Shown here: one piece after another, positions 1 to 59,889 of the stretch
How positions within the stretch are numbered: position 1 is the first letter of the stretch
Layout: each line of letters starts with the position of its first letter
Source: a virus
Lineage: Duplodnaviria; Caudoviricetes
Direction: 5' to 3' (one strand)
Length of the DNA stretch: 59,889 bases
IMG/VR virus record: IMGVR_UViG_3300010371_000040
Coordinates: 1 to 59,889 of that record
Program-made: the position numbers and the translations under genes
The notes under the pieces: generated by a model
Database searches by the model: none
The model's input: the letters and a program-made list of their open reading frames with translations, nothing else
What the model was told of the DNA's origin: nothing

Positions 1-180
1 ACGTCGGTGGCGCCCGACAGGTCCGGCAGGGCGGTCAGGCCCGGGTTGTTCTCGATCCAGACGTCGGTGGCGCCCGACAGGTCCGGCAGGGCGGTCAGGC
101 CCGGGTTGTTCACGATCCTGACGTCGGTCGCGGCGGGCAGGTCGGGCAGCGACGTCAGCCCGGGGTTGTTCTCGACCCTG
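1..180. repeat. 60-bp tandem repeat (20-aa LRR unit), same unit at 59742-59889
   Basis: Lines 1, 61 and 121 are near-identical; bases 5-55 are identical to the last 51 bases of the window. Confidence 0.95.
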
Positions 181-257
181 ACGCGAGTAACCTTGCCCAG
201 ATCCATCTTCAGGAAGGCGGCGAGAGTGACCAGCTTTCCGTTGGCTTGGATTGTCAT
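1..257 (-). CDS. N-terminal part of leucine-rich-repeat protein (continues across the origin into 59889-59552)
   Basis: ATG at 257 with GGAG RBS; translates MTIQANGKLVTLAAFLKMDLGKVTRVRVENNPGLTSLPDLPAATDVRIVNNPGLTALPDLSGATD..., open to base 1. Confidence 0.8.
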   Translation of the reverse strand, partial: MTIQANGKLVTLAAFLKMDLGKVTRVRVENNPGLTSLPDLPAATDVRIVNNPGLTALPDLSGATDVWIENNPGLTALPDLSGATD

Positions 258-259
258 TT

Positions 260-688
260 TTATCTCCTCAATTTGGTGGTGAAAGGGGCAAATATCTCAA
301 CGACGCGCGCGCACTTCGCCGCGTCGAAAAACTCAATGTCGCACCGCTCGCTGGCAGGCAATTGCATCTGCTCGCGGAGCCATTTGTAGGCGTGCCCCTG
401 CGCGCGGAAATAGCCGATGTTGTCCCGCCTGGCAGCCGCGCGGACCAGCCAGTCGAAATGCTGGTGCGCCGCCTCGCGAGCGGCCCGCAGATCGGCATCG
501 GCCATCGTGCCCAGCGGACGCTCGGTCTTCGCCTGCGCACCGATCCAGGCCGCGTCACCGGCGCAGTACCAGAACTTCTTGTCCGCAAGATCCTGGTCTC
601 GCCGATCGCCATAGATCACCGAGCCGGCGACCAGCACGGCATCACCGCCGCAATACGGGCAGATCGGGGGCGAGACGGGCTTGACCAT
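260..688 (-). CDS. DUF3268-like zinc-finger protein
   Basis: CPYCG...IYG...FWYC...PLGTMADADLRAAREAAHQHFD pattern typical of this phage family. Confidence 0.75.
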   Translation of the reverse strand: MVKPVSPPICPYCGGDAVLVAGSVIYGDRRDQDLADKKFWYCAGDAAWIGAQAKTERPLGTMADADLRAAREAAHQHFDWLVRAAARRDNIGYFRAQGHAYKWLREQMQLPASERCDIEFFDAAKCARVVEIFAPFTTKLRR

Positions 689-1543
689 TCAGCGCCGGGC
701 CTCAGGTCGCTTTTTCGTGCACCAATTGCACTCCGCGACGTAGCAGTGATCCCGGCCAGCGCACGCCTTGGGGAAATTGCATTCGACATAGGGAGGCCGT
801 TGCGCCTCTGGAGTCGAGTTGTAGAGTTCCAGCTTCCGTGCATATCGCTCGCGCGCCAATATCCATGCTTTAGGCTCATCCCATTCCGGCTTGAGCGGCT
901 GCAGGCGGATGCCGTTTCCTTCATCCACCGCCGCGAGCCGCAGATGTGCAGCGAACCGCGCGAAGATCGGAATGAAAACCTCCTGCCGAAGGAACAAGCC
1001 GCCCGTGCCGACGTGCTGATGCCAGGGCCTAATCCAACGCGGGCGCGTCAAGGAACGCAGATAATAGTCGTCCTTGGTGTTGATATAGGCCAGCTCAACG
1101 AAACCGGCGGGGCATGGCCCATGCCAAGGGCCGCGCATGGTTGCCTCGGCTCCATCGGACATCAGAATGTCGATATGGGCACCGGCGAAACCATCCTCTT
1201 GCCTTGTGCAAAGGCGCTCGACGTCGCGCCACTCACCGGGCTCGATTCCCCAATTGTCCCCCTGATCTGGATACTGCTTCATCTGGCCTTCGGGGGTGAA
1301 AAATCGCTTCACCGTATCCATCACGAGCGGGCTGCTCTGATAATAAGCCTCGGCCCGGCCATCGTCCGACACCGCGAGGAATAGGCTCTTGTCTCGCGTG
1401 AACCGCTTGTTCTCCCATTTGCGTAGGTTCGTGTTCGTTTTCAGCGTGAACCGAGGAATGTTGCCGAAGCCGTCACCCCACCATATATGCAGGCCGGTCG
1501 CCCACGTGGGAATTTCCTGACGGCCGATCGGCAGATCGATCAC
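689..1543 (-). CDS. hypothetical protein
   Basis: Part of ORF 689-1975; likely start GTG at 1543 behind GGAG; abuts the downstream gene. Confidence 0.65.
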   Translation of the reverse strand: MIDLPIGRQEIPTWATGLHIWWGDGFGNIPRFTLKTNTNLRKWENKRFTRDKSLFLAVSDDGRAEAYYQSSPLVMDTVKRFFTPEGQMKQYPDQGDNWGIEPGEWRDVERLCTRQEDGFAGAHIDILMSDGAEATMRGPWHGPCPAGFVELAYINTKDDYYLRSLTRPRWIRPWHQHVGTGGLFLRQEVFIPIFARFAAHLRLAAVDEGNGIRLQPLKPEWDEPKAWILARERYARKLELYNSTPEAQRPPYVECNFPKACAGRDHCYVAECNWCTKKRPEARR

Positions 1544-1714
1544 GCTCCACGACGGATCGCCTTTGTATCCGATGCGGATCGAATGCGACTGCTCATCAGA
1601 ACAAAACAATGGATGGTCTCCCGGTTGGCTTGGTGACGGGACCGTCGCACATAACGTATTTTGTGTAAAGACCTGTATTGCGCTGCCGACATTTTTCTGT
1701 TTATCGTTGCCGGC

Positions 1715-1915
1715 ATGAGCGACCAAGCACTCTTCACGAAAGCACTTCACCACGTCGGCGGCCAGATCCAGGCACTCGCAAATGCCTGCGGCGTTACCAG
1801 GCCGACGATCTATCTCTGGCAGTCGAAAGTGAATGCCGATCCGCCAGAGGTGCTGACGTTGCACGCGAAACTGAAACTCCGGAAAGCCGCCGGACTGGGG
1901 GACGAAGATGGCTGA
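1715..1915 (+). CDS. Cro-like HTH regulator
   Basis: 66 aa, IQALANACGVTRPTIYLW helix-turn-helix; first gene of the rightward arm, divergent from the leftward arm. Confidence 0.75.
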   Translation: MSDQALFTKALHHVGGQIQALANACGVTRPTIYLWQSKVNADPPEVLTLHAKLKLRKAAGLGDEDG

Positions 1916-2174
1916 CAAGGTAAGCGCCTGGCAGGCAGCGGATGGTTCGATCTTTCTGGTCGAGCAGGACGCCAAGGACCGCGATTTCGAGATCGCCTTG
2001 CGAGCTTGGGCACAGGACTATTTTAATACGCCCGGCGACGAAGCGCTTTCCGCGCAGCAAGAAAATTTCATTGCGGCGATGATCGCTGAACGGTCGAAGC
2101 TGCTGGCGATCTTCAAGCTGCTGAACGGCGGCAATCCTATCGTGGCACCGGCCCGGAGCGAGGAACCCCAATGA
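1908..2174 (+). CDS. hypothetical protein
   Basis: Overlapping start/stop with neighbours. Confidence 0.7.
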   Translation: MADKVSAWQAADGSIFLVEQDAKDRDFEIALRAWAQDYFNTPGDEALSAQQENFIAAMIAERSKLLAIFKLLNGGNPIVAPARSEEPQ

Positions 2175-2419
2175 CCGACGCCCGGACCGACGACGAGATC
2201 ACCTTGAGGGTCGGCCAGCTGGCGCTCGATCACTTCGGTATGGCAGATCGCCCCGTCGCGTCGACGAGCATCGAGTCCCTCGACCTGGACAGCCTCGACT
2301 ACATCGAGTGGATCCTGCTGGTCGAGGAGGCGTTCCGGATCGAACTGCCGGACGATGCGGCTATGAAGTTCACCACCGTCGGCGACATCGCCGATTTCGT
2401 GCGGCACGCCCGCAAATAA
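2171..2419 (+). CDS. acyl carrier protein (AcpP-like)
   Basis: Acidic 82 aa; LDLDSLDYIEWILLVEEAFRIELPDDAAMKFTTVGDIADFV has the DSL phosphopantetheine site and EEAF/TVGD motifs. Confidence 0.9.
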   Translation: MTDARTDDEITLRVGQLALDHFGMADRPVASTSIESLDLDSLDYIEWILLVEEAFRIELPDDAAMKFTTVGDIADFVRHARK

Positions 2420-2435
2420 CACAGTAGAGAAAACG

Positions 2436-3254
2436 ATGACGGAAAGTGCTGCCGAGGGCGCGCGGCGGGAGAATTTCGGCGCCAAGGACTTTCTAGCGGC
2501 GGAAGCCGAGCTCAACGACCTGCTGAACAAGGTCGAGTCGGCGAAGGGCCGGTACAAGGCCGCCCGCAAGCGTTGGAAGTCGGACGGCCTCAACCTCGCC
2601 ATGTACGACGCCGTGCAGACGCTCAAGAAGCAGGACGAGGCGGACGTTGCCGACAACGAGCGCGATCGGCTGAAGTACGCCAAGTGGGCGAACCTCGACC
2701 TCGGCTTCCAATCGACGTTCGAATTCACGCCGCTGACGCCAAAGGAACAAGAACAGCGAGACATGAACGACGCGACGCAGTTGGGCTATCTCGCCGGCCG
2801 CCGCGGCGACGAGCGCAAGTCCAACCCGTTCCAGGCTGGCACCGTGGCCTACGCCGCCTTCGACACCGGCTGGATCAACGGCGAGAAAGAGCACTTCGAC
2901 GACGCCAAGAAGGAACCTCGCCAGCCCGCGAAGGGCGCCGGGCCGGAAGTGTCGGGCGGCGCGAAGAAGCGGAAGGCGGCGAAAGAACAGAACCCCGAGC
3001 CGGTAGGCGGCAACGCCGAGCCGGGCGCAGCAGCGGGCGCGGAGCCGCTGCGGGAAGGTGGCTCTCTCGTCGAAGCCACAGAGGCTAGCCAAGGCGAAGG
3101 CGTCCGCACATCAGAGCAGGCGGGTAGCGCTCAACCAGAGGACGATGCCGAAGCCGGTGGGAGCCCGGCACCTGAAGCCGAAATTCCGATCAGCGGCGCT
3201 CCGGTCCAAGACGAAGACCCGCTGGAAATCCCGGCGTTTCTCAAGCGGTCATAG
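2436..3254 (+). CDS. GapR/DUF2312-like DNA-binding N-terminus plus RMF-like motif and acidic tail
   Basis: KRWKSDGLNLAMYDAVQTLKKQD resembles the GapR family; GYLAGRRGDERKSNPF...GW motif; EIPAFLKRS tail. Confidence 0.5.
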   Translation: MTESAAEGARRENFGAKDFLAAEAELNDLLNKVESAKGRYKAARKRWKSDGLNLAMYDAVQTLKKQDEADVADNERDRLKYAKWANLDLGFQSTFEFTPLTPKEQEQRDMNDATQLGYLAGRRGDERKSNPFQAGTVAYAAFDTGWINGEKEHFDDAKKEPRQPAKGAGPEVSGGAKKRKAAKEQNPEPVGGNAEPGAAAGAEPLREGGSLVEATEASQGEGVRTSEQAGSAQPEDDAEAGGSPAPEAEIPISGAPVQDEDPLEIPAFLKRS

Positions 3255-3533
3255 AATTTGCCGGGTGCCGTGACGGGCGGCATTAAACGGGTGAGCGGCC
3301 AGCCAAAGGGGTCACAGAAGTGATGAGTATGGCACCAACAAGCTACCCGGCACCGTAATTCTGGGCGGGGTCGTGGGCGATCTGCAGCGGAATCAAATGC
3401 GGAGAGAGCCCTCAGTGAACGCCAACTTAAAGGCGTGACCAGTTCGGCAGAGTAGCGAACAGGCCGGCCACCGCTTCCATCAACGGGTCCTCACCTTGGC
3501 GAGCGTTGGCCGGTTCCTTAACGGAGAAATGGG

Positions 3534-3731
3534 ATGTCTGAGATCACCTATCGGATCTGGTTCACGCCCGCCGTCAATGGCGCACCGCAGGCTCTTCCCG
3601 CGCCCGACTATGAGTTTCACGAGCGCGCCGCCGCGGAGACGGTTGCCGACCACCTCGGCACGGTGAACAACCCTTGCTGGAACGGCGTCTATAGCGTCGT
3701 CGAGCAGATTGGCGGGAGGCCGCGGGCGTGA
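3534..3731 (+). CDS. hypothetical protein
   Basis: ORF behind GGAG, overlaps next start. Confidence 0.55.
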   Translation: MSEITYRIWFTPAVNGAPQALPAPDYEFHERAAAETVADHLGTVNNPCWNGVYSVVEQIGGRPRA

Positions 3732-3885
3732 GGGTCGTCGAGCAAATCGATCTCGCCACGCGCGCGATGTACACGATGGACGATGGGCAGGTTTTCTTCG
3801 TTGATCGGCGCGGTTGGATTTTCCATTCTGATGGTCATCCGGCATCGCATCCGCTTGTCGAGGAATTCATTGTGGCGGTCGTCGC

Positions 3886-4530
3886 ATGGGAAAGCTGATG
3901 TCCGTGTATGCCAGCCGCACCGGCACCAAGCGCAATCTCGCGGCGATTGCCGAAGCGGGGTGGGGATTGCTGGTCTCTCGTGCTGGAGAATGGCGGACCG
4001 AGGGCTTTGTCGATTGGGTTGCCGACAATGGCGCCTGGGCGGACTTCCAAGCCGGGCAGCCGTTTGACGAGGATATGTTCGAAGAATTCCTGCAATGGAT
4101 TGAAAGCCAATCGATTGCGCCGCGCTGGCTTGTGCTCCCCGATATAGTCGCCGGCGGCCTCGAATCCCTTTCACTGTCGCTCCGCTTTCGGAATCGCTGT
4201 CTTTCTGTAGCACCGCTCGTACTGATCGCAGTCCAGGATGGCATGGAACACGATCATCTTGCTCCGCACGTAGGGCCGTCAGTCGGCATATTCTTGGGCG
4301 GATCGACCGGCTGGAAGCTCAAGCAGATGCGGTATTGGGGCGAATTCTGCGCTGACCGCAATATTCACTATCACGTTGCGAGAGTTAACACGGCGCGGCG
4401 GATGTTTCTTGCCTCTGCGGCAAATGCCGATGGCGTAGATGGGTCTAGCGGCTCTCGCTTTGCCGTAACCATCAGAAAGCTGGACTTAGCAAGGCGTCAA
4501 CCCGATCTCTTCGCGCCGAGGGTCACATGA
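3886..4530 (+). CDS. tRNA-guanine transglycosylase/DpdA-like TIM-barrel protein
   Basis: DNGAW, LPDIV, AVQDG, IFLGG, HVARVN, DGVDGSS motifs in the order seen in TGT-like folds. Confidence 0.6.
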   Translation: MGKLMSVYASRTGTKRNLAAIAEAGWGLLVSRAGEWRTEGFVDWVADNGAWADFQAGQPFDEDMFEEFLQWIESQSIAPRWLVLPDIVAGGLESLSLSLRFRNRCLSVAPLVLIAVQDGMEHDHLAPHVGPSVGIFLGGSTGWKLKQMRYWGEFCADRNIHYHVARVNTARRMFLASAANADGVDGSSGSRFAVTIRKLDLARRQPDLFAPRVT

Positions 4531-5075
4531 CCCCGCGCGCCGGCGCCCTCTGCCTTGATCTGGGCAGCGACTGTGGTTGGGCCAGGGAGCGCCCCGGCCT
4601 TCCGCCGCGCCTCGGCACGTGGAATCTCCGCGCTCCATCGAAGCATCCGGGCGCGATGCTCTGCAACCTCACGGACTTCCTGTGGGATCATTGCAGCGAT
4701 GACCCGCCCGAGAAGATCGTCTACGAAGCGCCGTTCATGATGATCCCCAAGCAGGGCGACAAGGCGATGGGAAATGCCGCGACGCTGGAGCACCTCCTGT
4801 GCCTCACAGCGCCGGTGAAGATGATGGGCTGCCGTCTCTCGATCCCGGTCTATCTGATCGCGGTCAGCAGCGCGCGCAAAGGGTTCTGCGGCAACGGGCG
4901 CGCGACGAAGGAAGAGGTCTATGAAGAAGCCGTACGACGCGGATGGAACCCGGCCAACATGCACGAGTCGGACGCCGGAGCTTTGAGCGATCAGTACCAG
5001 CAGCTTTTCCATCCCGAAGAGTGGGCGCGGTGCAATCCGGGACTCGCGGCGGCGCGGGCGTATAGGAGGCGATGA
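4527..5075 (+). CDS. RuvC-like Holliday junction resolvase
   Basis: ALCLDLG..CGWA, IVYEAP, GNGRATKEEV, ESDA acidic motifs. Confidence 0.75.
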   Translation: MTPRAGALCLDLGSDCGWARERPGLPPRLGTWNLRAPSKHPGAMLCNLTDFLWDHCSDDPPEKIVYEAPFMMIPKQGDKAMGNAATLEHLLCLTAPVKMMGCRLSIPVYLIAVSSARKGFCGNGRATKEEVYEEAVRRGWNPANMHESDAGALSDQYQQLFHPEEWARCNPGLAAARAYRRR

Positions 5076-6520
5076 TGACCGACGGCCGCAAACCCCAAAG
5101 CAAGACGGACAACAGAGGACCGGTGATGGATTACGACGAGTTTCTGGATAGGAAGACGCAGATCGGCACGCAGGACGGGTTTGATCCGGTGTTCGAGCCG
5201 GAGTTCCTGTTCGATTTCCAGCACGCGCTGGTCGAGTGGGCGGTGCTCAAGGGACGCTCGGCCATATTCGCCGACTGCGGCATGGGCAAGACCGCGATGC
5301 AGTTGGCTTGGGCAGAAAATATCGTTCGAAAGACGAACCGGTCGGCGTTGATCCTCACTCCGCTCGCTGTCGCTCATCAGACCGCCCGCGAGGCCGCGAA
5401 GTTCGATATCGAGGCGCACGTCTCGACCGACGGGACCGTTCGACCCGGCATCAACATCGCCAACTACGAGAAGCTCCACTATTTCGACGCCAACGACTTC
5501 GCCGGCACGGTGTGCGATGAGAGCTCAATCCTCAAATCGTTCGACGGGACAAGACGACAACAGATCACCGAATTCATGCGCAAGATGCGATATCGGCTGC
5601 TCTGCACCGCTACGCCGTCGCCGAACGAATATATCGAGCTCGGCACGTCGAGCGAGGCGCTCGGCTATCTCGGCTACATGGACATGCTGACGAGGTTCTT
5701 CAAAAACGACCAGGGCAATTCGATCAAGCCGAATGTCTTCCGTGACAAGGGCCGCAACCACGCCAAACTCGACGACAACGCGAAATGGCGGTTCAAGGGG
5801 CACGCCGAGGGTCCGTTCTGGCAGTGGGTGTGCTCGTGGGCGAGGGCCATGCGCAAGCCGTCCGACCTTGGGTTCAGTGACGGTGATTTCGTTCTGCCCC
5901 CTCTGGTCGAACAGCAGCACCTTGTTCATGCCACCTCGCGGCCTGACGGCATGCTGTTCGCGCTTCCCGCCTACGGGTTGCAGGAGCAGCGCGAGGAGCG
6001 GCGCCGGACTATCGACGAGAGGTGCGAGGCGGCGGCCGGACTGGTCAACCGCACGGGCGCGCCGGCGATTGTCTGGTGCCATCTCAACGACGAGGGCAAC
6101 TCGCTCGAGAGGCTGATACCGGACGCCGTGCAGGTCAGCGGAACCGATTGCGACGACGCGAAGGAAGAGAAGTTCACCGCCTTCGTCGACGGCAAGGCGC
6201 GTGTCCTGATCACCAAGGACAAGATCGGCGCCTGGGGCCTCAACTTTCAGCACTGCGCGCACTCGGTATCGTTCCCGACGCACTCATTCGAAGGCTACTA
6301 CCAATCGGTGCGCCGATGCTGGCGGTTCGGCCAGACGAGGCAGGTCGTGTCCGACATCGTGACGACCGAGGGCGAGAAAGACATCCTCGCCAACCTGCAG
6401 CGCAAATCTGCCGCCGCGGACAAAATGTTCACCGCCCTGATCGGCTACATGAACGACGCGATCGCCGTTGATCGCAGCACGAAATTCACTAAGAAAGAGG
6501 AACTGCCAGCATGGCTGTGA
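5072..6520 (+). CDS. SF2 (SNF2-like) helicase
   Basis: Walker A DCGMGKT, DESS, CTATP, GLNFQ, YYQSVRRCWRFGQ. Confidence 0.9.
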   Translation: MMTDGRKPQSKTDNRGPVMDYDEFLDRKTQIGTQDGFDPVFEPEFLFDFQHALVEWAVLKGRSAIFADCGMGKTAMQLAWAENIVRKTNRSALILTPLAVAHQTAREAAKFDIEAHVSTDGTVRPGINIANYEKLHYFDANDFAGTVCDESSILKSFDGTRRQQITEFMRKMRYRLLCTATPSPNEYIELGTSSEALGYLGYMDMLTRFFKNDQGNSIKPNVFRDKGRNHAKLDDNAKWRFKGHAEGPFWQWVCSWARAMRKPSDLGFSDGDFVLPPLVEQQHLVHATSRPDGMLFALPAYGLQEQREERRRTIDERCEAAAGLVNRTGAPAIVWCHLNDEGNSLERLIPDAVQVSGTDCDDAKEEKFTAFVDGKARVLITKDKIGAWGLNFQHCAHSVSFPTHSFEGYYQSVRRCWRFGQTRQVVSDIVTTEGEKDILANLQRKSAAADKMFTALIGYMNDAIAVDRSTKFTKKEELPAWL

Positions 6521-6716
6521 AGAAGGGCTACAAGCAGTCTCCAGAGCATATCCGCAAGCGCATCAGAACCCCCGCGCAAAATTGGATGAAATCTCTGTCG
6601 CTGAAATCCGCTCTATCAGGGCTGCGACCGGAGAATATTACGCAAAAATTGGCGCTAAGTACGGGGTTTCTGCGCAGCAAGTGTTCAGAATAGTCAATCT
6701 AAAATCCTGGAGTTAA
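6511..6716 (+). pseudogene. remnant of HNH homing endonuclease (NUMOD3-like plus C-terminal HTH, nuclease core missing, frame-disrupted)
   Basis: MAVKKGYKQSPEHIRKR in one frame; NPRAKLDEISVAEIR...IGAKYGVSAQQVFRIVNLKSWS in another; AT-rich. Confidence 0.6.
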
Positions 6717-6718
6717 AC

Positions 6719-7690
6719 ATGCCGGTAATCGACCAAGTTATTACTGAGAGATATGCTATATATAATTCTGATTGTATCGACATAATGAAGTCCCTGCCCG
6801 ACGAAAAGATACACCTGTCGGTCTATTCCCCTCCGTTTGGAGGTCTATTCCAATATTCCAGCAGCGAGCGCGATCTATCGAACGCCGACAGCTACGAGCA
6901 GTTTTTCGAGCACTACGCCTTCGTGGTGCGCGAACTCGCCCGACTGACGGTGCCCGGTCGGATGACGGCGGTGCATTGCATGGATGTCCCAAGCGGCAAC
7001 ACCGGAACCGATTTCCTCATCGACTTTCCCGGCGACATTATCCGACTGCACCAGCGCGAGGGATGGAATTTCATAGCTCGGTATGCCGTCTGGAAAGAAC
7101 CGCTGGCCGTGCGTAATCGCACCATGGCGAAGAACCTGGCGCATCGATCGCTAGTCGAGGACAGTTCTCGATGCAGTGTCGCCTCGGCCGATTACCTCTT
7201 GGTGTTCCGTCGTGCCGGCGAGAACAAAATCCCGATCACCCATCCGACCGGGCTGATGGATTATGCCGGATCGCGACTCCCACCGACCGACGTTCTGAAG
7301 TTCCGCGGCTGGACGGGCAATCAGATCGAGAACAAGTTCTCGCATTGGATCTGGCGCCAGTACGCGTCGGCCTTCTGGGATGACGTCCGCATTGAGCGCG
7401 TGCTGCCGTTCAAGCAGGCTCGAGACGAACAGGACGAAAAGCACGTCCACCCGCTGCAACTCGACGTGATCGAGCGGGTGGTCACACTGTGGAGCAATCC
7501 GGGCGAAACCGTGCTTACGCCGTTCATGGGCGTGGGCAGCGAGGTCTTCGGCGCGGTCTCGCTCGGCCGGCGCGGCATCGGCGTCGAACTGAAGCCGACC
7601 TATTACCGTCAGTCCGTCAAGAACATGGCTCGCGTCGGTACGCCGGTCGAATACTCCACGCGCGACATGTTCGACGAGGCAATGGCATGA
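6719..7690 (+). CDS. DNA amino-methyltransferase (N4-C/N6-A, beta class)
   Basis: Catalytic SPPF motif precedes SAM-binding TPFMGVGS...GIGVELK. Confidence 0.9.
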   Translation: MPVIDQVITERYAIYNSDCIDIMKSLPDEKIHLSVYSPPFGGLFQYSSSERDLSNADSYEQFFEHYAFVVRELARLTVPGRMTAVHCMDVPSGNTGTDFLIDFPGDIIRLHQREGWNFIARYAVWKEPLAVRNRTMAKNLAHRSLVEDSSRCSVASADYLLVFRRAGENKIPITHPTGLMDYAGSRLPPTDVLKFRGWTGNQIENKFSHWIWRQYASAFWDDVRIERVLPFKQARDEQDEKHVHPLQLDVIERVVTLWSNPGETVLTPFMGVGSEVFGAVSLGRRGIGVELKPTYYRQSVKNMARVGTPVEYSTRDMFDEAMA

Positions 7691-8143
7691 CCAAGGGCGA
7701 ATTCATCGAAAAGCTGATCGCCGACCTGATGCGATCTCATCCGCTGAAGACGGCGGCTCAGCGTCGGCGGCTGGCCGAGGAGATCTGGCGGCAATACATG
7801 CTGCACGGGTTCGGTCCGTAATTTCTTGACCGATCCACTTAATAGGGAATAGCTTTTCAACCGTCCGCCCCGGCCAGGGCACATGGACACGGGTGGGGTA
7901 GTCGCCGGAGTCGTTCCCGGTCGGCAGCTCCACCCACCCCTGCCGCATTCTTGCGGCGCGAACGACAGGAGAAAACGCCATGAGTGCGCCAGGACCACAA
8001 TCCACCGAGCACCTTTCCAGTCTCCGCGCTGCCCTGACAGCCGACGACCTGTTCATCCCCTCCGCCCTTCCCCGTGACAGCGGCGAGCGCGCGACCGTGG
8101 AAATCCTCGCGTCGATTGAGCGGGCTGTCGAGCGGGTGTCATC

Positions 8144-8563
8144 ATGACCCGGACCACCGATACACCCCATAGGGGACATACAGAACTACCGTGGCGCGTG
8201 ACTGAAACTTGGTCGCCGCCGGTCGGCAACTATTCGCCAGGGCCGAATGAAGAGGTTCGCGACGGAAAGATTTTCTGGGGCTACTCGATTTCTGGCAGCG
8301 ACGAGCGCGGTGCTCATATCCTGCCAACCCTTGGCGCGATCCACAACTTTCCAGATCAAATCCACGCCAACGCCGCCTTCATTGTCCAGGCCGTCAACTC
8401 CCACTATGGGCTGATAGAGGCGCTGGAGAAGGCGCGCGACACTTTCCGCCACTACGGAGACCTGCACGCCGCCAAGCCCGACGAGGTGAAGGCAAAGCGC
8501 AACTACGACCTCGCCGACGAAATGGATGCAGCACTTAAGGCAGCGAGAGGGGAGAAGTCGTGA
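8144..8563 (+). CDS. hypothetical protein
   Basis: ANAAFIVQAVNSH..LIEALE motif common in phage accessory genes. Confidence 0.65.
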   Translation: MTRTTDTPHRGHTELPWRVTETWSPPVGNYSPGPNEEVRDGKIFWGYSISGSDERGAHILPTLGAIHNFPDQIHANAAFIVQAVNSHYGLIEALEKARDTFRHYGDLHAAKPDEVKAKRNYDLADEMDAALKAARGEKS

Positions 8564-8814
8564 GCGAGCGCCCCTTCTCGCCCGCGAGCGATCCGCCCGA
8601 GCCCACGCACTGCCACCTCTGCGGCGACAAATTCTCAGCGCTCGCACCGCGCCACAAGCACCATCGCGACTGCTGCACGCACTGCATCCGTGAAAAGCTG
8701 CTAAGCATCCAAGGCATCGATATGACGGACCGTCGGCCGTGGATCGATCAGCTTTACGCTGCTTGGCTGGCTCAGGACGACCAGCCGTTCGATGTTCCGG
8801 AGCGGTCCGAATGA
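8560..8814 (+). CDS. small Cys/His-rich hypothetical protein
   Basis: CHLC...CTHC; coupled start/stop with neighbours. Confidence 0.55.
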   Translation: MSERPFSPASDPPEPTHCHLCGDKFSALAPRHKHHRDCCTHCIREKLLSIQGIDMTDRRPWIDQLYAAWLAQDDQPFDVPERSE

Positions 8815-9584
8815 GCGGCTGGTATCGCATGTACGACGACGAGTTGGACGATCCGCGCATACAGCGTCTGCCGGCCGAAGACTTCAAATTCCGGATGAAC
8901 TGCCTGCACCTCGCGAACCGCCACGGCGGGTTTTTGCCCTCGATCGAAGACATCGCCTTTGCGTTTCGTATGACCGATATCGCTGTCCGATCGACCCTCG
9001 ATCGCCTGCTTATCGCTGGCCTGATCGAAGTATCGAAAGGTGGGCCGAACGGTAAGCGGATCGCTCCTTTGGACTGGAATAAAAGGCAATACAAATCAGA
9101 TACTTCAACCGAAAGAGTGCAACGTTTCAGGGAACGACAGGCAACGGCGACTGAAACGCCATTACGCGCGCGTTCAGAATCAGATCAGAATCAGAATCTT
9201 AAATCCACGGCTGACGCCGTCGTGGTCGATCTATTTGGCGGTCAGCAGCAGCCCGAACCTGTCCAGGCCGCGATCGAACCCGACCAATCGTACACACCGA
9301 CCAAGGAATTTTGGGACCTCGGGCCGGCCGTGCTCAAAGCCGTCGGCGTCGAGCAGAAATCCATACGTGGCCTGATGGGCAAGCTGCAGAAGGCCAGGCG
9401 CCCGGACGAGTGCTGCCGGATCATCGAGCTGATGTCCGAGCAGCCACCCGCCGATCCGGTGCCGTGGCTGATGTCCTGGTGCAATCCGGCTCGACGCGTG
9501 CCGTTTGCCAACGGCCGACCTCCGCCCGATCCAGGCGACGACGGCTCGCCGTTCGGTTCCGGGGAAGTCATGGACAGCTGGTAA
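8811..9584 (+). CDS. phage replication initiator (replisome-organizer-like)
   Basis: MSGWYRMYDDELDDPRIQRL..., WNKRQYKSDTSTERVQRFRER; internal TCAGAA-type repeats near 9173-9198; upstream of primase-helicase. Confidence 0.75.
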   Translation: MSGWYRMYDDELDDPRIQRLPAEDFKFRMNCLHLANRHGGFLPSIEDIAFAFRMTDIAVRSTLDRLLIAGLIEVSKGGPNGKRIAPLDWNKRQYKSDTSTERVQRFRERQATATETPLRARSESDQNQNLKSTADAVVVDLFGGQQQPEPVQAAIEPDQSYTPTKEFWDLGPAVLKAVGVEQKSIRGLMGKLQKARRPDECCRIIELMSEQPPADPVPWLMSWCNPARRVPFANGRPPPDPGDDGSPFGSGEVMDSW

Positions 9585-9588
9585 AATC

Positions 9589-9888
9589 ATGGGGATGCAC
9601 GATGAAATTACGAAATTGGGGATCAAGCTGCCATCAACGGCACCGGGGACCTACCACACGACCTGCCCAAAATGCTCGCACACCAGGAAGCACAAAACCG
9701 CGCGCTGCCTCACCGTCACCATCGAGCGAGACCGCTTCAAGCATTTTTGCCACCATTGCGGCTGGAAAGGTGTCGTAAGCGATGGCGCTGAGCAGCAAAG
9801 CCATCGATTGGGCCAAAGGCCGCGGAATCAGCGAGTCGACTTTGGCGGCGCTCGGCGTCGACAGCGGTACGACCTGGATGGGCGATGA
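9589..9888 (+). CDS. primase zinc-binding domain (separate ORF)
   Basis: TTCPKCSHTRK...CL...FCHHCGWKG, like the N-terminus of T7 gp4/Twinkle-type primases. Confidence 0.75.
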   Translation: MGMHDEITKLGIKLPSTAPGTYHTTCPKCSHTRKHKTARCLTVTIERDRFKHFCHHCGWKGVVSDGAEQQSHRLGQRPRNQRVDFGGARRRQRYDLDGR

Positions 9889-11251
9889 GCGGGGCGAATG
9901 CGAGGTAATCGCCTTCCCGTACCGTCGCGGCGCCAAGGTCATCAACTGCAAATACCGGACGATCGAGGGCAAAGACTTCAAGCAGATGAAGGACCCGGAG
10001 CTGCGTTTCTGGAACGCGGACGCGGTACTTGCCGGGGAGAAGCGCGAGGTTTTCATCGTCGAGGGGGAGTGTGACGCCCTGGCGATGGTCGAGGCAGGCC
10101 TGTCGATCGACGCGGTGCTCAGCGTGCCGAACGGGGCGCCGTCACAGGCCTCCGACGCTCCCGAACAGCAGGACCGCTACCGGTTCGTCGAGACGGCGCT
10201 GGGCGAGGGGATGGGGAAGGTCAAGAAGTTCGTGATCGCCGTCGACCAGGACGCGCCCGGCCTCGCTCTGCGGCAGGACCTTGTGCGCCTGCTGGGCCCG
10301 GCGCGCTGCTCATTCATCGATTGGCCGTACGGCTGCAAGGACGCGAACGAATTCCTGCTGAAGTTCGGCGCCGAGGACTTGCGATCATATCTCACCGAGG
10401 CCGCGCAGGAATGGCCGGTGGAGGGGTTGTACCGTCTATCCGAGCTGCCGGAGCAGGCGCCTTTCGAGACCTGGTTGCCAGGCTTCCGAGAGTGGGAAAA
10501 CAAGCTACGATTCGCGGCCAGGACTGTGAGCGTTTGCACCGGCTATCCCGGGCACGGAAAGACGTCTCTGATGACCCAAATCTGGTATCAGATCTGCCGC
10601 GATTATAACCTGTCGGTGGCGATGGCGAGTTTCGAGACGCGGCCGAAGCCTCACCAGCGAAAGAACATCCGCCAGTTCATGTACGGCAAGCCCCAGGGCG
10701 AGCTTTCGGATAATCAGATCGCCGAGGCCGATAAGTGGGCCGACGATCATATGTATTGGATGGTCCACCCGAATCGCAAACCTTCCCTCCGCTGGCTGTT
10801 GGACACCGCGGAGGTTGCCATAATCCGGCATAGGGTACGCTCCGTTTCGATCGATCCCTGGAATCGCCTCGAGGGTGATCGGCCGCAGGGGATGTCCGAG
10901 ACCGATTACATCGGCCAGTGCCTGGACGAGTGCATCGACTTCGCCAACGACATGAACGTCCACGTCCAGATCCTCGCGCACCCCGCTAAGACCGACCCCA
11001 ACCACCGAAAGAGCCCGCCGCAGCTCTACGACATCGCCGGCAGCTCGCACTGGAATAACAAGGTCGATCTTGGCCTGTGCGTCCATCGGCCGGCGACATT
11101 CGAAGGCGGCCAGCGCAAGACCGAGGCCAATCTGTACGTGCTCAAGACGCGCTTTGAGGAGCTCGGTTATCCGTGCAAGTTGGCGCTGGATTATAGGCTG
11201 GATCAGCGGCGGTACGTCTCGACCGATTATCAGGTGGGGGCGGTGCCGTGA
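9782..11251 (+). CDS. TOPRIM primase plus DnaB-like (SF4) helicase
   Basis: IVEGECDAL, SVPNGA, AVDQDAPG, KDANE; Walker A GYPGHGKT; IDPWN; AHP; DIAGS. Confidence 0.92.
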   Translation: MALSSKAIDWAKGRGISESTLAALGVDSGTTWMGDERGECEVIAFPYRRGAKVINCKYRTIEGKDFKQMKDPELRFWNADAVLAGEKREVFIVEGECDALAMVEAGLSIDAVLSVPNGAPSQASDAPEQQDRYRFVETALGEGMGKVKKFVIAVDQDAPGLALRQDLVRLLGPARCSFIDWPYGCKDANEFLLKFGAEDLRSYLTEAAQEWPVEGLYRLSELPEQAPFETWLPGFREWENKLRFAARTVSVCTGYPGHGKTSLMTQIWYQICRDYNLSVAMASFETRPKPHQRKNIRQFMYGKPQGELSDNQIAEADKWADDHMYWMVHPNRKPSLRWLLDTAEVAIIRHRVRSVSIDPWNRLEGDRPQGMSETDYIGQCLDECIDFANDMNVHVQILAHPAKTDPNHRKSPPQLYDIAGSSHWNNKVDLGLCVHRPATFEGGQRKTEANLYVLKTRFEELGYPCKLALDYRLDQRRYVSTDYQVGAVP

Positions 11252-11304
11252 TCTACGGCAGCGTGTGCAGCGGGATAGAAGCCGCGACGGCCGCTTGGCA
11301 TCCC
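11248..11304 (+). pseudogene. C5-cytosine methyltransferase, N-terminal fragment
   Basis: GTG start; MIYGSVCSGIEAATAAWHP is motif I of phage Dcm. Confidence 0.8.
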
Positions 11305-11773
11305 CATGCTTATCCGGTTCCCACCCATAGCCACAACGCCTAGGAGATAGACATGGGAACGCATCTTATTGATGGCGAGTTTCAGTCGGACAAGTACCCG
11401 ACAACCCCGCGCGGCAAGGTTCCGCTGAGCACCAAGGACCCGACCGCTCAAGACCTGCTTTGGCAATACGCCCAGCGCCGCCGTTCGGTCGATGCCGAAT
11501 TCGCTGACGATCTGGAATGGGCGCTCACTAAGCACGGGTATGTCTACTCCCCCGACCTTCCCGGCACCCGCGTGACGCCTACAGATGAGATGATAGAGGC
11601 ATTCTGCGCGAAGATTGCCCCATTGGATGACTGCGATTGGGGTGCGAAGAAATACATTCGAGATGTACTCGCCCACTTCACCGCTCCTGCACGGGTAGAG
11701 CCTACCGACGAAGCAATTGTTTCACCGCCCAAAGCTACGGATAGTGGCGATGGGCGTTAACCGGATAAGCATG
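11305..11773. mobile_element. inverted-repeat-bounded insertion carrying one passenger ORF
   Basis: 30-bp imperfect IRs 11305-11334 and 11744-11773 (outer 15 bp perfect, CATGCTTATCCGGTT; 26/30 overall), CCC on both outer flanks. Confidence 0.65.
11353..11760 (+). CDS. hypothetical passenger protein
   Basis: AGGAG RBS; stop codon lies in the right IR. Confidence 0.7.
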   Translation: MGTHLIDGEFQSDKYPTTPRGKVPLSTKDPTAQDLLWQYAQRRRSVDAEFADDLEWALTKHGYVYSPDLPGTRVTPTDEMIEAFCAKIAPLDDCDWGAKKYIRDVLAHFTAPARVEPTDEAIVSPPKATDSGDGR

Positions 11774-12096
11774 CCCTGAACCTACGCGGTCGGGAAGGCG
11801 GATCGCAGTTCGAAGAGGCGGACGTCGCCAGCCTCCGCTCGGCGAGCGGAGGCTCTAGCCGTTCCTACGTGTCGCAATCGGCCGTGCGGCGTCTGATGCC
11901 CGTCGAGTGTGAGAGATTGCAGGGATTCCCCGACGGGTGGACGGATGTGCCTTATCGGGGAAAGCCTGCGGCAGATGGTCCGCGGTACAAGGCTCTGGGC
12001 AACTCGATGGCGGTTCCGTGTATGCGGTGGATTGGCGAGAGAATTCAGATGGTGGACGACCTGCTCAGTCGACCATCCCCAGCCCGAGCGCCCTGA
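11774..12096 (+). pseudogene. C5-cytosine methyltransferase, C-terminal fragment
   Basis: VRRLMPVECERLQGFPDGWT...RYKALGNSMAVP are motifs IX-X; no PCQ or ENV motif anywhere. Confidence 0.85.
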
Positions 12097-12268
12097 TCTC
12101 CAGTTCCAGCTTCAGGCGCTCGCGGATGGCGTTGGCGTCGGCACCGGTGGGATCGCTGCCGTATCCATCGACCAGAATGCGCTCGATGATGTTCGTTGGC
12201 AGGCGCGCGACGTCCAAAGGCTCGCTCAGCGGTTGGCCGAAGAGTTCCCTAACTTCCCATTCCAGCAT
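12065..12268 (-). CDS. hypothetical protein
   Basis: GGAGG RBS upstream; opposite strand. Confidence 0.5.
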   Translation of the reverse strand: MLEWEVRELFGQPLSEPLDVARLPTNIIERILVDGYGSDPTGADANAIRERLKLELEIRALGLGMVD

Positions 12269-12372
12269 GATTTTCTCAGCCTCCGACGCGCAGTGAAAGG
12301 CAGGCGACGAACATCGCTCCCGCCGCGCCCTTCGCTATCCTGTGCTTACCACAGTCAACAGGAGCGAAATCC

Positions 12373-12696
12373 ATGGATGAGCGAATCTATGAGATCGCCA
12401 TCAACGATGGGCACGCGATCCAGCGGTATCGTGCTGTCGAATACGAGGGCGCGATATGGCTCGCCTTAGCCTGGATCGCCAATGATCGAGAACGATGGCA
12501 AGCGCCAACGATATTGGTCGGTCTGGAGAATCATCAGGTCCGAGATCACCGGACGATGGTTGGTGTCCCGGATTTCTCGATACCCTCACCAGTGCCCAAA
12601 GCTGAAATCGAGGCCCTTTCCCGAGGGGAACCAGTCGCCGGATACAGAGTGGTAAGGTCTCCGCCGTTGCGATTTCCCTTAGAGACCCGTCACTGA
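12373..12696 (+). CDS. hypothetical protein
   Basis: AGGAG RBS. Confidence 0.6.
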   Translation: MDERIYEIAINDGHAIQRYRAVEYEGAIWLALAWIANDRERWQAPTILVGLENHQVRDHRTMVGVPDFSIPSPVPKAEIEALSRGEPVAGYRVVRSPPLRFPLETRH

Positions 12697-12727
12697 TGTC
12701 CGGTTCTGTCATACGGGATGATCCACT

Positions 12728-13375
12728 GTGACTAAGCGCAAGGACACACACCCGCTGGAAAAGGCGGCTCTTGAGCGCCACGCTGCTGCGGTCGGTGAAA
12801 TCGTCTTGGCGTGGAACGACCTACACGAGCATCTGTCCTTCATATTCTCCACCATCTTGGCTCATCCGCATCCGCTGGTGGCACACGCGCTTTGGACCAC
12901 GCTCGCGAACGACGCCGCTCAGCGCGATCTATTCCTCGCTGCCTTGGAAATGCCGGACATTGGACCGCCGCCCCGTATTCGGGAAAAGTTCAAATGGGCG
13001 ATAAAGCAGTTGGGCGGCCTGGCTGTGTATCGCAACGACATCGTCCACGGCTCCACAGGCTTCCTGATCAACGACAAAGGCGTCGAGATGGGTTTCTCAG
13101 TGTCCGGAAACTCCCTGAAGCGACTAATTCGCCATCGCCACGGCCCTGTAGGCATCGGCCTGCCCGAGGTCATGTCGATGCTGCGGGACGATCTGCGGCG
13201 GATCGACGATTATGTTTCGGACGTTTGGCGCTCGATGCCGCCGATGAAGCTGCGCACATCGCCTTGTAGACCGCGACTGCGGCTTCTCGAAGCCATTGGT
13301 CGGGCCATCGCTCAAGAGCCTCGCCCCCCTCACAAGAAAGCACGAAAGCGCCAGCGGAAATCATCTTCCCGGTGA
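12728..13375 (+). CDS. hypothetical helical protein (possibly HEPN-like)
   Basis: VGEIVLAWNDL...RNDIVHG (RxxxxH). Confidence 0.5.
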   Translation: MTKRKDTHPLEKAALERHAAAVGEIVLAWNDLHEHLSFIFSTILAHPHPLVAHALWTTLANDAAQRDLFLAALEMPDIGPPPRIREKFKWAIKQLGGLAVYRNDIVHGSTGFLINDKGVEMGFSVSGNSLKRLIRHRHGPVGIGLPEVMSMLRDDLRRIDDYVSDVWRSMPPMKLRTSPCRPRLRLLEAIGRAIAQEPRPPHKKARKRQRKSSSR

Positions 13376-13725
13376 TCGCTGCGTTTTTGCGTTGGCGGGA
13401 TATGCGTGGCGATGCGCTCATCACGCACCGCCTGCGGCGGCCTGTCGATAAAACCCTACCACTTGTGCCTACTACGTTAAAGTGATAATTCCCCCTGTTG
13501 CGGTGTAGTCTACAGGAATTCGCCGGGTTGGCAAGCGCCAGAAACACCGAGGCCCCGGATGCTGGGAGCAGCACCGGGGCCTTCTTCGATCCGCCGTCCC
13601 TGCCGAAGCCAGGGGTGCGGAAAGCGGGTTGACGGCAAAGTTACCAAGCCGTACCGTCGCATCGCTTGGCGGCGATTTCACCTACATACGGTCAGCCGCG
13701 CTCCAACGCAAGCTTTCGGGTGCGT

Positions 13726-14034
13726 ATGTCCGATTTCTGGTCACATCTCGCGTTGTTCGCCGGCCTGATCGTCGTGGTCGCGACGGCGGGCGCGTACCTC
13801 TTTCGCCGTAGATCCGACCGCGCCGACAGCCAGGCGATCCCGCTCCGCTCGCACATCGGCGATATCGGCGAATTCATCGAATGCCGCCAGCCATGCCCGT
13901 TCTGCCGATCGTCGGACCTGGTGCTCGATGTGGATTCGCTATGCAAGCACCACGTGGCGTGCGACCGGTGCGGGATATGGGGCCCGGCCGGGGATGATCC
14001 CGCGGACGCCGTGGCGATTTGGGATAAGCGGTGA
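13726..14034 (+). CDS. Lar-like zinc-finger protein with N-terminal hydrophobic helix
   Basis: PCPFC...VACDRCGIWGP...AVAIWDKR. Confidence 0.6.
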   Translation: MSDFWSHLALFAGLIVVVATAGAYLFRRRSDRADSQAIPLRSHIGDIGEFIECRQPCPFCRSSDLVLDVDSLCKHHVACDRCGIWGPAGDDPADAVAIWDKR

Positions 14035-14306
14035 TGGCGGTCAAACCCCTCAAGGTTGTCGAGTTCAAGCCGGAGCGCGCGGATCCGGAAGTGGTCGATG
14101 CGCTCGCCGACCTCTTGGATCTCGCCAAATCCGGCCACCTGCGCGGGTTCGTCATGGTCACGACTGAATTGCTTGAGACCGGTGCCGCAGGAACCGCGAT
14201 TCTCGATGCCGGCGTGATGGATTCGATCAGATTCCTCGGCAAGATCTCGATGCTCGAGGCCAAGGTGCGGCGAGATTTCCTCGAGCATCTTGAGAGCGAC
14301 GAGTGA
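14031..14306 (+). CDS. hypothetical protein
   Basis: Coupled ORF. Confidence 0.6.
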   Translation: MMAVKPLKVVEFKPERADPEVVDALADLLDLAKSGHLRGFVMVTTELLETGAAGTAILDAGVMDSIRFLGKISMLEAKVRRDFLEHLESDE

Positions 14307-14797
14307 TCGTGTACAAGCGCACCGCCAAATTCCAAGCGAAAGTCGCAGCATTATCGGGTGCGCCCCTGCAGAACTGGGATCATTTCCAGCAACGCCGGGG
14401 AAGCAAAAAGCCCGATACGGTCGAGCATTACGCTACGCAGCCGACCCAATCATTTTGCGTTTCGGTCTCCGGTGCGGATTATGAGCGTTGCATCGAGCTG
14501 AAGTCGTGGGGCTTCAAGTGGTGCGCACCGACCAAAAGCTGGATCCGCCTTTTCTCCGACAAGGGTAAGGCGATCAGCTTGGCCCGGGACCTCCGCGACC
14601 GCGGCTATCCCGTGAAGCTGCACAACGTGAAGCCGCAAGAGGCGCCCAAGCCAATCGTCCAGAAACAGCGCATCGAGATTTATGGCCCCGTGACCCGCAC
14701 GGAAGCCACAGGAAAAGCGCGATCGTATCGCGGGCAGGGAGGCCAGGCAGCGATTAGCGCCGGCGATGCCCATAAATGGCGTGAGAACCGCCGTTGA
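14303..14797 (+). CDS. hypothetical protein
   Basis: Coupled ORF; ELKSWGFKWCAPTKSW motif. Confidence 0.55.
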   Translation: MIVYKRTAKFQAKVAALSGAPLQNWDHFQQRRGSKKPDTVEHYATQPTQSFCVSVSGADYERCIELKSWGFKWCAPTKSWIRLFSDKGKAISLARDLRDRGYPVKLHNVKPQEAPKPIVQKQRIEIYGPVTRTEATGKARSYRGQGGQAAISAGDAHKWRENRR

Positions 14798-15131
14798 ACA
14801 GATTTTCCAACATAGTCTCTCGGGATACCGCCGAGGGTGCAATCGGGGCTCCGCCCAAGCCGTAACGCTTGTTCAGGCGCGGAGGCTACCGCGCTCGTCT
14901 CGTCGTTTCGTTAAACGATCCCAACCGGGGCAGCGCCCGCCATAGCGCAAACCCCTGCGGCTCAAAGTGTTGCCACGCGGCCAATCTCCTTCGCGCGCGG
15001 CAGTTAGCACTGAATTAAAGAGATATGATTTCCCATGCCCGAAACCCACCGAAATCCTTCCCTGCTACCATCCATCCGCTGCAAAACACGTCGCTCGTCG
15101 CGCACCCTGCATTCCTCGCAGATGGTAAGCC

Positions 15132-15488
15132 TCAACCCTTCTTGCGTTGCTGGTCGAGGATGAGACGAAGCCACCGAGCAGCACCGGCAACACCCTCCAT
15201 CCGCTTGGCGTGTTCGTGCTCTGCGGCAGCCGCCAAGGTGCGTCGCAGGTCCGCTGAGAACCGAGTAGCCGTGCAACGGTCCAGCACCTGCTCAAGCACG
15301 GGCCGCGGGACAGTCAGGTGACCGCTGCCCCATTTCTGGACAGTCTGATATCGGCGTCCGAACACAGCCGCCATGCGACGATTCCAATCCTCTCCATATG
15401 CAACCCGAAAGATTTCGGAAAACCGTGGCTGAGATACCGAACCCGCTGCAACGTAATCCGCAGGCTCTTGAAGCCAAGTACGGGGCAT
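15132..15488 (-). CDS. HTH regulator divergent from the resolvase
   Basis: YGEDWNRRMAAVFGRRYQTVQKWGSG helix-turn-helix pattern. Confidence 0.6.
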   Translation of the reverse strand: MPRTWLQEPADYVAAGSVSQPRFSEIFRVAYGEDWNRRMAAVFGRRYQTVQKWGSGHLTVPRPVLEQVLDRCTATRFSADLRRTLAAAAEHEHAKRMEGVAGAARWLRLILDQQRKKG

Positions 15489-15572
15489 GGCGTCGGCTCT
15501 CGCTCTGTCAGTGGTCGAAATTGACCCGTCCCGTGTAGTCCCGAAACCCGCAGAAAACAAGGCTTTTGGTGA

Positions 15573-15602
15573 TTGACATGCGGTGTAGTTGTTCGATATC
15601 TG
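15573..15602 (+). promoter_or_regulatory. sigma70-like promoter of the resolvase containing CGGTGTAGTT
   Basis: TTGACA at 15573, TATCTG 18 bp later. Confidence 0.5.
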
Positions 15603-15636
15603 TCTAAGGGTCGCCATTGTCGAACGGGAAAAACAG

Positions 15637-16179
15637 ATGAAACCGGCACTCGCCTATATCCGCGTCAGCACACAGAAACAGGGTCGCTCCGGTCTCGGAC
15701 TGGAAGCACAGACGGCAACTATTGAGCGGGTGTCCGCGGCAGAGGGCTTCCGGGTGATCGAGACCTATCAGGACGTCGAGTCTGGATCGAAGGACGATCG
15801 GCCAGCGCTGATGCAGGCGCTGGCGAGGGCGAAGCTTCTCGGCTGTCCGATCATTGTCGCCAAACTCGACCGATTATCACGAGACGTCCACTTTATCTCG
15901 GGTTTGATGAAGGAGCAGGTCGAGTTCATCACCGGCGATCTTGGGCGCCAGGCCGATCCGTTCACGCTGCACATATACGCCGCCTTCGCTGAGAGGGAGC
16001 GGAAGATGATCAGCGACAGGACCAGAGCCGCGATGGCAGCTGCGAAGGCTCGAGGCCAGACGTTCGGCAACCCCAACCTCGCTGCTGTCCGCTTCAAGGG
16101 TGATGCCAGAGTGGCGGCCATGGCGCGCGAGGCGCGGTCGATCAAACTGGCACAGCGCAGGGCCAGGGCGGCGATCTGA
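15637..16179 (+). CDS. small serine recombinase (resolvase/invertase family)
   Basis: YIRVST..Q, DVESG..DRP, VAKLDRLSRD, AERERKMISDRT. Confidence 0.92.
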   Translation: MKPALAYIRVSTQKQGRSGLGLEAQTATIERVSAAEGFRVIETYQDVESGSKDDRPALMQALARAKLLGCPIIVAKLDRLSRDVHFISGLMKEQVEFITGDLGRQADPFTLHIYAAFAERERKMISDRTRAAMAAAKARGQTFGNPNLAAVRFKGDARVAAMAREARSIKLAQRRARAAI

Positions 16180-16775
16180 GAGGGTGGGTAGCCGGCATGG
16201 GTGTTCCCCGGCGCCCAGCCGACCCGATGGGACACACGGGATGGACGTTGAGGGCGCTACATCTCCCACCCCCCACAACCCTGAGCGCGACTACACCGTG
16301 CGACGGAAGCGAGGGTTTCTGCGGGTTTGAGCGGTTGGTCGGGTGGCTACTTGGAGGGTTTGGCGGCTTACTTGGAGCTTTTCGGCGCTGACCGAGGGGC
16401 GATTTGAATGCCGAAATCATCGGAACGCCCCAGAAAGGCACTACACCGCAGCGTGAAAGGGTGTATGGTGTAGTTGTTTTTGGCGAGGGAGGTCGTTATG
16501 GGCGCTGGTGGTGGCGGTGTCGGCTTCGGCGGGCATCATGTTGGCGGGGCCGGTTTGTCCCGCCGGGTGATTTCGAGTTCGGATGCCGCTCGCGAGACGA
16601 TGTCCGCGGCTCGCGGCATGCTAGACGAGGACCGGCAGAAGGACCCGAGCCGCGAGTGGAGGACCGATCATGGGCTTCCGCAGCCTTGGCCGGCGGGCGC
16701 ATGGTTCTGGGTCGGCTTCTTGGTCGGTGCATTCGTGATTTCGATCCCGTGGTGGATTTTTTGGGAGAACACCTG

Positions 16776-16970
16776 ATGTCGGACACACAACACGAGCTCG
16801 ATACGGACCTGCGGATGCACTGCCTGGAGTTGGCGGCGGACAAGATGCCGTCGTTCGGCAGCCATCAGGCCGTGGTTCAGGCGGCCGAGGCGTACTACGC
16901 GTTCGTGACGGGCGAGGGAACCGGGCTCAAGTTGTCCGGCTTGCCGCCGGATCAGAAGGTGAGTGTGTGA
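16776..16970 (+). CDS. hypothetical protein
   Basis: GGAG RBS; LRMHCLELA...VVQAAEAYYAFV. Confidence 0.55.
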   Translation: MSDTQHELDTDLRMHCLELAADKMPSFGSHQAVVQAAEAYYAFVTGEGTGLKLSGLPPDQKVSV

Positions 16971-17347
16971 TGCCGTCGATCACCGAGTTCATGTGGCTGC
17001 GTCACGGTTCGCCGATGCCGGAAGGTTGGCGTCTTGCCGATCAGGCGATCACGCACCACACGCGGTATGCGGTGCTGATCATGCGCGAGGTGGGGCCATG
17101 ATATTCGCCTCGATCTTCGGCGCCGCCGGCGTTGCGATCATCCTGTACGTCGCGTTCGGCGCGCACGGGGTGAAGTGCGATTGCGAGCGGGGAGAAAAAT
17201 GCGGAGAGTGCTGAGCAGGTTTCATAGTCAGTTCGGGCGGATACACGCGATCCAGTTTCGCGCGGGGCGCCGGATCGTATTCGTGAGGCTTCCTGATGGC
17301 GGATATCTGTTTCCATCGTCGGTGGAGACAGTGAACCGAGGCCGACC

Positions 17348-17560
17348 GTGGCAGGACGTGCAGTGAGCGTCATCGAAGAAATCCGCCGCGGCCAACGCTT
17401 CGGCATGCTCACCGTCCGCGGACCTGGCGCATCGGACGCACGCGGGGCCGCCGGCTGGATCTGCGACTGCGACTGCGGCACGAAGGGCGTGTGGGCGAAG
17501 GGTCAGAAATTGCGGTCGGGCGCGAAGACGTCGTGCGGCTGCCGGGGGAGGGGAAAGTGA
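17348..17560 (+). CDS. isolated DNA-binding module of the HNH/AP2 homing-endonuclease type
   Basis: GQRFGMLTV...WICDCDCG...LRSGAKTSCGC. Confidence 0.6.
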   Translation: MAGRAVSVIEEIRRGQRFGMLTVRGPGASDARGAAGWICDCDCGTKGVWAKGQKLRSGAKTSCGCRGRGK

Positions 17561-18414
17561 AAATCTATGCCCGCGACCTCAAGCGGATTTTGGCGTCCTT
17601 GCCCGAGGAGCCGACGCACAACGATAGATGCCCGCACCCCAAGGTTTACGTCCAACCACGGCCAGTCATCCCGTGGGGGTCTCCCATGCCTAACGCGGTG
17701 ACGACGTCGACCCTGCACGTCACGTTCGACGGCAGTGACTTCATAATCGAGGGCTGAAATGATCATCGAAGCGTGGCACGGTGCGTATGTGATCCTGACC
17801 GATATCCTCGGTTTTGCGATGGCGCTGGCGGTCCTGGCCGTCATCGGTTTCGCGGTCGCTGTGGTCCGGAAGCTGGTGATCCGATGAGCGACATCGCCGT
17901 CACCGATGCCATGCGCCGCGCCGGTATCGCCGCCTTCCGCGCATGGTGCCAGGGCGATTGCCCCGACGACCTCGGCGTGTACGACTTCATCTATCTGGCG
18001 ATGGAACGGGCGCGGATGGAGGGCGAGCAGGCGGCCAGGGATGCGCGGTTGTCGGCGAGGGACGCCACCTCCTGCGATGACGTGCCGCCAGCATGAACAG
18101 AATTTGGGGTCGCTGCGGGTTCCAAAGGGCGGATGACCACGCCCCGCAACGGCCGTCCACGCTAACCGCCGGTTCCCCAATCTCGATCACGACCGGCGGC
18201 GTGCGCAAACGCGGCGGCGACGCAAGATATACACGCGAATGGACGGCAACGGTTATGGTGCAAGGATGATCGAACTTCCCCGCCGCAAGTTCCTCACCGG
18301 CCTCGGCGCGCTGATGGGCGCGGGTGCCGAGCAGGCGGTGCTTTTCGCACTCGAGCGCTGCATCTATGCCGGCGGTGCCGTTCAGGTCGTGCGCTTGAAG
18401 GGGCAGCCCGGCGA

Positions 18415-20313
18415 ATGAGCGATTTCAACTGGGACGCCCTGCAGGAAGGCTTCTATGACTTCCTTTCTCACGTCCAAATTCTGAGTAAGGACGAGGGCCG
18501 CGTCCGCCTGCGCATGTACGACGCGCAGCGCTATTTCTTCGATGAGATTTTCGACGGCCTTCGCAACGACATCCACTGGTTCGTTTGCGGCAAGGGCAGG
18601 CAGCTCGGGATCACGACCGCATGCCTGATGTTCGACACCTTCTACGCCGGCGCCATGCCCGACGTGCAGGGCGGCATCGTGTTCGATACCACCGACAACA
18701 AGGAGAAGTTCCGCAAGCTGCTCGACGAGATGATGATGTCTCTGCCGCCGAGCCACGCGCTGCCGATCCGCAAAGGGGGCAACAACCGCGCCGGCATCAC
18801 GTTCGAAAACGGCAACATGCTGGACTACCTCGTCGCCGGCATCAAACGCGGAACCGGCACGCTCGGCAACTCCCGTGCGCTCAATTTCAGCCACGCGAGC
18901 GAATGCGCCTACTACGGCGACAGCGAGGCGGTGCAGGCATACAAGAACGTGCTGTCGGACGTGTTCCCGACCAGGCTGTACATCTTCGAGTCGACGGCCA
19001 AGGGGTACAACCTGTTCTACGACCTGTGGGAAGAGGCGGTCGCCGACGAGGTTGCCAAGAAGGCGATATTCATCGGCTGGTGGCGCAAGCGGACCTATAG
19101 CCACGCCAAGGGCACGCCGCTATTCCAGCGCTATGGGTGGCCGAAACTATCCGACGACGAGCGCGAGCGGTCCAAGATCGTTGATGACCTTTACGGGGCG
19201 AAGATCACGATTGAGCAATGGGCGTGGTATCGCCATCGCGCCGATCCGGCCGGACGCGCGAACGAGGAAGAGAACCAGTCCGAGCAGCGCGAGATGGTCG
19301 CGCAGGAGCATCCGACCCATCCCGAGGAGATGTTCCGCGAATCGGGCAACCCCTTCATCCCGTCGCAATATCTCGACCCGGCGATGAAGATCGCGCAAAA
19401 GGCGATGTTCAAGGGATACCGCTATCACCTCGGCGACGACATCTCGACCATGCGGCTGGAAAAGACGAAGTTCGTCAACCAGACGCAGATGCGCGTGTGG
19501 CAGGAGCCGTCGCCCACAGGCGTCTATATCGTCGCCGCCGATACCGCGTTCGGCATATCCGACGACGGCGATGCGCAATGCGCCCAGGTCGTGCGCTGCT
19601 ACGCCGACAAGATGGTGCAGGTCGCCGAGTTCTGCGACCGCAGCGTGCAGCCGTTCCAATTCGCGTGGATTCTGCTGCACCTATGCGGCTGGTACGGCGA
19701 CTGCCGGTTTATCCTTGAGCTCAACGGCGCCGGCGAGGCGGTGTGGACCGAACTCAAGAACCTGAAGCAGCGGGTCGAGAACGGCTCGCTCTATCCACCG
19801 CGGCCTTTCCCCGGCGACGACCCGAACGACGAGGACACCGCCGAAGCGCGCAACACCTATGCCCGGGTGCGGCAGTACCTGTTCCGGCGATCGGACAGCC
19901 TGGGCGGCGGCATGAACTGGCAGATGAGGACCAGCCTCGAGACCAAGTTCAATTTCATGACGCAGTTCGCCGACCGCTTCATGCTCGGCCAGTTCGATAT
20001 TTTCTCGGTGCCGGCGCTGAAGGAAATGCAGACGCTGAACAAGGACGGCCGCATGATCCACGCGGCCGGCAAGGGCAAGGACGACCGCCCGGTTACGCTC
20101 GGGCTGGCGACGCGGGCCTATATCGACGATATTCGCGCGCAGCTTGTCGGCAAGAACATGACGTTCGAGGCCGAGGAACTGAAGGCCCGCGAGGGCGGCG
20201 AGACGTTGCACGGGCGGTTTCTGAGTTCGATCATGGAGCGACAATTCGCGCTGAAGGCGGCGGACAGGCGGGCGGTGACGCGGCGCAAGCAGGGCAAGAA
20301 TTGGTCATGGTGA
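18415..20313 (+). CDS. terL: terminase large subunit
   Basis: Walker A KGRQLGITT, Walker B HASE, ESTAKG coupling motif, nuclease acidic residues (AADTAFG, ELNG, KDDR). Confidence 0.92.
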   Translation: MSDFNWDALQEGFYDFLSHVQILSKDEGRVRLRMYDAQRYFFDEIFDGLRNDIHWFVCGKGRQLGITTACLMFDTFYAGAMPDVQGGIVFDTTDNKEKFRKLLDEMMMSLPPSHALPIRKGGNNRAGITFENGNMLDYLVAGIKRGTGTLGNSRALNFSHASECAYYGDSEAVQAYKNVLSDVFPTRLYIFESTAKGYNLFYDLWEEAVADEVAKKAIFIGWWRKRTYSHAKGTPLFQRYGWPKLSDDERERSKIVDDLYGAKITIEQWAWYRHRADPAGRANEEENQSEQREMVAQEHPTHPEEMFRESGNPFIPSQYLDPAMKIAQKAMFKGYRYHLGDDISTMRLEKTKFVNQTQMRVWQEPSPTGVYIVAADTAFGISDDGDAQCAQVVRCYADKMVQVAEFCDRSVQPFQFAWILLHLCGWYGDCRFILELNGAGEAVWTELKNLKQRVENGSLYPPRPFPGDDPNDEDTAEARNTYARVRQYLFRRSDSLGGGMNWQMRTSLETKFNFMTQFADRFMLGQFDIFSVPALKEMQTLNKDGRMIHAAGKGKDDRPVTLGLATRAYIDDIRAQLVGKNMTFEAEELKAREGGETLHGRFLSSIMERQFALKAADRRAVTRRKQGKNWSW

Positions 20314-20525
20314 GAATGTCTAAGGGCCGCCTTCGTGCCGACGAATTGGTCAAGCTGGCGCTGAGCGAAGGGCACAAGCTTCCGTTGACGCCAGTGCTTG
20401 ATTTTCAACGGGTCGCCATGGCAACGCTGGTCCGCTTCGAAAGCGGCATATTCAGCATCCACGACAACGGGTGCGTGTTCGAGATGGCAGACGAGTATCC
20501 GAGCAGGCCGATACGCAAGGTGTAA
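20307..20525 (+). CDS. hypothetical protein
   Basis: ATG overlapping terL end. Confidence 0.45.
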   Translation: MVRMSKGRLRADELVKLALSEGHKLPLTPVLDFQRVAMATLVRFESGIFSIHDNGCVFEMADEYPSRPIRKV

Positions 20526-20527
20526 TC

Positions 20528-21115
20528 ATGGGTTATTTGGTCCGGACATATGAATGCGACAACGGCGGCGAGGGCGAGCCTCACCAGTTCGAGATGATGA
20601 TCAAGTCGGACGAGCATCCGAGCTTCTGCCCGACGTGCGGCAACCCGATCGAGGACGTGAAGGTCATCCCGGGGACGAAGCATGTTGGCAAGTCGAACAT
20701 CAACAAGGCCGTCGACATGACCTATCGGGCGCTGGAGGAAAGCTCGGCCGTGCGCGCCGAAGCCGCCGGCAACCCGAACTTCAAGATCACGAACATGAAG
20801 GACAACCTTCGCGAAGGTGATGTCGCCGCGATGCCGATTCGCAACTCTGTGACCCAGTTCATGGACGAGGCTGGGAGCCAGGGCGCCAAATTCGGATGGG
20901 GCGGCGGTGCGGCGGCGGCCAGTTCGGCGCCGATCGCGCAGGTCAACCCGAATTTCAAGGCGCAGGCCGGTGCGGTGAAACCCGACGGCGTGCTCAACGG
21001 CATGACCGGGCCCGGCCACGTCGCGCTATCCGCCATCCAGGGCGACCGCGGACAGACACACATCGGCAAACGCGCGGAACAGGTTCACGCGGGCCGTCTC
21101 AACAAGGGAACATGA
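20528..21115 (+). CDS. zinc-ribbon (FmdB-like) protein
   Basis: TYEC...HQFE...CPTCG. Confidence 0.6.
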   Translation: MGYLVRTYECDNGGEGEPHQFEMMIKSDEHPSFCPTCGNPIEDVKVIPGTKHVGKSNINKAVDMTYRALEESSAVRAEAAGNPNFKITNMKDNLREGDVAAMPIRNSVTQFMDEAGSQGAKFGWGGGAAAASSAPIAQVNPNFKAQAGAVKPDGVLNGMTGPGHVALSAIQGDRGQTHIGKRAEQVHAGRLNKGT

Positions 21116-21116
21116 C

Positions 21117-21977
21117 ATGTCATACCTATGCATCTACCACGCGAATTGCGCCGATGGCTTCGCCGCCGCCTGGGTCGTTCACCGCGCTCTCGGCGATCAG
21201 GTCGAATTCCACGCCGCGACCTATGGCGACACGCCGCCCGAGGTCATCAACAAGCACGTACTGGTCGTCGATTTCTCGTACCCGCTCGAAGACCTGACCC
21301 GTATGCAGTCTCGGGCTAACAGCGTGATGGTGCTCGACCACCACAAGACTGCCGAGGCCGATCTGCGCGACATCGAGGCCGGATCGGCGTCGTTCCACAA
21401 TCACGATCACGTCGGTCTACGGGCGATCTTCAATCAGACGACTTCCGGCGCGGGCCTCGTATGGGATTGGTTCAACCCGGGCGATCCGAGGCCGCTGATC
21501 ATCGACTACGTCGAGGACCGCGACCTGTGGAAGTTCCAGAAGGACCACTCGCGCGAAATCAACTCCTTCATCTCCACCATCGAAGATGACTTCGGGGTCT
21601 GGGATACGGAGGCCGAATCGCTTGAAGACGATCTCGGCTTTGAGATGGCCCGAGGGATCGGTCACACACTCGAAAAGTGGAAGCGGGAGTACGTCGACGA
21701 TGCCGTCAGCGCGAGCAAACGCATCATGCGGATCGGCGGCCACGATGTTCCGTGCGCGAACGTGCCGTTCCGCATGGCTTCCGACGCGGGCAATCTTATG
21801 TGCAAGGGCAATCCGTTCGCGGCCACGTATTGCGACACGGAAAAGGGGCGCGTATTCAGCCTGCGCTCGACCGACGCCGGGCTCGATGTGTCCGTTGTCG
21901 CCAAGTCCTACGGCGGCGGCGGGCACCGGAATGCCAGCGGATTCAAGATGCCGATCGGCTGGGAAGGAGACCTGTAA
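21117..21977 (+). CDS. DHH/DHHA1 phosphoesterase
   Basis: YHANCADG, VDFS, LDHH, DRDLW, GGGGHRNASGF. Confidence 0.9.
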   Translation: MSYLCIYHANCADGFAAAWVVHRALGDQVEFHAATYGDTPPEVINKHVLVVDFSYPLEDLTRMQSRANSVMVLDHHKTAEADLRDIEAGSASFHNHDHVGLRAIFNQTTSGAGLVWDWFNPGDPRPLIIDYVEDRDLWKFQKDHSREINSFISTIEDDFGVWDTEAESLEDDLGFEMARGIGHTLEKWKREYVDDAVSASKRIMRIGGHDVPCANVPFRMASDAGNLMCKGNPFAATYCDTEKGRVFSLRSTDAGLDVSVVAKSYGGGGHRNASGFKMPIGWEGDL

Positions 21978-22330
21978 TGTCGGACCTCTACATCGTCACC
22001 GTCACGCTGACCACGAAGACGCAGCATCAGCTTTTCTTCGACACGCCGGGGAAGGCGCGCGATGCGTATGCCGCTCTGACGCACAACCAGACGCACCTGA
22101 ATGGACCGGCCGCCGTGCAGATCGAGGACGATTACGGCTGCAACATGAGCCTGCGCTGCATGGACATCGTCGCCGTCGAGGAACGCAACTGGACCCGTCA
22201 GCAGGAAAGCCAGGTCGAGGCGCAGCTGCATCAGGCGCGCGCGCAGGCCAGGGGTCAGCGCCGCGCGGCATCCGACCCTGAACTGAAATTCTTGGCATCC
22301 GCTCCGCAGCCGGGCATGTTGAGGGCATGA
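21977..22330 (+). CDS. hypothetical protein
   Basis: AAGGAG RBS, coupled start. Confidence 0.65.
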   Translation: MSDLYIVTVTLTTKTQHQLFFDTPGKARDAYAALTHNQTHLNGPAAVQIEDDYGCNMSLRCMDIVAVEERNWTRQQESQVEAQLHQARAQARGQRRAASDPELKFLASAPQPGMLRA

Positions 22331-22348
22331 AACCGCTCCGGTGCCGAC

Positions 22349-24046
22349 ATGCTGCTGCCATCCAGTGACCGCCTCGCCCGCTGGGCCAAGGAACGGGTGA
22401 TCGACCAGTGCCGCAGCAGCGTCGGCGATCGCATGCAGATGGCCCGGTCGATCAACACATGGCGATTCACCGGCAGCGATAGCGGGTCACAGGCGATCTA
22501 TAACCGCCTCGGAACCCACTGCGATAAGCTCTCGTCCGCGGTGTACTCGCCGGCCGACGTCCGCTACCAGATCGAGTACGAGTCCGACTATGGATCGATC
22601 TTCACGGACAGAGCCAAGGTCGCGGCCCGCTATCTGACGCGCGAGATCGCCCAGCGTAACCTCGACCTGTCGTTCCAGGAGGCCGTGGAGGAAGCCGTCC
22701 CGCTCGGTTGCGCGATCCTCAAGCACATCTGGACGCACCACGGCCCCGACGTCACCACGCTGATGCCGTGGCAGTTCGGTGTCTATAACGAGGCGGAAAC
22801 GGATCTCGATAAGCAGGAGGCGATGTGCGAGACGACCTACTTGCTGCCCGAGGAAGTCTGGCGCCGCATCAGCCACCGCTCGGACGCCAAGGAACTCTTC
22901 CGCCGGATCATGTCGCACTCCCGCCGTGCGTCTCAGGATGAGGTTCCGCCTGGCTTCATGCACCAGCTTCTGATGGCTGGCACCCCGCCGCTGATCCAGG
23001 ACCAAGGCGCGGCATCGAGCCCCGGCGGCATGATCTCGCTCACCGGCACGCCGGCGGTTGCGATGATGGCCGCCGAGATGCAGGACGGTCTCATCGAGGC
23101 GCACCAGGCGTGGGTGGTGAACGACGAGACCGGCGACTACACGACGATCCAGCTCATCGAGCCGGACATCCTGATCGCGCCGCGGCTGATCCGCTCGAAC
23201 CTGTTTTTCCCGCACGAGCACCCGTTCAATGTCGTGCGCGTCAATCCGCAGCGGAACTACTTCTGGGGCATGTCCGAGCTCTCGCAGTTGATCAAGCTCC
23301 AGGCGCTGCTGCGCGACCGCACCGAGGACGTGAAGAAGATCATGGGCCTCCAGTACGACCGTATCCGCGCGTTCATCGGCTTCTCGGGCATGAACGATGA
23401 GAAGTACGACCAGATGACCAACGAGGGGTGGCTGTCTGAGGAAAACCCCAACGCGAAGATCGACGACCTGACGCCACCGCTGCCCGAGAACGCATTCAAC
23501 GAGATCAAGATGATCATCGATTTCTTCGATGAGATCGCCGGGTTCGATAATGCGACGTCGGGCAAGGGCGAGCCGGGCATCCGGTCGGCGAACCACTTTC
23601 AGGGCGTGCTTCGGCAGGCATCCCCGCGTCTGCGCGACCGCGCAATCCGGGTCGAGCGCCAGTGCGCGGAGTTCGGCGAGAAGGTTTTGTGGCACTGCGC
23701 CGCGAAGGACGCCCGGGTTTTCTGGACGAAGACCGACGATCCGGAGAAAAAGACCGATTTCCTGCTGTCACAGCTTCCCGATGACGCTCGCGTGCTGGTC
23801 GACAGCCATTCCGCGAGCCCGATCTACGAGCAGGACCATGCGAATACGGCGGCGTTTTTGTTCAAAAGTGGCGCCATCGACAGCGAAGATTTGTTGAACC
23901 TTCTTCCGGTACCAAACAGAGATTTTCTCATCGAGAAACTTAAAAACAGGGAAATATCGAAGCGCCAGATGCTGGAGAGTCTTCCGCCCGAGCTACGCGC
24001 CCAAGTCATTACCGGAAAGACCGTCAGCCACGCCGGAAAGCATTGA
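22349..24046 (+). CDS. portal protein
   Basis: 565 aa, downstream of terL and upstream of scaffold/capsid; YFWGMSELSQLIKLQ motif like podovirus portals. Confidence 0.8.
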   Translation: MLLPSSDRLARWAKERVIDQCRSSVGDRMQMARSINTWRFTGSDSGSQAIYNRLGTHCDKLSSAVYSPADVRYQIEYESDYGSIFTDRAKVAARYLTREIAQRNLDLSFQEAVEEAVPLGCAILKHIWTHHGPDVTTLMPWQFGVYNEAETDLDKQEAMCETTYLLPEEVWRRISHRSDAKELFRRIMSHSRRASQDEVPPGFMHQLLMAGTPPLIQDQGAASSPGGMISLTGTPAVAMMAAEMQDGLIEAHQAWVVNDETGDYTTIQLIEPDILIAPRLIRSNLFFPHEHPFNVVRVNPQRNYFWGMSELSQLIKLQALLRDRTEDVKKIMGLQYDRIRAFIGFSGMNDEKYDQMTNEGWLSEENPNAKIDDLTPPLPENAFNEIKMIIDFFDEIAGFDNATSGKGEPGIRSANHFQGVLRQASPRLRDRAIRVERQCAEFGEKVLWHCAAKDARVFWTKTDDPEKKTDFLLSQLPDDARVLVDSHSASPIYEQDHANTAAFLFKSGAIDSEDLLNLLPVPNRDFLIEKLKNREISKRQMLESLPPELRAQVITGKTVSHAGKH

Positions 24047-24068
24047 GGGGAGGCTTTCGCCTCCCCTC
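24045..24068. terminator. hairpin between convergent portal gene and pentamer array
   Basis: GAGGGGAGGC-TTTC-GCCTCCCCTC, perfect 10-bp stem, GAAA loop on the minus strand. Confidence 0.8.
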
Positions 24069-24070
24069 CC

Positions 24071-24450
24071 CTGCCTGACCAGACCTCTGCTCACCGCGCC
24101 TCGCGATACCGCACCCCGGCGCAGCTTGCCAAGCCAAGCCAAACTCTAAATCTCTAAAATAATCCTCGCCGCACCTATCCATTGCACACCTCACCGAGGC
24201 CGTCCTTGCCCAGCACCGCCCTACAGGACCAAGCCGCGCCGAAACTGAAATTGATAAATAAATCCTCGCCAGACCACACCCGGCCACGGCTGACCAAACA
24301 CTGCACCGCCACACCCAATTCGACCTTGGACCGCCGGACCTAAGCCCGCCATTCCACGCGCAACCCTGCCGAAGCATTCCGCGCCTAGCCTTGCCTAACA
24401 CCGCACAACCTCGCCGGGCCATGGCTAGCCAATCCCAGCCGTGCCGGACC
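24071..24450 (-). ncRNA. putative guide-RNA array of GGY-NN pentamers (three blocks)
   Basis: Blocks 24450-24261 (38 units), 24240-24161 (16) and 24140-24071 (14), all in one 5-nt register; 42 of 68 units start GGC/GGT; two 20-nt AT-rich linkers each preceded by GGCGAGGATT. Confidence 0.8.
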
Positions 24451-24452
24451 CC

Positions 24453-25076
24453 TTATCCTGCCTCAATCGAAAAGTTGGAAATGCCGAAACGACCGTAAGT
24501 CGGCCGGAAATCGCCGACGCCGACCAGACGACCAGCGGACTCGATGGTCTCGCGCAGGTCGTTGGTCGAAATGTACTCAGGTAGGCCGCACATCAGTTGG
24601 ATTTCGGCGGCCCAACCCGCCCGCATCGCAGGACGCGTGCGCGTGATCGCCGACCGTTGAATGACGACCCGCCGCCGATCCTCGTAGTCCCAATCCGGGG
24701 TTCCGAGAGAGGCCAATTCGGTCAGGCTGACGATCCCGGCGTTGAATAAATCCATCGCCGACTTCCGGGGGCTGCGCGGGTCCTGACGGAACTTCGCCGC
24801 CATCACGATCGACCGCCGCAGGTATTCGCCGGGCAGGCAGAGCATCCCCGCCTCGTCGCGGTAGACGTAGCTTTCCAGATCGTCGCTCTTTTTGGCCGCG
24901 CTGTTCTTCGCCGCCTTCGCCTTGGTCTCGACGGCCTCCGAATTCCACCGATGGAACAGGATCGCCGCCGATCCCACGATTGTGACGCGCGCGATGTACG
25001 GCTCGCTGAGTGCGATGTCCGAGTTTCCGCCGGGCGAAACGCCGTCGATGACCTTCAATGCTGCTGACTTTGCCAC
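24453..25076 (-). CDS. solitary Cas7/RAMP-like protein
   Basis: N-terminal beta strand (ARVTIVGSAAILFH), LPGEYLRRSI, C-terminal glycine loop AGRLVGVGDFRPTYGRF; GTG start behind AAGGAG. Confidence 0.75.
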   Translation of the reverse strand: MAKSAALKVIDGVSPGGNSDIALSEPYIARVTIVGSAAILFHRWNSEAVETKAKAAKNSAAKKSDDLESYVYRDEAGMLCLPGEYLRRSIVMAAKFRQDPRSPRKSAMDLFNAGIVSLTELASLGTPDWDYEDRRRVVIQRSAITRTRPAMRAGWAAEIQLMCGLPEYISTNDLRETIESAGRLVGVGDFRPTYGRFGISNFSIEAG

Positions 25077-25160
25077 TTGCAATCTCCTTGCCTAAAAACG
25101 CCATATGTCGTATGGCTCGCGCATTGCTATTAGCACTACGTATTGCAGGGAGCAAGCATT

Positions 25161-25316
25161 ATGTCCGAGAAAGTCGCGGTAACCTTCCGCATCGAGAAAA
25201 AGCTGAGAGACCAGCTTGAGAAAATCGCACATTTCGAGCGCCGGACGATGACCGGCGTCATTGAAGCGATGATCGATGATCGGTGGAAGCAGACGCCGGA
25301 CGGGAAGGCCGACTAA
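25161..25316 (+). CDS. ribbon-helix-helix (Arc/CopG-like) regulator
   Basis: Not in the ORF track; MSEKVAVTFRIEKKLRDQLEKIAHFERRTMTGVIEAMI..., GGGAG RBS, divergent from the RAMP gene. Confidence 0.75.
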   Translation: MSEKVAVTFRIEKKLRDQLEKIAHFERRTMTGVIEAMIDDRWKQTPDGKAD

Positions 25317-25591
25317 AACTGCGGCTTGTTCGTCTGCTCGAACGGCACTCGCTTCCGCACCAACGCATGCAGCGCACTCCCGATGCTCTCGGCACCCATG
25401 ATCTGCGCCGCCGTATCAGCATCGATGCCAGGATAGAAACCCTTGTTTCCCGCCGGGTTCTTGACCGTCGGCGCGAAGTGAACGTGAAGCTGTTGCGCCT
25501 GTGCGTCGTACCCGATTTTCAGGATGTGGCTTGATAGCACTTCCTGCATCTCGACGGGCGGCGGGGCGGGTTGCTGATTTTCTTCGTCCAT
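25313..25591 (-). CDS. KTSC domain protein
   Basis: VLSSHILKIGYD...LHVHF...FYPGI...AESIGS..HALVR. Confidence 0.8.
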   Translation of the reverse strand: MDEENQQPAPPPVEMQEVLSSHILKIGYDAQAQQLHVHFAPTVKNPAGNKGFYPGIDADTAAQIMGAESIGSALHALVRKRVPFEQTNKPQF

Positions 25592-25593
25592 CT

Positions 25594-25851
25594 CTAGCCT
25601 CTAAAGTCTCCGAGTTCGGAAATCATCCGTTCTATTTCTGGATCGACCGACAACATCGAAAGGCACTCAACTGGCGGCTGCATCTCTAGCCGCCGCCCAA
25701 TTTCATATGCGAAATTATCGGACGCTTTTTCGAATTCAGACCACACACCGGCCCGAACATCGAGACGCCCAGATGCGATAGTCGGATACATCTCTTCCAA
25801 GAGTTTCAGCTTGCCGGGTGTGAGCATGTTACCCGTGCCGACACCCCTCAA
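25594..25851 (-). CDS. hypothetical protein
   Basis: ORF between the HTH and KTSC genes. Confidence 0.45.
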   Translation of the reverse strand: MRGVGTGNMLTPGKLKLLEEMYPTIASGRLDVRAGVWSEFEKASDNFAYEIGRRLEMQPPVECLSMLSVDPEIERMISELGDFRG

Positions 25852-26011
25852 GGTACTTGTTCACGTCTTCCGGCATGAAGTGATATCGGCCCTGAACCTT
25901 GTAGTACGGCGGGCCGTATCCGTTGCGCATCCAGGACCGGAGAACCTGCAGGCTGACCCCGAGAATCGATGCCGTGTCCTTCGGTTTCAGGCTTTTGGAC
26001 ATATCGACCAT
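25829..26011 (-). CDS. excisionase/AlpA-like HTH protein
   Basis: LKPKDTASILGVSLQVLRSW..GYGPPYYK..GRYHF..DV. Confidence 0.8.
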   Translation of the reverse strand: MVDMSKSLKPKDTASILGVSLQVLRSWMRNGYGPPYYKVQGRYHFMPEDVNKYLEGCRHG

Positions 26012-26213
26012 TTCGAAACCCTTCCGAGCGCTGACCGTCACTAATGCGAGCAAATATCACCTTTCGCGCGCTTGAACAATTAGATGCTCGCCGGATAGTT
26101 GCCCGAGAAATCAGCGGTCTCTCTGGGCTTTCGCCTCCGGCGCTACGTCGGGCGAGGTATCGAGGAACCCTCCGAGCGCCGTTGATGGCAACGCCAACCC
26201 AAGGAGAGAAGGA

Positions 26214-26255
26214 ATGAAGCGTCGTCGCCATTCCGGCCGTAAGGGCCGCCGGTAA
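26214..26255 (+). CDS. 13-aa protamine-like peptide
   Basis: MKRRRHSGRKGRR behind AAGGAGAGAAGGA; heads the capsid operon. Confidence 0.55.
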   Translation: MKRRRHSGRKGRR

Positions 26256-26260
26256 TCCGG

Positions 26261-26701
26261 GTGCCTCCGCTTCCGCCACAACTCGCAGCCGCCTTGGCCG
26301 GGAAATCCCCGGCCGCAGGTGCAGGCTCGGCACCGGGTCAACCTCCCTTTGGTTCCTCCCCGATGACGGCGCCCACACCGAACCGCGGCATGCAAGGCGA
26401 GGGCCTGTCCCTCGTGGCGGAAGCGAAGCGCATGCTCGAAAAGGCATTGTCGATGCCGGGCCTGGGTGCCGAAACCGACATAGGACAGGCGATCCTCAAG
26501 TCGCTCGAAGCCATCGGCAAGGTTTTGCCGGAAGGCACAGTCACTCCGGGAATGCGCGATGCCGGCATGCAGCAGTGGATGATGCAGGGCCGCCGCGAGA
26601 ACCCGATGGCCGCAATCATCGCGGCGCTTCAGGGCGGTGGTGGAGGCGGAACGCCCGCTGCCCCCGCGCCCGGTGGCGCCGAACTTCCCGCCGCCGCATA
26701 G
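26261..26701 (+). CDS. head-module protein
   Basis: Position; Pro/Ala/Gly-rich. Confidence 0.7.
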   Translation: MPPLPPQLAAALAGKSPAAGAGSAPGQPPFGSSPMTAPTPNRGMQGEGLSLVAEAKRMLEKALSMPGLGAETDIGQAILKSLEAIGKVLPEGTVTPGMRDAGMQQWMMQGRRENPMAAIIAALQGGGGGGTPAAPAPGGAELPAAA

Positions 26702-26719
26702 CAGCAGAGGACTACACCA

Positions 26720-26887
26720 ATGGCTAAGGATATGTTCGGGTCGTTGCCCACCGGCATCCCGAAGAACAGCAACCAGGTCGAGCGAGTCGACCTGACCCAG
26801 GCGGACATGGGTGCCCGCGCTTCGCATATGCCGAAGCTGGAGAAGAACCCCAAGAACGCCGTCAAGCACGTGACGCAGGGGCGGTAA
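26720..26887 (+). CDS. small head-module protein
   Basis: GAGG RBS; MAKDMFGSLPTGIPKNSNQ... Confidence 0.6.
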   Translation: MAKDMFGSLPTGIPKNSNQVERVDLTQADMGARASHMPKLEKNPKNAVKHVTQGR

Positions 26888-26888
26888 C

Positions 26889-27524
26889 ATGGCGCTGATC
26901 GAGATCGAAGACAGCATCGCCGCCGAGCTCGCCAAGAACGGCATTCGCTACACCGACGCCAGCACGACCTATAAGGGTGCGCGCGAGTCCCAGGCCGCGC
27001 TCGCCAAGATTATGGGCGGCCCGCAGCGGATGGAGTTTCTGAAGCTGTACAAGGCAGCGTTCCCGGACGCAGTCGTGCCCGAGCTCGATGCCGCTGCGCC
27101 CGTCAATGATGCCGTCGCCGCGCTCGCCAAGGAATTCTCGGACTATAAGGCCAGGGTCGAGGAAAAAGAGACCGAGCGCGAGAAGAAGCTGCGCGAGGAA
27201 TCCGCTTCGCAGACCGTCGCGAACGGCCGCAAGATGCTCCGCACCGACAAGAAGCTCGATGACGAGGGCGTCGATGCGGTCGAGAAGATCATGCTCAAGC
27301 ACGGCATCCAGGACTACGAGGTCGCGTTCAAGGTGTTCAACGCTGATCGCGAACCTGACCCGCAACAGCTTCCGTCCAGTTGGGCAGGCCGCTCGCTCGA
27401 CTGGTTCGAGAAGCAGGAGAACAAGCCCGACCAGGAACTTCTGCTGAAGGATCCCGCCGCGTTCAAGCGGCAGGAAATCGGCAAGGTCTTGGCCGAGGCC
27501 CGCGCCGGCAAGCTGGCGGCATAA
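26889..27524 (+). CDS. scaffolding protein (putative)
   Basis: Charged coiled-coil immediately before the capsid gene. Confidence 0.6.
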   Translation: MALIEIEDSIAAELAKNGIRYTDASTTYKGARESQAALAKIMGGPQRMEFLKLYKAAFPDAVVPELDAAAPVNDAVAALAKEFSDYKARVEEKETEREKKLREESASQTVANGRKMLRTDKKLDDEGVDAVEKIMLKHGIQDYEVAFKVFNADREPDPQQLPSSWAGRSLDWFEKQENKPDQELLLKDPAAFKRQEIGKVLAEARAGKLAA

Positions 27525-27536
27525 AGGAGAAACGCA

Positions 27537-28559
27537 GTGACCTTCCCGCTTTCCGGAACTGGCATCGCACCGACAGGGCCAGTCTTCAGCGAACTCAACG
27601 CCCTGACGCGCCGCGCATTCATTCCGACGGTGGTCACGCAGCTCTATTTCTCGAGCCCGTCCCTGTTCATGCTGATGGGTGCGGCCCAACGCGCGGCCGG
27701 CGGCCTCAACCAGATCACGGTGCCGGTGCAGGGCCAGTCGATGGTCCAGGGTGCCTGGACCGGCTATGCGGGCAACTTCAACAGGCCTCAGGTCATCCCC
27801 GGCGTTCAGCCCGCCCAGTGGATGCTGAGCTACTATACCGTCCCGGTCCCGCTGGTCATGGGCGAGGCGCTCATCCAGTCGACCGAGGCGATCGTTCCGA
27901 TCATCGACGTCCGCATGAACGACGTGTACGCGGTGATGGCGCAGCAGTTCTCAAGCGCGCTGTTCAGCAACAACTCGGCGAATTCGCTGATGCCGCAGGG
28001 TTTCGTCGAGGCATTCGACGATGGCAGCCAGGTGCCGGTCTACGGCGGCATCGCGCGCAACCAGGGCGGAAACCAGTTCTGGCAGTCCAACCGCATCACC
28101 AATGTCGGCGCCAACAACACGCGCGCCGCCTGGTCGACCTATCTGATCCAGGTGACCAAGCTGGCCGGCGGCGAGACGCCCGATTTCGTGCTGATGTCAC
28201 CCGGCGACTTCGCCGTCCTGGCGGCGCAGTTCATCGGTGTCGAGCAGATCAACATACGTCCGGGCCAGCAGTTCACGATGGACACGAACATCCGGTCGGG
28301 CTTCCCGAACGTGATGATCAACGGGGTGCCGTTCTTCCTCGACTACTCGTGCCCGACCGGCACGGCGTATATGGCGAACAGCAAGTATTACGCCATGCAT
28401 ATCAGTGAGGACGCGCAGTTCGACTTCACCGGGTTCTATAGCCTTGTTCCATTGGGGCAATTGGCCGTCGTAGGCGTAGCTTACACCGGGTATAATGTGA
28501 TTTGCTCAAAGCCCGTTTCTGGTGCAAGTTTCAGTGGCATCACTGGGGCGCCATTTTAG
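27537..28559 (+). CDS. major capsid protein
   Basis: 340 aa, strong AAGGAG RBS, biased codon use, position after scaffold. Confidence 0.8.
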   Translation: MTFPLSGTGIAPTGPVFSELNALTRRAFIPTVVTQLYFSSPSLFMLMGAAQRAAGGLNQITVPVQGQSMVQGAWTGYAGNFNRPQVIPGVQPAQWMLSYYTVPVPLVMGEALIQSTEAIVPIIDVRMNDVYAVMAQQFSSALFSNNSANSLMPQGFVEAFDDGSQVPVYGGIARNQGGNQFWQSNRITNVGANNTRAAWSTYLIQVTKLAGGETPDFVLMSPGDFAVLAAQFIGVEQINIRPGQQFTMDTNIRSGFPNVMINGVPFFLDYSCPTGTAYMANSKYYAMHISEDAQFDFTGFYSLVPLGQLAVVGVAYTGYNVICSKPVSGASFSGITGAPF

Positions 28560-29278
28560 GACTTGCGATTACTTAGTAGTGCCTCTGCAATAGAGTACAT
28601 GTCTTCATCGGTAGTTGAGCCCTTGAAGGCATTGAGTGACCAAAGGATGAACCGGCAGTTCGACTGCACATATCCGAGCTTCGGCTCGATCTTGTCGATG
28701 GAAGGGTGAAAGGTAAAAGGTGTTCCTCCGGGCATACCAATCGCGAATGGGATATTTGAAAGCTCGCATCGGCCAGTCCAGCGGGCTAAAGCCCATTCTG
28801 CCGTTAGGTCGAAAGGCATTCCTCGCTTTTCCGCCCGCCTTCGCACGCCATCCAGCAGGGGCTTCCACGGCTCTTCCAGCCTCCGTTGCTGGTACTGCAC
28901 CTTTCTCCGGCCATTATCAGCATGGCGATAAGCCTCGTGAAGCCGGTAATAATTCCTGGTTTTCCAGCGGTTTCTGCATTCAAAGCAGCAGAACTTCTGC
29001 GTTCGCCTTGTTTGCACGAGCGGGCGCTTGCATTCCAGGCATTCTGTCTCGGCTAGCGCAGGTTTTCCGGCGTTTCGTTTTTCGCGCTCTGCGGCCAATC
29101 TCGCGTCTCGATGGCGCAGATAGCATTGGCGCTGCTTATATCGAAGTCTGCACTTCTTGCCACAGTAAAGGCGAGTTGAGATGCGCGTCTGAAAAGATGA
29201 TCCGCATTGCTGGCAGTTTCGTTCCTCAAGCTTCATTCCGTCCTCACGGGATTTTTGCCTTCGTAAAAGGGGTATCAT
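28556..29278 (-). CDS. free-standing His-Me-finger homing endonuclease with tandem zinc fingers
   Basis: CQQC..YC..KC and CLEC..FC..EC repeats; RCELSNIPF...PSIDKIEPKLGYVQSNCRF..N. Confidence 0.75.
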   Translation of the reverse strand: MIPLLRRQKSREDGMKLEERNCQQCGSSFQTRISTRLYCGKKCRLRYKQRQCYLRHRDARLAAEREKRNAGKPALAETECLECKRPLVQTRRTQKFCCFECRNRWKTRNYYRLHEAYRHADNGRRKVQYQQRRLEEPWKPLLDGVRRRAEKRGMPFDLTAEWALARWTGRCELSNIPFAIGMPGGTPFTFHPSIDKIEPKLGYVQSNCRFILWSLNAFKGSTTDEDMYSIAEALLSNRKS

Positions 29279-29280
29279 AA

Positions 29281-30162
29281 ATGGCGATAGGTGGCCAGGG
29301 TTTGGCTTTGCCCTACCCGCAGTCTCTCAACCCGGTCCCGTTCAACTTCGCGCAGCAGCCGATCGGTCGCACGTTCGATCTGGTCGCGGGCGCGGCGGTG
29401 CTGATTCCGTCCGGGACCTGGATGATCTTCTCCAAGAACGGCTATTCGGTCGTGCAGTACCTGTCGCCGGTGAGCGGCGAATGGGTGCCGCTGGCGAGTT
29501 CGCCGCAGACCACGGGCTTCGTGTTCGTATCGTCGGATGGCGTGAACTTCCGCGTCTGGAACCCGAAAGGCTTCCCGATCAGCGCAACCGTCACCGGCGC
29601 CGGCAGCGGCTACGTGCAGTCCTCGACCACCGTCACCGCCGGTTCGGGCGGCTCGCTGTGGCACGCCATCGTCGGCGGCGCGGTCAACAGCAGCGTCACC
29701 ATCGGCGCCGACGCGAAGGGCAATGTCGGCGGGTCGAATTTCACCCTGCCGCCCACGCTGGTCGTTCAGGCCCCTCCGGCGCAGTTGCAGAACCTGCCGT
29801 CGACCGCCACCGCACAGGGCGGCGTCGCCTGCACGATGACCTGCACGATCAGCGGCGGAGCGATCAACGCCGTGACGGTCGATGCAGCGGGCGCGGGCTT
29901 TCAGTCGGCTCCGGTCGTCCAGGTGATCCCGAACCCCTTCGACCCGAACATCGGTTCGATCACGGTGCCGACGCTGACGACCACGCTGACCGGTTCGGGC
30001 ACGATCACGGCGGTGCTGCTGGACTTCTTCGGCACGGCCTCCGGGTCGGCACCGACGCTGACGATCGCCGGTGCGGGTTCGAGCGCGACGGCGACCGCCA
30101 ACATCGTGGCGACCGCGGCCACGGATACCGTGACGATGCAGCAGGTTCCGAGCGGCATCTAA
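29281..30162 (+). CDS. virion structural (decoration-type) protein
   Basis: Thr/Gly/Ser-rich beta protein with GSGY-type repeats, after capsid. Confidence 0.65.
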   Translation: MAIGGQGLALPYPQSLNPVPFNFAQQPIGRTFDLVAGAAVLIPSGTWMIFSKNGYSVVQYLSPVSGEWVPLASSPQTTGFVFVSSDGVNFRVWNPKGFPISATVTGAGSGYVQSSTTVTAGSGGSLWHAIVGGAVNSSVTIGADAKGNVGGSNFTLPPTLVVQAPPAQLQNLPSTATAQGGVACTMTCTISGGAINAVTVDAAGAGFQSAPVVQVIPNPFDPNIGSITVPTLTTTLTGSGTITAVLLDFFGTASGSAPTLTIAGAGSSATATANIVATAATDTVTMQQVPSGI

Positions 30163-30177
30163 AGTCGATGAGGGGCC

Positions 30178-30900
30178 ATGGCGCTCACAGCCTATCTGGG
30201 TCAGGTCGCCTCGCTCCTCGATGACTTCAGCAACGTCGAGTACTCCCAGGCCAACCTGACCATCTGGATCAACGACGCGCGCGTGCAGATCGCCGCCGTG
30301 TCGGAATCCGTGCGCGGGCTTGCGCAATACACCTTCCTGTCCGGCCAGCACGGGTACAAGTTCGCAGACGCGACCGTGATCCCGACCGGTGCCGGCGGCG
30401 TGCTGACGACCCGCAAAGGCCAGGTGTTCGTCAACAATCAGTGGCAGGAGATATACAACCGCGAGTGGGACTGGTTTTTCTCGTACGAGCTCTGCGGACC
30501 GCGCTCGGTCGCGGTGGGCGTGCCGACGGTGTTTTCCGAGTTCCAGCCCGGCATCACCGGCCAGTTCTGCGTCTCGCCGACGCCCGACCAGAGCTATCAG
30601 GCGAAGTTCGACGCGGTGTGCTACCCGGTCAATCTCGTGAACGACAGCACGAACGAAGCGCTGCCCTATCCGTGGACCGAAGCCGTGCAGTATTATGCTG
30701 CCTACCTCGCGCTCCTGAATGCCCAGCGCAATGCGGATGCAGACCAGATGTTCCAGAGGTACGAGGTGTTCGAGCGGCGGGCGACGCAGATGACCACGCC
30801 GACCGCGCTGCCGGTCAATCGTCCCGGCGGGCCTGGTGCCAAGATCGCGGCGACGAAGTCCGTGCTCACGACGCAGAGCCAGCCGGGCGGGGGTGGCTGA
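30178..30900 (+). CDS. head-tail adaptor paralog 1
   Basis: LTIWINDAR...LPYPWTEAVQYYAAYLA. Confidence 0.7.
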   Translation: MALTAYLGQVASLLDDFSNVEYSQANLTIWINDARVQIAAVSESVRGLAQYTFLSGQHGYKFADATVIPTGAGGVLTTRKGQVFVNNQWQEIYNREWDWFFSYELCGPRSVAVGVPTVFSEFQPGITGQFCVSPTPDQSYQAKFDAVCYPVNLVNDSTNEALPYPWTEAVQYYAAYLALLNAQRNADADQMFQRYEVFERRATQMTTPTALPVNRPGGPGAKIAATKSVLTTQSQPGGGG

Positions 30901-31655
30901 TGGCCCTCTTCGCCTACCGCCAACAGGTGGAGCGGCTGCTTCAGGACACGCAGCAGGTTCTCTATAACCTCGCCGACATCGACGTCTATATCAACGACGC
31001 GCGGGTCCAGATCGCGCTTGCGGCCGAGTGCATCCGACAGCCGGCGCAGATCGCGATGGTCCAGGGACAGCAGTCGTACGCATTCTCCAGCGCAACATTC
31101 ACCGCGGCCCCGACGATTCCCGCTGGTCTGGGCGGGGTCGGCAATGTCCGGAGCTGCATGCTGGTTCTGGCGACGACCAATCCGCAAGGCCAGCCGGGGC
31201 AGAAGCGCATCCCGATCCGCGCGTGGGAGTGGTTCGAAAGCTACTATCTCGCCGTGAACGTGCCGACGCAGGGCGCGCCGGTGATCTCGGCCAGGCTGCA
31301 GCCGGGTCTCGTCGGCACGCTGTGGTTCGCGCCGCCGCCCGACGCGGCCTATCAGATCAACCTCGACGCCGTGGCCTATCCGGCGGCGCTGGCGACCGAC
31401 GCCGACCCGGAGGCTCTGCCGTACCCGTGGACGGACGCGGTGCCGTTCTTCGCCGCATACCTCGCCTATCTCAGCACGCAGAACGCGGACGCGGCTCAGA
31501 AGATGTGGATCGAATATTCGAAATTCCAGCAGCGCGGCACGCAGATCACGACGCCGACTAGGACCCCGTACAAGTACCCTGGCGGCATGGGCGCACAGGA
31601 GGCCATGCAGAAGGTGCCGTTGACCGGCGGCCTGCAGCGCCAGGGTGGCGGCTGA
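30900..31655 (+). CDS. head-tail adaptor paralog 2
   Basis: True start ATG 30900; IDVYINDAR...LPYPWTDAVPFFAAYLA. Confidence 0.7.
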   Translation: MALFAYRQQVERLLQDTQQVLYNLADIDVYINDARVQIALAAECIRQPAQIAMVQGQQSYAFSSATFTAAPTIPAGLGGVGNVRSCMLVLATTNPQGQPGQKRIPIRAWEWFESYYLAVNVPTQGAPVISARLQPGLVGTLWFAPPPDAAYQINLDAVAYPAALATDADPEALPYPWTDAVPFFAAYLAYLSTQNADAAQKMWIEYSKFQQRGTQITTPTRTPYKYPGGMGAQEAMQKVPLTGGLQRQGGG

Positions 31656-32611
31656 TGGGCGCGCTGTATGGGTATATGCAGGCGACCCAGCGACTGCTTT
31701 CCGATGAAGTCCAGGCGGTTTATTCGCTGGATGACCTGGAGAACTATATCCAGCAGGGCCGCGAAGAAGTGGCGATGCAGGGGCAGTGCATCCGGCGGAC
31801 TACGCCCATCTCCGGCTCGATCATGGCGCTCCAGGTGGTCAACCCGGGGTCGGGCTACACCAACCCGACCATCCAGATATCGCCGCCCGACTCGCCGCAG
31901 GGGTTGTTGCCCTATCCCACCGGAGCTCAAGCGACGGGTACGCTTCAGCAGATCGGTGGCCAGATTTCCAACGGCAGCGTCAGCTTCGGCGGCAGCGGGT
32001 ACTATGCGCCGGCCGCGACGGTGGTCGATCCGACCGGCACAGGAGCCGTCGTGCAGCCGATCGTCTCGCCGGTATCGCAGACCACGTACGGGCAGGAGAC
32101 GTATCAGTTCGCCGATTTCCCGATGTCGATGTATCCCGGCGTCGGCCCGATCTTCGCCGCGCGCAGCGTGTCGGTGCAGTGGACGCAGTGGCAATATAGC
32201 ATCAGCTTCGTCTCGTTCTCGAAATACCAGGCGCTGGTCCGGCAGTACGTGTCGTCGTTCTTCGCGCCGCCCGTGATCGGCTGCCAGTTCGGGCAAGGCA
32301 CCGACGGCAGCTTCAAGCTCTATCCGCTGGCCGACCAGAACTATCAGCTCACGCTCGATGCGCTGTGCCTGCCGCTTCCGCTGCTCGACGACCAGTCGCC
32401 GGAAGCGATCCCCGACCCGTTCACCCGCGCGGTGCCGTATTACGCCGCCCACTTGGCGCTTCTTGGCCGCGCCTCGATGTTTCCGCAATACTCGCAACTC
32501 GCCATGGCCTATTTCAATCCCAAGGACGGCGGCCTTTTCGGCATGTATTTGCGCCGCGCTTGCGCGTTCACCCAACCAGGCCGGGTCAGCAGCTTCTATA
32601 GCCGGATATGA
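31655..32611 (+). CDS. head-tail adaptor paralog 3 with GSGY insert
   Basis: LENYIQQGR...IPDPFTRAVPYYAAHLA. Confidence 0.7.
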   Translation: MGALYGYMQATQRLLSDEVQAVYSLDDLENYIQQGREEVAMQGQCIRRTTPISGSIMALQVVNPGSGYTNPTIQISPPDSPQGLLPYPTGAQATGTLQQIGGQISNGSVSFGGSGYYAPAATVVDPTGTGAVVQPIVSPVSQTTYGQETYQFADFPMSMYPGVGPIFAARSVSVQWTQWQYSISFVSFSKYQALVRQYVSSFFAPPVIGCQFGQGTDGSFKLYPLADQNYQLTLDALCLPLPLLDDQSPEAIPDPFTRAVPYYAAHLALLGRASMFPQYSQLAMAYFNPKDGGLFGMYLRRACAFTQPGRVSSFYSRI

Positions 32612-32865
32612 CGATGCACCTCGACAATCTCGCCCGCGCCGTCGAACTCCAGGCGCAACTGAAGCAGTGGCAGGAAGCGCTCAGCCGCTGCGATCCCGGC
32701 GTTTTCCAAGGTGCCTCGGTCCGCGTCTGGACGGCGGCTCACGGACATCAGGGCCAGAAGTCGGAAACGATCGTGAATCTGGAGGCCGGCCAGTTGAAGC
32801 CGTTCTGCGAAGAGAACATCCGGCGCGTTCAGACTGAACTTCGAGAAATCGGGGTGGAGATCTGA
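32608..32865 (+). CDS. hypothetical protein
   Basis: Coupled ORF. Confidence 0.55.
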   Translation: MTMHLDNLARAVELQAQLKQWQEALSRCDPGVFQGASVRVWTAAHGHQGQKSETIVNLEAGQLKPFCEENIRRVQTELREIGVEI

Positions 32866-35117
32866 TGGCTGAAGGCGGCGCATCGCTCCCGGCAGCACCG
32901 CAGCGTACGCCGGGCCTGCCCGAGAACCCGGACATGCTCGTGTTCCAGGGTTTCCAGGGCATCGACACAAAGCCGCCTCGCCCATCCGTAGCCGACAATA
33001 TGTGCAGTTGGGCCTGCAACATGATGTTCTTGGGCGACGGGAACATCCGTACGTTGCCGGACCTCTCGCAGACCCCGCTCTACACGGCGCTCAGCAAGAC
33101 AATCATCCATTTCGACTTTTACGGTCTGTCGCCGGCGGGTCCGGCCAGCGGTCCATCGGCCATCGTCTTTCTCAGCGACGGCAGCGCTGTTTCGGTCGCC
33201 GCCTTCACCGGCGTAGTCACGAACGTTGCGCCGGCAGGAACATTCAATCCGCCCGCCGGCACCGCGGTGGCGACGCGGCAGTTCGGCGTGCAATATCTGC
33301 TGATCGCCACGAACCAGTCGCGCAATGGGTACTGGATCTGGGACGGGACGCTGCTCTATGCGCCGGGCACCATCGGGCCGGAAGTCACGCTGACCGACCC
33401 GGGCACGCTCTACGCATCGGCGCCGACGGTTACGGCGGTGGGTGGCAGCGGGTCCGGTGCGACCTTCACCGCCACGGTGAACGCCGGCGGGGTCGAACTC
33501 GTCACAGTGACAAATCAGGGGTCCGGCTGGTTGAACACCGACCCGGACACGGTGCTTCTGCATTTCACCGGTGGCGGCAGCGGGACGACGGCATACGGGC
33601 ACGCGGTCATCAACGACGGCGCGATTACGAACGCGGAGATCGTGAACGGAGGGTCGGGCTATACGAGCGTGCCCACGATCGGCATCACGGACGCGACCGG
33701 GAGCGGCGCAACCATCATTGTCGACGGCATTTCCGGTGGCGTTATCACGAGCGTGAAGATCACTCATTGCGGCTCAAATTACACCGCGCCGACCGCGACA
33801 GTGACGGGCGGCGGCGGAAGCGGCGCCAACATCGCCCTTCTTCTTCAGAACGGCGTGATCACCGGCGTTTCGATGGTCGACATCGGCAGCGGCTATATCG
33901 AGCGCCCGACCGTCTTCTTCATATCGTCGACCGGATCGGGTGCCAGCGCCGTTGCGGTCCTGTCTCAGGGAACCATCACCGATATCGATTTCGGCGACGG
34001 AGCCGGCGCGGGGTTCAGCGGGTCCGGCTACACCGCGCCGGTCATCGTCGGGTTCGAGGGCGGCGGCGGGCCGGCGAGCGGCACGGTGCAACTCATGCCG
34101 TTCGGCATTCAGGGCACGGCTATCGAGGTCTATCAGAGCCGCGTGTGGATTTCGACCACGCGCACCAAAGTCAAGACGTTCTTCAGCGCGCCCGGTTCAG
34201 CGGTCGACTTCAGCCCGAACGATGGCGGCGGCGTATTCCCGGCCACGGACTCGGTCCTGCGGTATCAGTGGATATCGCTCATCCAGTCGAACGGCTTCCT
34301 GTACCTCATCGGCGATTCGTCGGTGAACTATATTTCCGGAGTGACGACGGCAGGCTCTCCGGTTATCACGACCTTCTCGAACCTCAACGTCGACCCGCAG
34401 ATCGGATCGCCCTGGCGCGACAGTGTGATCTCGTACTCGCGCGCCGTGATCATGGCGAACCCGTTCGGCATCCATGCGATCTACGGCGGCTCGGTGCAGA
34501 AGATTTCGACGCCGCTTGACGGGGTGTTCGGGAGCGCGTCGACGACCCTCGTGCTCAACAACCCCTCGTCGGCGGTCGCGGAGGTGTTCGGCGTCCACGT
34601 CTACATGCTGCTGCTGCCGATCACCGACCCGATCAGCGGGCAAGAGGTCAACACGCTGTTCATGTGGGACGGCAAGCGCTGGTGGGCGTGCCAGACGAGC
34701 ATCGGCCTTCTGAAGATCGCGACCGAGGAGTGGGGCAGCACGATCAACGCCTACGGCACCGACGGCATCAGCATCTATAAGCTGTTCACGACGCCGAGCC
34801 TGCTGACGACCAAGACCATCCAGTCGAAGCAATGGATGCGGCCGTCGGTGAACGTCGAGAAGAAGGCGATGCAGATGTACGCTTTCTGGCAGACGAACGC
34901 CAACGCAACGCTGAACTTCACGGTCGACACCGAGAATGGCTCGACCGCGGTGACACAGGGATCGTTCACCTCGACGACCGGCACGACGACATTCGCCAGG
35001 TCGAACGCCGGCGACAACCTCGGCTATGCTATGGGCTTCACGATGACATCGAACAGCGTCGATTTCACCATCATCAACATGACGTTGCTCATCAAGCAGC
35101 AGAGGCTGAAGGTATGA
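32865..35117 (+). CDS. tail nozzle/DNA-stabilisation protein with GSGY-repeat insertion
   Basis: 750 aa beta-rich, podovirus gene order; several G-S-G-Y/W units. Confidence 0.65.
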   Translation: MAEGGASLPAAPQRTPGLPENPDMLVFQGFQGIDTKPPRPSVADNMCSWACNMMFLGDGNIRTLPDLSQTPLYTALSKTIIHFDFYGLSPAGPASGPSAIVFLSDGSAVSVAAFTGVVTNVAPAGTFNPPAGTAVATRQFGVQYLLIATNQSRNGYWIWDGTLLYAPGTIGPEVTLTDPGTLYASAPTVTAVGGSGSGATFTATVNAGGVELVTVTNQGSGWLNTDPDTVLLHFTGGGSGTTAYGHAVINDGAITNAEIVNGGSGYTSVPTIGITDATGSGATIIVDGISGGVITSVKITHCGSNYTAPTATVTGGGGSGANIALLLQNGVITGVSMVDIGSGYIERPTVFFISSTGSGASAVAVLSQGTITDIDFGDGAGAGFSGSGYTAPVIVGFEGGGGPASGTVQLMPFGIQGTAIEVYQSRVWISTTRTKVKTFFSAPGSAVDFSPNDGGGVFPATDSVLRYQWISLIQSNGFLYLIGDSSVNYISGVTTAGSPVITTFSNLNVDPQIGSPWRDSVISYSRAVIMANPFGIHAIYGGSVQKISTPLDGVFGSASTTLVLNNPSSAVAEVFGVHVYMLLLPITDPISGQEVNTLFMWDGKRWWACQTSIGLLKIATEEWGSTINAYGTDGISIYKLFTTPSLLTTKTIQSKQWMRPSVNVEKKAMQMYAFWQTNANATLNFTVDTENGSTAVTQGSFTSTTGTTTFARSNAGDNLGYAMGFTMTSNSVDFTIINMTLLIKQQRLKV

Positions 35118-35283
35118 CGGCGACCCTAGACCGGCTCGAGCGCGAAAAGGAAGCGCTACACCGTGAAATCAGCCTATACGCCGATGCGCCGGCATTCATG
35201 GACAGCGACGTCATCAACCGGCGGATTTCCAAGGTGCGCGCGCGGATCGGCGAGATCGACGCGGCGCTAGAAAAGGTCGCGGA

Positions 35284-35625
35284 ATGAGCGCGGCGCAGTT
35301 GTTCAATATTCCCGTGACCTCGGAACAGCGCGCCGAGTGGGTGTTCGCCAATGCGTCCTCGCACAACAGCATCGTCGACGCGATCCTGGCGCAAAAGGGC
35401 CAGAATTTGACCCGCTTTTCTCTCGATCCGCTGAACCCGACGAACATTCAGGACTTTCTGCTCGGGCACCAGTTCATGCACGACCAGATGGACCAAGTTC
35501 TCGGCATCGGAGGCAACGACTACACGTCGTTCGACCCCAACGATCCGAGCGCCGTGGATTATTTGTGGCAACAGCATGCCAATGAGCATATTTTGGCCGA
35601 AACTCAGCTTGGGATATCGTCATGA
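35284..35625 (+). CDS. hypothetical virion-module protein
   Basis: His-periodic repeat (H..H). Confidence 0.6.
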   Translation: MSAAQLFNIPVTSEQRAEWVFANASSHNSIVDAILAQKGQNLTRFSLDPLNPTNIQDFLLGHQFMHDQMDQVLGIGGNDYTSFDPNDPSAVDYLWQQHANEHILAETQLGISS

Positions 35626-36383
35626 GCGCCAGACGCCGACCCTACAAGCGACCGGGTCCGAAAGCACCGGAGCCGAGAGCGAAAACCATCCCGATCATGG
35701 GCAAGCAGCCGAAACTTGAGGCCGGCCAGCTATCCCGTCCCGAAATGCACGAGCGTGCGGGCGCATATTCGTCCGAGCCGACCACCCTCCCCGATCCGAG
35801 AGCGAAAATGATCGACACATCGTACGAGTCCACCGTTCCCCGTCGCGTCGTGGAGGCCGAAATCGACGAACTGCTCGACTGGGCCATGCCGCGGTTCAAG
35901 CATCGGTGGCCGCGCTGCACCGAGCAGACCGTTCGTCCGTTCCTCATCATGGCGCTGCGCAACGGGCGGTATTGCTTCCTGCGCACCGGCATGGCCATCG
36001 CCTTGTTCGAGGCGGTGACCGACTGGACCGAGCCGGAGCGCGTGGTCAAGACGATATTCGTCGAGACACAGCCTTCGCGCGGCGTGCGCGGCACCGGCAA
36101 GCTGTCGGACGGGACCGAGATCACCGACCCGGCCGCCGCACCCGGCATCTATCGCGCCGTGAAGTTGGAACTGCCCAACCTGTATAAGGCCGGGTTCAAG
36201 TGGGCGATCGACATCAGCGCCGCCGAGTTTTTCTACGATGACTCGACCGGCGCCGACGTAGAGCCGATTGCCGAACTTCTCGGCAGCGACGGACGGCGCA
36301 TCACACATTCGGTCAACGTCAAGGCGGCGCTTGAGCGGGCCGAAGCGGCGAAAGTGGCTCTGACGGAGATGGCGGCGGAATGA
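35622..36383 (+). CDS. hypothetical protein
   Basis: Coupled ORF. Confidence 0.6.
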   Translation: MSARRRPYKRPGPKAPEPRAKTIPIMGKQPKLEAGQLSRPEMHERAGAYSSEPTTLPDPRAKMIDTSYESTVPRRVVEAEIDELLDWAMPRFKHRWPRCTEQTVRPFLIMALRNGRYCFLRTGMAIALFEAVTDWTEPERVVKTIFVETQPSRGVRGTGKLSDGTEITDPAAAPGIYRAVKLELPNLYKAGFKWAIDISAAEFFYDDSTGADVEPIAELLGSDGRRITHSVNVKAALERAEAAKVALTEMAAE

Positions 36384-36649
36384 TCGCGGGACGCATCAAG
36401 GGGGCGACCCGATATTTGGGTGCCCCAATCGGTTGGGAGCCGGATGAGCAAGGGCCGTGCGCGCATCTCGCTATCTGGGACCACGAGACAACGGCTGGCG
36501 AAGCGATGGCGAGCGTCTGGGAGCCAACACCAGATGAACTGGATCGCCTCGCGAATGGGGCAAAGGTCATTCTGACAGTTTGCGGTCACATTCACCCGCC
36601 AGTGTCTCTCAAGGTCGGCGCCGTGCCAAAAGACGAGGGCCCGGGGTGA
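36380..36649 (+). CDS. hypothetical protein
   Basis: LGAPIGW...CAHL...WEPTPDELDRL..G...HPP, a recurrent phage motif. Confidence 0.65.
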   Translation: MIAGRIKGATRYLGAPIGWEPDEQGPCAHLAIWDHETTAGEAMASVWEPTPDELDRLANGAKVILTVCGHIHPPVSLKVGAVPKDEGPG

Positions 36650-37725
36650 GCCACCAGCCGTTCATCTGTCTTTCGCTTCCAAGGTCGCGCAGTCATTGGC
36701 TCGCGCGCTTTTTGTCGTATCGCGACGTCGCGTGCGGCCACGAGGAAGCGCGCCACATCCGGGGCGTGGACGATGTGCGGTCTCTGCTGTCGCTCCCGTA
36801 CGCCGGGTCCTGCGAGACAGCGGCCGCCCCGTTCTGGCGGCTGATCGTCCAGATGCGTCCCGATATCCGGATTGTGACCGTGCGCAGGCCGGTTTCCGAG
36901 GTCGTACGGAGCCTGATCCGCCTCAATATCCCGTTCGATGAGGCAAAGCTGACGAAGAACATCACGGCGCTCGACCGCAAGCTCGACCAGATCGAGGCCC
37001 GCGTCCCCGGAGTGCTGTCCGTCAACTACACCGATCTTTCGGGCGAGGAAGGGTGTCGGCGCGTTTGGGAGCACTGCCTGCCGTATGCATGGGACCAACA
37101 CCGATGGTTCCTGATGAGCGGGCAGAATATGCAGATCGATATGCACGCGCTCATGCGCTACCGGATTGCGTTCGGCGACCAGATGTCCCGCGCCGCGGCG
37201 TTGTGCGCCCGCGAAATCCGCTCGACCATCCTGCGCAACCGACAGCCGCGCGAACTCGACGGCATCACCTTCCAGGAAGAGACGTTCGACCAGTGGTGGG
37301 AAGGCGGGCAAAAGCTGTTCGCCGAGCACTGTCTCGACGTCGGCGAGACGCATGACGCCTACCTGCGCAAGAATGTGCCGCTGATGAAGCGCCTAGCCGA
37401 ACTCGGCGCGGTGCAGTTCATGACGGCGCGGTGCAACGGTCGCATGTTCGGCTATCTTGTGACGGTCATCGGCCCCTCGCTTGAGGACGAAAATCTTAAC
37501 ATCGGGACTCAGACGACGTTTTACGGCTCCCGCGATGTTCCGGGCCTGGGTCTGAGGCTGCAAAGGGCCTCGCTGGACGCGCTCAAGCGCCGCGGGGGCA
37601 CCTGGGACATCATCCCGCGCGCTGGCGTCCGGGGTAGCGGGCAGCGCATGGAAGCGCTTTACCGGCGGCTCGGAGCGGAGGATAACGGACGTCTGTTCCG
37701 CATCAGGCTGGAGGAGGCCGCGTAA
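36646..37725 (+). CDS. sulfotransferase-like P-loop domain fused to GNAT-like domain
   Basis: LSLPRSRSHWL..HE..RRPVSEVVRS; C-terminal MFGYLV...PGLGLRL...LYRRLG. Confidence 0.6.
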   Translation: MSHQPFICLSLPRSRSHWLARFLSYRDVACGHEEARHIRGVDDVRSLLSLPYAGSCETAAAPFWRLIVQMRPDIRIVTVRRPVSEVVRSLIRLNIPFDEAKLTKNITALDRKLDQIEARVPGVLSVNYTDLSGEEGCRRVWEHCLPYAWDQHRWFLMSGQNMQIDMHALMRYRIAFGDQMSRAAALCAREIRSTILRNRQPRELDGITFQEETFDQWWEGGQKLFAEHCLDVGETHDAYLRKNVPLMKRLAELGAVQFMTARCNGRMFGYLVTVIGPSLEDENLNIGTQTTFYGSRDVPGLGLRLQRASLDALKRRGGTWDIIPRAGVRGSGQRMEALYRRLGAEDNGRLFRIRLEEAA

Positions 37726-37726
37726 C

Positions 37727-38887
37727 ATGGGACTTGGAGCAGCGGCGGGTGGACTTCTGGCATCGCTCGGCGTGGGCGAGGCGACGGCAGGCATTCTCGG
37801 CCCGGTCCTGGCAGACGCGGCTATCGGGACGGTGGGATCGGCCATTACCGGCGGAGACCCGCTGACCGGCGCGCTGATTGGTGGCGCAGCCGGCGGCATC
37901 GGCGACCTCTTTGGCGGCGCTGGCGGCATTGGTGGCCTGTTCGGAAGCGGGGCGGATGCGGCGACGCCAGGGCTGGCATCAGCGGGAAGTGCAGCAGCCC
38001 CGGCTTCCGAAATCGCCTCACCTGTGACAGGAGCGATACCGGCCGCAGGCGCGGCCGGGGCTGGCGGAGATATCAGCAGTATCGCGGGTTCGACCGGTGC
38101 GACGACAATAGGCGCCGGAGCCCCGAGCATCGCCCCGGCGGCGCTGGACCTGTCCACGGCCACGCCCGGCGCTGTGTCGGTCGGCGGTGCCGGTCTCAGT
38201 CCCGCGTCCATCACCGGAACCAGCCTTGCCGCGCCCGGCGCTGCGGGAGGAGCGGGCGCCATCGGTGGGGGCGGTGCGGGAGGCTTCGTCCCATCGGCGG
38301 CTCCTGCGCTCGATACCACCGGCATCTCGCCCGACATTCTGGCCGGTAATGCGCCGAGCCTGACCCAGCCGACAGACACCCTGGCCGGCGGCGGTTCGTT
38401 CGGCAGCAGGGCGCTCAACTACGTCAGCAACCATCCCGGCTTGGCGCTGGGCGGTCTCGGCCTCGGCGCGTCGCTGCTCATGAATTCGTCGGTCCCCGGC
38501 CTGGACTCGCTCCAGACTGAGGCGGGCCTGCTCGCGCAGAAGGGCAATTCTGCGGCCGGTGCGCTGCAGTCCGGCCAGTTGCCGCAGGGCGCGCAAGCCT
38601 CTCTAGATCAGGCCACCGAAGCGGCCAAGGCCACCATGCGCAGCCGGTTCGCCGGTCTCGGCCTGTCCGGCTCGACGCAGGAGGCTGAAGCGCTGTCCGG
38701 CATCGACCAGCAGGCGGCATCGCAGAAGTACCAGATGCTGCTGCAACTGACGCAGACCGGCCTCGGCGAACTCGGACAGGCCGACAGCCTCTACGGCACG
38801 ATCCTGAATGCCGAGGTCGCGCAGGACGCTAACGCATCGAACGCGATCAGCCGGTTCGCGGGAGCACTGGCTGGCGGGGCCGGATAA
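37727..38887 (+). CDS. internal virion/ejection protein
   Basis: Gly/Ala-rich, podovirus position. Confidence 0.65.
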   Translation: MGLGAAAGGLLASLGVGEATAGILGPVLADAAIGTVGSAITGGDPLTGALIGGAAGGIGDLFGGAGGIGGLFGSGADAATPGLASAGSAAAPASEIASPVTGAIPAAGAAGAGGDISSIAGSTGATTIGAGAPSIAPAALDLSTATPGAVSVGGAGLSPASITGTSLAAPGAAGGAGAIGGGGAGGFVPSAAPALDTTGISPDILAGNAPSLTQPTDTLAGGGSFGSRALNYVSNHPGLALGGLGLGASLLMNSSVPGLDSLQTEAGLLAQKGNSAAGALQSGQLPQGAQASLDQATEAAKATMRSRFAGLGLSGSTQEAEALSGIDQQAASQKYQMLLQLTQTGLGELGQADSLYGTILNAEVAQDANASNAISRFAGALAGGAG

Positions 38888-40617
38888 TGGCTGATCCGAC
38901 GATTGATCCGAACGCGACGGTGACAGGCGCGCCGCCAGCCGATACAGCGACTACACCGGCAACCGCAGCTACGCCGCCGCAAAATACCCCGCAACCGCCG
39001 TCAACTTCTTCTCGACCGGCTGCAACCGCCGTTGCGCCGCGAACCGGCGGCGGCATGGCGGGCACCGTTGCGGCGATACGGCAAGGTTATGCCGACCAGG
39101 CGAGCCATCTGGACGACCAAGCGAAGGCGATGATCGCGCAGATCGGCAAGCAGGGCGATCAGCTCGGTGAGGCGATGAAGCGCGTCCGCGATGCGCAGGA
39201 CAAGGCCGACGAGGCGCAGACCGCCGCGACGAAGGCGCTCGCCGCACCGCCGAAGCACCCGGAGCAGGATTCGCTAAAGAAGATGGGCGGTCTGGCGACC
39301 GTCGTCGGCATCCTGGGCGGCCTGTTCACGCGCGCGCCCATGACGGCGAGCCTCAATGCCGCCGCCTCGGCGATAGAAGCCTATAACAAGGGCGACGAGA
39401 AGAACTACGAACTCGCCTACAAGCAGTGGCAGACGCAGACCGACATGATGTTCAAGGTTGCCGAGATGCAGAGCAACCGCGTCAAAGAGATCATGTCGAA
39501 CGAGGAAATGGGCCTCAACGAGCGCAAGACGATGCTCGACCTGACCCTGCGCGCGGCCGGCCTGTCGCAACTCGCCGACGCGGCTCGCATCAACGGCGAA
39601 AGTGTCGTGCTCGACTGGCAGGAGAAGATGCAGTCGGCGGCGCAGCAGTTCAAAATCCACGAAGACACGGTAAAGATGCACCATGAGGACCGCCTCGATG
39701 CGCTGCGTGCCCGCGAGGACGCTAAATGGACGCTGATGACTGGCGTGGGTGACGATGGGAAGCCGCAGCAGTTCTGGGTGAACCCGTCCGAGCGTAAAAT
39801 CGAGGACATGAACCGTCAGCCTGTCAATTACACGCCGACGAACCTGACAAAGGCCGCATCTGGTGCCGCGATCAGCGATGATGCAGCGGATTTCATCGCC
39901 GATGGTCTGTTGGCCGGCAATCGGCAGGCTGCGACTGGTCTGGCTCGCAACGCCGCCAACATGGCGAAGGTCGATGAGGCGCTGACTCGCAAGGCGAAGG
40001 AAAAGGGCGTCAGCGGTGCTGATCTGGCGGCGATACAGGCCGAATTCCAGGGCAACACTGCTGGCGAACGCGCTGTCGGCACGCGCACGGCTAACATGGA
40101 GATCGCAGCGAACGAGGTCAAAAATATGGCTCCGCTCGCGCTCATGGCGTCGGAGAAAGTAGATCGGACGCAGTACCCGACCCTCAACTCCGTTATTCTG
40201 GCGGCCGAGAAGGGCTCGGGCGACGAAGATGTCGTGCGGTTCGGCTTGGCTGCGAACTCTCTGATCTACATGTACGCCAAGTTCCTGAACCCAAACGGCA
40301 TCCCTACCGACGCCGACAAGGCAAAAGCCGCCGACATCCTGTCTACTGCGTGGGCTAAAGGACAGTTCCGGTCCGCAGTCGATCAAATCCAGCAGGAGAT
40401 AAAAGTCGGCAAAGAGGGGTTGAGCGAAACAAAAACCGAGCTGCGGGACTCTATGTCTGGTCGCGGCTCTACGAGTTCTCAGCCGACGCAGACTCCCGGT
40501 GCCCATCCCCCTATTCCCGCAGGTGTCCCGATGGACAAAAGCCCGCAGTGGAGCCCGAGCACCGGAAAGTTCTGGTGGAAGGACGATAGCGGTGCCTGGC
40601 AGTCGAAGGCTCCGTGA
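38887..40617 (+). CDS. internal virion/ejection protein
   Basis: Ala/Gln-rich helical, 576 aa. Confidence 0.65.
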   Translation: MADPTIDPNATVTGAPPADTATTPATAATPPQNTPQPPSTSSRPAATAVAPRTGGGMAGTVAAIRQGYADQASHLDDQAKAMIAQIGKQGDQLGEAMKRVRDAQDKADEAQTAATKALAAPPKHPEQDSLKKMGGLATVVGILGGLFTRAPMTASLNAAASAIEAYNKGDEKNYELAYKQWQTQTDMMFKVAEMQSNRVKEIMSNEEMGLNERKTMLDLTLRAAGLSQLADAARINGESVVLDWQEKMQSAAQQFKIHEDTVKMHHEDRLDALRAREDAKWTLMTGVGDDGKPQQFWVNPSERKIEDMNRQPVNYTPTNLTKAASGAAISDDAADFIADGLLAGNRQAATGLARNAANMAKVDEALTRKAKEKGVSGADLAAIQAEFQGNTAGERAVGTRTANMEIAANEVKNMAPLALMASEKVDRTQYPTLNSVILAAEKGSGDEDVVRFGLAANSLIYMYAKFLNPNGIPTDADKAKAADILSTAWAKGQFRSAVDQIQQEIKVGKEGLSETKTELRDSMSGRGSTSSQPTQTPGAHPPIPAGVPMDKSPQWSPSTGKFWWKDDSGAWQSKAP

Positions 40618-42500
40618 TGGCAGATCAGCCGCCCAATGACCTCGTGCCGGTGAACGCTGGTGCCGGCGGACCTCCGTCCGATCTGGTACCAGTGTCTAAG
40701 TCCCCCGCAGCGCCGCCGTCCGCGCCGCAGAGTAAATTCGGGTCGCTCGGCCAATTCTTGTCCGGAACACCGTCGTCGCCCGGTAAGGACCCGACCGTCC
40801 AGGCGTCGAACGACCCGGAGAAGACCTACTATGACGTTCTGCCGCTCGCGCAGAGCAAGAAGACCGGGCAGTTGGAACTCGCCTATCCGAAATGGGCTCG
40901 CGCGCCGCAGCAGAGCGCCGATGTGCTTCAGCAGGCAGCGGAGGGCAAGCGCCAACTGACGCCCGGCCAGATCGGTCTCGCTGGAATGGATGTGGCCGGG
41001 TTGTCACCGACATCGACCGTCCGAGACATGGTTTCCGGACTTGCTCGTGAGGCGCCGACCACGCTGAAGATGGCGAAGGATTTCGACACATCGATAAGTA
41101 AGGAGACGATTGCCGCCCTCAAGCGCGCCGCCGCTGGCGATCCCGACCGAGCCGCTGCGAAGCTGACCAACAAGGCAATCGAGAAGATCAACAAGCGCGC
41201 TGCCGCAGACGAGGTGACGGCGCAGAGCGTGATGGACGCGCAGGCTGTCGCAAATGCTGCCGGCAATAAGACCACGCTGCTCGACATGGGCAAGAACCTC
41301 CAGGGTCTCGGCGGATCGCTCTATCGCACGCCGGGAAGGGCGAGCGCCGACCTTCGCAAGTTCCTAGACGCCCGCGTAGAGGCTCAAAAAGGCCAGCTGA
41401 CCGGCGGGATTGAAGAACTCGCTAAGGGTTCGTCGTACGACACCATCAACAGGTTTTACGCGGAGAGGTCCACCGCCGCGCGACCGCTCTACAAGGAGGC
41501 CGAGAGCGTCGCGCCGATCTATTCCGACCGGCTGAAGGAGTTCATGGGCGACCGCGAGTTCCGGGCGGCAATGTCGCGCGGCGCGCGGAATGAAATCCGC
41601 GAGGCGATTGCCGAAGGTCGCCCCGTCCACAACGAGGACTACGCCATTGTCGGCTGGAATGAAGCCGGTGACCCGGTTATCGGCCCAACGCCGACTATGA
41701 AGACCCTCATGCTCGCCAAAGAGGGCATGGATGCGCGCATAGCGGAGATGGTAGACCCGGCCACGGGGCGCATTACCAAGGACGGCTTGGCCCTGAAGAA
41801 GTTCAAGGACGCCTATTTGAACGAACTCGACAAACTCAACCCGAAGTACAAGGCGGCCCGGGAGGCATGGGCAGGCCCGACCGAAAGCGCACAGGCCGTG
41901 GACGCCGGTCGGAAACACTTCAGCCGCGGCGAGACCGACCCGCAGGTGCGGGCCGAGTTCGATGAATTGTCCGACGCCAACAAGGACTTCTATCGCCTTG
42001 GCGCGGCAGAGGCGAAGCTCGACCAGATGCGTGCCGGTCCCAAAGCTGGCGATCGGTCAAAGCGCATCGTCAATTCGGACAAGGACGAAGACCGCTGGCG
42101 CATGATGTTCGATGACAAGGACAGCGCCGACCGGTTCATCAATTCCGTCGAGGCACAGAGGCAGGCATTCGAGACGCGTACGAAGATCGCGGGCGGATCG
42201 CAGAGCCTTGAGCGCGCCGCCGAGGACCAGTCACAGGGAATGGATGATTTCCTCAAGGTCATAGACGTTGCCGGAAAGGCCACCACTAACCCGCTTATGG
42301 CGGCGATCAAGGCTTATCAGATGAAGCGTGATCTCGGCCTCCGCAACAACCCTGCGCTGAATCAGGAATTGGTCCGCATCTTGACCGACCCTAACCTCCG
42401 TACGGGACCGGGGCCGAACCTGTTGAGCAAGGTCGCAGTGCCGCCCCGCCAAAGCTATCTTCCCGACGTCTTAGGCACCAAGCCGGGCGCTCCCCAATAG
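40614..42500 (+). CDS. internal virion/ejection protein
   Basis: Helical, 628 aa; LNPKYKAAREAWAG motif. Confidence 0.65.
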   Translation: MMADQPPNDLVPVNAGAGGPPSDLVPVSKSPAAPPSAPQSKFGSLGQFLSGTPSSPGKDPTVQASNDPEKTYYDVLPLAQSKKTGQLELAYPKWARAPQQSADVLQQAAEGKRQLTPGQIGLAGMDVAGLSPTSTVRDMVSGLAREAPTTLKMAKDFDTSISKETIAALKRAAAGDPDRAAAKLTNKAIEKINKRAAADEVTAQSVMDAQAVANAAGNKTTLLDMGKNLQGLGGSLYRTPGRASADLRKFLDARVEAQKGQLTGGIEELAKGSSYDTINRFYAERSTAARPLYKEAESVAPIYSDRLKEFMGDREFRAAMSRGARNEIREAIAEGRPVHNEDYAIVGWNEAGDPVIGPTPTMKTLMLAKEGMDARIAEMVDPATGRITKDGLALKKFKDAYLNELDKLNPKYKAAREAWAGPTESAQAVDAGRKHFSRGETDPQVRAEFDELSDANKDFYRLGAAEAKLDQMRAGPKAGDRSKRIVNSDKDEDRWRMMFDDKDSADRFINSVEAQRQAFETRTKIAGGSQSLERAAEDQSQGMDDFLKVIDVAGKATTNPLMAAIKAYQMKRDLGLRNNPALNQELVRILTDPNLRTGPGPNLLSKVAVPPRQSYLPDVLGTKPGAPQ

Positions 42501-42625
42501 CCGATTAGAACACTACCCGCTGACCGGCATTTTCCTGTGTTTCGCAGAGTTTAGCCGCTTCTCGGACACATTTCCGCTCTTTCCTCATGTTGTTGCGTTG
42601 GCCGGTGTCGCGATAATCCCGGTCC

Positions 42626-42877
42626 ATGGCTGAAATCCGCATGCCCAACGATGACTTGCGCGCGAAGCTGGATCGGCTCGCCGAAAAGATCGTCGATGGC
42701 GTCATGGAGGACCAGGAAGCGACACGGCGTGAGATGACCGAGGCGCTGAAGACCGCCAGCCAGTGGTGGAGTTCGTCACGCAAGGGCGAGCCGGCGACCG
42801 ACGAGCCTGGGTCCGCCTGGAAGCAATACCAGAAAAACATGAACGGAGGCACCAATGGGAAGACCCACTCGGCTTAA
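42626..42877 (+). CDS. hypothetical protein
   Basis: ORF after a short intergenic gap. Confidence 0.6.
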   Translation: MAEIRMPNDDLRAKLDRLAEKIVDGVMEDQEATRREMTEALKTASQWWSSSRKGEPATDEPGSAWKQYQKNMNGGTNGKTHSA

Positions 42878-43505
42878 GGTGCTCGGCGACCGCCCGGTGC
42901 CGATCGATCATGGCGGCGAACCGGACCTGCGCAAGGTGATCGAGGCGTTCCCGGCGGCTGCCGGTGCGGGCCCCGAGATGTCACTTGAACGGCAGATCGA
43001 GACGCCGCCGGAGCTCGACCCCACGGCCGCGGCGATTATGGAAATGCTCCGCAAGTCGCACGACCGGATCGAGGGGAGCGTTCAGCAGGCTCGCCAGGAA
43101 GCCGCGCAGGCCACGCATGCAGCGACCGAGGCGCTCACCCGCACCGCAGGAATGGCCGACATGCTCACCGCCCTGCCGGAGCGCGTCGAGGCTGCGGAAC
43201 AACAGGTGACCTACGTCGCCGAGCGGGCCATTGCCGCCATCGCACAGAGCGACCAGCAGAACAAGACGCTCGCTGCGGCAAAGGCCGCAACCACCATCGT
43301 CGCGGCGCAGAAGATCGGGGAGCGCATCGGTGCGTCTCTGGCCGCTGCGCTCGACCGCCTGCCCGGCCTCGTCATGCTCGGCGCCACCATCGTGCTGTTC
43401 CGCGACGTGCTGCCAGAGCCGAGCACGATGAAGCTTGCTGCCTTGGCGCTGTTCGGTGCCTGCGGCGTTGCGCCGGCCGTGTGGCTGTCCTCGCGGAGGA
43501 AGTGA
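42855..43505 (+). CDS. coiled-coil protein with two C-terminal hydrophobic helices
   Basis: GGAGG RBS; hydrophobic C-terminus. Confidence 0.6.
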   Translation: MGRPTRLKVLGDRPVPIDHGGEPDLRKVIEAFPAAAGAGPEMSLERQIETPPELDPTAAAIMEMLRKSHDRIEGSVQQARQEAAQATHAATEALTRTAGMADMLTALPERVEAAEQQVTYVAERAIAAIAQSDQQNKTLAAAKAATTIVAAQKIGERIGASLAAALDRLPGLVMLGATIVLFRDVLPEPSTMKLAALALFGACGVAPAVWLSSRRK

Positions 43506-43696
43506 TGCCGACCAGGAAGCCGACAACCAAGGCCGGGAGGGCATCGAAGGTCCACAAGGTGATGTCCGAGTTCAAGCACGGCGCGTTGCATAGCGGGTCG
43601 AAGTCCGGCCCGCCCGTGAGCAGCCGCAAGCAGGCGGTCGCCATCGCGCTCAGTGAGGCCGGGAAATCGCGCAAAGGCAAAAGGAGCAAGCGGTGA
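43505..43696 (+). CDS. DUF6496-like basic protein
   Basis: KVHKVMSEFKHGALHSG...SRKQAVAIALSEA. Confidence 0.75.
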   Translation: MPTRKPTTKAGRASKVHKVMSEFKHGALHSGSKSGPPVSSRKQAVAIALSEAGKSRKGKRSKR

Positions 43697-45612
43697 AGCT
43701 TCTGAAGCGGCTCGGCTTGGCGGTCGGCCTCACGCTCCTGCCGATCGCCGCATTCGCGCAAACCGGCAATTGTCCAGCCGGCAGCCAGCAAGCTCGCCTC
43801 ATCACCGGCACCAGCTACACGGTCGGCCAGACCGACGACTGCCAGCTCCTGGTGTTCAGCAGCGGAAGCTCGATCACCGTTAATCTCCCCGCGCCGGGCA
43901 CTGCGGGCGGCTTTCGGCCTGGGTATTTCACGGTCCAGGTCCAGACCATCGGCGCGGGCACCGCGACGGTAACGCCGCTCGCGCCGTCCGTGCCCTTTGG
44001 TTCGCCCGCGCCAACAATCAACGGCACCGCCACCCTGGCGCTGACAAGCGGCAATGGCGCGCTGATCTCGGTCGGCACAAATTCCAACTGGTATGCGATT
44101 GTGGGCGGCGGCGGTGCCGCATTCAACCCGGCCTCGCCTCCCCCGATAGGGAATGTTACGCCGAACACGGGCAAGTTCACGAACCTGACCGTCACCGGAA
44201 CCTGCACGGGCTGCCTCACCGTCGACCCGACGCAAGCCTATACTTGGACCGCGCTGCAAACTTTTTCCGGCGGTATGTCGAATATAACGCCAGCGACGAA
44301 TGTCGTTGGCAATATCTTCTTCCAGCAGAGCACGACGAATGCGCCAACCACGGCGGATTCCCTATTCCGGCCTATCTACTGGTCGGATATCCTGAATACG
44401 CCGAGTTCCGGGTCATCGGGCGGCATCCATGAGCATTTTTTCGTTGAAACCGACACGAACTTCAACGGCACGTTTACGCAGTCTGGCGAATACAATGGGA
44501 TGCACGTCTTCGCCAAGGACATCAACGTCAGTTGCGCGAACAGCACGAGTTGCGTGAGGTCAGGACGCCTGGGCGGATACGAGTTCAGCGGCACCAATGA
44601 TATCGACAATACCGGTTCGCTGACGCCGTTCTACGACGTGTTTGTGAACAATGCCAGCGGGTCTATCACTCTCTATCAGGCTTTCTCTTCTGGCCCGGTG
44701 AACAACGGCACAATCGGCACGTATGCCTTTCTGGAATATGACGGGATTACTGGAAACCAACCGACAGTTGCCAATTACTCTTTCCTGTCCAAGTCCACAT
44801 CCGCGATCTTTGACCACGCAGGTCCGATGGTTGTTGGCGTTGTGGGAACCACTTCGGGCGGCTCACAACTCTTTATTAAGGGTGTAGGGACCGGCTCGGG
44901 CAGCGACCTGCTGGTCAAAGATTCAACGAATGCGATCAAGTTCAACCTGACCGATAATGGCAATCTGACGCTCACTGGCGAAGTATCTGGCGCGTCGAAT
45001 ATCCGCGCCATTCCCATCGGCCTCGGTGCGGCGTCAACCGGCGCGTTTACGACCCTCACTGCCAATGGCACGGTCAACCTCAATGCCAGTAACAACGCAG
45101 CGACGAATATCGGTACGGGCACGACGACCAGCGCCGTCACTATCGGCGGCGCGAGCAACACGACAATCGTCGCGAGCGTTTTGCTCAACACCGGCATCAC
45201 CGCTGACACCGGCCATACCGATGCGACCGTTTGCGAAGACACGACAACCCATCAGTTTTATTCGGGCACCGGCACGCTCGGGGTGTGCCTCGGCACATCG
45301 AGCATCCGGTTCAAGCACGACTGGCGCGAACTGTCCGGCCTCGGTCTAACGCAAATCCAGGCGCTGAAGCCCGGCACGTTCTTCTACAAGAAGGGCTATG
45401 GCGACAGCGGCGCGCACCAGCAAATCGGTTTCCTCGCCGAAGACGTGGACAAGGTTATTCCGAAGCTGGTGGGCCGCGATTCTCAGGGAAAGCCGTCGTC
45501 CGTGGACATTCTCGGGATGGTCCCTGTGATGGTGAAGGCTATGCAGCAGCAGCAGGCGGAAATCGCAGAACTCAAGGAAGAGGTCGCGCTGCTTCGCAGG
45601 CACCGCCACTGA
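43693..45612 (+). CDS. tail fibre with C-terminal S74 intramolecular chaperone
   Basis: TSSIRFKHD...LKPGTFFY...GFLAEDV..P.LV...VKAMQ..Q..I.EL; N-terminal signal-like sequence. Confidence 0.85.
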   Translation: MKLLKRLGLAVGLTLLPIAAFAQTGNCPAGSQQARLITGTSYTVGQTDDCQLLVFSSGSSITVNLPAPGTAGGFRPGYFTVQVQTIGAGTATVTPLAPSVPFGSPAPTINGTATLALTSGNGALISVGTNSNWYAIVGGGGAAFNPASPPPIGNVTPNTGKFTNLTVTGTCTGCLTVDPTQAYTWTALQTFSGGMSNITPATNVVGNIFFQQSTTNAPTTADSLFRPIYWSDILNTPSSGSSGGIHEHFFVETDTNFNGTFTQSGEYNGMHVFAKDINVSCANSTSCVRSGRLGGYEFSGTNDIDNTGSLTPFYDVFVNNASGSITLYQAFSSGPVNNGTIGTYAFLEYDGITGNQPTVANYSFLSKSTSAIFDHAGPMVVGVVGTTSGGSQLFIKGVGTGSGSDLLVKDSTNAIKFNLTDNGNLTLTGEVSGASNIRAIPIGLGAASTGAFTTLTANGTVNLNASNNAATNIGTGTTTSAVTIGGASNTTIVASVLLNTGITADTGHTDATVCEDTTTHQFYSGTGTLGVCLGTSSIRFKHDWRELSGLGLTQIQALKPGTFFYKKGYGDSGAHQQIGFLAEDVDKVIPKLVGRDSQGKPSSVDILGMVPVMVKAMQQQQAEIAELKEEVALLRRHRH

Positions 45613-45630
45613 AACATGGAGTGCGTGAAC

Positions 45631-46692
45631 ATGAAATTCCTCGGTCGCTTGGCGCTGGCAATCGCGCTGCTCGCCTCCCCGGTCGCCTTCGCACAGAATA
45701 GCGCGACCTGCCCGGCCTACACGCTCGGCGCCGCATCGACCCCGATCACGGCCACGACGTACACCATCGGACAGACGGACCAGTGTCTGCTGAAGGTGTT
45801 CAACAGCGGTTCCGCCGTGACGGTGAAGCTGCCGCCGTCCGGTACCGCCGGCGGATTCTACCCGGCCTTCCCGGTCAGCGTGTGGAACATGGGCGCGGGC
45901 ACGGTCACCCTGACCCCGCAGGCCAATATCGCCGGCACTACACCGACCATCAACGGGCAGAGCACGCTCGCGCTGACGCAAGGCCGCGGCGCCCAACTGT
46001 CGATCGGTAGCGACGGCAATTGGTACGCGAACACGAGTTCGACCGCGGGCGGCGGCGCGACCTTCGGCACGATAACATTCGGATCTGGCTCGACCGTCGG
46101 CGGCACGCTATCGGGCGGCGCGAGCGCGGCGACCATTGCCTCGACCGGCGGCCCGCTCATCGTCGATGCACCATCGACCAACGGCGTCTATGTCGGCGGA
46201 TCGACAACGGCTAACTCCGGCCTCCAAGTCGCGCCCGGCACCGGAACCATCGTCAACCAGGTCGTCCTCACCCCGGCGGCCACCGGCACCGCGCCGAGCG
46301 TAGCGGCCGGTGGCCCGAGCGCGGATGCCAACGCCAATCTGAGCGTGGCGGGCACGGGCACGGGCATCGTGCTGCTGGGGCAGACTATCTGCACCGTGAC
46401 CGGCGCGACGCCGCAGACCTGCAACGGCCAGCGCGGCATCGTCACGACCGGCACGCTCACCACGGCCACGAGCACGGCATCGACGTACCAGATCAACAAT
46501 TCGTCGGTCACCACGTCCTCGATGGTCCAATGCACGCTTCAGGCATATTCCGGCACCTACTTCACCAACGGCATCCCCGTGATCCTGGACTGTAAGCCGG
46601 GCTCTGGGTCGATCACGGTCGATTTCGCCAACATCAACGGGACCAACGCGCTGAACGGCACGCTTGCAATCGGCTTCGCGGTCCTGAACTGA
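45631..46692 (+). CDS. fibre-like protein, N-terminal paralog of the preceding gene
   Basis: Shared TY TIGQTD.C...GTAGGF...PTING..TLALT.G...NWYA domain. Confidence 0.75.
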   Translation: MKFLGRLALAIALLASPVAFAQNSATCPAYTLGAASTPITATTYTIGQTDQCLLKVFNSGSAVTVKLPPSGTAGGFYPAFPVSVWNMGAGTVTLTPQANIAGTTPTINGQSTLALTQGRGAQLSIGSDGNWYANTSSTAGGGATFGTITFGSGSTVGGTLSGGASAATIASTGGPLIVDAPSTNGVYVGGSTTANSGLQVAPGTGTIVNQVVLTPAATGTAPSVAAGGPSADANANLSVAGTGTGIVLLGQTICTVTGATPQTCNGQRGIVTTGTLTTATSTASTYQINNSSVTTSSMVQCTLQAYSGTYFTNGIPVILDCKPGSGSITVDFANINGTNALNGTLAIGFAVLN

Positions 46693-46705
46693 ACGTGAGG
46701 TCGAG

Positions 46706-47176
46706 ATGCGCAAAAATAGGGTTTCCGCCAGTGTACTGATCGCCGTCGCGCTTCATCTTTCGCCCGCACTCGGACAGCAGCAACGGCAACCTCCATCACT
46801 GCCTACGCAGACCGCAGTCACGATTTCGATCCCGCTCGTCGGCGTTCCATCGTCGTTGGCGGGCAGCGGCTCCTGGACGTCACAGTGCATCCAGATGAGT
46901 TATTACCGCGCCTACACGCTGTTCGTCGGGCTTGCCGCAGCAGGCACGATCCAGTCGCAGCGTTACGCCGACGCCGCCTGTACGCTCCCTATCGATGCCG
47001 TGCCGTCCAGCGCGCAGGCGCTGACGATGGGGGCATCTTGTCCATCGGCGGGCTATTGCGGCGCGTTCTCATCCAATGACGGACACCCTTTTGTCGCGCT
47101 CAAGGTAACGCTGACCGACACATCCACCTCGACCAACGCAATCGTCAGCACGGCATTCCTTCCCGGAGCCGAGTGA
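46706..47176 (+). CDS. hypothetical protein with signal-like N-terminus
   Basis: Basic plus hydrophobic N-terminus; four Cys. Confidence 0.6.
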   Translation: MRKNRVSASVLIAVALHLSPALGQQQRQPPSLPTQTAVTISIPLVGVPSSLAGSGSWTSQCIQMSYYRAYTLFVGLAAAGTIQSQRYADAACTLPIDAVPSSAQALTMGASCPSAGYCGAFSSNDGHPFVALKVTLTDTSTSTNAIVSTAFLPGAE

Positions 47177-50007
47177 TGCTAAAGCGCGCATCAGCCGCGT
47201 TCGCGCTCGCCGCCACGCTGATCTCCACCACTACACCGGCGCAGGTCCAGCCGTCCGGCGGCAACTTCACGCTCGGCCACGGCGTGCGGGTGATGAACTC
47301 GGCCGGAACCGCAATCGGCGACGCCGGCGGCGCGGCGGGCACAACGAGCGGGCAGACGAACTATCTCACCGAGCTCGGCATCACCAACACCGGCACGCCG
47401 CTGTGCATCAACGACGCCTTCACCAACGCTGTCGGCGGCTATCATCAGATGTGCTTCGGCGCCAAGGCGCTCGGCGGCGGTCTGATCTCGTACAATGCCT
47501 ATAACGGCGCGTCGGCGCTCGGCCTGTTCTTCAACATCAACGGCACGACCTACGGCTTCCCGGGGCCAGGCAACGGCAACGTCATGGGCCCGGTGTCGTC
47601 GATCGATGGCGACATGGCCGTCTTCAACGGCACCAGCGGTACGATCATCAAGGACGGCGGTCCGCCGGCAACCTTCGTCGGCACGACCGCCGCGCTTCAG
47701 GCGCTGGCCGTCGCCGGCCGGGGTGGCGGGTACTCGGTCCTGCGCGGCGGCTATTACGTCGTCGGTGATGCGTCCACGGTGCTCTATTCGCTCAGCACCT
47801 CGCCGTGCTCTCTGAATGCGGGCGCGGGAGACGGTGGCTCGCAGGTCGCATCGACCACCGCAGGCTATTGCTGGATTCTCGGATCGGTGACGGCCTATAG
47901 CGTCAAGCAGTGGGGCGCGACAGGCAGCTCCGCGTCGACCACCGGCAACATCACGGCGAGCAGCGGAGCGCTAACCATCGGCTCGGCGTCGGACTTTCAG
48001 AACAAGCAGCAGATCGACATCTTCGGCGCCGGCGCGACCTTCACCGGCGCACAGGCCACGAGCGTCGGTATCGCGACCGGGGGCACGACCGGTTCCACGG
48101 CCTGGTGCGTCCGCATCGTCACCGTCGATAGCCACCTCGCCTATAGCGCCGCGACATCGGAAGTGTGCGACTCGAACGGCATCGCGATGCCGAACACAAC
48201 CAATGCGCCCGATCCGCGGCAGGTTGTGACATACACGGACGGGTCCACCACCGGCGGATCGAACCTGATCTATATCGGACAAACGGGTGCCGAGATTTGC
48301 GCCGGGTCGCAGTCGCATAACAGCCCGTTCCTCGGCACCTGGACATACTACGGCTTGACCCAGGCAACGTGTCCGTCGTGGGCTCCGACCTCTCCGCCGG
48401 CGCAGGCTGGTAAGGGCGTACTCGTGACCACGATCACTGCGGGCGGAGGGACGACGTCGCTCACTGTGTCGCCGACCGCCACGAACACGGCGTCGGGCGC
48501 GGTGGTCAAACATGACGACACGGCCGCGATCCAGGAAGCGCTCGCCAGCGTGCAGAATACCGTATTGCCGGCGGGCAATTACCACATCACCAGCGGCCTC
48601 ACACTTAACCAGTCGGCGGGGCAGAGCCTGTCGGGATGCGGCAGCCAATGCGCCCTCCTGGTGCCAGACGGTATCTACGACGTGGTTTCTCTGCTCCAGA
48701 CGACGGTGCCGGCCACGAGCTTCAGCCAGGAGGTTTCTGACTTCGGAATCACGGCGAGCGGCATGGCCGGCGGCTATTGCATGACGATCAACGGCGCGAA
48801 CCGACCCTATGTCCGCAATATCCAGCCGAATTCCTGCTACAACGACATGCAGATCACCGATTCGTTCATCGGCACGATCTTCCGCTACTGGGCGATCAAC
48901 CAGCGTCGCGGCGACTACGGCTGGTATCTGTGGGGCACCGGCAGCGGCGTGGCGGCGCAGGCGGGCGTCTACGACATATTCGACGTGAACACGTCGTCCT
49001 TCTACCAGGGCGTCGGCATTCGGATTAACGGCAACGTTGCGTCGCTGCGTACGTACAAGTTCGGGATCGAAAGCGGACCCACCTGTATGGTGGCTGACAA
49101 TGCGATCGGCGCCGGGACGCTGCCGACCTATGCCGATATGTACAGCATGGGGTTCAATGCCTGCTTCCTGCACGCGATCTCGCTCACCGCGACGCAGAAC
49201 TACGTATTCTACAAGGCGTATGTGCAACAGAGCGGCCCGGCCAGCGAAGCGGTTTATATCGATCAGACGGCTTCGCAGACGAAGTTCGACAGCAGCACGA
49301 TCACCACCGCAACGGGCGGAAACGGGATTACGAACGGCGGGTTCGCGACCGAGATCGCAAACACGGACATCGTCAGCGGATTGGCTTCGGCGGCGGGCAT
49401 CGAATGCACATCGACCGCCGTCGACATGACGATCAACGGCGGCACCACGCACAACGTTGTCGGGTTGGTTCAATCCACCACGTTGAACTACGGCCTCCTG
49501 CTCGACAGCGGATGCGCCAACTGGCACGCGGATGGCGTGTTCCGGGGCAAGCTCGAAGATACCGCGAACAGGGCCAACAACACCGAGGGGGTGCTGAATG
49601 GCGTGTCGTACCCGGTGCCGAACAGCCATGTAAACGCAGCAGGAGGCCAGTCTCTGACGGTCGCCAGCTTCCCCAACCTGTATCTCGGCACCACGGGCAA
49701 CCAGGCGTTTTTCGACACCACCGGCTATGCCTCGACGCCGACCTATACGACCGACACCGCGGCCAATATCCTCGGCGCGTTTGCATCGCCTTATGTCGGA
49801 CAGCAATTCACGATCATCTGGCGCAACCATTCAAACAACACAGTCACTGTCGCTGGCGGGTCGGGCGTCACAATGTCGGGCACGACCATACCGGCGAGCG
49901 GCGGGACAGGCATGGAGAGCCAAACGCGGCTCGTCGGCACGATCACGAACACCGGATCGCCCGCCCTTACGCTGAAGGTCTGTGCGAACCTCGCCGGAGC
50001 GTGCTGA
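47173..50007 (+). CDS. tail spike with pectate-lyase-like beta-helix
   Basis: SVKQWGATG...DDTAAIQEAL...LPAGNYHIT..L...L.G.G motifs. Confidence 0.75.
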   Translation: MMLKRASAAFALAATLISTTTPAQVQPSGGNFTLGHGVRVMNSAGTAIGDAGGAAGTTSGQTNYLTELGITNTGTPLCINDAFTNAVGGYHQMCFGAKALGGGLISYNAYNGASALGLFFNINGTTYGFPGPGNGNVMGPVSSIDGDMAVFNGTSGTIIKDGGPPATFVGTTAALQALAVAGRGGGYSVLRGGYYVVGDASTVLYSLSTSPCSLNAGAGDGGSQVASTTAGYCWILGSVTAYSVKQWGATGSSASTTGNITASSGALTIGSASDFQNKQQIDIFGAGATFTGAQATSVGIATGGTTGSTAWCVRIVTVDSHLAYSAATSEVCDSNGIAMPNTTNAPDPRQVVTYTDGSTTGGSNLIYIGQTGAEICAGSQSHNSPFLGTWTYYGLTQATCPSWAPTSPPAQAGKGVLVTTITAGGGTTSLTVSPTATNTASGAVVKHDDTAAIQEALASVQNTVLPAGNYHITSGLTLNQSAGQSLSGCGSQCALLVPDGIYDVVSLLQTTVPATSFSQEVSDFGITASGMAGGYCMTINGANRPYVRNIQPNSCYNDMQITDSFIGTIFRYWAINQRRGDYGWYLWGTGSGVAAQAGVYDIFDVNTSSFYQGVGIRINGNVASLRTYKFGIESGPTCMVADNAIGAGTLPTYADMYSMGFNACFLHAISLTATQNYVFYKAYVQQSGPASEAVYIDQTASQTKFDSSTITTATGGNGITNGGFATEIANTDIVSGLASAAGIECTSTAVDMTINGGTTHNVVGLVQSTTLNYGLLLDSGCANWHADGVFRGKLEDTANRANNTEGVLNGVSYPVPNSHVNAAGGQSLTVASFPNLYLGTTGNQAFFDTTGYASTPTYTTDTAANILGAFASPYVGQQFTIIWRNHSNNTVTVAGGSGVTMSGTTIPASGGTGMESQTRLVGTITNTGSPALTLKVCANLAGAC

Positions 50008-50245
50008 CAGCGTGTCGGCGGCGGACGTATCCAGGGCGTTGGGAGCGCCCTTTCAACCACACAGAGGTGTCGGCCTCCATGCGTCCAACCAATAAGCCGG
50101 AGCCCGCCGGCCCGTACGAGCAGCACACGCTATCCGCCCTTGTTTCACGGGCGCAACCCGACTTTGCAGTAGTATTACTATCTGGCGAGGGCCACGGATT
50201 TGTCGCAGATTGGAGACAACCATATCCAGAGCAGCGGGTTAGATA

Positions 50246-50536
50246 ATGAGTACAGGCATATCCAGCCACCGTCAGTCCGATGGAGACTCGCCTGCGGCGG
50301 TTCGCGCCCTGGAGCTCGCGATGGAGGCTAAGACAATCATCCTTCAGCATCAGAAAACGTGCGACGAGGATAGGATCGACCGGCGCCAGCAAATCGCCGA
50401 TCTCCACAAGTCTTTGCTGGCGTCGAAGGAAGAGGTGCAGCGGGTCATCAATCGCGGCATGGCATGGGTCATCTGCATCCTGGTCGCGAGCATGGGCTAC
50501 TTCCTCGTGACATTCGGCCTTCCAGGCCACCACTGA
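50246..50536 (+). CDS. membrane protein (holin/hemolysin XhlA-like)
   Basis: Coiled-coil plus C-terminal TM helix. Confidence 0.5.
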   Translation: MSTGISSHRQSDGDSPAAVRALELAMEAKTIILQHQKTCDEDRIDRRQQIADLHKSLLASKEEVQRVINRGMAWVICILVASMGYFLVTFGLPGHH

Positions 50537-50607
50537 GAAAATCTCGACAAAACGGTGTAGTTGCGGTAAGCGCTTGTTCCTGACATTTGCTCAAGGGAGC
50601 GCGCACC

Positions 50608-51099
50608 GTGGCCGATACGCCCGCAACAGCACCCACCCCGACCGGCCAGACCGCCAAGACCGCCGCTGCGGCCGGTTCGGGCACGGCACTGACGATCATC
50701 CTGCTGTCGATTGGCCTGCACCTCAATATCCACCTCACCGAAGAAGAGGCGGTCGCGTGGACCGGCGCGATTACGGCGGCGGCCGGCTGGATCGGTCACA
50801 GGCTTGAGCGACGCCTGGACGCCAAGCAGCAGGCCGAGCTCGCCGCGCTCGAGACGGACGCCGCGCGCCTGGCGGCAAATCCCGCCGTCCAAGCGATAGT
50901 CTCCGACGCGGTATCGAGGGCGCTGGCGGGTGCAGCCGTTGCCCCCAAGCCGTCGACAGCCACCTCGGCCACTGTGTCGAGCGGCCCCGCGCAGGTCCAG
51001 TCCGGCGCAACCGTCACGCCGTCGAAGCCCGTCCCAATGCCCGGCACGGTGAGCGTGACAAGCGGCACCACGCCGATGTCCTCACACGCCACATCGTAA
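50608..51099 (+). CDS. holin-like membrane protein
   Basis: Two hydrophobic helices near the N-terminus. Confidence 0.5.
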   Translation: MADTPATAPTPTGQTAKTAAAAGSGTALTIILLSIGLHLNIHLTEEEAVAWTGAITAAAGWIGHRLERRLDAKQQAELAALETDAARLAANPAVQAIVSDAVSRALAGAAVAPKPSTATSATVSSGPAQVQSGATVTPSKPVPMPGTVSVTSGTTPMSSHATS

Positions 51100-51112
51100 G
51101 GATCACTACACC

Positions 51113-51328
51113 ATGAAAAAGCGCCACCAACACCAGCGTACCGATGTCCCGCTTATCGGGCTCCTACCGCGAAACCCAAAGCCTCGCGGCTATCGCTCTG
51201 CTCGGATCGGAACTCAGAACCGCCGGATCATCGCGCGTCGCGAATGGGAGGTCGATCAGGGGAACGGCAGCGTGATGCGGGAGTTCACCTTCCACGCCAC
51301 CAAGGGCTATCGGTCGGCCCGCATCTGA
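51113..51328 (+). CDS. basic hypothetical protein
   Basis: FHATKGYR ending; GYRSARI occurs twice. Confidence 0.5.
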   Translation: MKKRHQHQRTDVPLIGLLPRNPKPRGYRSARIGTQNRRIIARREWEVDQGNGSVMREFTFHATKGYRSARI

Positions 51329-51343
51329 ACAGGGAGAATACCC

Positions 51344-51730
51344 ATGAAAATTCGCCATCGCACTCCGAGGCAGAGGGCGCTCTTGTATAAGGTCGCCGCT
51401 GTCCAGGTCATTCTGGCCGCTCTCTCCGGCTGCACCTCGGCCCAAATCGCATCCGGCGTCGCCACCGCAAGCAAGTATCAGCAGGACGTGCAGAACGCCT
51501 GCGCCATCGCATCGGCCAGCGCCAACAACCCGGCGGCCGTGCTGCTCGGTGCGAGCGTCCCGGCGGTCGCCCAGGCGGTCAATCTGGTGAAGGCGTCGTG
51601 CTCGACCGAAGAAGCGGTTGCGTCGCTCGTACTGTCGCCAACGTCGGTGGCGTGGCTCGGAACGCTGAACACGACCATCACCAGCAAAGGCAAGACGGTA
51701 CTGCCGCCGCCGGTCGCACCGACGTCGTGA
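51344..51730 (+). CDS. lipoprotein (possible spanin)
   Basis: Lipobox LSGC after a hydrophobic stretch. Confidence 0.6.
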   Translation: MKIRHRTPRQRALLYKVAAVQVILAALSGCTSAQIASGVATASKYQQDVQNACAIASASANNPAAVLLGASVPAVAQAVNLVKASCSTEEAVASLVLSPTSVAWLGTLNTTITSKGKTVLPPPVAPTS

Positions 51731-52239
51731 GCGCTCTAGCCCGCATCATCCCGCGCCTCGCCTGCCTGCTGGAGGACGAACTCCTGCAGGTCGAGCAGAT
51801 GCTACGGGATCATCGGCACACGCGGCGGGTTCGTGCTACAAGCGTGCGTCTCTCTGGTCTTCATTTCATCAACGCAAACGGAGATTTCCAAATGCCACAG
51901 CAGCAGCTTATCGTCGGCACTCCCTACACCGCCGCACTCGTCTTTACCGATGCCGAGGGCAACACCGGCGTCGGCCCCATCGGTTCCGTCACCGCGTCCG
52001 ATCATGTCGTCACGGCGTCCTTGTCGGCCGACGGTCAGCACCTGAATGTCATCGCGACTGCGGCACCGTCCGGCCCCGTCACGATCACCTGGCACGACCC
52101 GAGCGGATCGATCGCCGACACGGATCTGGTCGAGATCACCGCGGAAGGCACGGGCGATGGGACGGGTGGTCAGACGGGCGGATTTCTTGCCACGTCGGTG
52201 GCGCTGTCCGGTGATCTGGTCGAGGGCACGTCCGCCTGA
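51727..52239 (+). CDS. Ig-like hypothetical protein (alternative start 51892)
   Basis: Beta-rich C-terminal part; GGAG before ATG 51892. Confidence 0.55.
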   Translation: MSALARIIPRLACLLEDELLQVEQMLRDHRHTRRVRATSVRLSGLHFINANGDFQMPQQQLIVGTPYTAALVFTDAEGNTGVGPIGSVTASDHVVTASLSADGQHLNVIATAAPSGPVTITWHDPSGSIADTDLVEITAEGTGDGTGGQTGGFLATSVALSGDLVEGTSA

Positions 52240-52265
52240 TCGGCGGCGGGAATAGAAAGGTATCG

Positions 52266-52297
52266 AGGCCGGCGCCTACGGGTTGCCGGCCTTTTTC
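52266..52297 (+). terminator. rho-independent terminator where the two arms converge
   Basis: AGGCCGGC...GCCGGCCT followed by a T-run. Confidence 0.8.
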
Positions 52298-52309
52298 TTG
52301 CGCGCCTTC

Positions 52310-52786
52310 TCAATCTTTCTTTGGAAAATCTTCCGGGCTCAGCGTCTCGTCCTCATATAACGCCTGCTCAGCCCCATCTCTCGTCAGCACGAATAGCCAA
52401 TCGCCGCCGAAGGTCGCTCGATTGTCGATTCGAACAGCGAGACCTTTCTTGCACATATCCATCCACGCGCCGTAATCGCCATGGCTTTCACCGGCAACGA
52501 ACCTATTCCGATAGCTCTCTTTGCGTTTGCCGTCTAAGCCAAGTGCATGACGCGCAAGAGAAACCTCAGCGAAATAAAGCTGGCTGTGCTTCCAGCAGAA
52601 TGCCCGGCTCCCGGCGAAAAGCTCGCTATCCCGCATCGGGCAGCTAAAATCACAGTGTTCGGTTCCAGCCATCATGCATTGGCCGCCGTCCATCAGGCCG
52701 CACTCATCCATGAGGTCGTCGTCTTCGTCGCGGTCGAAGTCGTCGGAATCGTAGTCATCGTCGAACCACCCGCGCTGCTCAGACAT
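52310..52786 (-). CDS. hypothetical protein
   Basis: GGAGG RBS; RHALGL...YRNRFV motif. Confidence 0.65.
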   Translation of the reverse strand: MSEQRGWFDDDYDSDDFDRDEDDDLMDECGLMDGGQCMMAGTEHCDFSCPMRDSELFAGSRAFCWKHSQLYFAEVSLARHALGLDGKRKESYRNRFVAGESHGDYGAWMDMCKKGLAVRIDNRATFGGDWLFVLTRDGAEQALYEDETLSPEDFPKKD

Positions 52787-54044
52787 TCAGTCCTCCCGCC
52801 GGCTTGCGGATCTCGGCATTCACCGCCGCGACCGCCTCCGCCAGCCCCACCACAGCACCGATCAGCGGCTTGTTCGCCTGATCGAACGCCAGCATTTCGC
52901 GCGCCTTCCCGTCGGCAAACATCGGCGCGACGATCGCCCGGTAGCGGAGCAGATATTCCCCCTCGCTTTCGAACTTTTCCTCGCCGGTCGGGGTCATCAG
53001 CCGGTAGATCGCGTCCTCGTCGGAGGGTGCGGGCTCGGATTGCCCCGCCGCTGCGTCAATGGCCTCTCGGATATCGAGGCGCATCCGCTTCACCGTATCG
53101 GGATGCTTCTCGGCGATCCGGTCGAACACCTCGCGGTTGCGGTCCAAGAATGCGGTCAGCGCCGGGGCACTTGCGCCGCCGCCCAACCGCTTGCGTATCT
53201 GGTATGCCCAGTTCTCCTCGTTCTCCAGATCGCGCGTCACGCCATCGCCGAAAATCGCTTCCCACTTCGTTTGATCGCGCAGGGAGAACGCCTCCGACGG
53301 AGGCGGCTGCGTTGCGCTGACCGGATGAACTTCGGCGTCAACGATCAGCGCTTGGTCCTCAGCGCGGATGTATGCAGGACTTCCCTGGTCGACGGCGTCG
53401 TCGAGCGCCACAGCCAACTGCAGAAGGTCGATCGGGCACGACTTTGACAGTCGGCGCTTAACCGTCTTCTTCGCCATCTCGACGAAATCGGTGTTCCACG
53501 GCGTATCGGCGCGCTTCGTCTTCGACCGCGCCTTGATCCGCATGATCTCGTCCAGGCCCATCGCATCGACCAGCGGCGGGAACATCTTGCTTTCGAGGGT
53601 GGCGTAGGCGGCGATGATCTTCGTCTTGTCCGGCTGGCGCTTGCTGAAGTCGGGCCAGACCTTCGCATAGCCGCCGGTGCCGAGCATGATCTCGTACCGC
53701 TCGCCTTCGTAGATCGCATTGCCGCCGAGCAGGAAACCAGATCGGGCGGCGATGGTGCCGTACCCCTTCACGCCGGTGACGAATTGCGCCTCGCTGCCGT
53801 AGGGAATGATGAAACCCTGACCGGTCGGCCCATCGCATAGCAGGCCGAGCGTGCAGGCCGTGAAGGCCGCGCGCTGGAGTGAAACTGCGGTGCATTCCCG
53901 AAGCTTATATTCGCGCTCGCAGGCAATCATGATCGACTGCATCACGCGCTTGACCGGCAGATTGGCGTTCGCCGGGATGGCCTCGGCCATGCGCGGCACC
54001 AGCGGCTTGAAGTGGTTCTCAATGACGACGAGTTCAGCAGCCAT
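52779..54044 (-). CDS. recT: RecT-family single-strand annealing protein
   Basis: GL...GQGFIIPYG..AQF..G.KG....ARSG; PWNTDFVEMAKKTVKRRLSK..P. Confidence 0.88.
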   Translation of the reverse strand: MAAELVVIENHFKPLVPRMAEAIPANANLPVKRVMQSIMIACEREYKLRECTAVSLQRAAFTACTLGLLCDGPTGQGFIIPYGSEAQFVTGVKGYGTIAARSGFLLGGNAIYEGERYEIMLGTGGYAKVWPDFSKRQPDKTKIIAAYATLESKMFPPLVDAMGLDEIMRIKARSKTKRADTPWNTDFVEMAKKTVKRRLSKSCPIDLLQLAVALDDAVDQGSPAYIRAEDQALIVDAEVHPVSATQPPPSEAFSLRDQTKWEAIFGDGVTRDLENEENWAYQIRKRLGGGASAPALTAFLDRNREVFDRIAEKHPDTVKRMRLDIREAIDAAAGQSEPAPSDEDAIYRLMTPTGEEKFESEGEYLLRYRAIVAPMFADGKAREMLAFDQANKPLIGAVVGLAEAVAAVNAEIRKPAGGLNV

Positions 54045-54047
54045 GTT

Positions 54048-55022
54048 TCAGATTCCCAGTTCCTGCGGCAAGTCCGGACCGTTGGCCTGGCTGCAATATT
54101 GTGAAAGATCGGTCGGCATATCCTCGACCTTGGCCGTGAGACGCATCTGGACATGCGCCTTTACGACTTGCGTACGCTCCTTGACCTCGACGCGCGAGAT
54201 ATTGAGGCGCCGCCCGTGGAGCAGCATGGAAGCCGCATCGCCGGCCGCAGCCAGCAGCCTGACCTTGATCTCCTCGGCATCCTTTTTTCCGCCCGACTCC
54301 CGCGCCTTGGCGAACTCGTACGCCTCGATCATGAGCGCCAGTTCGATGGCGCGCTTGTCGTCGAAATCGGCTTCGGTCAGCACCTTCTCACGATCGGTGC
54401 GCGGCAGGGCAAAGATCAGCGCGGGGAGCTCAAGCGCACGGCCAAGCACTTCCGGTTCCCGCTTATGCCTCACGTCGTCCAGGAAGCGGGACGCTTCGGC
54501 GGCAATCTGCTGCTGCACCTCGCCGCCGGGTTCGCGCGGATAGAGGCGGAAGTCGTTGCCGCCGACGAGGCAGGCTATCGCGCCCCACTTCGGAATGCCG
54601 AACTCCGGATGCGGCGTCATGAGCTGCACCTGATGCTGAACCTCGACGTGATCGGGTGCCAATGTGTCGGTCCAGGTGTCGCGCCACCGCATCCAGTCGA
54701 CGTTCTTAGCCTCGACGAAGCCAAGGCCGCGCTGCGGGTCCAGAACGTACCCGTCCGGCGTGCAGCCCACCGGCAGAGAGGGGTGGCGGAAGTACACCGC
54801 CTGGTCGTGCGGCAGAACCTCGGCGCGCAGTTCGTCAGCCGCCGCGCGCAGGATCGTGGGTTCGAGGCGCGAGCCCCATTCCATGCGCTCGTTCTCCTCG
54901 GGATCGACATCGAACCCCTCGGCGAAGTGCTGGTACATGGTGAATCGCGTGGCGTAAGGCGAGCGGTTGAGGATAGCCGGCATCTGGCTGGCGGACACGG
55001 TTTGCTTGGTGATGTCAGGCAC
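54048..55022 (-). CDS. YqaJ/lambda-exonuclease family nuclease
   Basis: SASQ..AIL..SPY, MEWG..LEP, TPDG, EAK, QVQHQ. Confidence 0.88.
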   Translation of the reverse strand: MPDITKQTVSASQMPAILNRSPYATRFTMYQHFAEGFDVDPEENERMEWGSRLEPTILRAAADELRAEVLPHDQAVYFRHPSLPVGCTPDGYVLDPQRGLGFVEAKNVDWMRWRDTWTDTLAPDHVEVQHQVQLMTPHPEFGIPKWGAIACLVGGNDFRLYPREPGGEVQQQIAAEASRFLDDVRHKREPEVLGRALELPALIFALPRTDREKVLTEADFDDKRAIELALMIEAYEFAKARESGGKKDAEEIKVRLLAAAGDAASMLLHGRRLNISRVEVKERTQVVKAHVQMRLTAKVEDMPTDLSQYCSQANGPDLPQELGI

Positions 55023-55728
55023 TGGCGTTTCTCCTACGGTCGATTTCCTGTTGGGCGTTCCATTTCAGGTCCGCGTCCATATCGGCTTGGTTCAGCATCC
55101 AGTTGAGAAAGCCGGCCTCGACTTCGTGCCATGGCTTGCCGCGGAACTTGCCGAGCGGACACTTCGGGAGCAGGCGCGGCTCTCGGGACCACGCGACCAT
55201 CTGCTTGGCGGTGATCGTGACCAGCAGCGCCTTGAGCAGATGCGCCGTCACGTAGGCGTCCGGCCCCGCCCGATGCGCCGGCATCGTCTTTTCGTGATCG
55301 GGATCGATTATGCTCTGATCCTGAAGCCAGTACCGCAGCGCGCCGTTGGAATGGCTCGGGGCATGCGGCCAGACGCGAAGGGCGCATTTATAGGTGCAGA
55401 TGATCGGAACCGGCGGCTCGAAAAACTTGACCTCGAACTCGGCATTGTGCGCGGCCAGCACGACCACGCCGTCTTCCTCGATCTGAGCTCGGAAATCTCG
55501 CGGCACGAACGGGCCGGACGTTGCCAAGTCACGGATCGATATGTGATGCGCGGCACGGGCGCCGGGATCGATCGACGTGACGCCGCCGCACAGGCGGGAC
55601 ACCGGGTCGGCGATATTCCAGCCGCCCGCATCCTGCACCATGTCGCACGTGCCGACCTCGATCACCTTGGCTTCGGTCGGCTCCATCGCGCTCGTTTCGA
55701 AGTCGACAATTCGAATAAGTGACATCAT
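55015..55728 (-). CDS. DnaQ-like 3'-5' exonuclease (ExoX-like)
   Basis: DFET, AHNAEFE, AHRAGPDA; C-terminal GKFRG..W.EV...FL.W. Confidence 0.88.
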   Translation of the reverse strand: MMSLIRIVDFETSAMEPTEAKVIEVGTCDMVQDAGGWNIADPVSRLCGGVTSIDPGARAAHHISIRDLATSGPFVPRDFRAQIEEDGVVVLAAHNAEFEVKFFEPPVPIICTYKCALRVWPHAPSHSNGALRYWLQDQSIIDPDHEKTMPAHRAGPDAYVTAHLLKALLVTITAKQMVAWSREPRLLPKCPLGKFRGKPWHEVEAGFLNWMLNQADMDADLKWNAQQEIDRRRNASA

Positions 55729-55964
55729 TCCCCCTTGATTTCCGCCATCGTCGCCAAAGGCTGCGCGTCATTGAACGCATCCGTGAGCGCGTCATGCATC
55801 GCCGGATTGTCGGCCCAAATCTCGCGCGCCCGTTTCAGCGCGTCGGCACAGCGCCGATCTTCCTCGGCCCGCTGATCCTTGGGCAATTGATAATCCCACC
55901 CGGCGCGGCAATAACTCATCTCGCCGAGGCACTTGGTGAATTCGGTGATCAGGCCGGCGCTCAT
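55725..55964 (-). CDS. hypothetical protein
   Basis: Coupled ORF. Confidence 0.55.
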   Translation of the reverse strand: MSAGLITEFTKCLGEMSYCRAGWDYQLPKDQRAEEDRRCADALKRAREIWADNPAMHDALTDAFNDAQPLATMAEIKGE

Positions 55965-56221
55965 TTCCGGCTCTCCGGCGTGAACGGAAACACCATCGGC
56001 GCTGGCCCAGCCAAAGCGGCAAGGCTGGCATAGTGCTTAATGATCTCCGCGTTCGCCTCGATGGCGGCGCGTCGGACGATGACGGCGAGGTCGGCCGAGA
56101 AGCGCGCCCGGTCGCCGACGTTATCGGGCTGCCACCGGTTCGTGAACCACTCAATCTCGCGGGCCAGGACGGCATCGTTTCGCACCGCCTCGTCACGGTT
56201 GCGCGCGTCGGTCGCGTTCAT
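55961..56221 (-). CDS. hypothetical protein
   Basis: GGAGG RBS, coupled. Confidence 0.6.
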   Translation of the reverse strand: MNATDARNRDEAVRNDAVLAREIEWFTNRWQPDNVGDRARFSADLAVIVRRAAIEANAEIIKHYASLAALAGPAPMVFPFTPESRK

Positions 56222-56622
56222 CGGTTTCCTCCATCAGATTGCGCGATTAGGCGAAAAAGGACCGGCCGCGACGGACCCATATCGCCGTCATCGTCATGCA
56301 CCCACCACGATCCGGTCGGCCATTTGCCCTCGTAGTGGCAGCGGTGAATTCCGGTCGATCCAGGCTCGATCACCTCAAATATCGAGCCATCCTTTGGGCA
56401 GTAGATCGCGTCGTTCCAGCCGAGTTCCTTGAGCCGGAGATAGCCGTCGAACATGTGTTTGATCGCTGACTGCACGTCCGGCATCAGGACGGCGCGGACG
56501 GCTTCATGGTCTTTCGCTGCTGCCGAAAGCGCGTCTGCCTCGTCCTTGCGGATCGGCTCGTGGCAGTGGGTGCCGTCCGGATTGCGGAACGTGGCATGGC
56601 CGACAATCGGGTTGTCGCTCAT
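56218..56622 (-). CDS. hypothetical protein
   Basis: LKELGWNDAIYCPKDG..F.VIE.GSTGIH motif. Confidence 0.65.
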   Translation of the reverse strand: MSDNPIVGHATFRNPDGTHCHEPIRKDEADALSAAAKDHEAVRAVLMPDVQSAIKHMFDGYLRLKELGWNDAIYCPKDGSIFEVIEPGSTGIHRCHYEGKWPTGSWWVHDDDGDMGPSRPVLFRLIAQSDGGNR

Positions 56623-57035
56623 CTCTCTACACCGCTGATCTGATTGACCGACCGCGCACGCGTCGGTAAGAATTGGGGCGCACCGAGGGTCGCTAAACCC
56701 CCGGCGCGCAACGGAAGGTCTGTGGTCCCAGTCCCTTCCGGTTTCAGGCCCAAGTCGCGGTTGCGACTTTCCCCGAAATTCATGTGGGACCCGCAGTCAC
56801 GGGCTCCTGCTCCCAAAGCCCGATGTACCACCGGGGAATTCACCCGGCCCGCGCCGTTGGCCGCATGAGGCGGCGGCGCAGACACATCGCCTTGTACCGC
56901 AGTTGCCGGGAAACTTAAATCCCGGGCGGGGCGTCTGGCCGTACGATAATCGGCAGCGATGTTGAAACGGTGGTTGAGCATCATGTCCCTGGAGCTAGGG
57001 TCTCTGTAGTGGAGGCGGGGTCTAGCGGGTGGCGG

Positions 57036-58502
57036 CTATTCCGTTTTCTCAGGTTGGGCAACGTGCCCATCCTCGATCACGATCACCTGGCCGCCGGCAC
57101 CAGAGCGGACGCACTCCATCCAGACTTGGAAGTTGTTGTCGGCCGCCATGCCGGCGAGCACCGCCAGGTTCTTGTCGTCCAGCTTGTCGCCGTCCTTGAT
57201 CCGGATGATGCGCAGTTCCGGATTGGCGGCCATCGCGAGCGCGCAGGACACCTTGAGCTGCTGTGCCGTGGACGCCTGGTCGAGCGGCAGACCGTCGAGC
57301 AGCACCATGCCATCGCCGAAGGACATGCCTTCCACCGGCATCTTGGCGCTGGCGATCGCGTCGGCGCGCTTCTTGGCGCGCTCGTCCATGGTGGCGGTGA
57401 GATCGCCGGCCTTGGCCTCCTCCGCCTCGGCCTGCTTGATCAGCTCGGCGCGGCGGTCAGCGGCATCGCATAGCTGATTGCTGCGCTGGCCGGACTCGAT
57501 CTTGTCGACCATGGCGGTGACATCGACGAGCGGATCGAGCGGCTTCCATGTCGCCTGCTCGGCTTCCATGTTCGCGATCGAGGCGGCGAGCGAATCGCGG
57601 TTCGTCTCGAAATGATGCTTCTGGTTGTCCATCGCACCCTCGGCGCCGATCGTCAGGTCGACCTTTCTCTGCTCCAGGCGCTTGATCTCGTCGTCGATGC
57701 GCTTGATCTCCGCGTCGCGCTCGGCGGTGATCTTGCCGATGGCCGCACCATGCTGCTCGCGGCCACGCTCAATCGCTGCCTTGTTGTCGGCGATCTCGTC
57801 CAGCAGCTTCTGCCGGCGCCGCTGCTCCTGCTCGATGGCCGCGTTCGTTTTGCTGGCGTCGGTCATCTGCGCCATGAGTCCGCTGACGTCCACGCGTTCG
57901 GGCACCTCGACCGCCACGACCACACCGGCCGCCTGCGCGCGGAGATCCTTGGCCCGCCGGTTGATATCCGTCCGCTGGGCGAAATCATCCTTGTTCAGCT
58001 GCTCGAGCTCGTCGATGTCCTCGTCGATCTGGACAACGCCCTTGATCATGCTCATCTGCTCAGCCGGCTTCATGCCCATGAACTCGAGCGGATCGAACGC
58101 GATCGTCGACAGCAGGGCGTCCAGCATCGATTGCGGCTTGGGGTATTTCAGCCCCTCCGCGTTCTGGACGGTGAGGGTCGAGCCGCCGGCCGCAGTGAAC
58201 GTGCGCGTGACGACGATCTCGCCCAGATCCAGGCGCACGGATGCCTTTTCCTGTCCCTTGCGCACCGGCTGGGCCGGCAGCGTCTTTTCACCGCCGAGCG
58301 CGTACCAGATCGAATCAAGGCATGACGACTTGCCCTCACCATTGCCGCCTGAGATTTGGATCAGATCCCCGGTCGGGGTGATTTCCACCGCGCTGATGCG
58401 CTTCACGTTCTCGGCCTCGAGGCGGACGATACGCATCTGGCGCTTCGGCTTGGCGGTGGTCGATTTTACCATGTTAGCGTTTTCGTTAAAAAGGTCGCTC
58501 AT
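57036..58502 (-). CDS. SMC/Rad50-like ABC ATPase
   Basis: GGNGEGKSS, long coiled coil, ASTAQQ signature, IRIKDG. Confidence 0.85.
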   Translation of the reverse strand: MSDLFNENANMVKSTTAKPKRQMRIVRLEAENVKRISAVEITPTGDLIQISGGNGEGKSSCLDSIWYALGGEKTLPAQPVRKGQEKASVRLDLGEIVVTRTFTAAGGSTLTVQNAEGLKYPKPQSMLDALLSTIAFDPLEFMGMKPAEQMSMIKGVVQIDEDIDELEQLNKDDFAQRTDINRRAKDLRAQAAGVVVAVEVPERVDVSGLMAQMTDASKTNAAIEQEQRRRQKLLDEIADNKAAIERGREQHGAAIGKITAERDAEIKRIDDEIKRLEQRKVDLTIGAEGAMDNQKHHFETNRDSLAASIANMEAEQATWKPLDPLVDVTAMVDKIESGQRSNQLCDAADRRAELIKQAEAEEAKAGDLTATMDERAKKRADAIASAKMPVEGMSFGDGMVLLDGLPLDQASTAQQLKVSCALAMAANPELRIIRIKDGDKLDDKNLAVLAGMAADNNFQVWMECVRSGAGGQVIVIEDGHVAQPEKTE

Positions 58503-58518
58503 TCTGTCGTTCTCCCGG

Positions 58519-59355
58519 TCAGTGCATCAAAAAGGTGATCGGCTTGTGCGTGGCCCAACAAAGGGCGCAGGTCGCGCAACTGGTGGTCTTGTCGGTCTGC
58601 GCGGGGCAGACGATGGAGCCGGGGGGCGCGTCGGATACGCGCTCAACCACCGTGGTTCCGTTCTCGCCTGCCATGCCGGACGTGCGGACGGCGAACCGGT
58701 CCCACAGCGTGACCCGGCACGATTTGACTGCGCGACCGATCGGCGTGTCTGGTGCCCAGGCGGTGTACCCGAACACGCGCAAGGCCGGATAGTCTTCAAG
58801 CCACCGCGCCCACTGCCACACGTAGTCGACCGAATAGAAGTCGCCGAGCACGTGGAGCCGGACGACAAAGCCTTGCGGGTGGCGCAACTGCAGAACGGCG
58901 AGTTCGACCGACAGTCGCCAGATCAGCGCGTCACCGTGCCGATATCGTTTCGCCGCCTGCATGTGGTTGCCGTAGCACGAGGCATAGAGCGCGCAGGCCG
59001 TCGGGCACGTCGCGCGCTCTTCCAGTGCCAGCGTGTAGATCGGGAAGCCGCGCCAGTGGCCTTTGAGCACCTCGCCGCCCAGCTTGCGCGAATACGATCC
59101 CGGCTTGATGATCGGCTGGTCGCCAGTCGGATCGAATACGCGCGTCGGGAATAGAGTGCGCGCGCCGCGGATCGCGTCATGCCCCGGCTTAAGCACGACG
59201 CGGCGGGTGCCCTTGTGGTGCAGGTTCTCGCGGATGGACTGGCCGTCGATTGCGCCCTTGGTCGTGCCCATCGCGTGGGCGATTTCGGTCGCAGACAGGC
59301 CGGCGGCCCAATGTGCCCGAAGCTCGGCTCGCTTTTCATCGGTCCAGGTGATCAT
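58519..59355 (-). CDS. GcrA-like HTH fused to Gp88-like Cys-rich domain
   Basis: WTDEKRAELRAHWAAGLSATEIA; TCPTACALYASCYG, VRLHVLGDF, YT, CPAQ...CATCALCW. Confidence 0.7.
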   Translation of the reverse strand: MITWTDEKRAELRAHWAAGLSATEIAHAMGTTKGAIDGQSIRENLHHKGTRRVVLKPGHDAIRGARTLFPTRVFDPTGDQPIIKPGSYSRKLGGEVLKGHWRGFPIYTLALEERATCPTACALYASCYGNHMQAAKRYRHGDALIWRLSVELAVLQLRHPQGFVVRLHVLGDFYSVDYVWQWARWLEDYPALRVFGYTAWAPDTPIGRAVKSCRVTLWDRFAVRTSGMAGENGTTVVERVSDAPPGSIVCPAQTDKTTSCATCALCWATHKPITFLMH

Positions 59356-59555
59356 CGCGGCAACCCCGCAGCCATGTCGCGCCACGACAGGTACATGCCG
59401 AGCAGCATCACCAGCGGCCAGAACATGCACACGACCGACCAGAACCACGAATATCTGATGATGTCGGGATCGGTCTGGCCGTCGGTCGCGACGATCCACG
59501 CGTGGAACCGGACGCAGGTCCAGCCATATGCCAGCGTGGCGAGGAAGATGATCAT
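59352..59555 (-). CDS. small membrane protein
   Basis: Two hydrophobic segments, coupled. Confidence 0.5.
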   Translation of the reverse strand: MIIFLATLAYGWTCVRFHAWIVATDGQTDPDIIRYSWFWSVVCMFWPLVMLLGMYLSWRDMAAGLPR

Positions 59556-59889
59556 TTCGCCCGCGCCTCGACTTCCGCGATGATCTTTTCCGCGAGGTCA
59601 CGGCACTGCGATCCCGTGCGCCAATGCGCGCGTGACTCGTCGAAAGTGAACCAGCGGCAGCCGGCGCTGATGCGCCAGGTGCCGTCGCGCAGCGGAACGC
59701 CAAGAAAGCGATAGCCGCGGAGATCTTCGCCGCCATCGATGAGGGCGGTCAGGCCCGGGTTGTTCACGATCCAGACGTCGGTGGCGCCCGACAGGTCCGG
59801 CAGGGCGGTCAGGCCCGGGTTGTTCACGATCCTGACGACGGTGGCGCCCGACAGGTCCGGCAGGGCGGTCAGGCCCGGGTTGTTCTCGA
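59552..59889 (-). CDS. C-terminal part of the LRR protein
   Basis: NNPGLTALPDLSGATD repeats, then ISAGCRWFTFDESRAHW (DUF5758-like). Confidence 0.8.
   Translation of the reverse strand, partial: ENNPGLTALPDLSGATVVRIVNNPGLTALPDLSGATDVWIVNNPGLTALIDGGEDLRGYRFLGVPLRDGTWRISAGCRWFTFDESRAHWRTGSQCRDLAEKIIAEVEARAK

Follow-up and report, generated by a model that had tools for sequence, protein, structure and literature searches.

A VIPR cassette beside the portal gene of an uncultivated soil phage, with a guide most likely directed at the portal genes of relatives

The vipr gene and its cassette

The window, i.e. the whole stretch of DNA analyzed here, is a phage genome of 59,889 bases. Between its portal gene and a KTSC-domain gene lies a cassette (24047-25312) composed of one protein-coding gene, an array of pentamers on the same strand, and a single extra ORF.

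24453..25082, minus strand: vipr, encoding a RAMP / Cas7-like predicted guide-RNA-binding protein, 209 aa from a TTG start
25143/25161-25316, plus strand: small divergent ORF, 51-57 aa

The GTG at 25076, two codons past the TTG, is the more likely start of vipr, because it is favored by the N-termini of homologues.

VIPR (Viral Interference Programmable Repeat) is an RNA-guided silencer described in 2026 preprints, the text of which presents Vipr as a minimal RAMP protein with an RRM core, a glycine-rich loop, and a thumb (10.64898/2026.04.26.720920; 10.64898/2026.04.26.720927). The product of the gene at 24453..25082 (P0002) aligns in phmmer with PDB 36pp_D ('SUSP1 Vipr protein') with an E value of 3.2e-7 over 135 residues, a distant kinship only. 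Residues E71, K82, K88, R138, D177, W178, and R179 of SUSP1 Vipr are reported to contact the GGY triplets and the DNA strands (10.64898/2026.04.26.720920; 10.64898/2026.04.26.720927). In P0002, the corresponding residues are E86, K97, R103, R150, D191, F192, and R193, respectively. Each is either the same residue or a conservative replacement, and 11 homologues show no variation at any of these seven sites; the comparison of contact residues is confined to these seven, as H17, K33, and R39 of SUSP1 fall outside the aligned stretch. The AF2 model of P0002 (pLDDT 70.6, pTM 0.67), used as a Foldseek query, retrieves Csm3/Cas7 chains, including Csm3 and Cas7-11, at a probability of 1.00 (best E 5.4e-6), with 84 matches at E<=0.001. 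In both Vipr and Cas7/Csm3, as far as the published descriptions go, one protomer occupies each guide repeat and the thumb flips bases periodically.

The clade comprises 6972 homologues at E<=0.001, one of which carries the label 'helix-turn-helix transcriptional regulator' in GenBank. In all three IMG/VR loci whose Vipr is 62-66% identical, a GGYNN array adjoins vipr on the same strand, and in the GenBank phage DSL-LC04 (Vipr 59% identical) a same-strand GGYNN array likewise lies beside the gene. The NN dinucleotides of the arrays at homologous loci differ.

No vap accessory gene is recognized in the cassette, and no gene separates vipr from the array. In the preprints, a vap gene lies beside vipr 'typically', not universally (10.64898/2026.04.26.720920; 10.64898/2026.04.26.720927). 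The small divergent ORF has no Pfam match (E<=0.1) and no counterpart in nine other loci (L002-L008, L037, and L068); therefore, we do not claim it as vap. Its product (ORF 25143-25316) may be ribbon-helix-helix-like. No direct-repeat array of the CRISPR type is present, and PADLOC finds no Cas or defence model among the cassette proteins. The locus thus differs from class 1 CRISPR, being phage-borne and having neither a repeat-spacer array nor cas genes; the guide period differs as well, at 5 nt with two pairing bases in VIPR and 6 nt with five in class 1 CRISPR.

As judged from sequence, the array and its upstream gene are a VIPR system, a predicted RNA-guided phage gene silencer, and the Vipr encoded here belongs to a distant vap-less clade from an uncultivated soil phage. 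The closest described systems are the type II VIPRs of Escherichia phage SUSP1 and a Pseudomonas fulva prophage, with which the locus shares a RAMP protein of ~200 aa with a conserved G-loop and a thumb arginine, as well as an array of GGY/NN pentamers on one strand directly downstream of the gene.

Architecture of the array

The minus strand from 24450 to 24061 is composed of 70 in-phase pentamers of the form GG-not G-N-N, the first of which lies 3 nt past the vipr stop codon, on the strand shared with vipr. G occupies position 1 in 60/70 pentamers, position 2 in 59/70, and position 3 in 2/70, and the base content of positions 4-5 is close to uniform. The scaffold triplet is exactly GG[CT] in 42 of the 70 units and GGA in 7. 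The autocorrelation of G is 0.40, 0.36, 0.29, and 0.26 at lags of 5, 10, 15, and 20, respectively. The genome holds only one such array, which is divided into three blocks.

24261..24450, minus strand: vrRNA array block 1, 38 pentamers, the last two GGCGA GGATT
24241..24260, minus strand: AT-rich linker or tail of 20 nt between blocks 1 and 2
24161..24240, minus strand: vrRNA array block 2, 16 pentamers, the last two GGCGA GGATT
24141..24160, minus strand: second AT-rich linker or tail of 20 nt, between blocks 2 and 3
24061..24140, minus strand: vrRNA array block 3, 16 pentamers, of which the first 12-14 form the portal-matching guide
24045..24068, minus strand: GC-rich hairpin (10-bp stem, GAAA loop) closing the array on its 3' side, overlapping the portal stop codon

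The linker at 24241..24260 is as long as four pentamers, so that the phase is preserved across it. Published vrRNAs contain 9-16 repeats and a conserved 3' tail, and published arrays are defined by at least four GGY/NN (YNNGG) pentamers beside vipr, constant in the scaffold and hypervariable in NN (10.64898/2026.04.26.720920; 10.64898/2026.04.26.720927). Blocks 2 and 3, with 16 units each, are inside this range. In contrast to type II VIPR, the AT-rich spacers between the blocks are 20 nt long and in 5-nt phase, and block 1 has 38 units. It has no obvious internal boundary and probably represents more than one guide.

The GGCGA GGATT ending common to blocks 1 and 2 is absent from block 3, and the 3' contexts differ accordingly: blocks 1 and 2 are each followed by a 20-nt AT-rich stretch, block 3 by the hairpin, into which its closing units merge. 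The RNA of 24165-24030, including the stem at 24045..24068, folds with an MFE of -63.6 kcal/mol (z -4.12). The hairpin is likely the end of both convergent transcripts; no T-run follows the stem, and the terminator scan does not call it.

Rfam gives no match over the whole window at the gathering threshold, nor over 23950-25350 at E<=1. There are no tRNAs in the window, Tandem Repeats Finder reports only three copies of a 5-mer, and blastn of 22349-25200 against GenBank phages gives no match. Readings of the array as a binding site for TRAP or another ring protein, as a G-quadruplex array, as a pac site, as a Rho utilization site, or as a translated 132-aa ORF (24024-24422, minus strand; no Pfam match) were dropped because the adjoining ORF is a Vipr homologue. 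TRAP (trp RNA-binding attenuation protein) recognizes (G/U)AG triplets spaced 2-3 nt apart, and its sites resemble the array in that both are RNA of period 5 in which a fixed triplet alternates with a free dinucleotide. However, the fixed triplet here is GGY rather than (G/U)AG, no TRAP-like protein is encoded nearby, and the neighbor is a RAMP protein.

The block 3 guide and the phage's own portal gene

Portal gene and matched site are as follows.

22349..24046, plus strand: portal gene, 565 aa, assigned by position and tblastn
23855..23899, plus strand: guide-matched site, portal codons 503-517 (FLFKSGAIDSEDLLN)

The portal ORF sits between the large terminase gene (18415-20313) and the major head protein gene (27537-28559). 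It has no match in Pfam or PHROGs; in tblastn against GenBank phage genes annotated 'portal protein' it reaches 30.9% identity (E 8e-61).

In the published rule, the protein holds GGY, the target pairs with NN, and one target base, usually the wobble base, is skipped (10.64898/2026.04.26.720920; 10.64898/2026.04.26.720927). The earlier note had read block 3 in this way, listing its dinucleotides and matching ten of them to codon positions 1-2 of the portal gene from 23855. The list extracted by script is identical: on the minus strand, 5' to 3' from 24142, TT (the final two bases of the second linker, 24142-24141, which the note had counted in), then the last two bases of 14 pentamers, TT TT AA GC GG GC AT GA GC GA GA CT CA AG. 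The codons from 23855 are TTT TTG TTC AAA AGT GGC GCC ATC GAC AGC GAA GAT TTG TTG AAC, and they are in frame with the ORF at 22349-24046 because 23855-22349 = 1506 = 3 x 502. The recomputed match is 10/15 dinucleotides, all 10 within the first 12 or 13 units, or 22/30 bases. Elsewhere in the 59,889-base genome, with both strands scanned, block 3 scores at most 7, at two positions.

Guides shuffled in order reach at least 10 anywhere in the genome in 1/3000 trials and at least 9 in 43/3000, in agreement with the note's chance estimate of ~3e-4; the match exceeds what chance yields. When all 79 dinucleotides of the array are permuted and every sliding window is scored against the genome, a top score of 10 arises in 2/400 trials with 15-unit windows and in 1/400 with 12-unit windows. 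Alternative readings of the block 3 guide (0, 2 or 3 bases skipped, reversed order, or parallel complement) give maxima of 6-7. An outlier match arises with the 1-nt skip alone; it is in frame, with NN on codon positions 1-2, and the finding holds for block 3 only. The gapped NNx code proposed in the note is borne out, as a Vipr homologue adjoins the array, the published rule is the same, and the 1-nt skip alone stands out. The code itself is not novel, having been in print since April 2026.

In the published systems, the guide pairs with its complementary strand (10.64898/2026.04.26.720920; 10.64898/2026.04.26.720927), so that the template strand would be the partner of a guide with portal-mRNA sense, as the note had proposed. 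At 23855..23899, by analogy, the guide would pair with the minus strand, leaving the plus strand as the non-target strand. The note's further argument, that such a code is insensitive to synonymous escape, is made likewise by the VIPR authors in their text.

The guide gives the first two bases of each codon for F-L-F-K-A-G-A-I-D-A-E-D-L, a motif conserved in the C-terminal part of the portal family. In the phage's own gene, the match is interrupted by two AGY serine codons, which mismatch the guide at both bases and leave paired runs of 4, 4, and 2. The phage's own portal gene would therefore be a poorer target.

Portal genes of relatives as candidate targets

The mismatches of the guide with its own portal gene fall exactly where portal homologues vary, and relatives carry the guide's version. 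The guide-encoded peptide FLFKAGAIDAEDL is found in 4/88 portal homologues (P0126, P0129, P0131, and P0144), and position 10 of the motif is Ala in 16 and Gly in 10 of the 26 closest homologues, never Ser. The best site lies in a metagenome contig, L037, with a 71.5% identical portal protein, and matches 12/15 (80%), 11 units being contiguous. L003 scores 11, L004 10, and L002 and L005 9 each, against 10 in the phage's own gene, where the longest run is 4. As in type II VIPR, a rival genome is matched better than the phage's own, and the candidate target is a coding sequence in a competing phage, read with a one-base skip at the wobble base. The best non-self score (12/15) is little higher than that of self (10/15), and self and relatives are not clearly separated. 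The expectation in the earlier note that portal homologues would carry GCn/GCn/CTn at these sites holds for L037 and for the four homologues with the peptide. Its interpretation of the guide as aimed at relatives' portal genes is thus supported, though not novel.

No portal homologue is matched by the closing two or three dinucleotides (CA AG; AG AG in the hairpin), and no target of at least 13/15 was found in exact-pattern searches of IMG/VR, JGI metagenomes or GTDB genomes. In the portal relatives L002-L005 (58-73% identity), no array follows the portal gene, and vipr is absent from the searched records of three portal relatives, which are 30, 76, and 93% complete.

Blocks 1 and 2 have no 12-unit window of at least 9/12 in the phage's own genome, in the whole records of three relatives plus L004 and L037 (386,334 positions), or in 67 loci (661,292 bases) that had been selected for block 3. 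IMG/VR has 0 loci for each of four exact 9-unit patterns, two per block. The searches of public collections were exact-match searches, which would overlook a target with a single mismatch. Among public sequencing runs, no RNA run is listed as containing this DNA; one DNA run contains it and may be the source sample.

We consider it probable that 24047-25312 is a VIPR cassette whose block 3 guide silences the portal genes of relatives. By analogy with SUSP1, a minus-strand transcript would carry vipr and then ~70 GGYNN pentamers. Vipr protomers would polymerize on the RNA, one per pentamer, burying GGY and exposing NN; the exposed NN would pair with a DNA strand, every third base being skipped, and the bound filament would block transcription. 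Block 3 would most likely serve against co-infecting or superinfecting relatives with the Ala/Ala version of the motif, whose portal gene it would silence. Here we infer that the array is expressed and processed to separate vrRNAs, that these bind and silence, and that self is discriminated from non-self. The degenerate scaffold triplets of block 3, its missing GGCGA GGATT ending, the absence of a recognized vap gene and of targets for blocks 1 and 2, and a 12-unit self match above the published 80% cut-off count against this reading. Published targets are rival mobile elements and phages, and satellites, lysis-lysogeny regulators, and other VIPR loci are named (10.64898/2026.04.26.720920; 10.64898/2026.04.26.720927), whereas the gene matched here is a structural gene of close kin. 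The main text of 10.64898/2026.04.26.720920 does not contain the word 'portal', and in 10.64898/2026.10.15.759431 it occurs twice, both times in methods for calling prophages and satellites.

Alternatively, the block 3 guide could act on the phage's own portal gene by partial pairing at 23855-23893. Such pairing, ~150 bp before the portal stop codon, would tune late-gene transcription or stop read-through into the convergent cassette. The phage's own portal gene, ~200 bp away, is the only genomic site above background for any guide of the array, and the self match of a guide read as 12 units is 83%, above the published cut-off of at least 80% NN. Moreover, VIPR is described as silencing from either strand inside a coding sequence, with no PAM (10.64898/2026.04.26.720920; 10.64898/2026.04.26.720927). 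However, the relatives' scores of 12 and 11 exceed the phage's own 10 of 15, the double-base mismatches split the self pairing, and the guide-encoded peptide is that of relatives rather than of this phage. In addition, three published guide sets contain no self-hit above the threshold, and published self-match scores are lower than non-self scores (10.64898/2026.04.26.720920; 10.64898/2026.04.26.720927). We regard such self-regulation as unlikely.

The likeness to the portal gene could also be a coincidence within a genuine VIPR array, chance being favored by G-first, codon-like dinucleotides and the true target being elsewhere or lost. Codon-like patterns of such composition are indeed common. 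The exact 9-unit core of block 3 occurs at 11 IMG/VR loci, 4 of which are portal homologues by tblastn, and a shuffled 9-unit core occurs at 16; because of this, we do not take the number of database hits as evidence. The exact 10-unit pattern matches 7 loci in genome contigs, none of them a portal homologue, and 18 loci in metagenome contigs, 2 of them portal homologues and 16 not (tblastn with the portal protein, P0001); unrelated archaeal and bacterial genes are among the matches. The codons of one metagenome locus, the portal homologue L030, are identical to those of the IMG/VR locus L019, and the two contigs are equally long. The match itself covers just 67% of 15 units. On the other hand, the composition-preserving shuffles reach the score only rarely, for one guide as for the whole array, other skips and orientations give at most 7, and the mismatches sit exactly at the variable portal positions, with relatives carrying the guide's version. 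A chance match is accordingly very unlikely in our view.

Slightly less probable still is that block 3 is a decaying guide, formerly matched to the portal gene of an ancestor or rival and now non-functional: the GGY scaffold is kept in 10 of its first 14 units and degenerate in 4 (GCT, GCC, CGC, GCA), perturbation of GGY is reported to abolish silencing, and block 3 lacks the common ending and runs into the hairpin, but internal degeneracy of vrRNAs is described as frequent (10.64898/2026.04.26.720920; 10.64898/2026.04.26.720927), the share of degenerate units is alike in all three blocks, and 11 contiguous dinucleotides still match the gene of a living relative.

Returning to silencing of relatives' portal genes as the preferred reading, the two serine codons may bear on how the phage would be spared. 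At these two motif positions, kin carry Ala (GCN), Ser (TCN), Gly or Pro, and this phage carries AGY serine. We suggest tentatively, and with more doubt than confidence, that the phage recoded its own essential portal gene for immunity to its own guide. If so, the guide and the self-target would be a linked 'poison and antidote' pair excluding close kin, VIPR would here have a structural gene within the phage's own family as its target instead of satellites or regulators, and the near-self match would record the origin of the guide in a portal gene of kin.

The non-contiguous VIPR code, in which NN is read and the wobble base skipped, can be re-derived from raw sequence alone, and the clade has thousands of unannotated Vipr homologues. 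With its best matches in the portal genes of relatives and its own gene just below the published target threshold, the block 3 guide offers a natural case for the mismatch tolerance of VIPR and for the avoidance of self-silencing when close kin are targeted.

VIPR cassette beside the portal gene

The IMG/VR record (59,889 bases, estimated completeness 98%) represents a complete or nearly complete phage. The locus considered here has the following features.

18415-20313, large terminase gene
22349-24046, plus strand, portal gene ORF, assigned by position and tblastn
24068-24045, minus strand, hairpin with a 10-bp stem, overlapping the portal stop codon
24140-24061, minus strand, array block 3, 16 units, merging with the hairpin
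between blocks 3 and 2, minus strand, second AT-rich linker, 20 nt
24240-24161, minus strand, array block 2, 16 units
between blocks 2 and 1, minus strand, AT-rich linker, 20 nt
24450-24261, minus strand, array block 1, 38 units
24453-25082, minus strand, vipr homologue encoding P0002, 3 nt separating its stop from the array, which shares its strand
25143-25316, plus strand, small ORF in the cassette, divergent from vipr, probable ATG at 25161, beginning MSEKVAVTFRIEKKL
27537-28559, major head protein gene

The ORF at 22349-24046 is flanked by the large terminase and major head protein genes and matches GenBank genes annotated 'portal protein' in tblastn (30.9% identity, E 8e-61). Therefore, despite empty Pfam and PHROGs searches, we assign it as the portal gene. 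Between the large terminase and portal genes is a gene for a DHH-family phosphoesterase (21117-21977, plus strand; phrog_4771, E 1.7e-93). In addition, 52779-55728 (minus strand) and 5072-11251 (plus strand) carry RecT- and RecE-like recombination genes and genes for a DNA polymerase exonuclease subunit, a primase/helicase, a helicase, and a DNA methyltransferase. Among the 10 large ORFs scanned, none was recognised as an integrase gene.

The region 3' of the portal gene (24047-24452) is without a convincing ORF, and its minus strand is composed of pentamers in one phase. Positions 1 and 2 are G in 60 and 59 of the 70 units, respectively, position 3 is C in 34, T in 25, A in 9, and G in 2, and positions 4 and 5 are near uniform in base content in this genome of 62% G+C. 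The autocorrelation of G has its peaks at lags 5, 10, 15, and 20; a whole-genome scan found no comparable phasing elsewhere. The 5-nt phase is unbroken across both linkers, each of which equals four unit lengths. Two inner strings of block 1 (GGCGA GGTTG TGCGG TGTTA and GGCGG TGCAG TGTTT) resemble GGCGA GGATT, the common ending of blocks 1 and 2, and may be decayed guide boundaries.

According to the available text of three 2026 preprints (10.64898/2026.04.26.720920, 10.64898/2026.04.26.720927, and 10.64898/2026.10.15.759431), Vipr is a small RAMP protein partnered with guide RNAs (vrRNAs) in which GGY alternates with NN. Through its NN dinucleotides the RNA pairs with DNA, one DNA base being skipped per unit; this was demonstrated by a pangenome search, by EMSA with competitor, and by silencing of GFP. 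The cryo-EM structure has one protomer per repeat, with GGY flipped into pockets of the protein and five RNA bases spanning three DNA bases.

P0002 matches the SUSP1 Vipr protein (PDB chain 36pp_D, E 3.2e-7). The SUSP1 contact residues E71, K82, K88, R138, D177, W178, and R179 align with E86, K97, R103, R150, D191, F192, and R193 of P0002, and all seven positions are invariant across 11 homologues. The AlphaFold2 model of P0002 (pLDDT 70.6) matches Csm3 and Cas7 chains with a probability of 1.00. The locus is not CRISPR-Cas: it has no direct-repeat array, and PADLOC recognised no Cas or defence model among the cassette proteins. The P0002 family comprises 6972 database proteins at E<=0.001, very few of which carry a name other than 'hypothetical protein'; the starting set of the first preprint was 2,664 unique Vipr sequences, with 664 representative loci. 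GGYNN arrays adjoin the gene in every other locus fetched via P0002, namely three IMG/VR contigs (62-66% identity) and GenBank phage DSL-LC04 (59%). In the latter (OR003939.1, 3720-3900 and 4007-4624), the Vipr homologue is annotated 'helix-turn-helix transcriptional regulator', the unannotated array lies just upstream of it, and a 147-aa ORF that overlaps its stop could be vap, the accessory gene beside vipr.

The cassette (24047-25312) is situated between the portal gene and a gene for a KTSC-domain protein (P0003). This junction, at which the KTSC gene converges on the portal gene, is a variable insertion spot: nothing is inserted in one related locus (L004), small membrane-like or other ORFs are present in three (L002, L003, and L037), and in this phage it is occupied by the VIPR cassette. 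The records of three portal relatives searched (30, 76, and 93% complete) lack vipr. The product of the small divergent ORF resembles a ribbon-helix-helix DNA-binding protein; it has no Pfam match and no counterpart among the other loci examined. No vap gene was recognised at the cassette; the preprints, as available, describe vap as typical of VIPR loci and not universal.

Match of the third guide to the portal gene

The earlier note had read the block 3 dinucleotides against portal codons, skipping every third base. Its dinucleotide list is identical to that extracted by script, position 23855 is in frame with the portal gene, whose codons from there on read FLFKSGAIDSEDLLN, and ten of the 15 dinucleotides indeed equal codon positions 1-2. 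The match exceeds chance, as had been claimed. The next best position on either strand of the genome scores 7, and when the 15 dinucleotides are put in random order, a score of at least 10 anywhere in the genome is reached in 1 of 3000 trials. With all 79 array dinucleotides shuffled and every sliding window scored, at least 10 is reached in 2 of 400 trials for 15 units and 1 of 400 for 12 units. Skipping 0, 2, or 3 bases, reversing the order, or using the parallel complement gives a maximum of at most 7. The resemblance is real, and a chance origin is unlikely.

The published rule, in the preprint text available, equates the guide sequence with the non-target strand with GGY in place of one base. 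Applied here, it would make the portal plus strand the non-target strand and leave the template strand to pair with the RNA, in agreement with the proposal that an RNA of portal mRNA sense pairs with the template. The proposed gapped NNx code likewise coincides with the published one-base skip, which usually falls on the wobble position, and the VIPR authors make the same argument that synonymous escape is defeated.

Portal genes of related phages

The guide spells F/L-F/L-F/L-K/N-A-G-A-I/M-D/E-A-D/E-D/E-L. A regular expression for this motif finds it in 46 of 88 portal homologues; the exact peptide FLFKAGAIDAEDL occurs in four of the 88 (P0126, P0129, P0131, and P0144). The 26 closest homologues divide evenly at motif position 5, 13 with Ser and 13 with Ala; at position 10, 16 have Ala, 10 have Gly, and none has Ser, a residue that does occur there in seven distant homologues (P0205-P0211). 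On the DNA of individual loci, we counted how many of the 15 units match and how long the longest unbroken run is.

Matches of the block 3 guide to portal genes (matches; longest run)
Own portal gene: 10/15; 4
L002: 9/15; 3
L005: 9/15; 6
L004: 10/15; 7
L003: 11/15; 7
L037, metagenome contig, portal 71.5% identical: 12/15; 11
L009, portal in the 26-38% identity group: 11/15; 9
L011, same group: 10/15; 10
L014, same group: 10/15; 10
L019, same group: 11/15; 11

The suggestion that the guide is aimed at portal genes of related phages is supported by relatives that match better than the own gene, L037 best with 11 contiguous units. L037 attains the threshold of 80% of NN units used in the available preprint text; the own gene falls below it at 15, 14, or 13 units (67-77%) and exceeds it at 12 (83%). 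Within the core, two units mismatch in the own gene: the guide has GC and the gene has the serine codons AGT and AGC, with both bases wrong at each site. Relatives carry GCN, TCN, GGN, or CCN there.

Searches for exact core matches in IMG/VR, JGI metagenomes, and GTDB genomes found no match of at least 13 of 15. The real 9-unit core matches 11 IMG/VR loci and a shuffled core 16, and the real pattern also matches unrelated archaeal and bacterial genes; therefore, the database match counts carry no evidence. The 10-unit pattern of block 3 also occurs in a conserved gene of Methanoperedens and related archaea (loci L020-L024, L026, L028, L032-L034, L036, L040, and L044) that encodes D-I/M-L-K/N-A-G-A-I-E-A-E-D-M there, most likely a chance resemblance of a common peptide.

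Possible role of the third guide

The locus shows those defining features of VIPR that are accessible to computation: a Vipr homologue, its contact residues, the array, and, for one guide, the skip rule. The array, the protein homology, the outlying score, and the better match in relatives are directly observed. We consider it likely that this is a working VIPR cassette whose third guide targets the conserved portal motif in kin phages with alanine at both sites. The guide would silence the kin portal gene during co-infection or superinfection, and the own copy would escape via the two double mismatches. By analogy with the SUSP1 work, the cassette would act through filament assembly, gapped pairing, and silencing; we infer that the guide is expressed, is processed, and discriminates self from non-self.

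Several observations call for caution. Self and non-self are separated by two units at best, and two relatives score below self. Block 3 lacks the GGCGA GGATT ending, four of its first 14 units have non-GGY scaffold triplets, and no portal homologue matches its terminal dinucleotides (CA AG, and AG AG in the hairpin). Searches of the own genome, three relatives' genomes, the fetched loci, and exact IMG/VR patterns found no target for blocks 1 and 2; block 3 is the only block with above-background matches in the own or the three relatives' genomes.

Regulation of the phage's own portal gene is an unlikely alternative reading: relatives match better than self, and the two serine codons are fully mismatched in the own copy. 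It is more doubtful still that the guide resembles the portal gene by chance, since the shuffles rarely equal its score. Least probable, by a little, is a decayed guide; despite the irregular scaffold triplets and the missing ending, 11 contiguous units match L037.

Compared with characterised type II VIPR systems, the protein here is only distantly similar in sequence, the AT-rich linkers preserve the phase, one block has 38 units, and the guide matches a structural gene in close kin. The available preprint text describes satellites, prophage regulators, and other VIPR loci as natural targets; the word 'portal' is absent from the main text of the first preprint as available and occurs in the methods only of the third. 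The finding is correct and its interpretation supported, and the principle is already in print in the 2026 preprints. Kin targeting together with possible self-escape makes this locus a modestly interesting case.

Follow-up and report, generated by a model that had tools for sequence, protein, structure and literature searches.

A VIPR locus beside a phage portal gene, with a guide that matches the portal genes of related phages better than that of its carrier

The 1.27-kb interval that separates the portal stop codon from a conserved KTSC gene (24047-25316) can be identified, from the sequences of its parts, as a VIPR (Viral Interference Programmable Repeat) locus, and one guide of this locus matches a codon-aligned site in the 3' region of the adjacent portal gene. 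The same guide matches the homologous site better in most of the related phages that we compared. We consider it probable that sibling phages are the target of the locus, through their portal gene, with the carrier itself being spared at the level of the allele. Throughout, the window denotes the whole stretch of DNA that was analyzed (59,889 nucleotides).

Identity and layout of the cassette

VIPR systems are known from 2026 preprints only (bioRxiv 10.64898/2026.04.26.720920, 10.64898/2026.04.26.720927 and 10.64898/2026.10.15.759431), which describe a one-base-skip (NNx) rule in which the third codon base is skipped, the skipped base being the wobble base in about 90% of the published guides, and in which an 80% NN match is the target-calling threshold. 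The features considered here are as follows.

22349-24046, plus strand: portal gene, 565 aa
23858-23893, plus strand: the carrier's own block-3 target site, codon-aligned
23864-23971, plus strand: diverged AT3-rich patch of the portal gene (residues 506-541), holding all three mismatched codons
24045-24068, no strand assigned: perfect 10-bp hairpin (GAGGGGAGGC / GCCTCCCCTC, 4-nt loop), inverted repeat I14
24071-24450, minus strand: GGY-NN array, 76 five-base units in one register, directly after the vipr stop
24071-24140, minus strand: vrRNA block 3, 14 units with 10 perfect GGY; the portal-directed guide is made up of the first 12 (24081-24140)
24141-24170, minus strand: AT-rich 30-nt element after block 2 (units 60-65 region), in register, beginning GGCGAGGATT
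24171-24240, minus strand: vrRNA block 2, 14 units
24241-24270, minus strand: AT-rich 30-nt element after block 1, in register, also beginning GGCGAGGATT
24271-24450, minus strand: vrRNA block 1, 36 units, partly degenerate, starting 2 nt past the vipr stop
24453-25082, minus strand: vipr gene, encoding a RAMP-like Vipr protein (phmmer, profile and PHROG matches)
25161-25316, plus strand: Arc-like ribbon-helix-helix (RHH) gene, divergent from vipr (PHROG matches)
25313-25591, minus strand: KTSC-domain gene (Pfam PF13619, E 1.3e-6), at the far edge of the 1.27-kb insertion

The cassette consists of vipr, an Arc-like candidate accessory gene and, downstream on the minus strand, the GGY-NN array. 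The vipr product matches PDB entry 36pp_D, "SUSP1 Vipr protein", with a phmmer E-value of 3.2e-7 over about residues 68-203, while a four-sequence profile reaches 1.9e-9 against the same entry and includes the C-terminal G-rich GVGDFRPxYGRF stretch; there is also a match to phrog_4652 (E 5e-18). The AlphaFold model of the protein is poor (pLDDT 52), and the RAMP-like assignment comes from sequence. As listed, the ORF opens with TTG at 25082, and the likely start as read from the letters is the GTG at 25076, 7 nt past AAGGAG. IMG/VR holds 243 vipr relatives, and arrays of the same kind adjoin vipr in 81 of the 83 related sequences examined; the present locus is an ordinary additional member of this large family. 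The Arc-like gene matches phrog_582 and phrog_3180 ("Arc-like repressor", E 2.5e-5 and 1.2e-4) and has no match in Pfam, NCBIfam, PADLOC or PDB; its product is a candidate accessory (vap) DNA-binding protein. The VIPR preprints describe DNA-binding vap genes for several VIPR types.

The KTSC gene belongs to the conserved backbone, with tblastn matches in the relatives L002-L005, L120, L138 and L141-L143. In L004 it follows directly after the portal stop, and the cargo at the portal-KTSC junction differs from relative to relative. GC3 is 0.75-0.78 in the cassette genes versus 0.84-0.87 in the structural genes. Searches with Pfam, PHROGs, NCBIfam and PADLOC revealed no nuclease domain in the cassette; repair-driven homing would therefore lack an enzyme, and the likeness to homing endonucleases drawn in the preliminary description falls on this point. 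Blastn against phage records gave no match, Rfam, tRNA and promoter scans gave nothing relevant, and the terminator scan gave no more sites than in shuffled sequences. With regard to CRISPR and cas, there was no Rfam family in the window and no PADLOC match for three regional proteins, and repeat searches of 23700-25200 and 23900-24600 revealed no long direct-repeat array. An ORF at 24024-24422 (minus strand), encoding an R/G/W/C-rich peptide, was taken as an artifact of the array. Among sequencing runs, none of RNA is listed as containing the stretch, and the only DNA run that does, possibly its source, shows an identical contig with no variants and no alternative junctions.

Within the array, 42 of the 76 units are perfect GGY; the four other registers have 0, 0, 4 and 2, and no more than 16 were seen in any of 2000 shuffles. 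Block 1 may contain more than one guide. The two AT-rich elements, picked up as direct repeat D1 (47 nt with 70% identity at a spacing of 100 nt), are candidate 3' tails of vrRNAs 1 and 2, and array ends of the GGYGAGG type recur in related loci, where a rough tally finds them in 70 of 252 called arrays. The hairpin at 24045-24068, which shares bases with the portal stop codon and bounds the array at its minus-strand end, is likely to form the 3' end of vrRNA 3; no T-run follows it, and it is absent from the terminator scan list. For blocks 1 and 2, no target above background was found in the window, in three relatives' records or in three loci. One 19/24 match of these blocks, at 32529 (minus strand), is not codon-aligned, holds a stop codon and does not extend, and was judged to be due to chance.

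The portal-directed guide and its target sites

The portal gene lies downstream of the large terminase gene (18415-20313, phrog_2) and has no Pfam or PHROG match; its assignment comes from tblastn, in which 92-94% of the query aligned at 30-31% identity with stretches that two phage records label as portal protein. The NN string of the block 3 guide, from the unit at 24140 down to that at 24081, is TT TT AA GC GG GC AT GA GC GA GA CT, and the carrier's own site reads TTG TTC AAA AGT GGC GCC ATC GAC AGC GAA GAT TTG, such that 19 of the 24 guide bases match and every skipped base is a wobble base. In the protein the site corresponds to (F)LFK-A-GAID-A-EDL, a conserved portal motif. The misses fall on AGT (23867-23869, 0/2), AGC (23882-23884, 0/2) and TTG (23891-23893, 1/2), which are exactly the three core mismatches that had been named in advance, and amount to 3 of 12 units or 5 of 24 bases. 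That the guide points at the portal 3' region was likewise upheld, in that this site is the best block-3 match in the 59.9-kb genome on both strands, the next best being 16/24 at three sites, with none at 17 or 18, and none of 300 shuffled guides reached 19 in the window. The exact score hinges on where the guide ends, with 19/24 (79%) for 12 units, 21/26 (81%) for 13 and 20/28 (71%) for 14; the 13-unit guide counts the non-GGY unit at 24141-24145, and the site then extends to 23855. Measured from the insertion point, the site is 154-188 nt upstream; its distance from the guide is 180-280 nt. Matching the intergenic DNA to the portal tail contiguously or with a period of 3 gave nothing above chance.

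Eleven relatives, each with at least 56% identity, were compared, and their block-3 scores are 20, 22, 21, 19, 23, 20, 19, 19, 22, 23 and 20 of 24. Eight of them thus score 20-23/24 versus 19/24 for the carrier, and a natural target at 80% NN or more under the NNx rule is present in the portals of these eight, whereas L005, L139 and L140 tie with the carrier. The highest score among the relatives is 23/24, or 25/26 with 13 units. In every relative scanned, the homologous portal site is the top block-3 match; for 8 of 9 targets none of 300 shuffled guides reached the observed score, and for the genome of L005 three of 300 did. The proposal that the cassette favors itself over cassette-free relatives agrees with the better match in 8 of 11 and is weakened by the ties of L139 and L140. 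No vipr gene was found in four relatives' records or in the flanks of the others, and the designation "cassette-free" is provisional, the records being 30-93% complete and the flanks extending to 4 kb at most. A search with the exact 24-base pattern found no perfect 24/24 target in IMG/VR or in metagenome contigs.

At the three mismatched codons, the best-matching relative, L120, has GCC, GCC and CTG where the window has AGT, AGC and TTG. The TTG at the Leu column also occurs in L003, L004, L005, L139, L140 and L143, and AGY at the first Ser column also occurs in L139 and L140. The AGC at the second column is unique, being absent from all 11 DNA relatives, and no Ser stands at residue 512 in any of 20 other proteins or in any of the 11 DNA relatives. 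Two of the carrier's three mismatched units lose both bases, while those of the relatives mostly lose one base per unit. As had been proposed, the protein cost of these changes is little (Ser versus Ser or Ala in the relatives, Ser versus Ala, Gly or Pro, and a synonymous Leu).

A search for further carriers of the guide, using the ten-unit core in 5-nt spacing, gave no matches, and no second carrier of the portal-plus-cassette arrangement was found; the claim that the cassette travels with a resistant tail comes down to one genome. Among 82 related vipr loci, a single one (L202) lies near a portal homologous to this one; the guides of L202 have no match of at least 18/24 in their own locus or in four related portal loci. 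When the guides of the 82 loci and of the window were cross-scanned, 86 matches of at least 20/24 were obtained versus 15 with reversed-order decoys, of which only two lay on the guide's own locus (both 20/24); none involve portal. A first scan of bacterial genomes gave no prophage relatives, and a profile scan gave one 44% relative in an Actinomycetes MAG.

The diverged portal tail

The preliminary description placed a switch in codon use near 23850. The GC3 drop is real, but begins at 23864, and the codons quoted for it (TTT TTG TTC AAA AGT, CCA AAC AGA and AAA CTT AAA) are present in the portal tail. In a sliding plot with 20-codon windows, GC3 across the portal ORF is mostly 0.8-1.0 (lowest 0.65) and falls to 0.45-0.50 over 23864-23968, the portal's lowest stretch. 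For the patch as a whole GC3 is 0.56 versus 0.87 for the body of the gene (20/36 versus 434/500 G/C-ending codons, binomial P 4e-6), and it marks the lowest 36-codon stretch of the portal (minimum 19/36, versus at least 27/36 outside the tail). Over the same alignment columns, the largest GC3 fall among the 11 relatives is 0.08, versus 0.31 in the window. Comparably low 36-codon windows make up 215 of 7988 (2.7%) in this phage, several of them at gene ends, with 18 hand-picked long ORFs of the phage as the background. It had been said that finding the AGY and TTG codons together with an AT-rich tail in cassette-free relatives would count against a link between recoding and cassette; the codons are indeed partly shared, while the AT-rich tail occurs in none of the 11.

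The patch runs from the invariant HANTAAFLFK block towards the cassette, and five of its residues (S512, N517, F526, I528 and M541) occur in no relative. The closest protein, P0005, is 91% identical to the portal before residue 512; it departs from the portal at 45 positions over the first 511 residues and at 17 over the last 54 (P 1e-5). Minor six-fold codon families account for 9 of 19 codons in the tail, versus 139 of 754 in reference genes (P 0.004). The GC3 of the tail (0.62) lies below that of the cassette. No recombination donor was apparent, in that no relative has a higher nucleotide identity to the window in the tail than in the body, and the best non-self protein identity of the tail is 79-82%. 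An exact 29-nt stretch of the recoded tail had no match elsewhere, and the portal tree places the window in an unresolved polytomy. The suggestion that the recoding breaks the NNx match is supported for the changes at codon positions 1 and 2 but not for the AT3 shift; because wobble bases are skipped, the AT-rich wobble shift is not guide avoidance.

Interpretation, alternatives and biological meaning

If the locus is indeed directed against sibling phages, block 3 would read the codon-aligned portal site by the one-base-skip code, and Vipr-vrRNA filaments would bind the portal gene of siblings and of some more distant phages and block transcription there; binding of sibling portals would be expected because the guide is close to the family consensus. 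The carrier, which has Ser AGY at two codons for which the guide calls for GC and TTG at one for which it calls for CT, is probably spared, because its own site lies at or just under the 80% target-calling match. We infer this binding, silencing and self-sparing, as well as the origin of the patch, from the pattern of matches. As for the patch, a mosaic or fast-evolving segment bearing the resistant allele is the more likely account; the diverged tail may also have arrived with the cassette.

It is possible, although we doubt it, that the guide targets the family consensus, that the allele of the carrier lineage happens to differ, and that the AT-rich patch is an unrelated mosaic joint, being a recombination scar or the product of local drift with no VIPR link. 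The mismatches may be ordinary family polymorphism, because L139 and L140 carry AGY and TTG with no cassette in their flanks. Three of the 11 relatives are as mismatched as the carrier, with AGY or TTG there in the absence of a cassette in the DNA examined, AGC is one step from the GGC of L139-L142, comparable low-GC3 patches occur in this phage's other genes, and the wobble shift has no effect on pairing under the skip rule; the polytomy of the portal tree is compatible with AGY ancestry shared with L139 and L140. However, a self-matching carrier would presumably be counter-selected, so that filtering for mismatches would be expected whatever their origin, and it is within 108 nt beside the cassette that the three mismatches, the five unique residues and the compositional shift all fall. 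The loss of both bases in two of the three mismatched units, where the relatives mostly lose one, also sits poorly with chance variation of this kind.

We regard it as unlikely that cassette and resistant tail constitute a homing-like selfish module, co-moving by recombination between siblings and spreading by silencing cassette-free genomes. In such a module, a recombinant that gains the resistant codons would usually gain the cassette 150-280 nt away, and the drive would operate via selection and linkage without a nuclease. The target lies less than 300 nt from the guide in a 59.9-kb genome, the patch begins at the HANTAAFLFK block, a natural crossover point, and runs towards the cassette, and the concentration of differences from P0005 in the last 54 residues, the variable cargo at the portal-KTSC junction and the GC3 of the cassette below that of the structural genes all fit this scenario. 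Against it stand the lack of a nuclease domain in the cassette, the searches for the guide and the recoded tail, which turned up no further carrier, and the failure to find a donor lineage. Moreover, only one of the 82 vipr loci lies near a homologous portal, where the guides give no match of 18/24 or better, and the GC3 of the tail is lower than that of the cassette. The portal protein could presumably be shared in trans, and silencing a rival's portal therefore need not harm that rival selectively. Finally, guide and target may be neighbors only incidentally, the junction being a general hot spot for cargo. Regulation of the carrier's own gene, with Vipr-vrRNA 3 weakly binding the portal 3' end and the partial match being functional, for instance in halting late-operon transcription into the convergent cassette or in timing portal expression, appears to us highly improbable. 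The own site is the genome's best match and the only target certainly present, reaches 81% if the guide has 13 units, and lies just upstream of a convergent gene pair, and guides near gene ends may affect downstream genes according to the VIPR preprints. Yet under this account the own site should be the best match of all, whereas relatives reach 23/24 and 25/26, two of its units are fully unpaired, and the survey passages of the VIPR preprints report no self-target at an NN match of 80% or more.

Returning to a VIPR locus aimed at sibling portals, the closest known system is the Type II VIPR of Escherichia phage SUSP1. Both are phage-borne and encode RAMP-like Vipr proteins that are recognizably homologous in sequence. 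Both have tandem GGY-NN units downstream of their genes, with the 14-unit blocks of the present locus falling within the published span of 9-16 units (bioRxiv 10.64898/2026.04.26.720920, 10.64898/2026.04.26.720927), a small gene of DNA-binding type, which is here a candidate accessory gene, and, as described for SUSP1, a codon-aligned target read with a one-base skip. They differ in that the Vipr similarity is distant (E 3e-7), in that 76 units and both AT-rich spacers share one register here, in the AT-rich candidate tail elements with their GGCGAGGATT beginning, in the Arc-like RHH nature of the candidate accessory gene, and in the target, which is the portal gene of sibling phages here and a satellite recombinase for SUSP1 as reported. 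In SUSP1-family phages, vrRNA-targeting vrRNAs match rivals better than self, which has been read as autoimmunity avoidance (bioRxiv 10.64898/2026.10.15.759431). The present guide likewise matches rivals better than the carrier's homologous sequence, but the shared sequence is there the vrRNA locus, whereas here it is an essential structural gene beside the array, at 79-81%; for the vipr and satellite target classes, the same preprint describes no target region covered by the carrier's own homology. The guides of the Pseudomonas fulva prophage VIPR clade, which concentrate on lysis-lysogeny regulators of resident prophages (bioRxiv 10.64898/2026.04.26.720920), are likewise aimed at same-host competitor phages, while the sole target identified here is the portal. 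Class 1 CRISPR-Cas (Cascade-type) complexes and Vipr are both described in the VIPR preprints as filaments of RAMP-family protein along a guide RNA in which bases are flipped at regular intervals, but VIPR pairing is gapped in a 2+1 pattern, and the preprints report no PAM. We found no mismatch-tolerance data in the main texts of these preprints, and the word "mismatch" occurs 0 times in the text of the structure paper.

A different kind of parallel concerns the site of insertion. The free-standing homing endonucleases of T-even phages, responsible for marker exclusion, are mobile cassettes located beside the cassette-free allele that they attack, and their own allele differs at the recognition site. 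By analogy only, and with a binding site in place of a cutting site, the present cassette likewise has its site near the insertion point, with up to 23/24 in relatives and 19/24 in self. Unlike homing endonuclease cassettes, it shows no nuclease and no sign of cleavage or of repair-driven copying, and the expected action is transcriptional silencing.

That guide and resistant portal allele make up a tightly linked weapon-and-immunity pair, a nuclease-free and selection-driven analogue of homing that spreads VIPR cassettes, is a rather unlikely proposition in our estimation. Were it true, the carrier would survive only through recoded read positions 150-280 nt from the guide, recombinants gaining immunity would tend to gain the cassette, and the portal tail would evolve fast and in clusters, at six-fold-degenerate and conservative positions. 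The locus presents a natural guide aimed at an essential gene that is shared with the carrier, where discrimination comes down to five bases in three codons beside the array. The case thus bears on the number and kind of NN mismatches that a Vipr filament tolerates, as well as on escape from wobble-proof guides through codon-family switches of Ser (AGY/TCN), Leu and Arg and through conservative replacements, and makes this locus a candidate for weapon-immunity linkage in inter-phage conflict.

VIPR locus at the portal–KTSC junction

In the window (59,889 bp; an entire virus record from IMG/VR, with an estimated completeness of 98%), the portal ORF lies downstream of large terminase and DHH phosphoesterase genes and is followed by a cassette comprising vipr, its array and an Arc-like gene.

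22349–24046, + strand: portal ORF, 30–31% identity over 92–94% of its length to portal-annotated regions of two phage records
24453–25082, − strand: vipr, homology to the SUSP1 Vipr protein (PDB 36pp_D)

The DHH-family phosphoesterase gene (21117–21977; phrog_4771, E 2e-94), between terminase and portal, is conserved in L002 and L003, two of the 11 DNA relatives of the portal compared here (L002–L005, L120, L138–L143). The junction of the convergent portal and KTSC-domain genes (window 24047–25312) holds different cargo in each of these relatives, and in L004 these genes directly adjoin, with stop codons 2 nt apart; this gap is a cargo hot spot. No vipr was found in the four relatives with whole (incomplete) records, nor in the flanks (at most 4 kb) of the others.

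The 209-residue vipr product has no Pfam, NCBIfam or PADLOC match, and aligns with the PDB entry “SUSP1 Vipr protein” at E 3.2e-7 as a single sequence and 1.9e-9 as a four-sequence profile. The GTG at 25076, which would give 207 residues, is more likely its start than the listed TTG, since it lies 7 nt after the AAGGAG Shine-Dalgarno sequence (25074–25089, minus strand), as opposed to 1 nt for the TTG. Two nucleotides beyond the vipr stop begins an array (24071–24450, −) of 76 units in one register, with perfect GGY in 42; the other registers have 0–4, and no shuffle exceeds 16. Two 30-nt AT-rich elements, both starting GGCGAGGATT, split it into three blocks, it closes with a perfect hairpin overlapping the portal stop codon, and the Arc-like RHH gene lies divergently upstream of vipr. 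We note that within block 1 (24271–24450; 36 units), stretches resembling GGCGAGG or containing GGAAT may be decayed tails, such that the block may hold several guides. Vipr relatives elsewhere are flanked by like arrays; IMG/VR holds 243 relatives, with arrays called in 81 of the 83 sequences examined. Judged from sequence, the locus passes on protein, array, skip-rule target and viral setting, the VIPR features that can be tested, and we consider it a new addition to this large family.

Match of block 3 to the portal gene

In the accessible text of the 2026 VIPR preprints (bioRxiv 10.64898/2026.04.26.720920 and 10.64898/2026.04.26.720927), vrRNAs consist of tandem YNNGG units (usually 9–16, maximum about 30) and pair with DNA through the NN bases only, skipping one target base, usually the codon wobble, between pairs; VIPR complexes silence transcription, and natural targets are called at ≥80% of NN positions matched. 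The minus-strand array 24071–24450 conforms exactly to this scheme. The first 12 units (24081–24140) of block 3, the third guide (24071–24140, −), read TT TT AA GC GG GC AT GA GC GA GA CT. Under the skip rule, their best site on either strand of the window is 23858–23892 in the portal gene, codon-aligned with the wobble base skipped, at 19/24; the runner-up score is 16/24 (three sites), and none of 300 shuffled guides reached 19/24. Sliding the whole array along the window, the records of three relatives and three further loci gave an outlier for block 3 only, every time at the homologous portal site, with no target detected there for blocks 1 or 2 (24171–24240).

Block 3 scores in the 11 DNA relatives of the portal
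L002: 20/24
L003: 22/24
L004: 21/24
L005: 19/24
L120: 23/24
L138: 20/24
L139: 19/24
L140: 19/24
L141: 22/24
L142: 23/24
L143: 20/24

Alignment to block 3 returns exactly the three mismatched codons named in the preliminary description, AGT and AGC (both bases each) and TTG (one base), where L120 (CTG TTC AAG GCC GGG GCG ATC GAC GCC GAG GAT CTG) has GCC, GCC and CTG. The window's own copy matches at 71–81% depending on guide length, at the published 80% threshold, and is tied lowest among the relatives rather than an outlier. Block 3 scores 15–16/24 in eight remoter relatives (about 44% identity) and 20–23/24 in three distant portals in which the motif is retained; no 24/24 site was found in IMG/VR or metagenome contigs. 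In essence, the guide is the family consensus of a portal motif that is highly conserved.

The diverged portal tail and its possible origins

The codon-use switch reported in the portal tail is confirmed. GC3 in 20-codon windows is mostly 0.8–1.0, with a minimum of 0.65 outside the tail, and falls to 0.45–0.50 at 23864–23968; the patch 23864–23971, the lowest-GC3 stretch within the gene, has 20/36 G/C-ending codons, compared to 434/500 in the portal body (P 4e-6). When the window is aligned with the 11 relatives (56–73% identity; IMG/VR and a metagenome), the fall in the same columns is 0.31 in the window and at most 0.08 in every relative, and the AT-rich tail is therefore real and, among these relatives, specific to this genome. 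Within the genome it is not unique: in 18 hand-picked long ORFs, 2.7% of 36-codon windows are equally low, several at gene ends. A 340-residue ORF (27537–28559; 78–83% identical in relatives), probably the major capsid protein, has low GC3 toward its 3′ terminus (17/36 around codon 300), and low-GC3 patches near the ends of several other genes might mark mosaic joints across the genome.

The protein diverges as well: P0005, the closest portal protein found, is 91% identical before residue 512, with 17 differences among the last 54 residues versus 45 among the first 511 (P 1e-5). S512, N517, F526, I528 and M541, all in columns that are otherwise conserved, are found in the window but in none of the other homologues. 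The patch, which contains the three mismatches, is thus unusual beyond wobble composition. Minor six-fold families (AGY, AGR, TTR), which alter read positions and keep the amino acid, supply 9/19 such codons in the tail versus 139/754 in reference genes (P 0.004), an excess inseparable from the general AT shift.

The core idea, portal tails of relatives as the guide's target and a mismatched copy in the carrier, holds (19/24 for self, up to 23/24 in relatives); its wobble, allele and nuclease parts are limited. Because the wobble base is not read and codon positions 1 and 2 alone count, avoidance of block 3 cannot account for the AT3 shift. The recoded codons in cassette-free relatives, named in the preliminary description as refuting, were seen in part: TTG occurs in six relatives, and AGY at the first Ser column in L139 and L140, which score 19/24 like self with no vipr seen in their flanks. 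Of the three codons, AGC at the second column alone is confined to the window; relatives have GCN, GGC (one step from AGC) or CCN, and Ser appears in 0/20 other proteins.

The patch begins directly after the invariant HANTAAFLFK block and extends toward the cassette, which, together with the variable junction cargo, fits a mosaic segment that would have arrived with the cassette; this reading is weakened by the lack of a recombination donor among the relatives compared and by tail GC3 (0.62) below that of the cassette genes (0.75–0.78). A 15-nt direct repeat, 13/15 identical, links 23924–23938 in the patch (TTTCTCATCGAGAAA), coinciding with F526 and I528, to 25185–25199 in the Arc-like gene (TTCCGCATCGAGAAA); we treat it as chance, as 14 direct-repeat families were listed in the 1.5-kb region searched. 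Homing-like linkage drive of cassette and portal tail together would be the interesting outcome if true, and we consider it unlikely: searches of Pfam, PHROG, NCBIfam and PADLOC placed no nuclease in the cassette, so such spread would need selection and linkage, and the portal protein would be a shareable product. On balance, we favor a VIPR guide directed against the portal gene of sibling phages, with allele-level self-sparing. The original observation stands, with its interpretation partly supported.

Possible VIPR conflict and a shared structural target

A cross-scan of guides over related loci gave 86 matches of at least 20/24, compared to 15 for reversed-order decoys. Guides of L163 (array ~3119) and L192 (array ~5781) match conserved vipr-gene sites, in the RTRPAMKAGW region and antisense of the KKSDDVESYVY region, at 21/24 in L128, L171, L174, L180, L196, L197, L208, L213, L215–L218 and L223–L225, which points to VIPR-against-VIPR conflict in this vipr clade, like that of other clades in the accessible preprint text. 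L202 (6001–11489), with vipr just upstream of terminase and portal genes, is the only one of 82 related vipr loci with a nearby homologue of the window portal, and none of its guides reaches 18/24 within that locus or in any of four related portal loci.

As natural targets, the preprint text consulted gives a satellite recombinase, prophage regulators, vipr genes of other loci, and vrRNAs. Searching full texts for vrRNA with portal brought up a single VIPR preprint, where “portal”, in the passages available, denotes a prophage or satellite hallmark rather than a target, and the preprint texts, supplements aside, yielded no mismatch-tolerance data for Vipr guides. In the part seen of a further preprint (10.64898/2026.10.15.759431), vrRNA-targeting vrRNAs score lower against self than non-self, read by its authors as autoimmunity avoidance, and for vipr and satellite target classes the carrier's own homology covers no target region. 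In contrast to those two classes, the guide described here is directed at a gene that its carrier also has. The new element, modest but real, is thus a guide pointing to an essential structural gene which its carrier possesses too, where self/non-self discrimination would hang on a total of five bases, spread over three codons next to the array.

Follow-up and report, generated by a model that had tools for sequence, protein, structure and literature searches.

What is encoded by the G-rich pentamer tracts that lie behind a probable portal gene in the genome of an uncultured soil phage, and against which sequences would they be directed? The window, that is, the whole stretch of DNA that was analysed (59,889 nt), is a complete or near-complete IMG/VR record (CheckV 98%), which also encodes an SU10-type adaptor and replication and recombination genes. 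Its minus strand, read from position 24,450 to approximately 24,061, consists of 5-nt units of the form GGxNN in a single unbroken register, and three blocks of these pentamers occupy the approximately 400 nt separating the probable portal gene on the plus strand from a convergent gene, vipr, on the minus strand. The features of this region are as follows.

22349..24046, plus strand: probable portal gene (565 aa), convergent with the VIPR cassette
24045..24068, minus strand: terminal hairpin, a 10-bp GC hairpin that closes the array; it overlaps the portal stop codon
24061..24140, minus strand: block 3, 16 pentamers
24141..24160, minus strand: spacer 2, 20 nt, AT-rich
24161..24240, minus strand: block 2, 16 pentamers (14 NN units, then GGCGA GGATT at 24170-24161), a putative vrRNA guide tract
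24241..24260, minus strand: spacer 1, 20 nt, AT-rich, exactly 4 units long, so that the register is preserved
24261..24450, minus strand: block 1, 38 pentamers (36 NN units, then GGCGA GGATT at 24270-24261), a probable multi-guide vrRNA tract
24453..25082, minus strand: vipr, encoding a Cas7-like RAMP of 209 aa (phmmer PDB match and AF2 fold; start uncertain)

Recomputation reproduced exactly both the coordinates and the two lists of NN dinucleotides given in the initial annotation (36 plus GA TT for block 1 and 14 plus GA TT for block 2). GG was in phase in 27/38, 12/16 and 12/16 units of blocks 1, 2 and 3, respectively (51/70 in total), corresponding to binomial P values of 5e-22, 6e-11 and 6e-11 against a minus-strand GG frequency of 0.078; the strict form GGY was present in 23/38, 9/16 and 10/16 units (42/70 in total). 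The register was unchanged across all 78 units and both spacers, and block 1 starts 2 nt past the vipr stop codon on the same strand. When the entire 59,889-nt window was scanned for period-5 GG (at least 7 of 10), minus-strand positions 24,051-24,460 were the sole region returned, and the plus strand gave nothing. Block 1, as had been remarked earlier, is more than twice as long as the others (38 versus 16 units) and is degenerate at units 25-27: GG is missing from 11 of its 38 units, and units 25 (TCCAA) and 27 (AATTG) are the only ones with a G-free constant part.

The array as a whole was not reported by Tandem Repeats Finder because its units vary; the sole part reported was 24,128-24,142, a perfect plus-strand GCCAA x3 made up of block 3 units 1-3. 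The locus contained pentamers only, with no CRISPR-type direct repeats. A search of Rfam (E-value mode, positions 22,000-27,000) gave five weak matches, none of them within the array, and no sigma-70-like promoter was found in 23,950-25,250, spacer 1 included. A lookup of sequencing runs placed the stretch in one DNA run only, a soil metagenome that is its likely source, and listed no RNA run.

The identity of the neighbouring gene was revealed by a phmmer search of the PDB, in which the ORF matched 36pp_D, "SUSP1 Vipr protein" (E 3.2e-7, residues 69-203). In this alignment, E71, K82, R138, D177 and R179 are conserved and W178 is replaced by F, the G-loop reading GVGDFRP versus GVGDWRP in SUSP1; the N-terminal residues H17, K33 and R39 fall outside the aligned part. 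In SUSP1 Vipr, D177, R179, R138 and E71 hold GGY, and K82 is a clamp for the non-target strand (10.64898/2026.04.26.720927). An AF2 model of the window protein (29 homologues, pLDDT 80.6) matched Csm3/Cas7 backbone chains in a Foldseek search (94 at E<=1e-3, the best at approximately 1e-6). The ORF also matched phrog_4652 and had homologues in abundance (n=6972); Pfam, NCBIfam and PADLOC assigned it to no family. The candidate start codons are TTG at 25,082, GTG at 25,076 behind AAGGAG, and TTG at 25,058 as in a 201-aa database copy, the GTG being the likelier on sequence grounds. In 25,074-25,089, AAGGAG is followed by the TTG one base later and by the GTG 7 nt later, and a terminator-like hairpin with a T-run lies just upstream of vipr on the minus strand (25,100-25,116).

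Around the locus, PADLOC and NCBIfam returned no matches for eight proteins, and neither cas1/cas2 nor other cas genes were found. Published VIPR loci "typically" hold a vap accessory gene (10.64898/2026.04.26.720920). None of six neighbouring ORFs (an Arc-like gene at 25143-25316, a KTSC gene at 25313-25591 and four others) had a homologue in 160 Vipr loci (E<=1e-4), and the largest neighbour family spans at most 30 of those 160 loci. Since vap is only typical of the published loci, a locus in which none is recognised may still be a member.

The first description of VIPR (Viral Interference Programmable Repeat) dates from 2026, and natural targets are known for few of its clades. The system comprises a phage-borne minimal RAMP, Vipr, built of an RRM core with a G-loop and a thumb, and vrRNAs of alternating GGY and NN, whose repeat tract is followed by a conserved 3' tail; seven types have been published (10.64898/2026.04.26.720920). 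Only the NN bases pair, with double-stranded DNA, one target base being skipped per unit; no PAM is needed, targets may lie on either strand, and the skipped base is usually the wobble base of a codon (10.64898/2026.04.26.720920). The vrRNAs of published systems are transcribed, matured to a length of about 100 nt or less and recovered with Vipr on purification (VIPR preprints, 2026). We assign the present locus to VIPR because it combines homology to Vipr, the RNA-binding residues and the Cas7/Csm3 fold with the array format, and blocks 1 and 2 are very probably vrRNA guide tracts of this system. The idea of a gapped guide put forward in the initial annotation is right in kind and had already been published in 2026: a Vipr gene adjoins the array, the format is that of vrRNAs, and the pairing rule works for block 3. 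The part of the proposal that was not borne out concerns the targets of blocks 1 and 2, as described below.

On the published mechanism, the cassette would be read on the minus strand from vipr through the three pentamer arrays to the strong hairpin. Vipr protomers would each bind one GGY along the RNA and present the NN bases, which would pair with double-stranded DNA with every third target base skipped, and transcription of the bound gene would be blocked. Blocks 1 and 2 may act likewise on genes of rivals outside the searched collections.

Targets were sought in mismatch-tolerant local scans along ungapped diagonals, with shuffled guides as nulls. The sets scanned were the array-masked window; 84 loci (4 portal-relative and 80 viral Vipr loci); the whole contigs of 8 related phages; 11 loci matched by block 3; 80 bacterial Vipr loci; and all of these pooled (1.75 Mb), at gap sizes 0-3. 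Block 3, whose NN code begins TT TT AA GC GG GC AT GA GC GA GA CT, gave a clear result. At skip 1 it matched the 3' region of the portal gene at 21/22 over units 1-11 in the relative L001/G001 and at 21/22 over units 2-12 in G410, and weaker portal matches were found in L002, L003/G002, G003 and G412. In the pooled 1.75 Mb of relatives it scored 22 at skip 1 versus at most 14 for 8 shuffles; it scored 16, 14 and 14 at skips 0, 2 and 3, and at skip 0, too, the 8 shuffles stayed lower (12-14). A search for guide-encoded residue sets at the protein level recovered block 3 only.

The exact pattern of block 3 units 3-11 (18 fixed bases) occurred at 11 loci in IMG/VR versus approximately 1 expected, an expectation calibrated on the 18 random-like matches of a 16-base pattern (block 2 units 1-8) and lying somewhat above 1 in GC-rich coding DNA, the block 3 core being made up of common GC-rich codons. 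All 11 matches were in frame and encoded K/N-A-G-A-I/M-D/E-A-E/D-D/E. Six of the matched frames have direct support as portal genes (L164, L166, L168, L169, L172 and L174), provided by tblastn to the window protein for L164, L166, L169 and L174 and by PHROG portal families for L168, L169, L172 and L174. Two further frames, L170 and L171, share the motif context of L172 and are presumably portal genes too; L165 is a tape-measure gene, and L167 and L173 carry no assignment.

Three further features of the window are as follows.

18415-20313: large terminase
23858..23890, plus strand: own portal site, encoding LFKSGAIDSED and matched by block 3 units 1-11 at 18/22
27537-28559: major head protein

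The probable portal gene lies downstream of the large terminase gene with two genes intervening, and its tblastn relatives L169 and L174 match the phrog_156 portal protein; the gene itself had no direct family match, and blastn of 22349-25320 against the phage collection gave no match. Among its 120 best portal homologues, the motif was present in 30 and the exact KAGAIDAED in 4 (69-81% identical proteins), while the phage's own version, KSGAIDSED, was unique among the 30 motif-bearing proteins. At the own site, the two units with both bases mismatched are GC in the guide but fall on AGT and AGC, both of them Ser codons; relatives carry GCN (Ala) or TCN (Ser) at these two positions. Block 3 fits the portal genes of related and more distant phages better than that of its own phage, and the AGY serines of the latter, in a near-target only about 170 nt from block 3, look like self-escape by recoding. 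The locus thereby adds to VIPR a guide aimed at a structural gene common to relatives, with a self/non-self difference that can be read in two codons.

Neither vipr nor arrays were found in the eight related phage genomes examined, and in the four portal-relative loci other genes lie directly behind the portal gene; we therefore regard the VIPR cassette as an accessory insertion. Elsewhere in the structural module, the major head gene is immediately followed by an HNH endonuclease gene (28556-29278) in the opposite orientation. The two ends of the record (1-130 and 59760-59889) fall within the same tandem 60-nt repeat and share identical stretches of 60 nt (e.g., 53-112 and 59767-59826), so that the contig, labelled linear in IMG/VR, probably closes on itself or broke inside the repeat.

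For blocks 1 and 2, however, none of the local sets gave anything above shuffled guides. In the pooled 1.75 Mb, the best score of block 1 was 18 at skip 1, a value reached by 2 of 40 shuffles; that of block 2 was 16 at skip 0, which 4 of 100 shuffles attained in a series of 12 tests. The best self-scores of both blocks at gap sizes 0-3 were within the range of shuffled guides, in agreement with the earlier statement that no convincing match in the window could be seen by eye. The large collections (IMG/VR and metagenomes) were searched with exact seed patterns only, block 1 being seeded at two windows (units 10-18 and 28-36).

Block 2 units 1-8, IMG/VR: 18 matches, chance level
Block 2 units 8-14, IMG/VR: 54 matches, best extension 22/28 (L150), chance level
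Block 2 units 3-12, metagenomes: 0 matches
Block 2 units 4-11, metagenomes: at least 120 matches, best among those listed 23/28 (L194), chance level
Block 1 units 10-18, IMG/VR: 0 matches
Block 1 units 28-36, IMG/VR: 0 matches

With up to 3 mismatches allowed, the full 14-unit pattern of block 2 had no match in 405 bacterial genomes (5 plus 401 of one class, one being common to both) or in 5 viral records, and the reversed-pattern controls likewise gave 0. Thus, in none of the collections searched did the gapped targets predicted for blocks 1 and 2 stand out from shuffled guides at any gap size from 0 to 3. We consider this blank to be weak evidence because the large collections were searched by exact seeds and to a limited depth, and soil phage diversity, moreover, is poorly sampled. 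A blank is also common for working guides, since identifiable natural targets were reported for only 20 of 41 SUSP1-clade vrRNAs (10.64898/2026.04.26.720920).

Three individual candidates were rejected. Block 1 units 10-18 scored 16/18 against the adaptor-like gene of the phage itself (32494-32520), the skipped base being the wobble base; this score lies within the range of shuffled guides, and we attribute the match to chance. The candidate had no exact matches in IMG/VR, G001 and G003 lack a fitting sequence at the corresponding sites, and the peptide encoded by the guide agreed with none of 120 homologous proteins more closely than with that of the phage. Block 1 units 15-35 matched an RHS-repeat gene (L318, 9710-9772) at 30/42 with the skip on codon position 1, which 2 of 40 shuffles equalled. 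The skip-0 match of block 2 is a contiguous 16-nt match at L304:741, equalled by 4 of 100 shuffles in 12 tests, and skip 0 is without published support.

Taken further, these findings raise the possibility, which we hold tentatively, that the cassette is a weapon for excluding kin. Block 3 would silence the portal genes of sibling and distant phages at KAGAIDAED, the carrier having escaped through the change of two Ala to AGY Ser codons; blocks 1 and 2 would hit other essential genes of as yet unsequenced rivals; and block 1 would be a tail-less, single-register tract of 36 units that holds several guides or forms one very long filament. If this is true, the architecture of block 1 is one that has not yet been studied experimentally.

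Blocks 1 and/or 2 could instead be worn, obsolete or decoy vrRNA tracts that soak up Vipr without a live target. The failure to find a target in any search would be expected on this account, as would the 11 of 38 block 1 units that lack GG, two of which contain no G at all in the constant part; units 4, 15 and 20 of block 1 (GGAAT/GGATT) could be relics of former guide ends, and some published vrRNAs do redirect Vipr to decoy sites (10.64898/2026.10.15.759431). However, block 3, which has a clear class of targets, is equally degenerate (12/16 GG), the perfect register over 78 units and the spacers argues for selection, and a target blank is, on the SUSP1-clade figures, an ordinary outcome; we therefore judge decay or decoy function to be unlikely. 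It is very improbable that the arrays regulate the phage's own genes through partial matches rather than those of rivals. The 18/22 match of block 3 to the nearby 3' end of the own portal gene would suit such a role, but higher scores are reached on the portal genes of relatives (21/22 in L001/G001 and in G410), the protein-level fit is perfect in four close homologues whereas the own KSGAIDSED stands alone among 30, shuffled guides do as well as blocks 1 and 2 on the phage's own sequence, and the published systems showed no self-targeting at >=80% (10.64898/2026.04.26.720920).

An open frame (ORF 24024-24422, 132 aa) runs through the region, which might accordingly be a small protein gene rather than a guide array. 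It might also be protein-binding DNA or a G-quadruplex, two-tetrad quadruplexes being conceivable for GGNNN runs, or else a repeat connected with packaging or with ends. Open frames are, however, to be expected where pentamers are rich in G and poor in stops, and this one continues into the 3' end of the portal gene. All of these accounts leave three things unexplained: a Vipr homologue next door, arrays that accompany vipr in nearly all of the 80 viral loci, and a match between block 3 and portal genes that keeps the codon phase. We give these accounts hardly any credence.

With the blocks read as vrRNA tracts, their 3' ends and the subdivision of block 1 can be considered. Blocks 1 and 2 both terminate in GGCGAGGATT, which is followed by a 20-nt AT-rich spacer, and the initial annotation took GGCGAGGATT for a handle. 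A constant 3' end is plausible: in many arrays of relatives the last bases are GGYGAGG, with a T-rich stretch behind them, and the final array position is enriched in GGA units (61/477 versus 22-35 at the next seven positions), GGATT and GGAAT being the commonest among them. A structured handle found no support in the folding predictions, in which the junctions of GGCGAGGATT and spacer folded no better than shuffles (z 0.08 for block 1/spacer 1 and z 0.56 for block 2/spacer 2); the hairpin at 24045-24068 reached -34.6 kcal/mol (z -4.0), and none of 200 shuffles was equally stable.

Block 1 had also been suspected of being two fused guides. A composite is plausible, since arrays of at least 30 units are common in the clade and contain internal target-matching segments of 11-15 units. 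Because relatives carry long arrays with internal matched runs, a block of 36 units is ordinary for the clade, and block 1 probably contains more than one guide, two or three by our analysis. Candidate boundaries are the degenerate units 25-27 and the handle-like GGAAT/GGATT units 4, 15 and 20 within the block.

These comparisons are based on a survey of 80 viral and 80 genomic Vipr loci with identities of 59-71%, nearly all of which have arrays of this kind on the strand of vipr. Period-5 GG arrays adjoined vipr on the vipr strand in nearly all of the 80 viral loci. The 422 arrays called in the clade had a median of 15 units, with 9-16 units in 250 and at least 30 units in 59, and GGY made up 87% of their GG units. 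When 425 arrays were cross-scanned against 1.66 Mb by seed-and-extend, many guide-target pairs with matched runs of 10-19 units emerged. The one-base-skip rule holds in this Vipr clade too. Long single-register arrays contained internal matched runs at units 27-41 of 45 (L055), 31-44 of 48 (L057) and 1-14 of 28 (L329), and no special boundary sequence was seen flanking such runs. A further point added by the locus is that arrays far beyond 9-16 units are common in a very widespread Vipr clade of many bacterial phyla.

Among known systems, the locus is close to the type II VIPR systems of Escherichia phage SUSP1 and a Pseudomonas fulva prophage (10.64898/2026.04.26.720920; cryo-EM companion 10.64898/2026.04.26.720927). 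It has in common with them a small RAMP with the same G-loop and thumb residues, GGY/NN pentamer arrays beside the gene on the same strand, a phage-borne location with other phages as the objects of attack, and matches with a 1-nt skip on codon wobble positions, seen here for block 3. Unlike those systems, the present one has no recognised vap and no vrRNA upstream of vipr. The window protein is only distantly similar to SUSP1 Vipr (phmmer E 3e-7, residues 69-203), and where SUSP1 has an approximately 40-nt pseudoknot tail, GGCGAGGATT and the 20-nt AT-rich stretch have no predicted structure. In the studied clades, arrays have 9-16 units, versus 36+2 in block 1, and GGY is adhered to more strictly than here.

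Similar in architecture are the VIPR loci with staggered or long arrays and a relaxed consensus (10.64898/2026.04.26.720920, figs S17-S18), which share the long uninterrupted multi-guide tracts that reach 117 units in relatives of the present locus. In contrast to the staggered arrays, the three blocks and spacers here keep one register with 20-nt AT-rich separations, whereas many relatives have a one-base offset. The lower self-match of block 3 (18/22) than its match to relatives (21/22) resembles that of solo and vipr-targeting vrRNAs, for which a lower self-match and a higher non-self match have been reported (10.64898/2026.10.15.759431, section 8); the target here is instead the portal gene of sibling phages and not, as described there, a satellite recombinase, a regulator or a VIPR component. 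The locus further resembles the Class 1 CRISPR backbone (Cas7/Csm3 filament) in its fold, in having one protomer per RNA period and in a thumb that breaks the pairing periodically; it differs in having no CRISPR repeats, no cas1/cas2 or other cas genes, and a period of 5 nt with 2 pairing, versus 6 nt with 5 pairing.

Several further observations were made among the relatives. In three viral loci (L046, L059 and L049), vipr is flanked on either side by single-register tracts of 83-117 units. Many loci show a shift of exactly one base, often an extra T, from one tract to the next. Members of the clade at 46-70% identity occur in genomes (L302-L381) labelled as Pseudomonadota, Planctomycetota (many of them Phycisphaerae), Actinomycetota, Bacillota, Cyanobacteria, Acidobacteriota, Bacteroidota and Patescibacteria and in one Bathyarchaeia MAG, and this cross-phylum identity is unusually high for an accessory protein of phages. 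Finally, a 15-unit vrRNA at L070 (3118-3192) matched the 3' end of vipr, at the G-loop codons, in many loci with up to 11 perfect units, and it matched the vipr gene of the window (24484-24528) at 22/30 with the skip on the wobble base; judged from these matches, it is a vipr-targeting guide within the clade.
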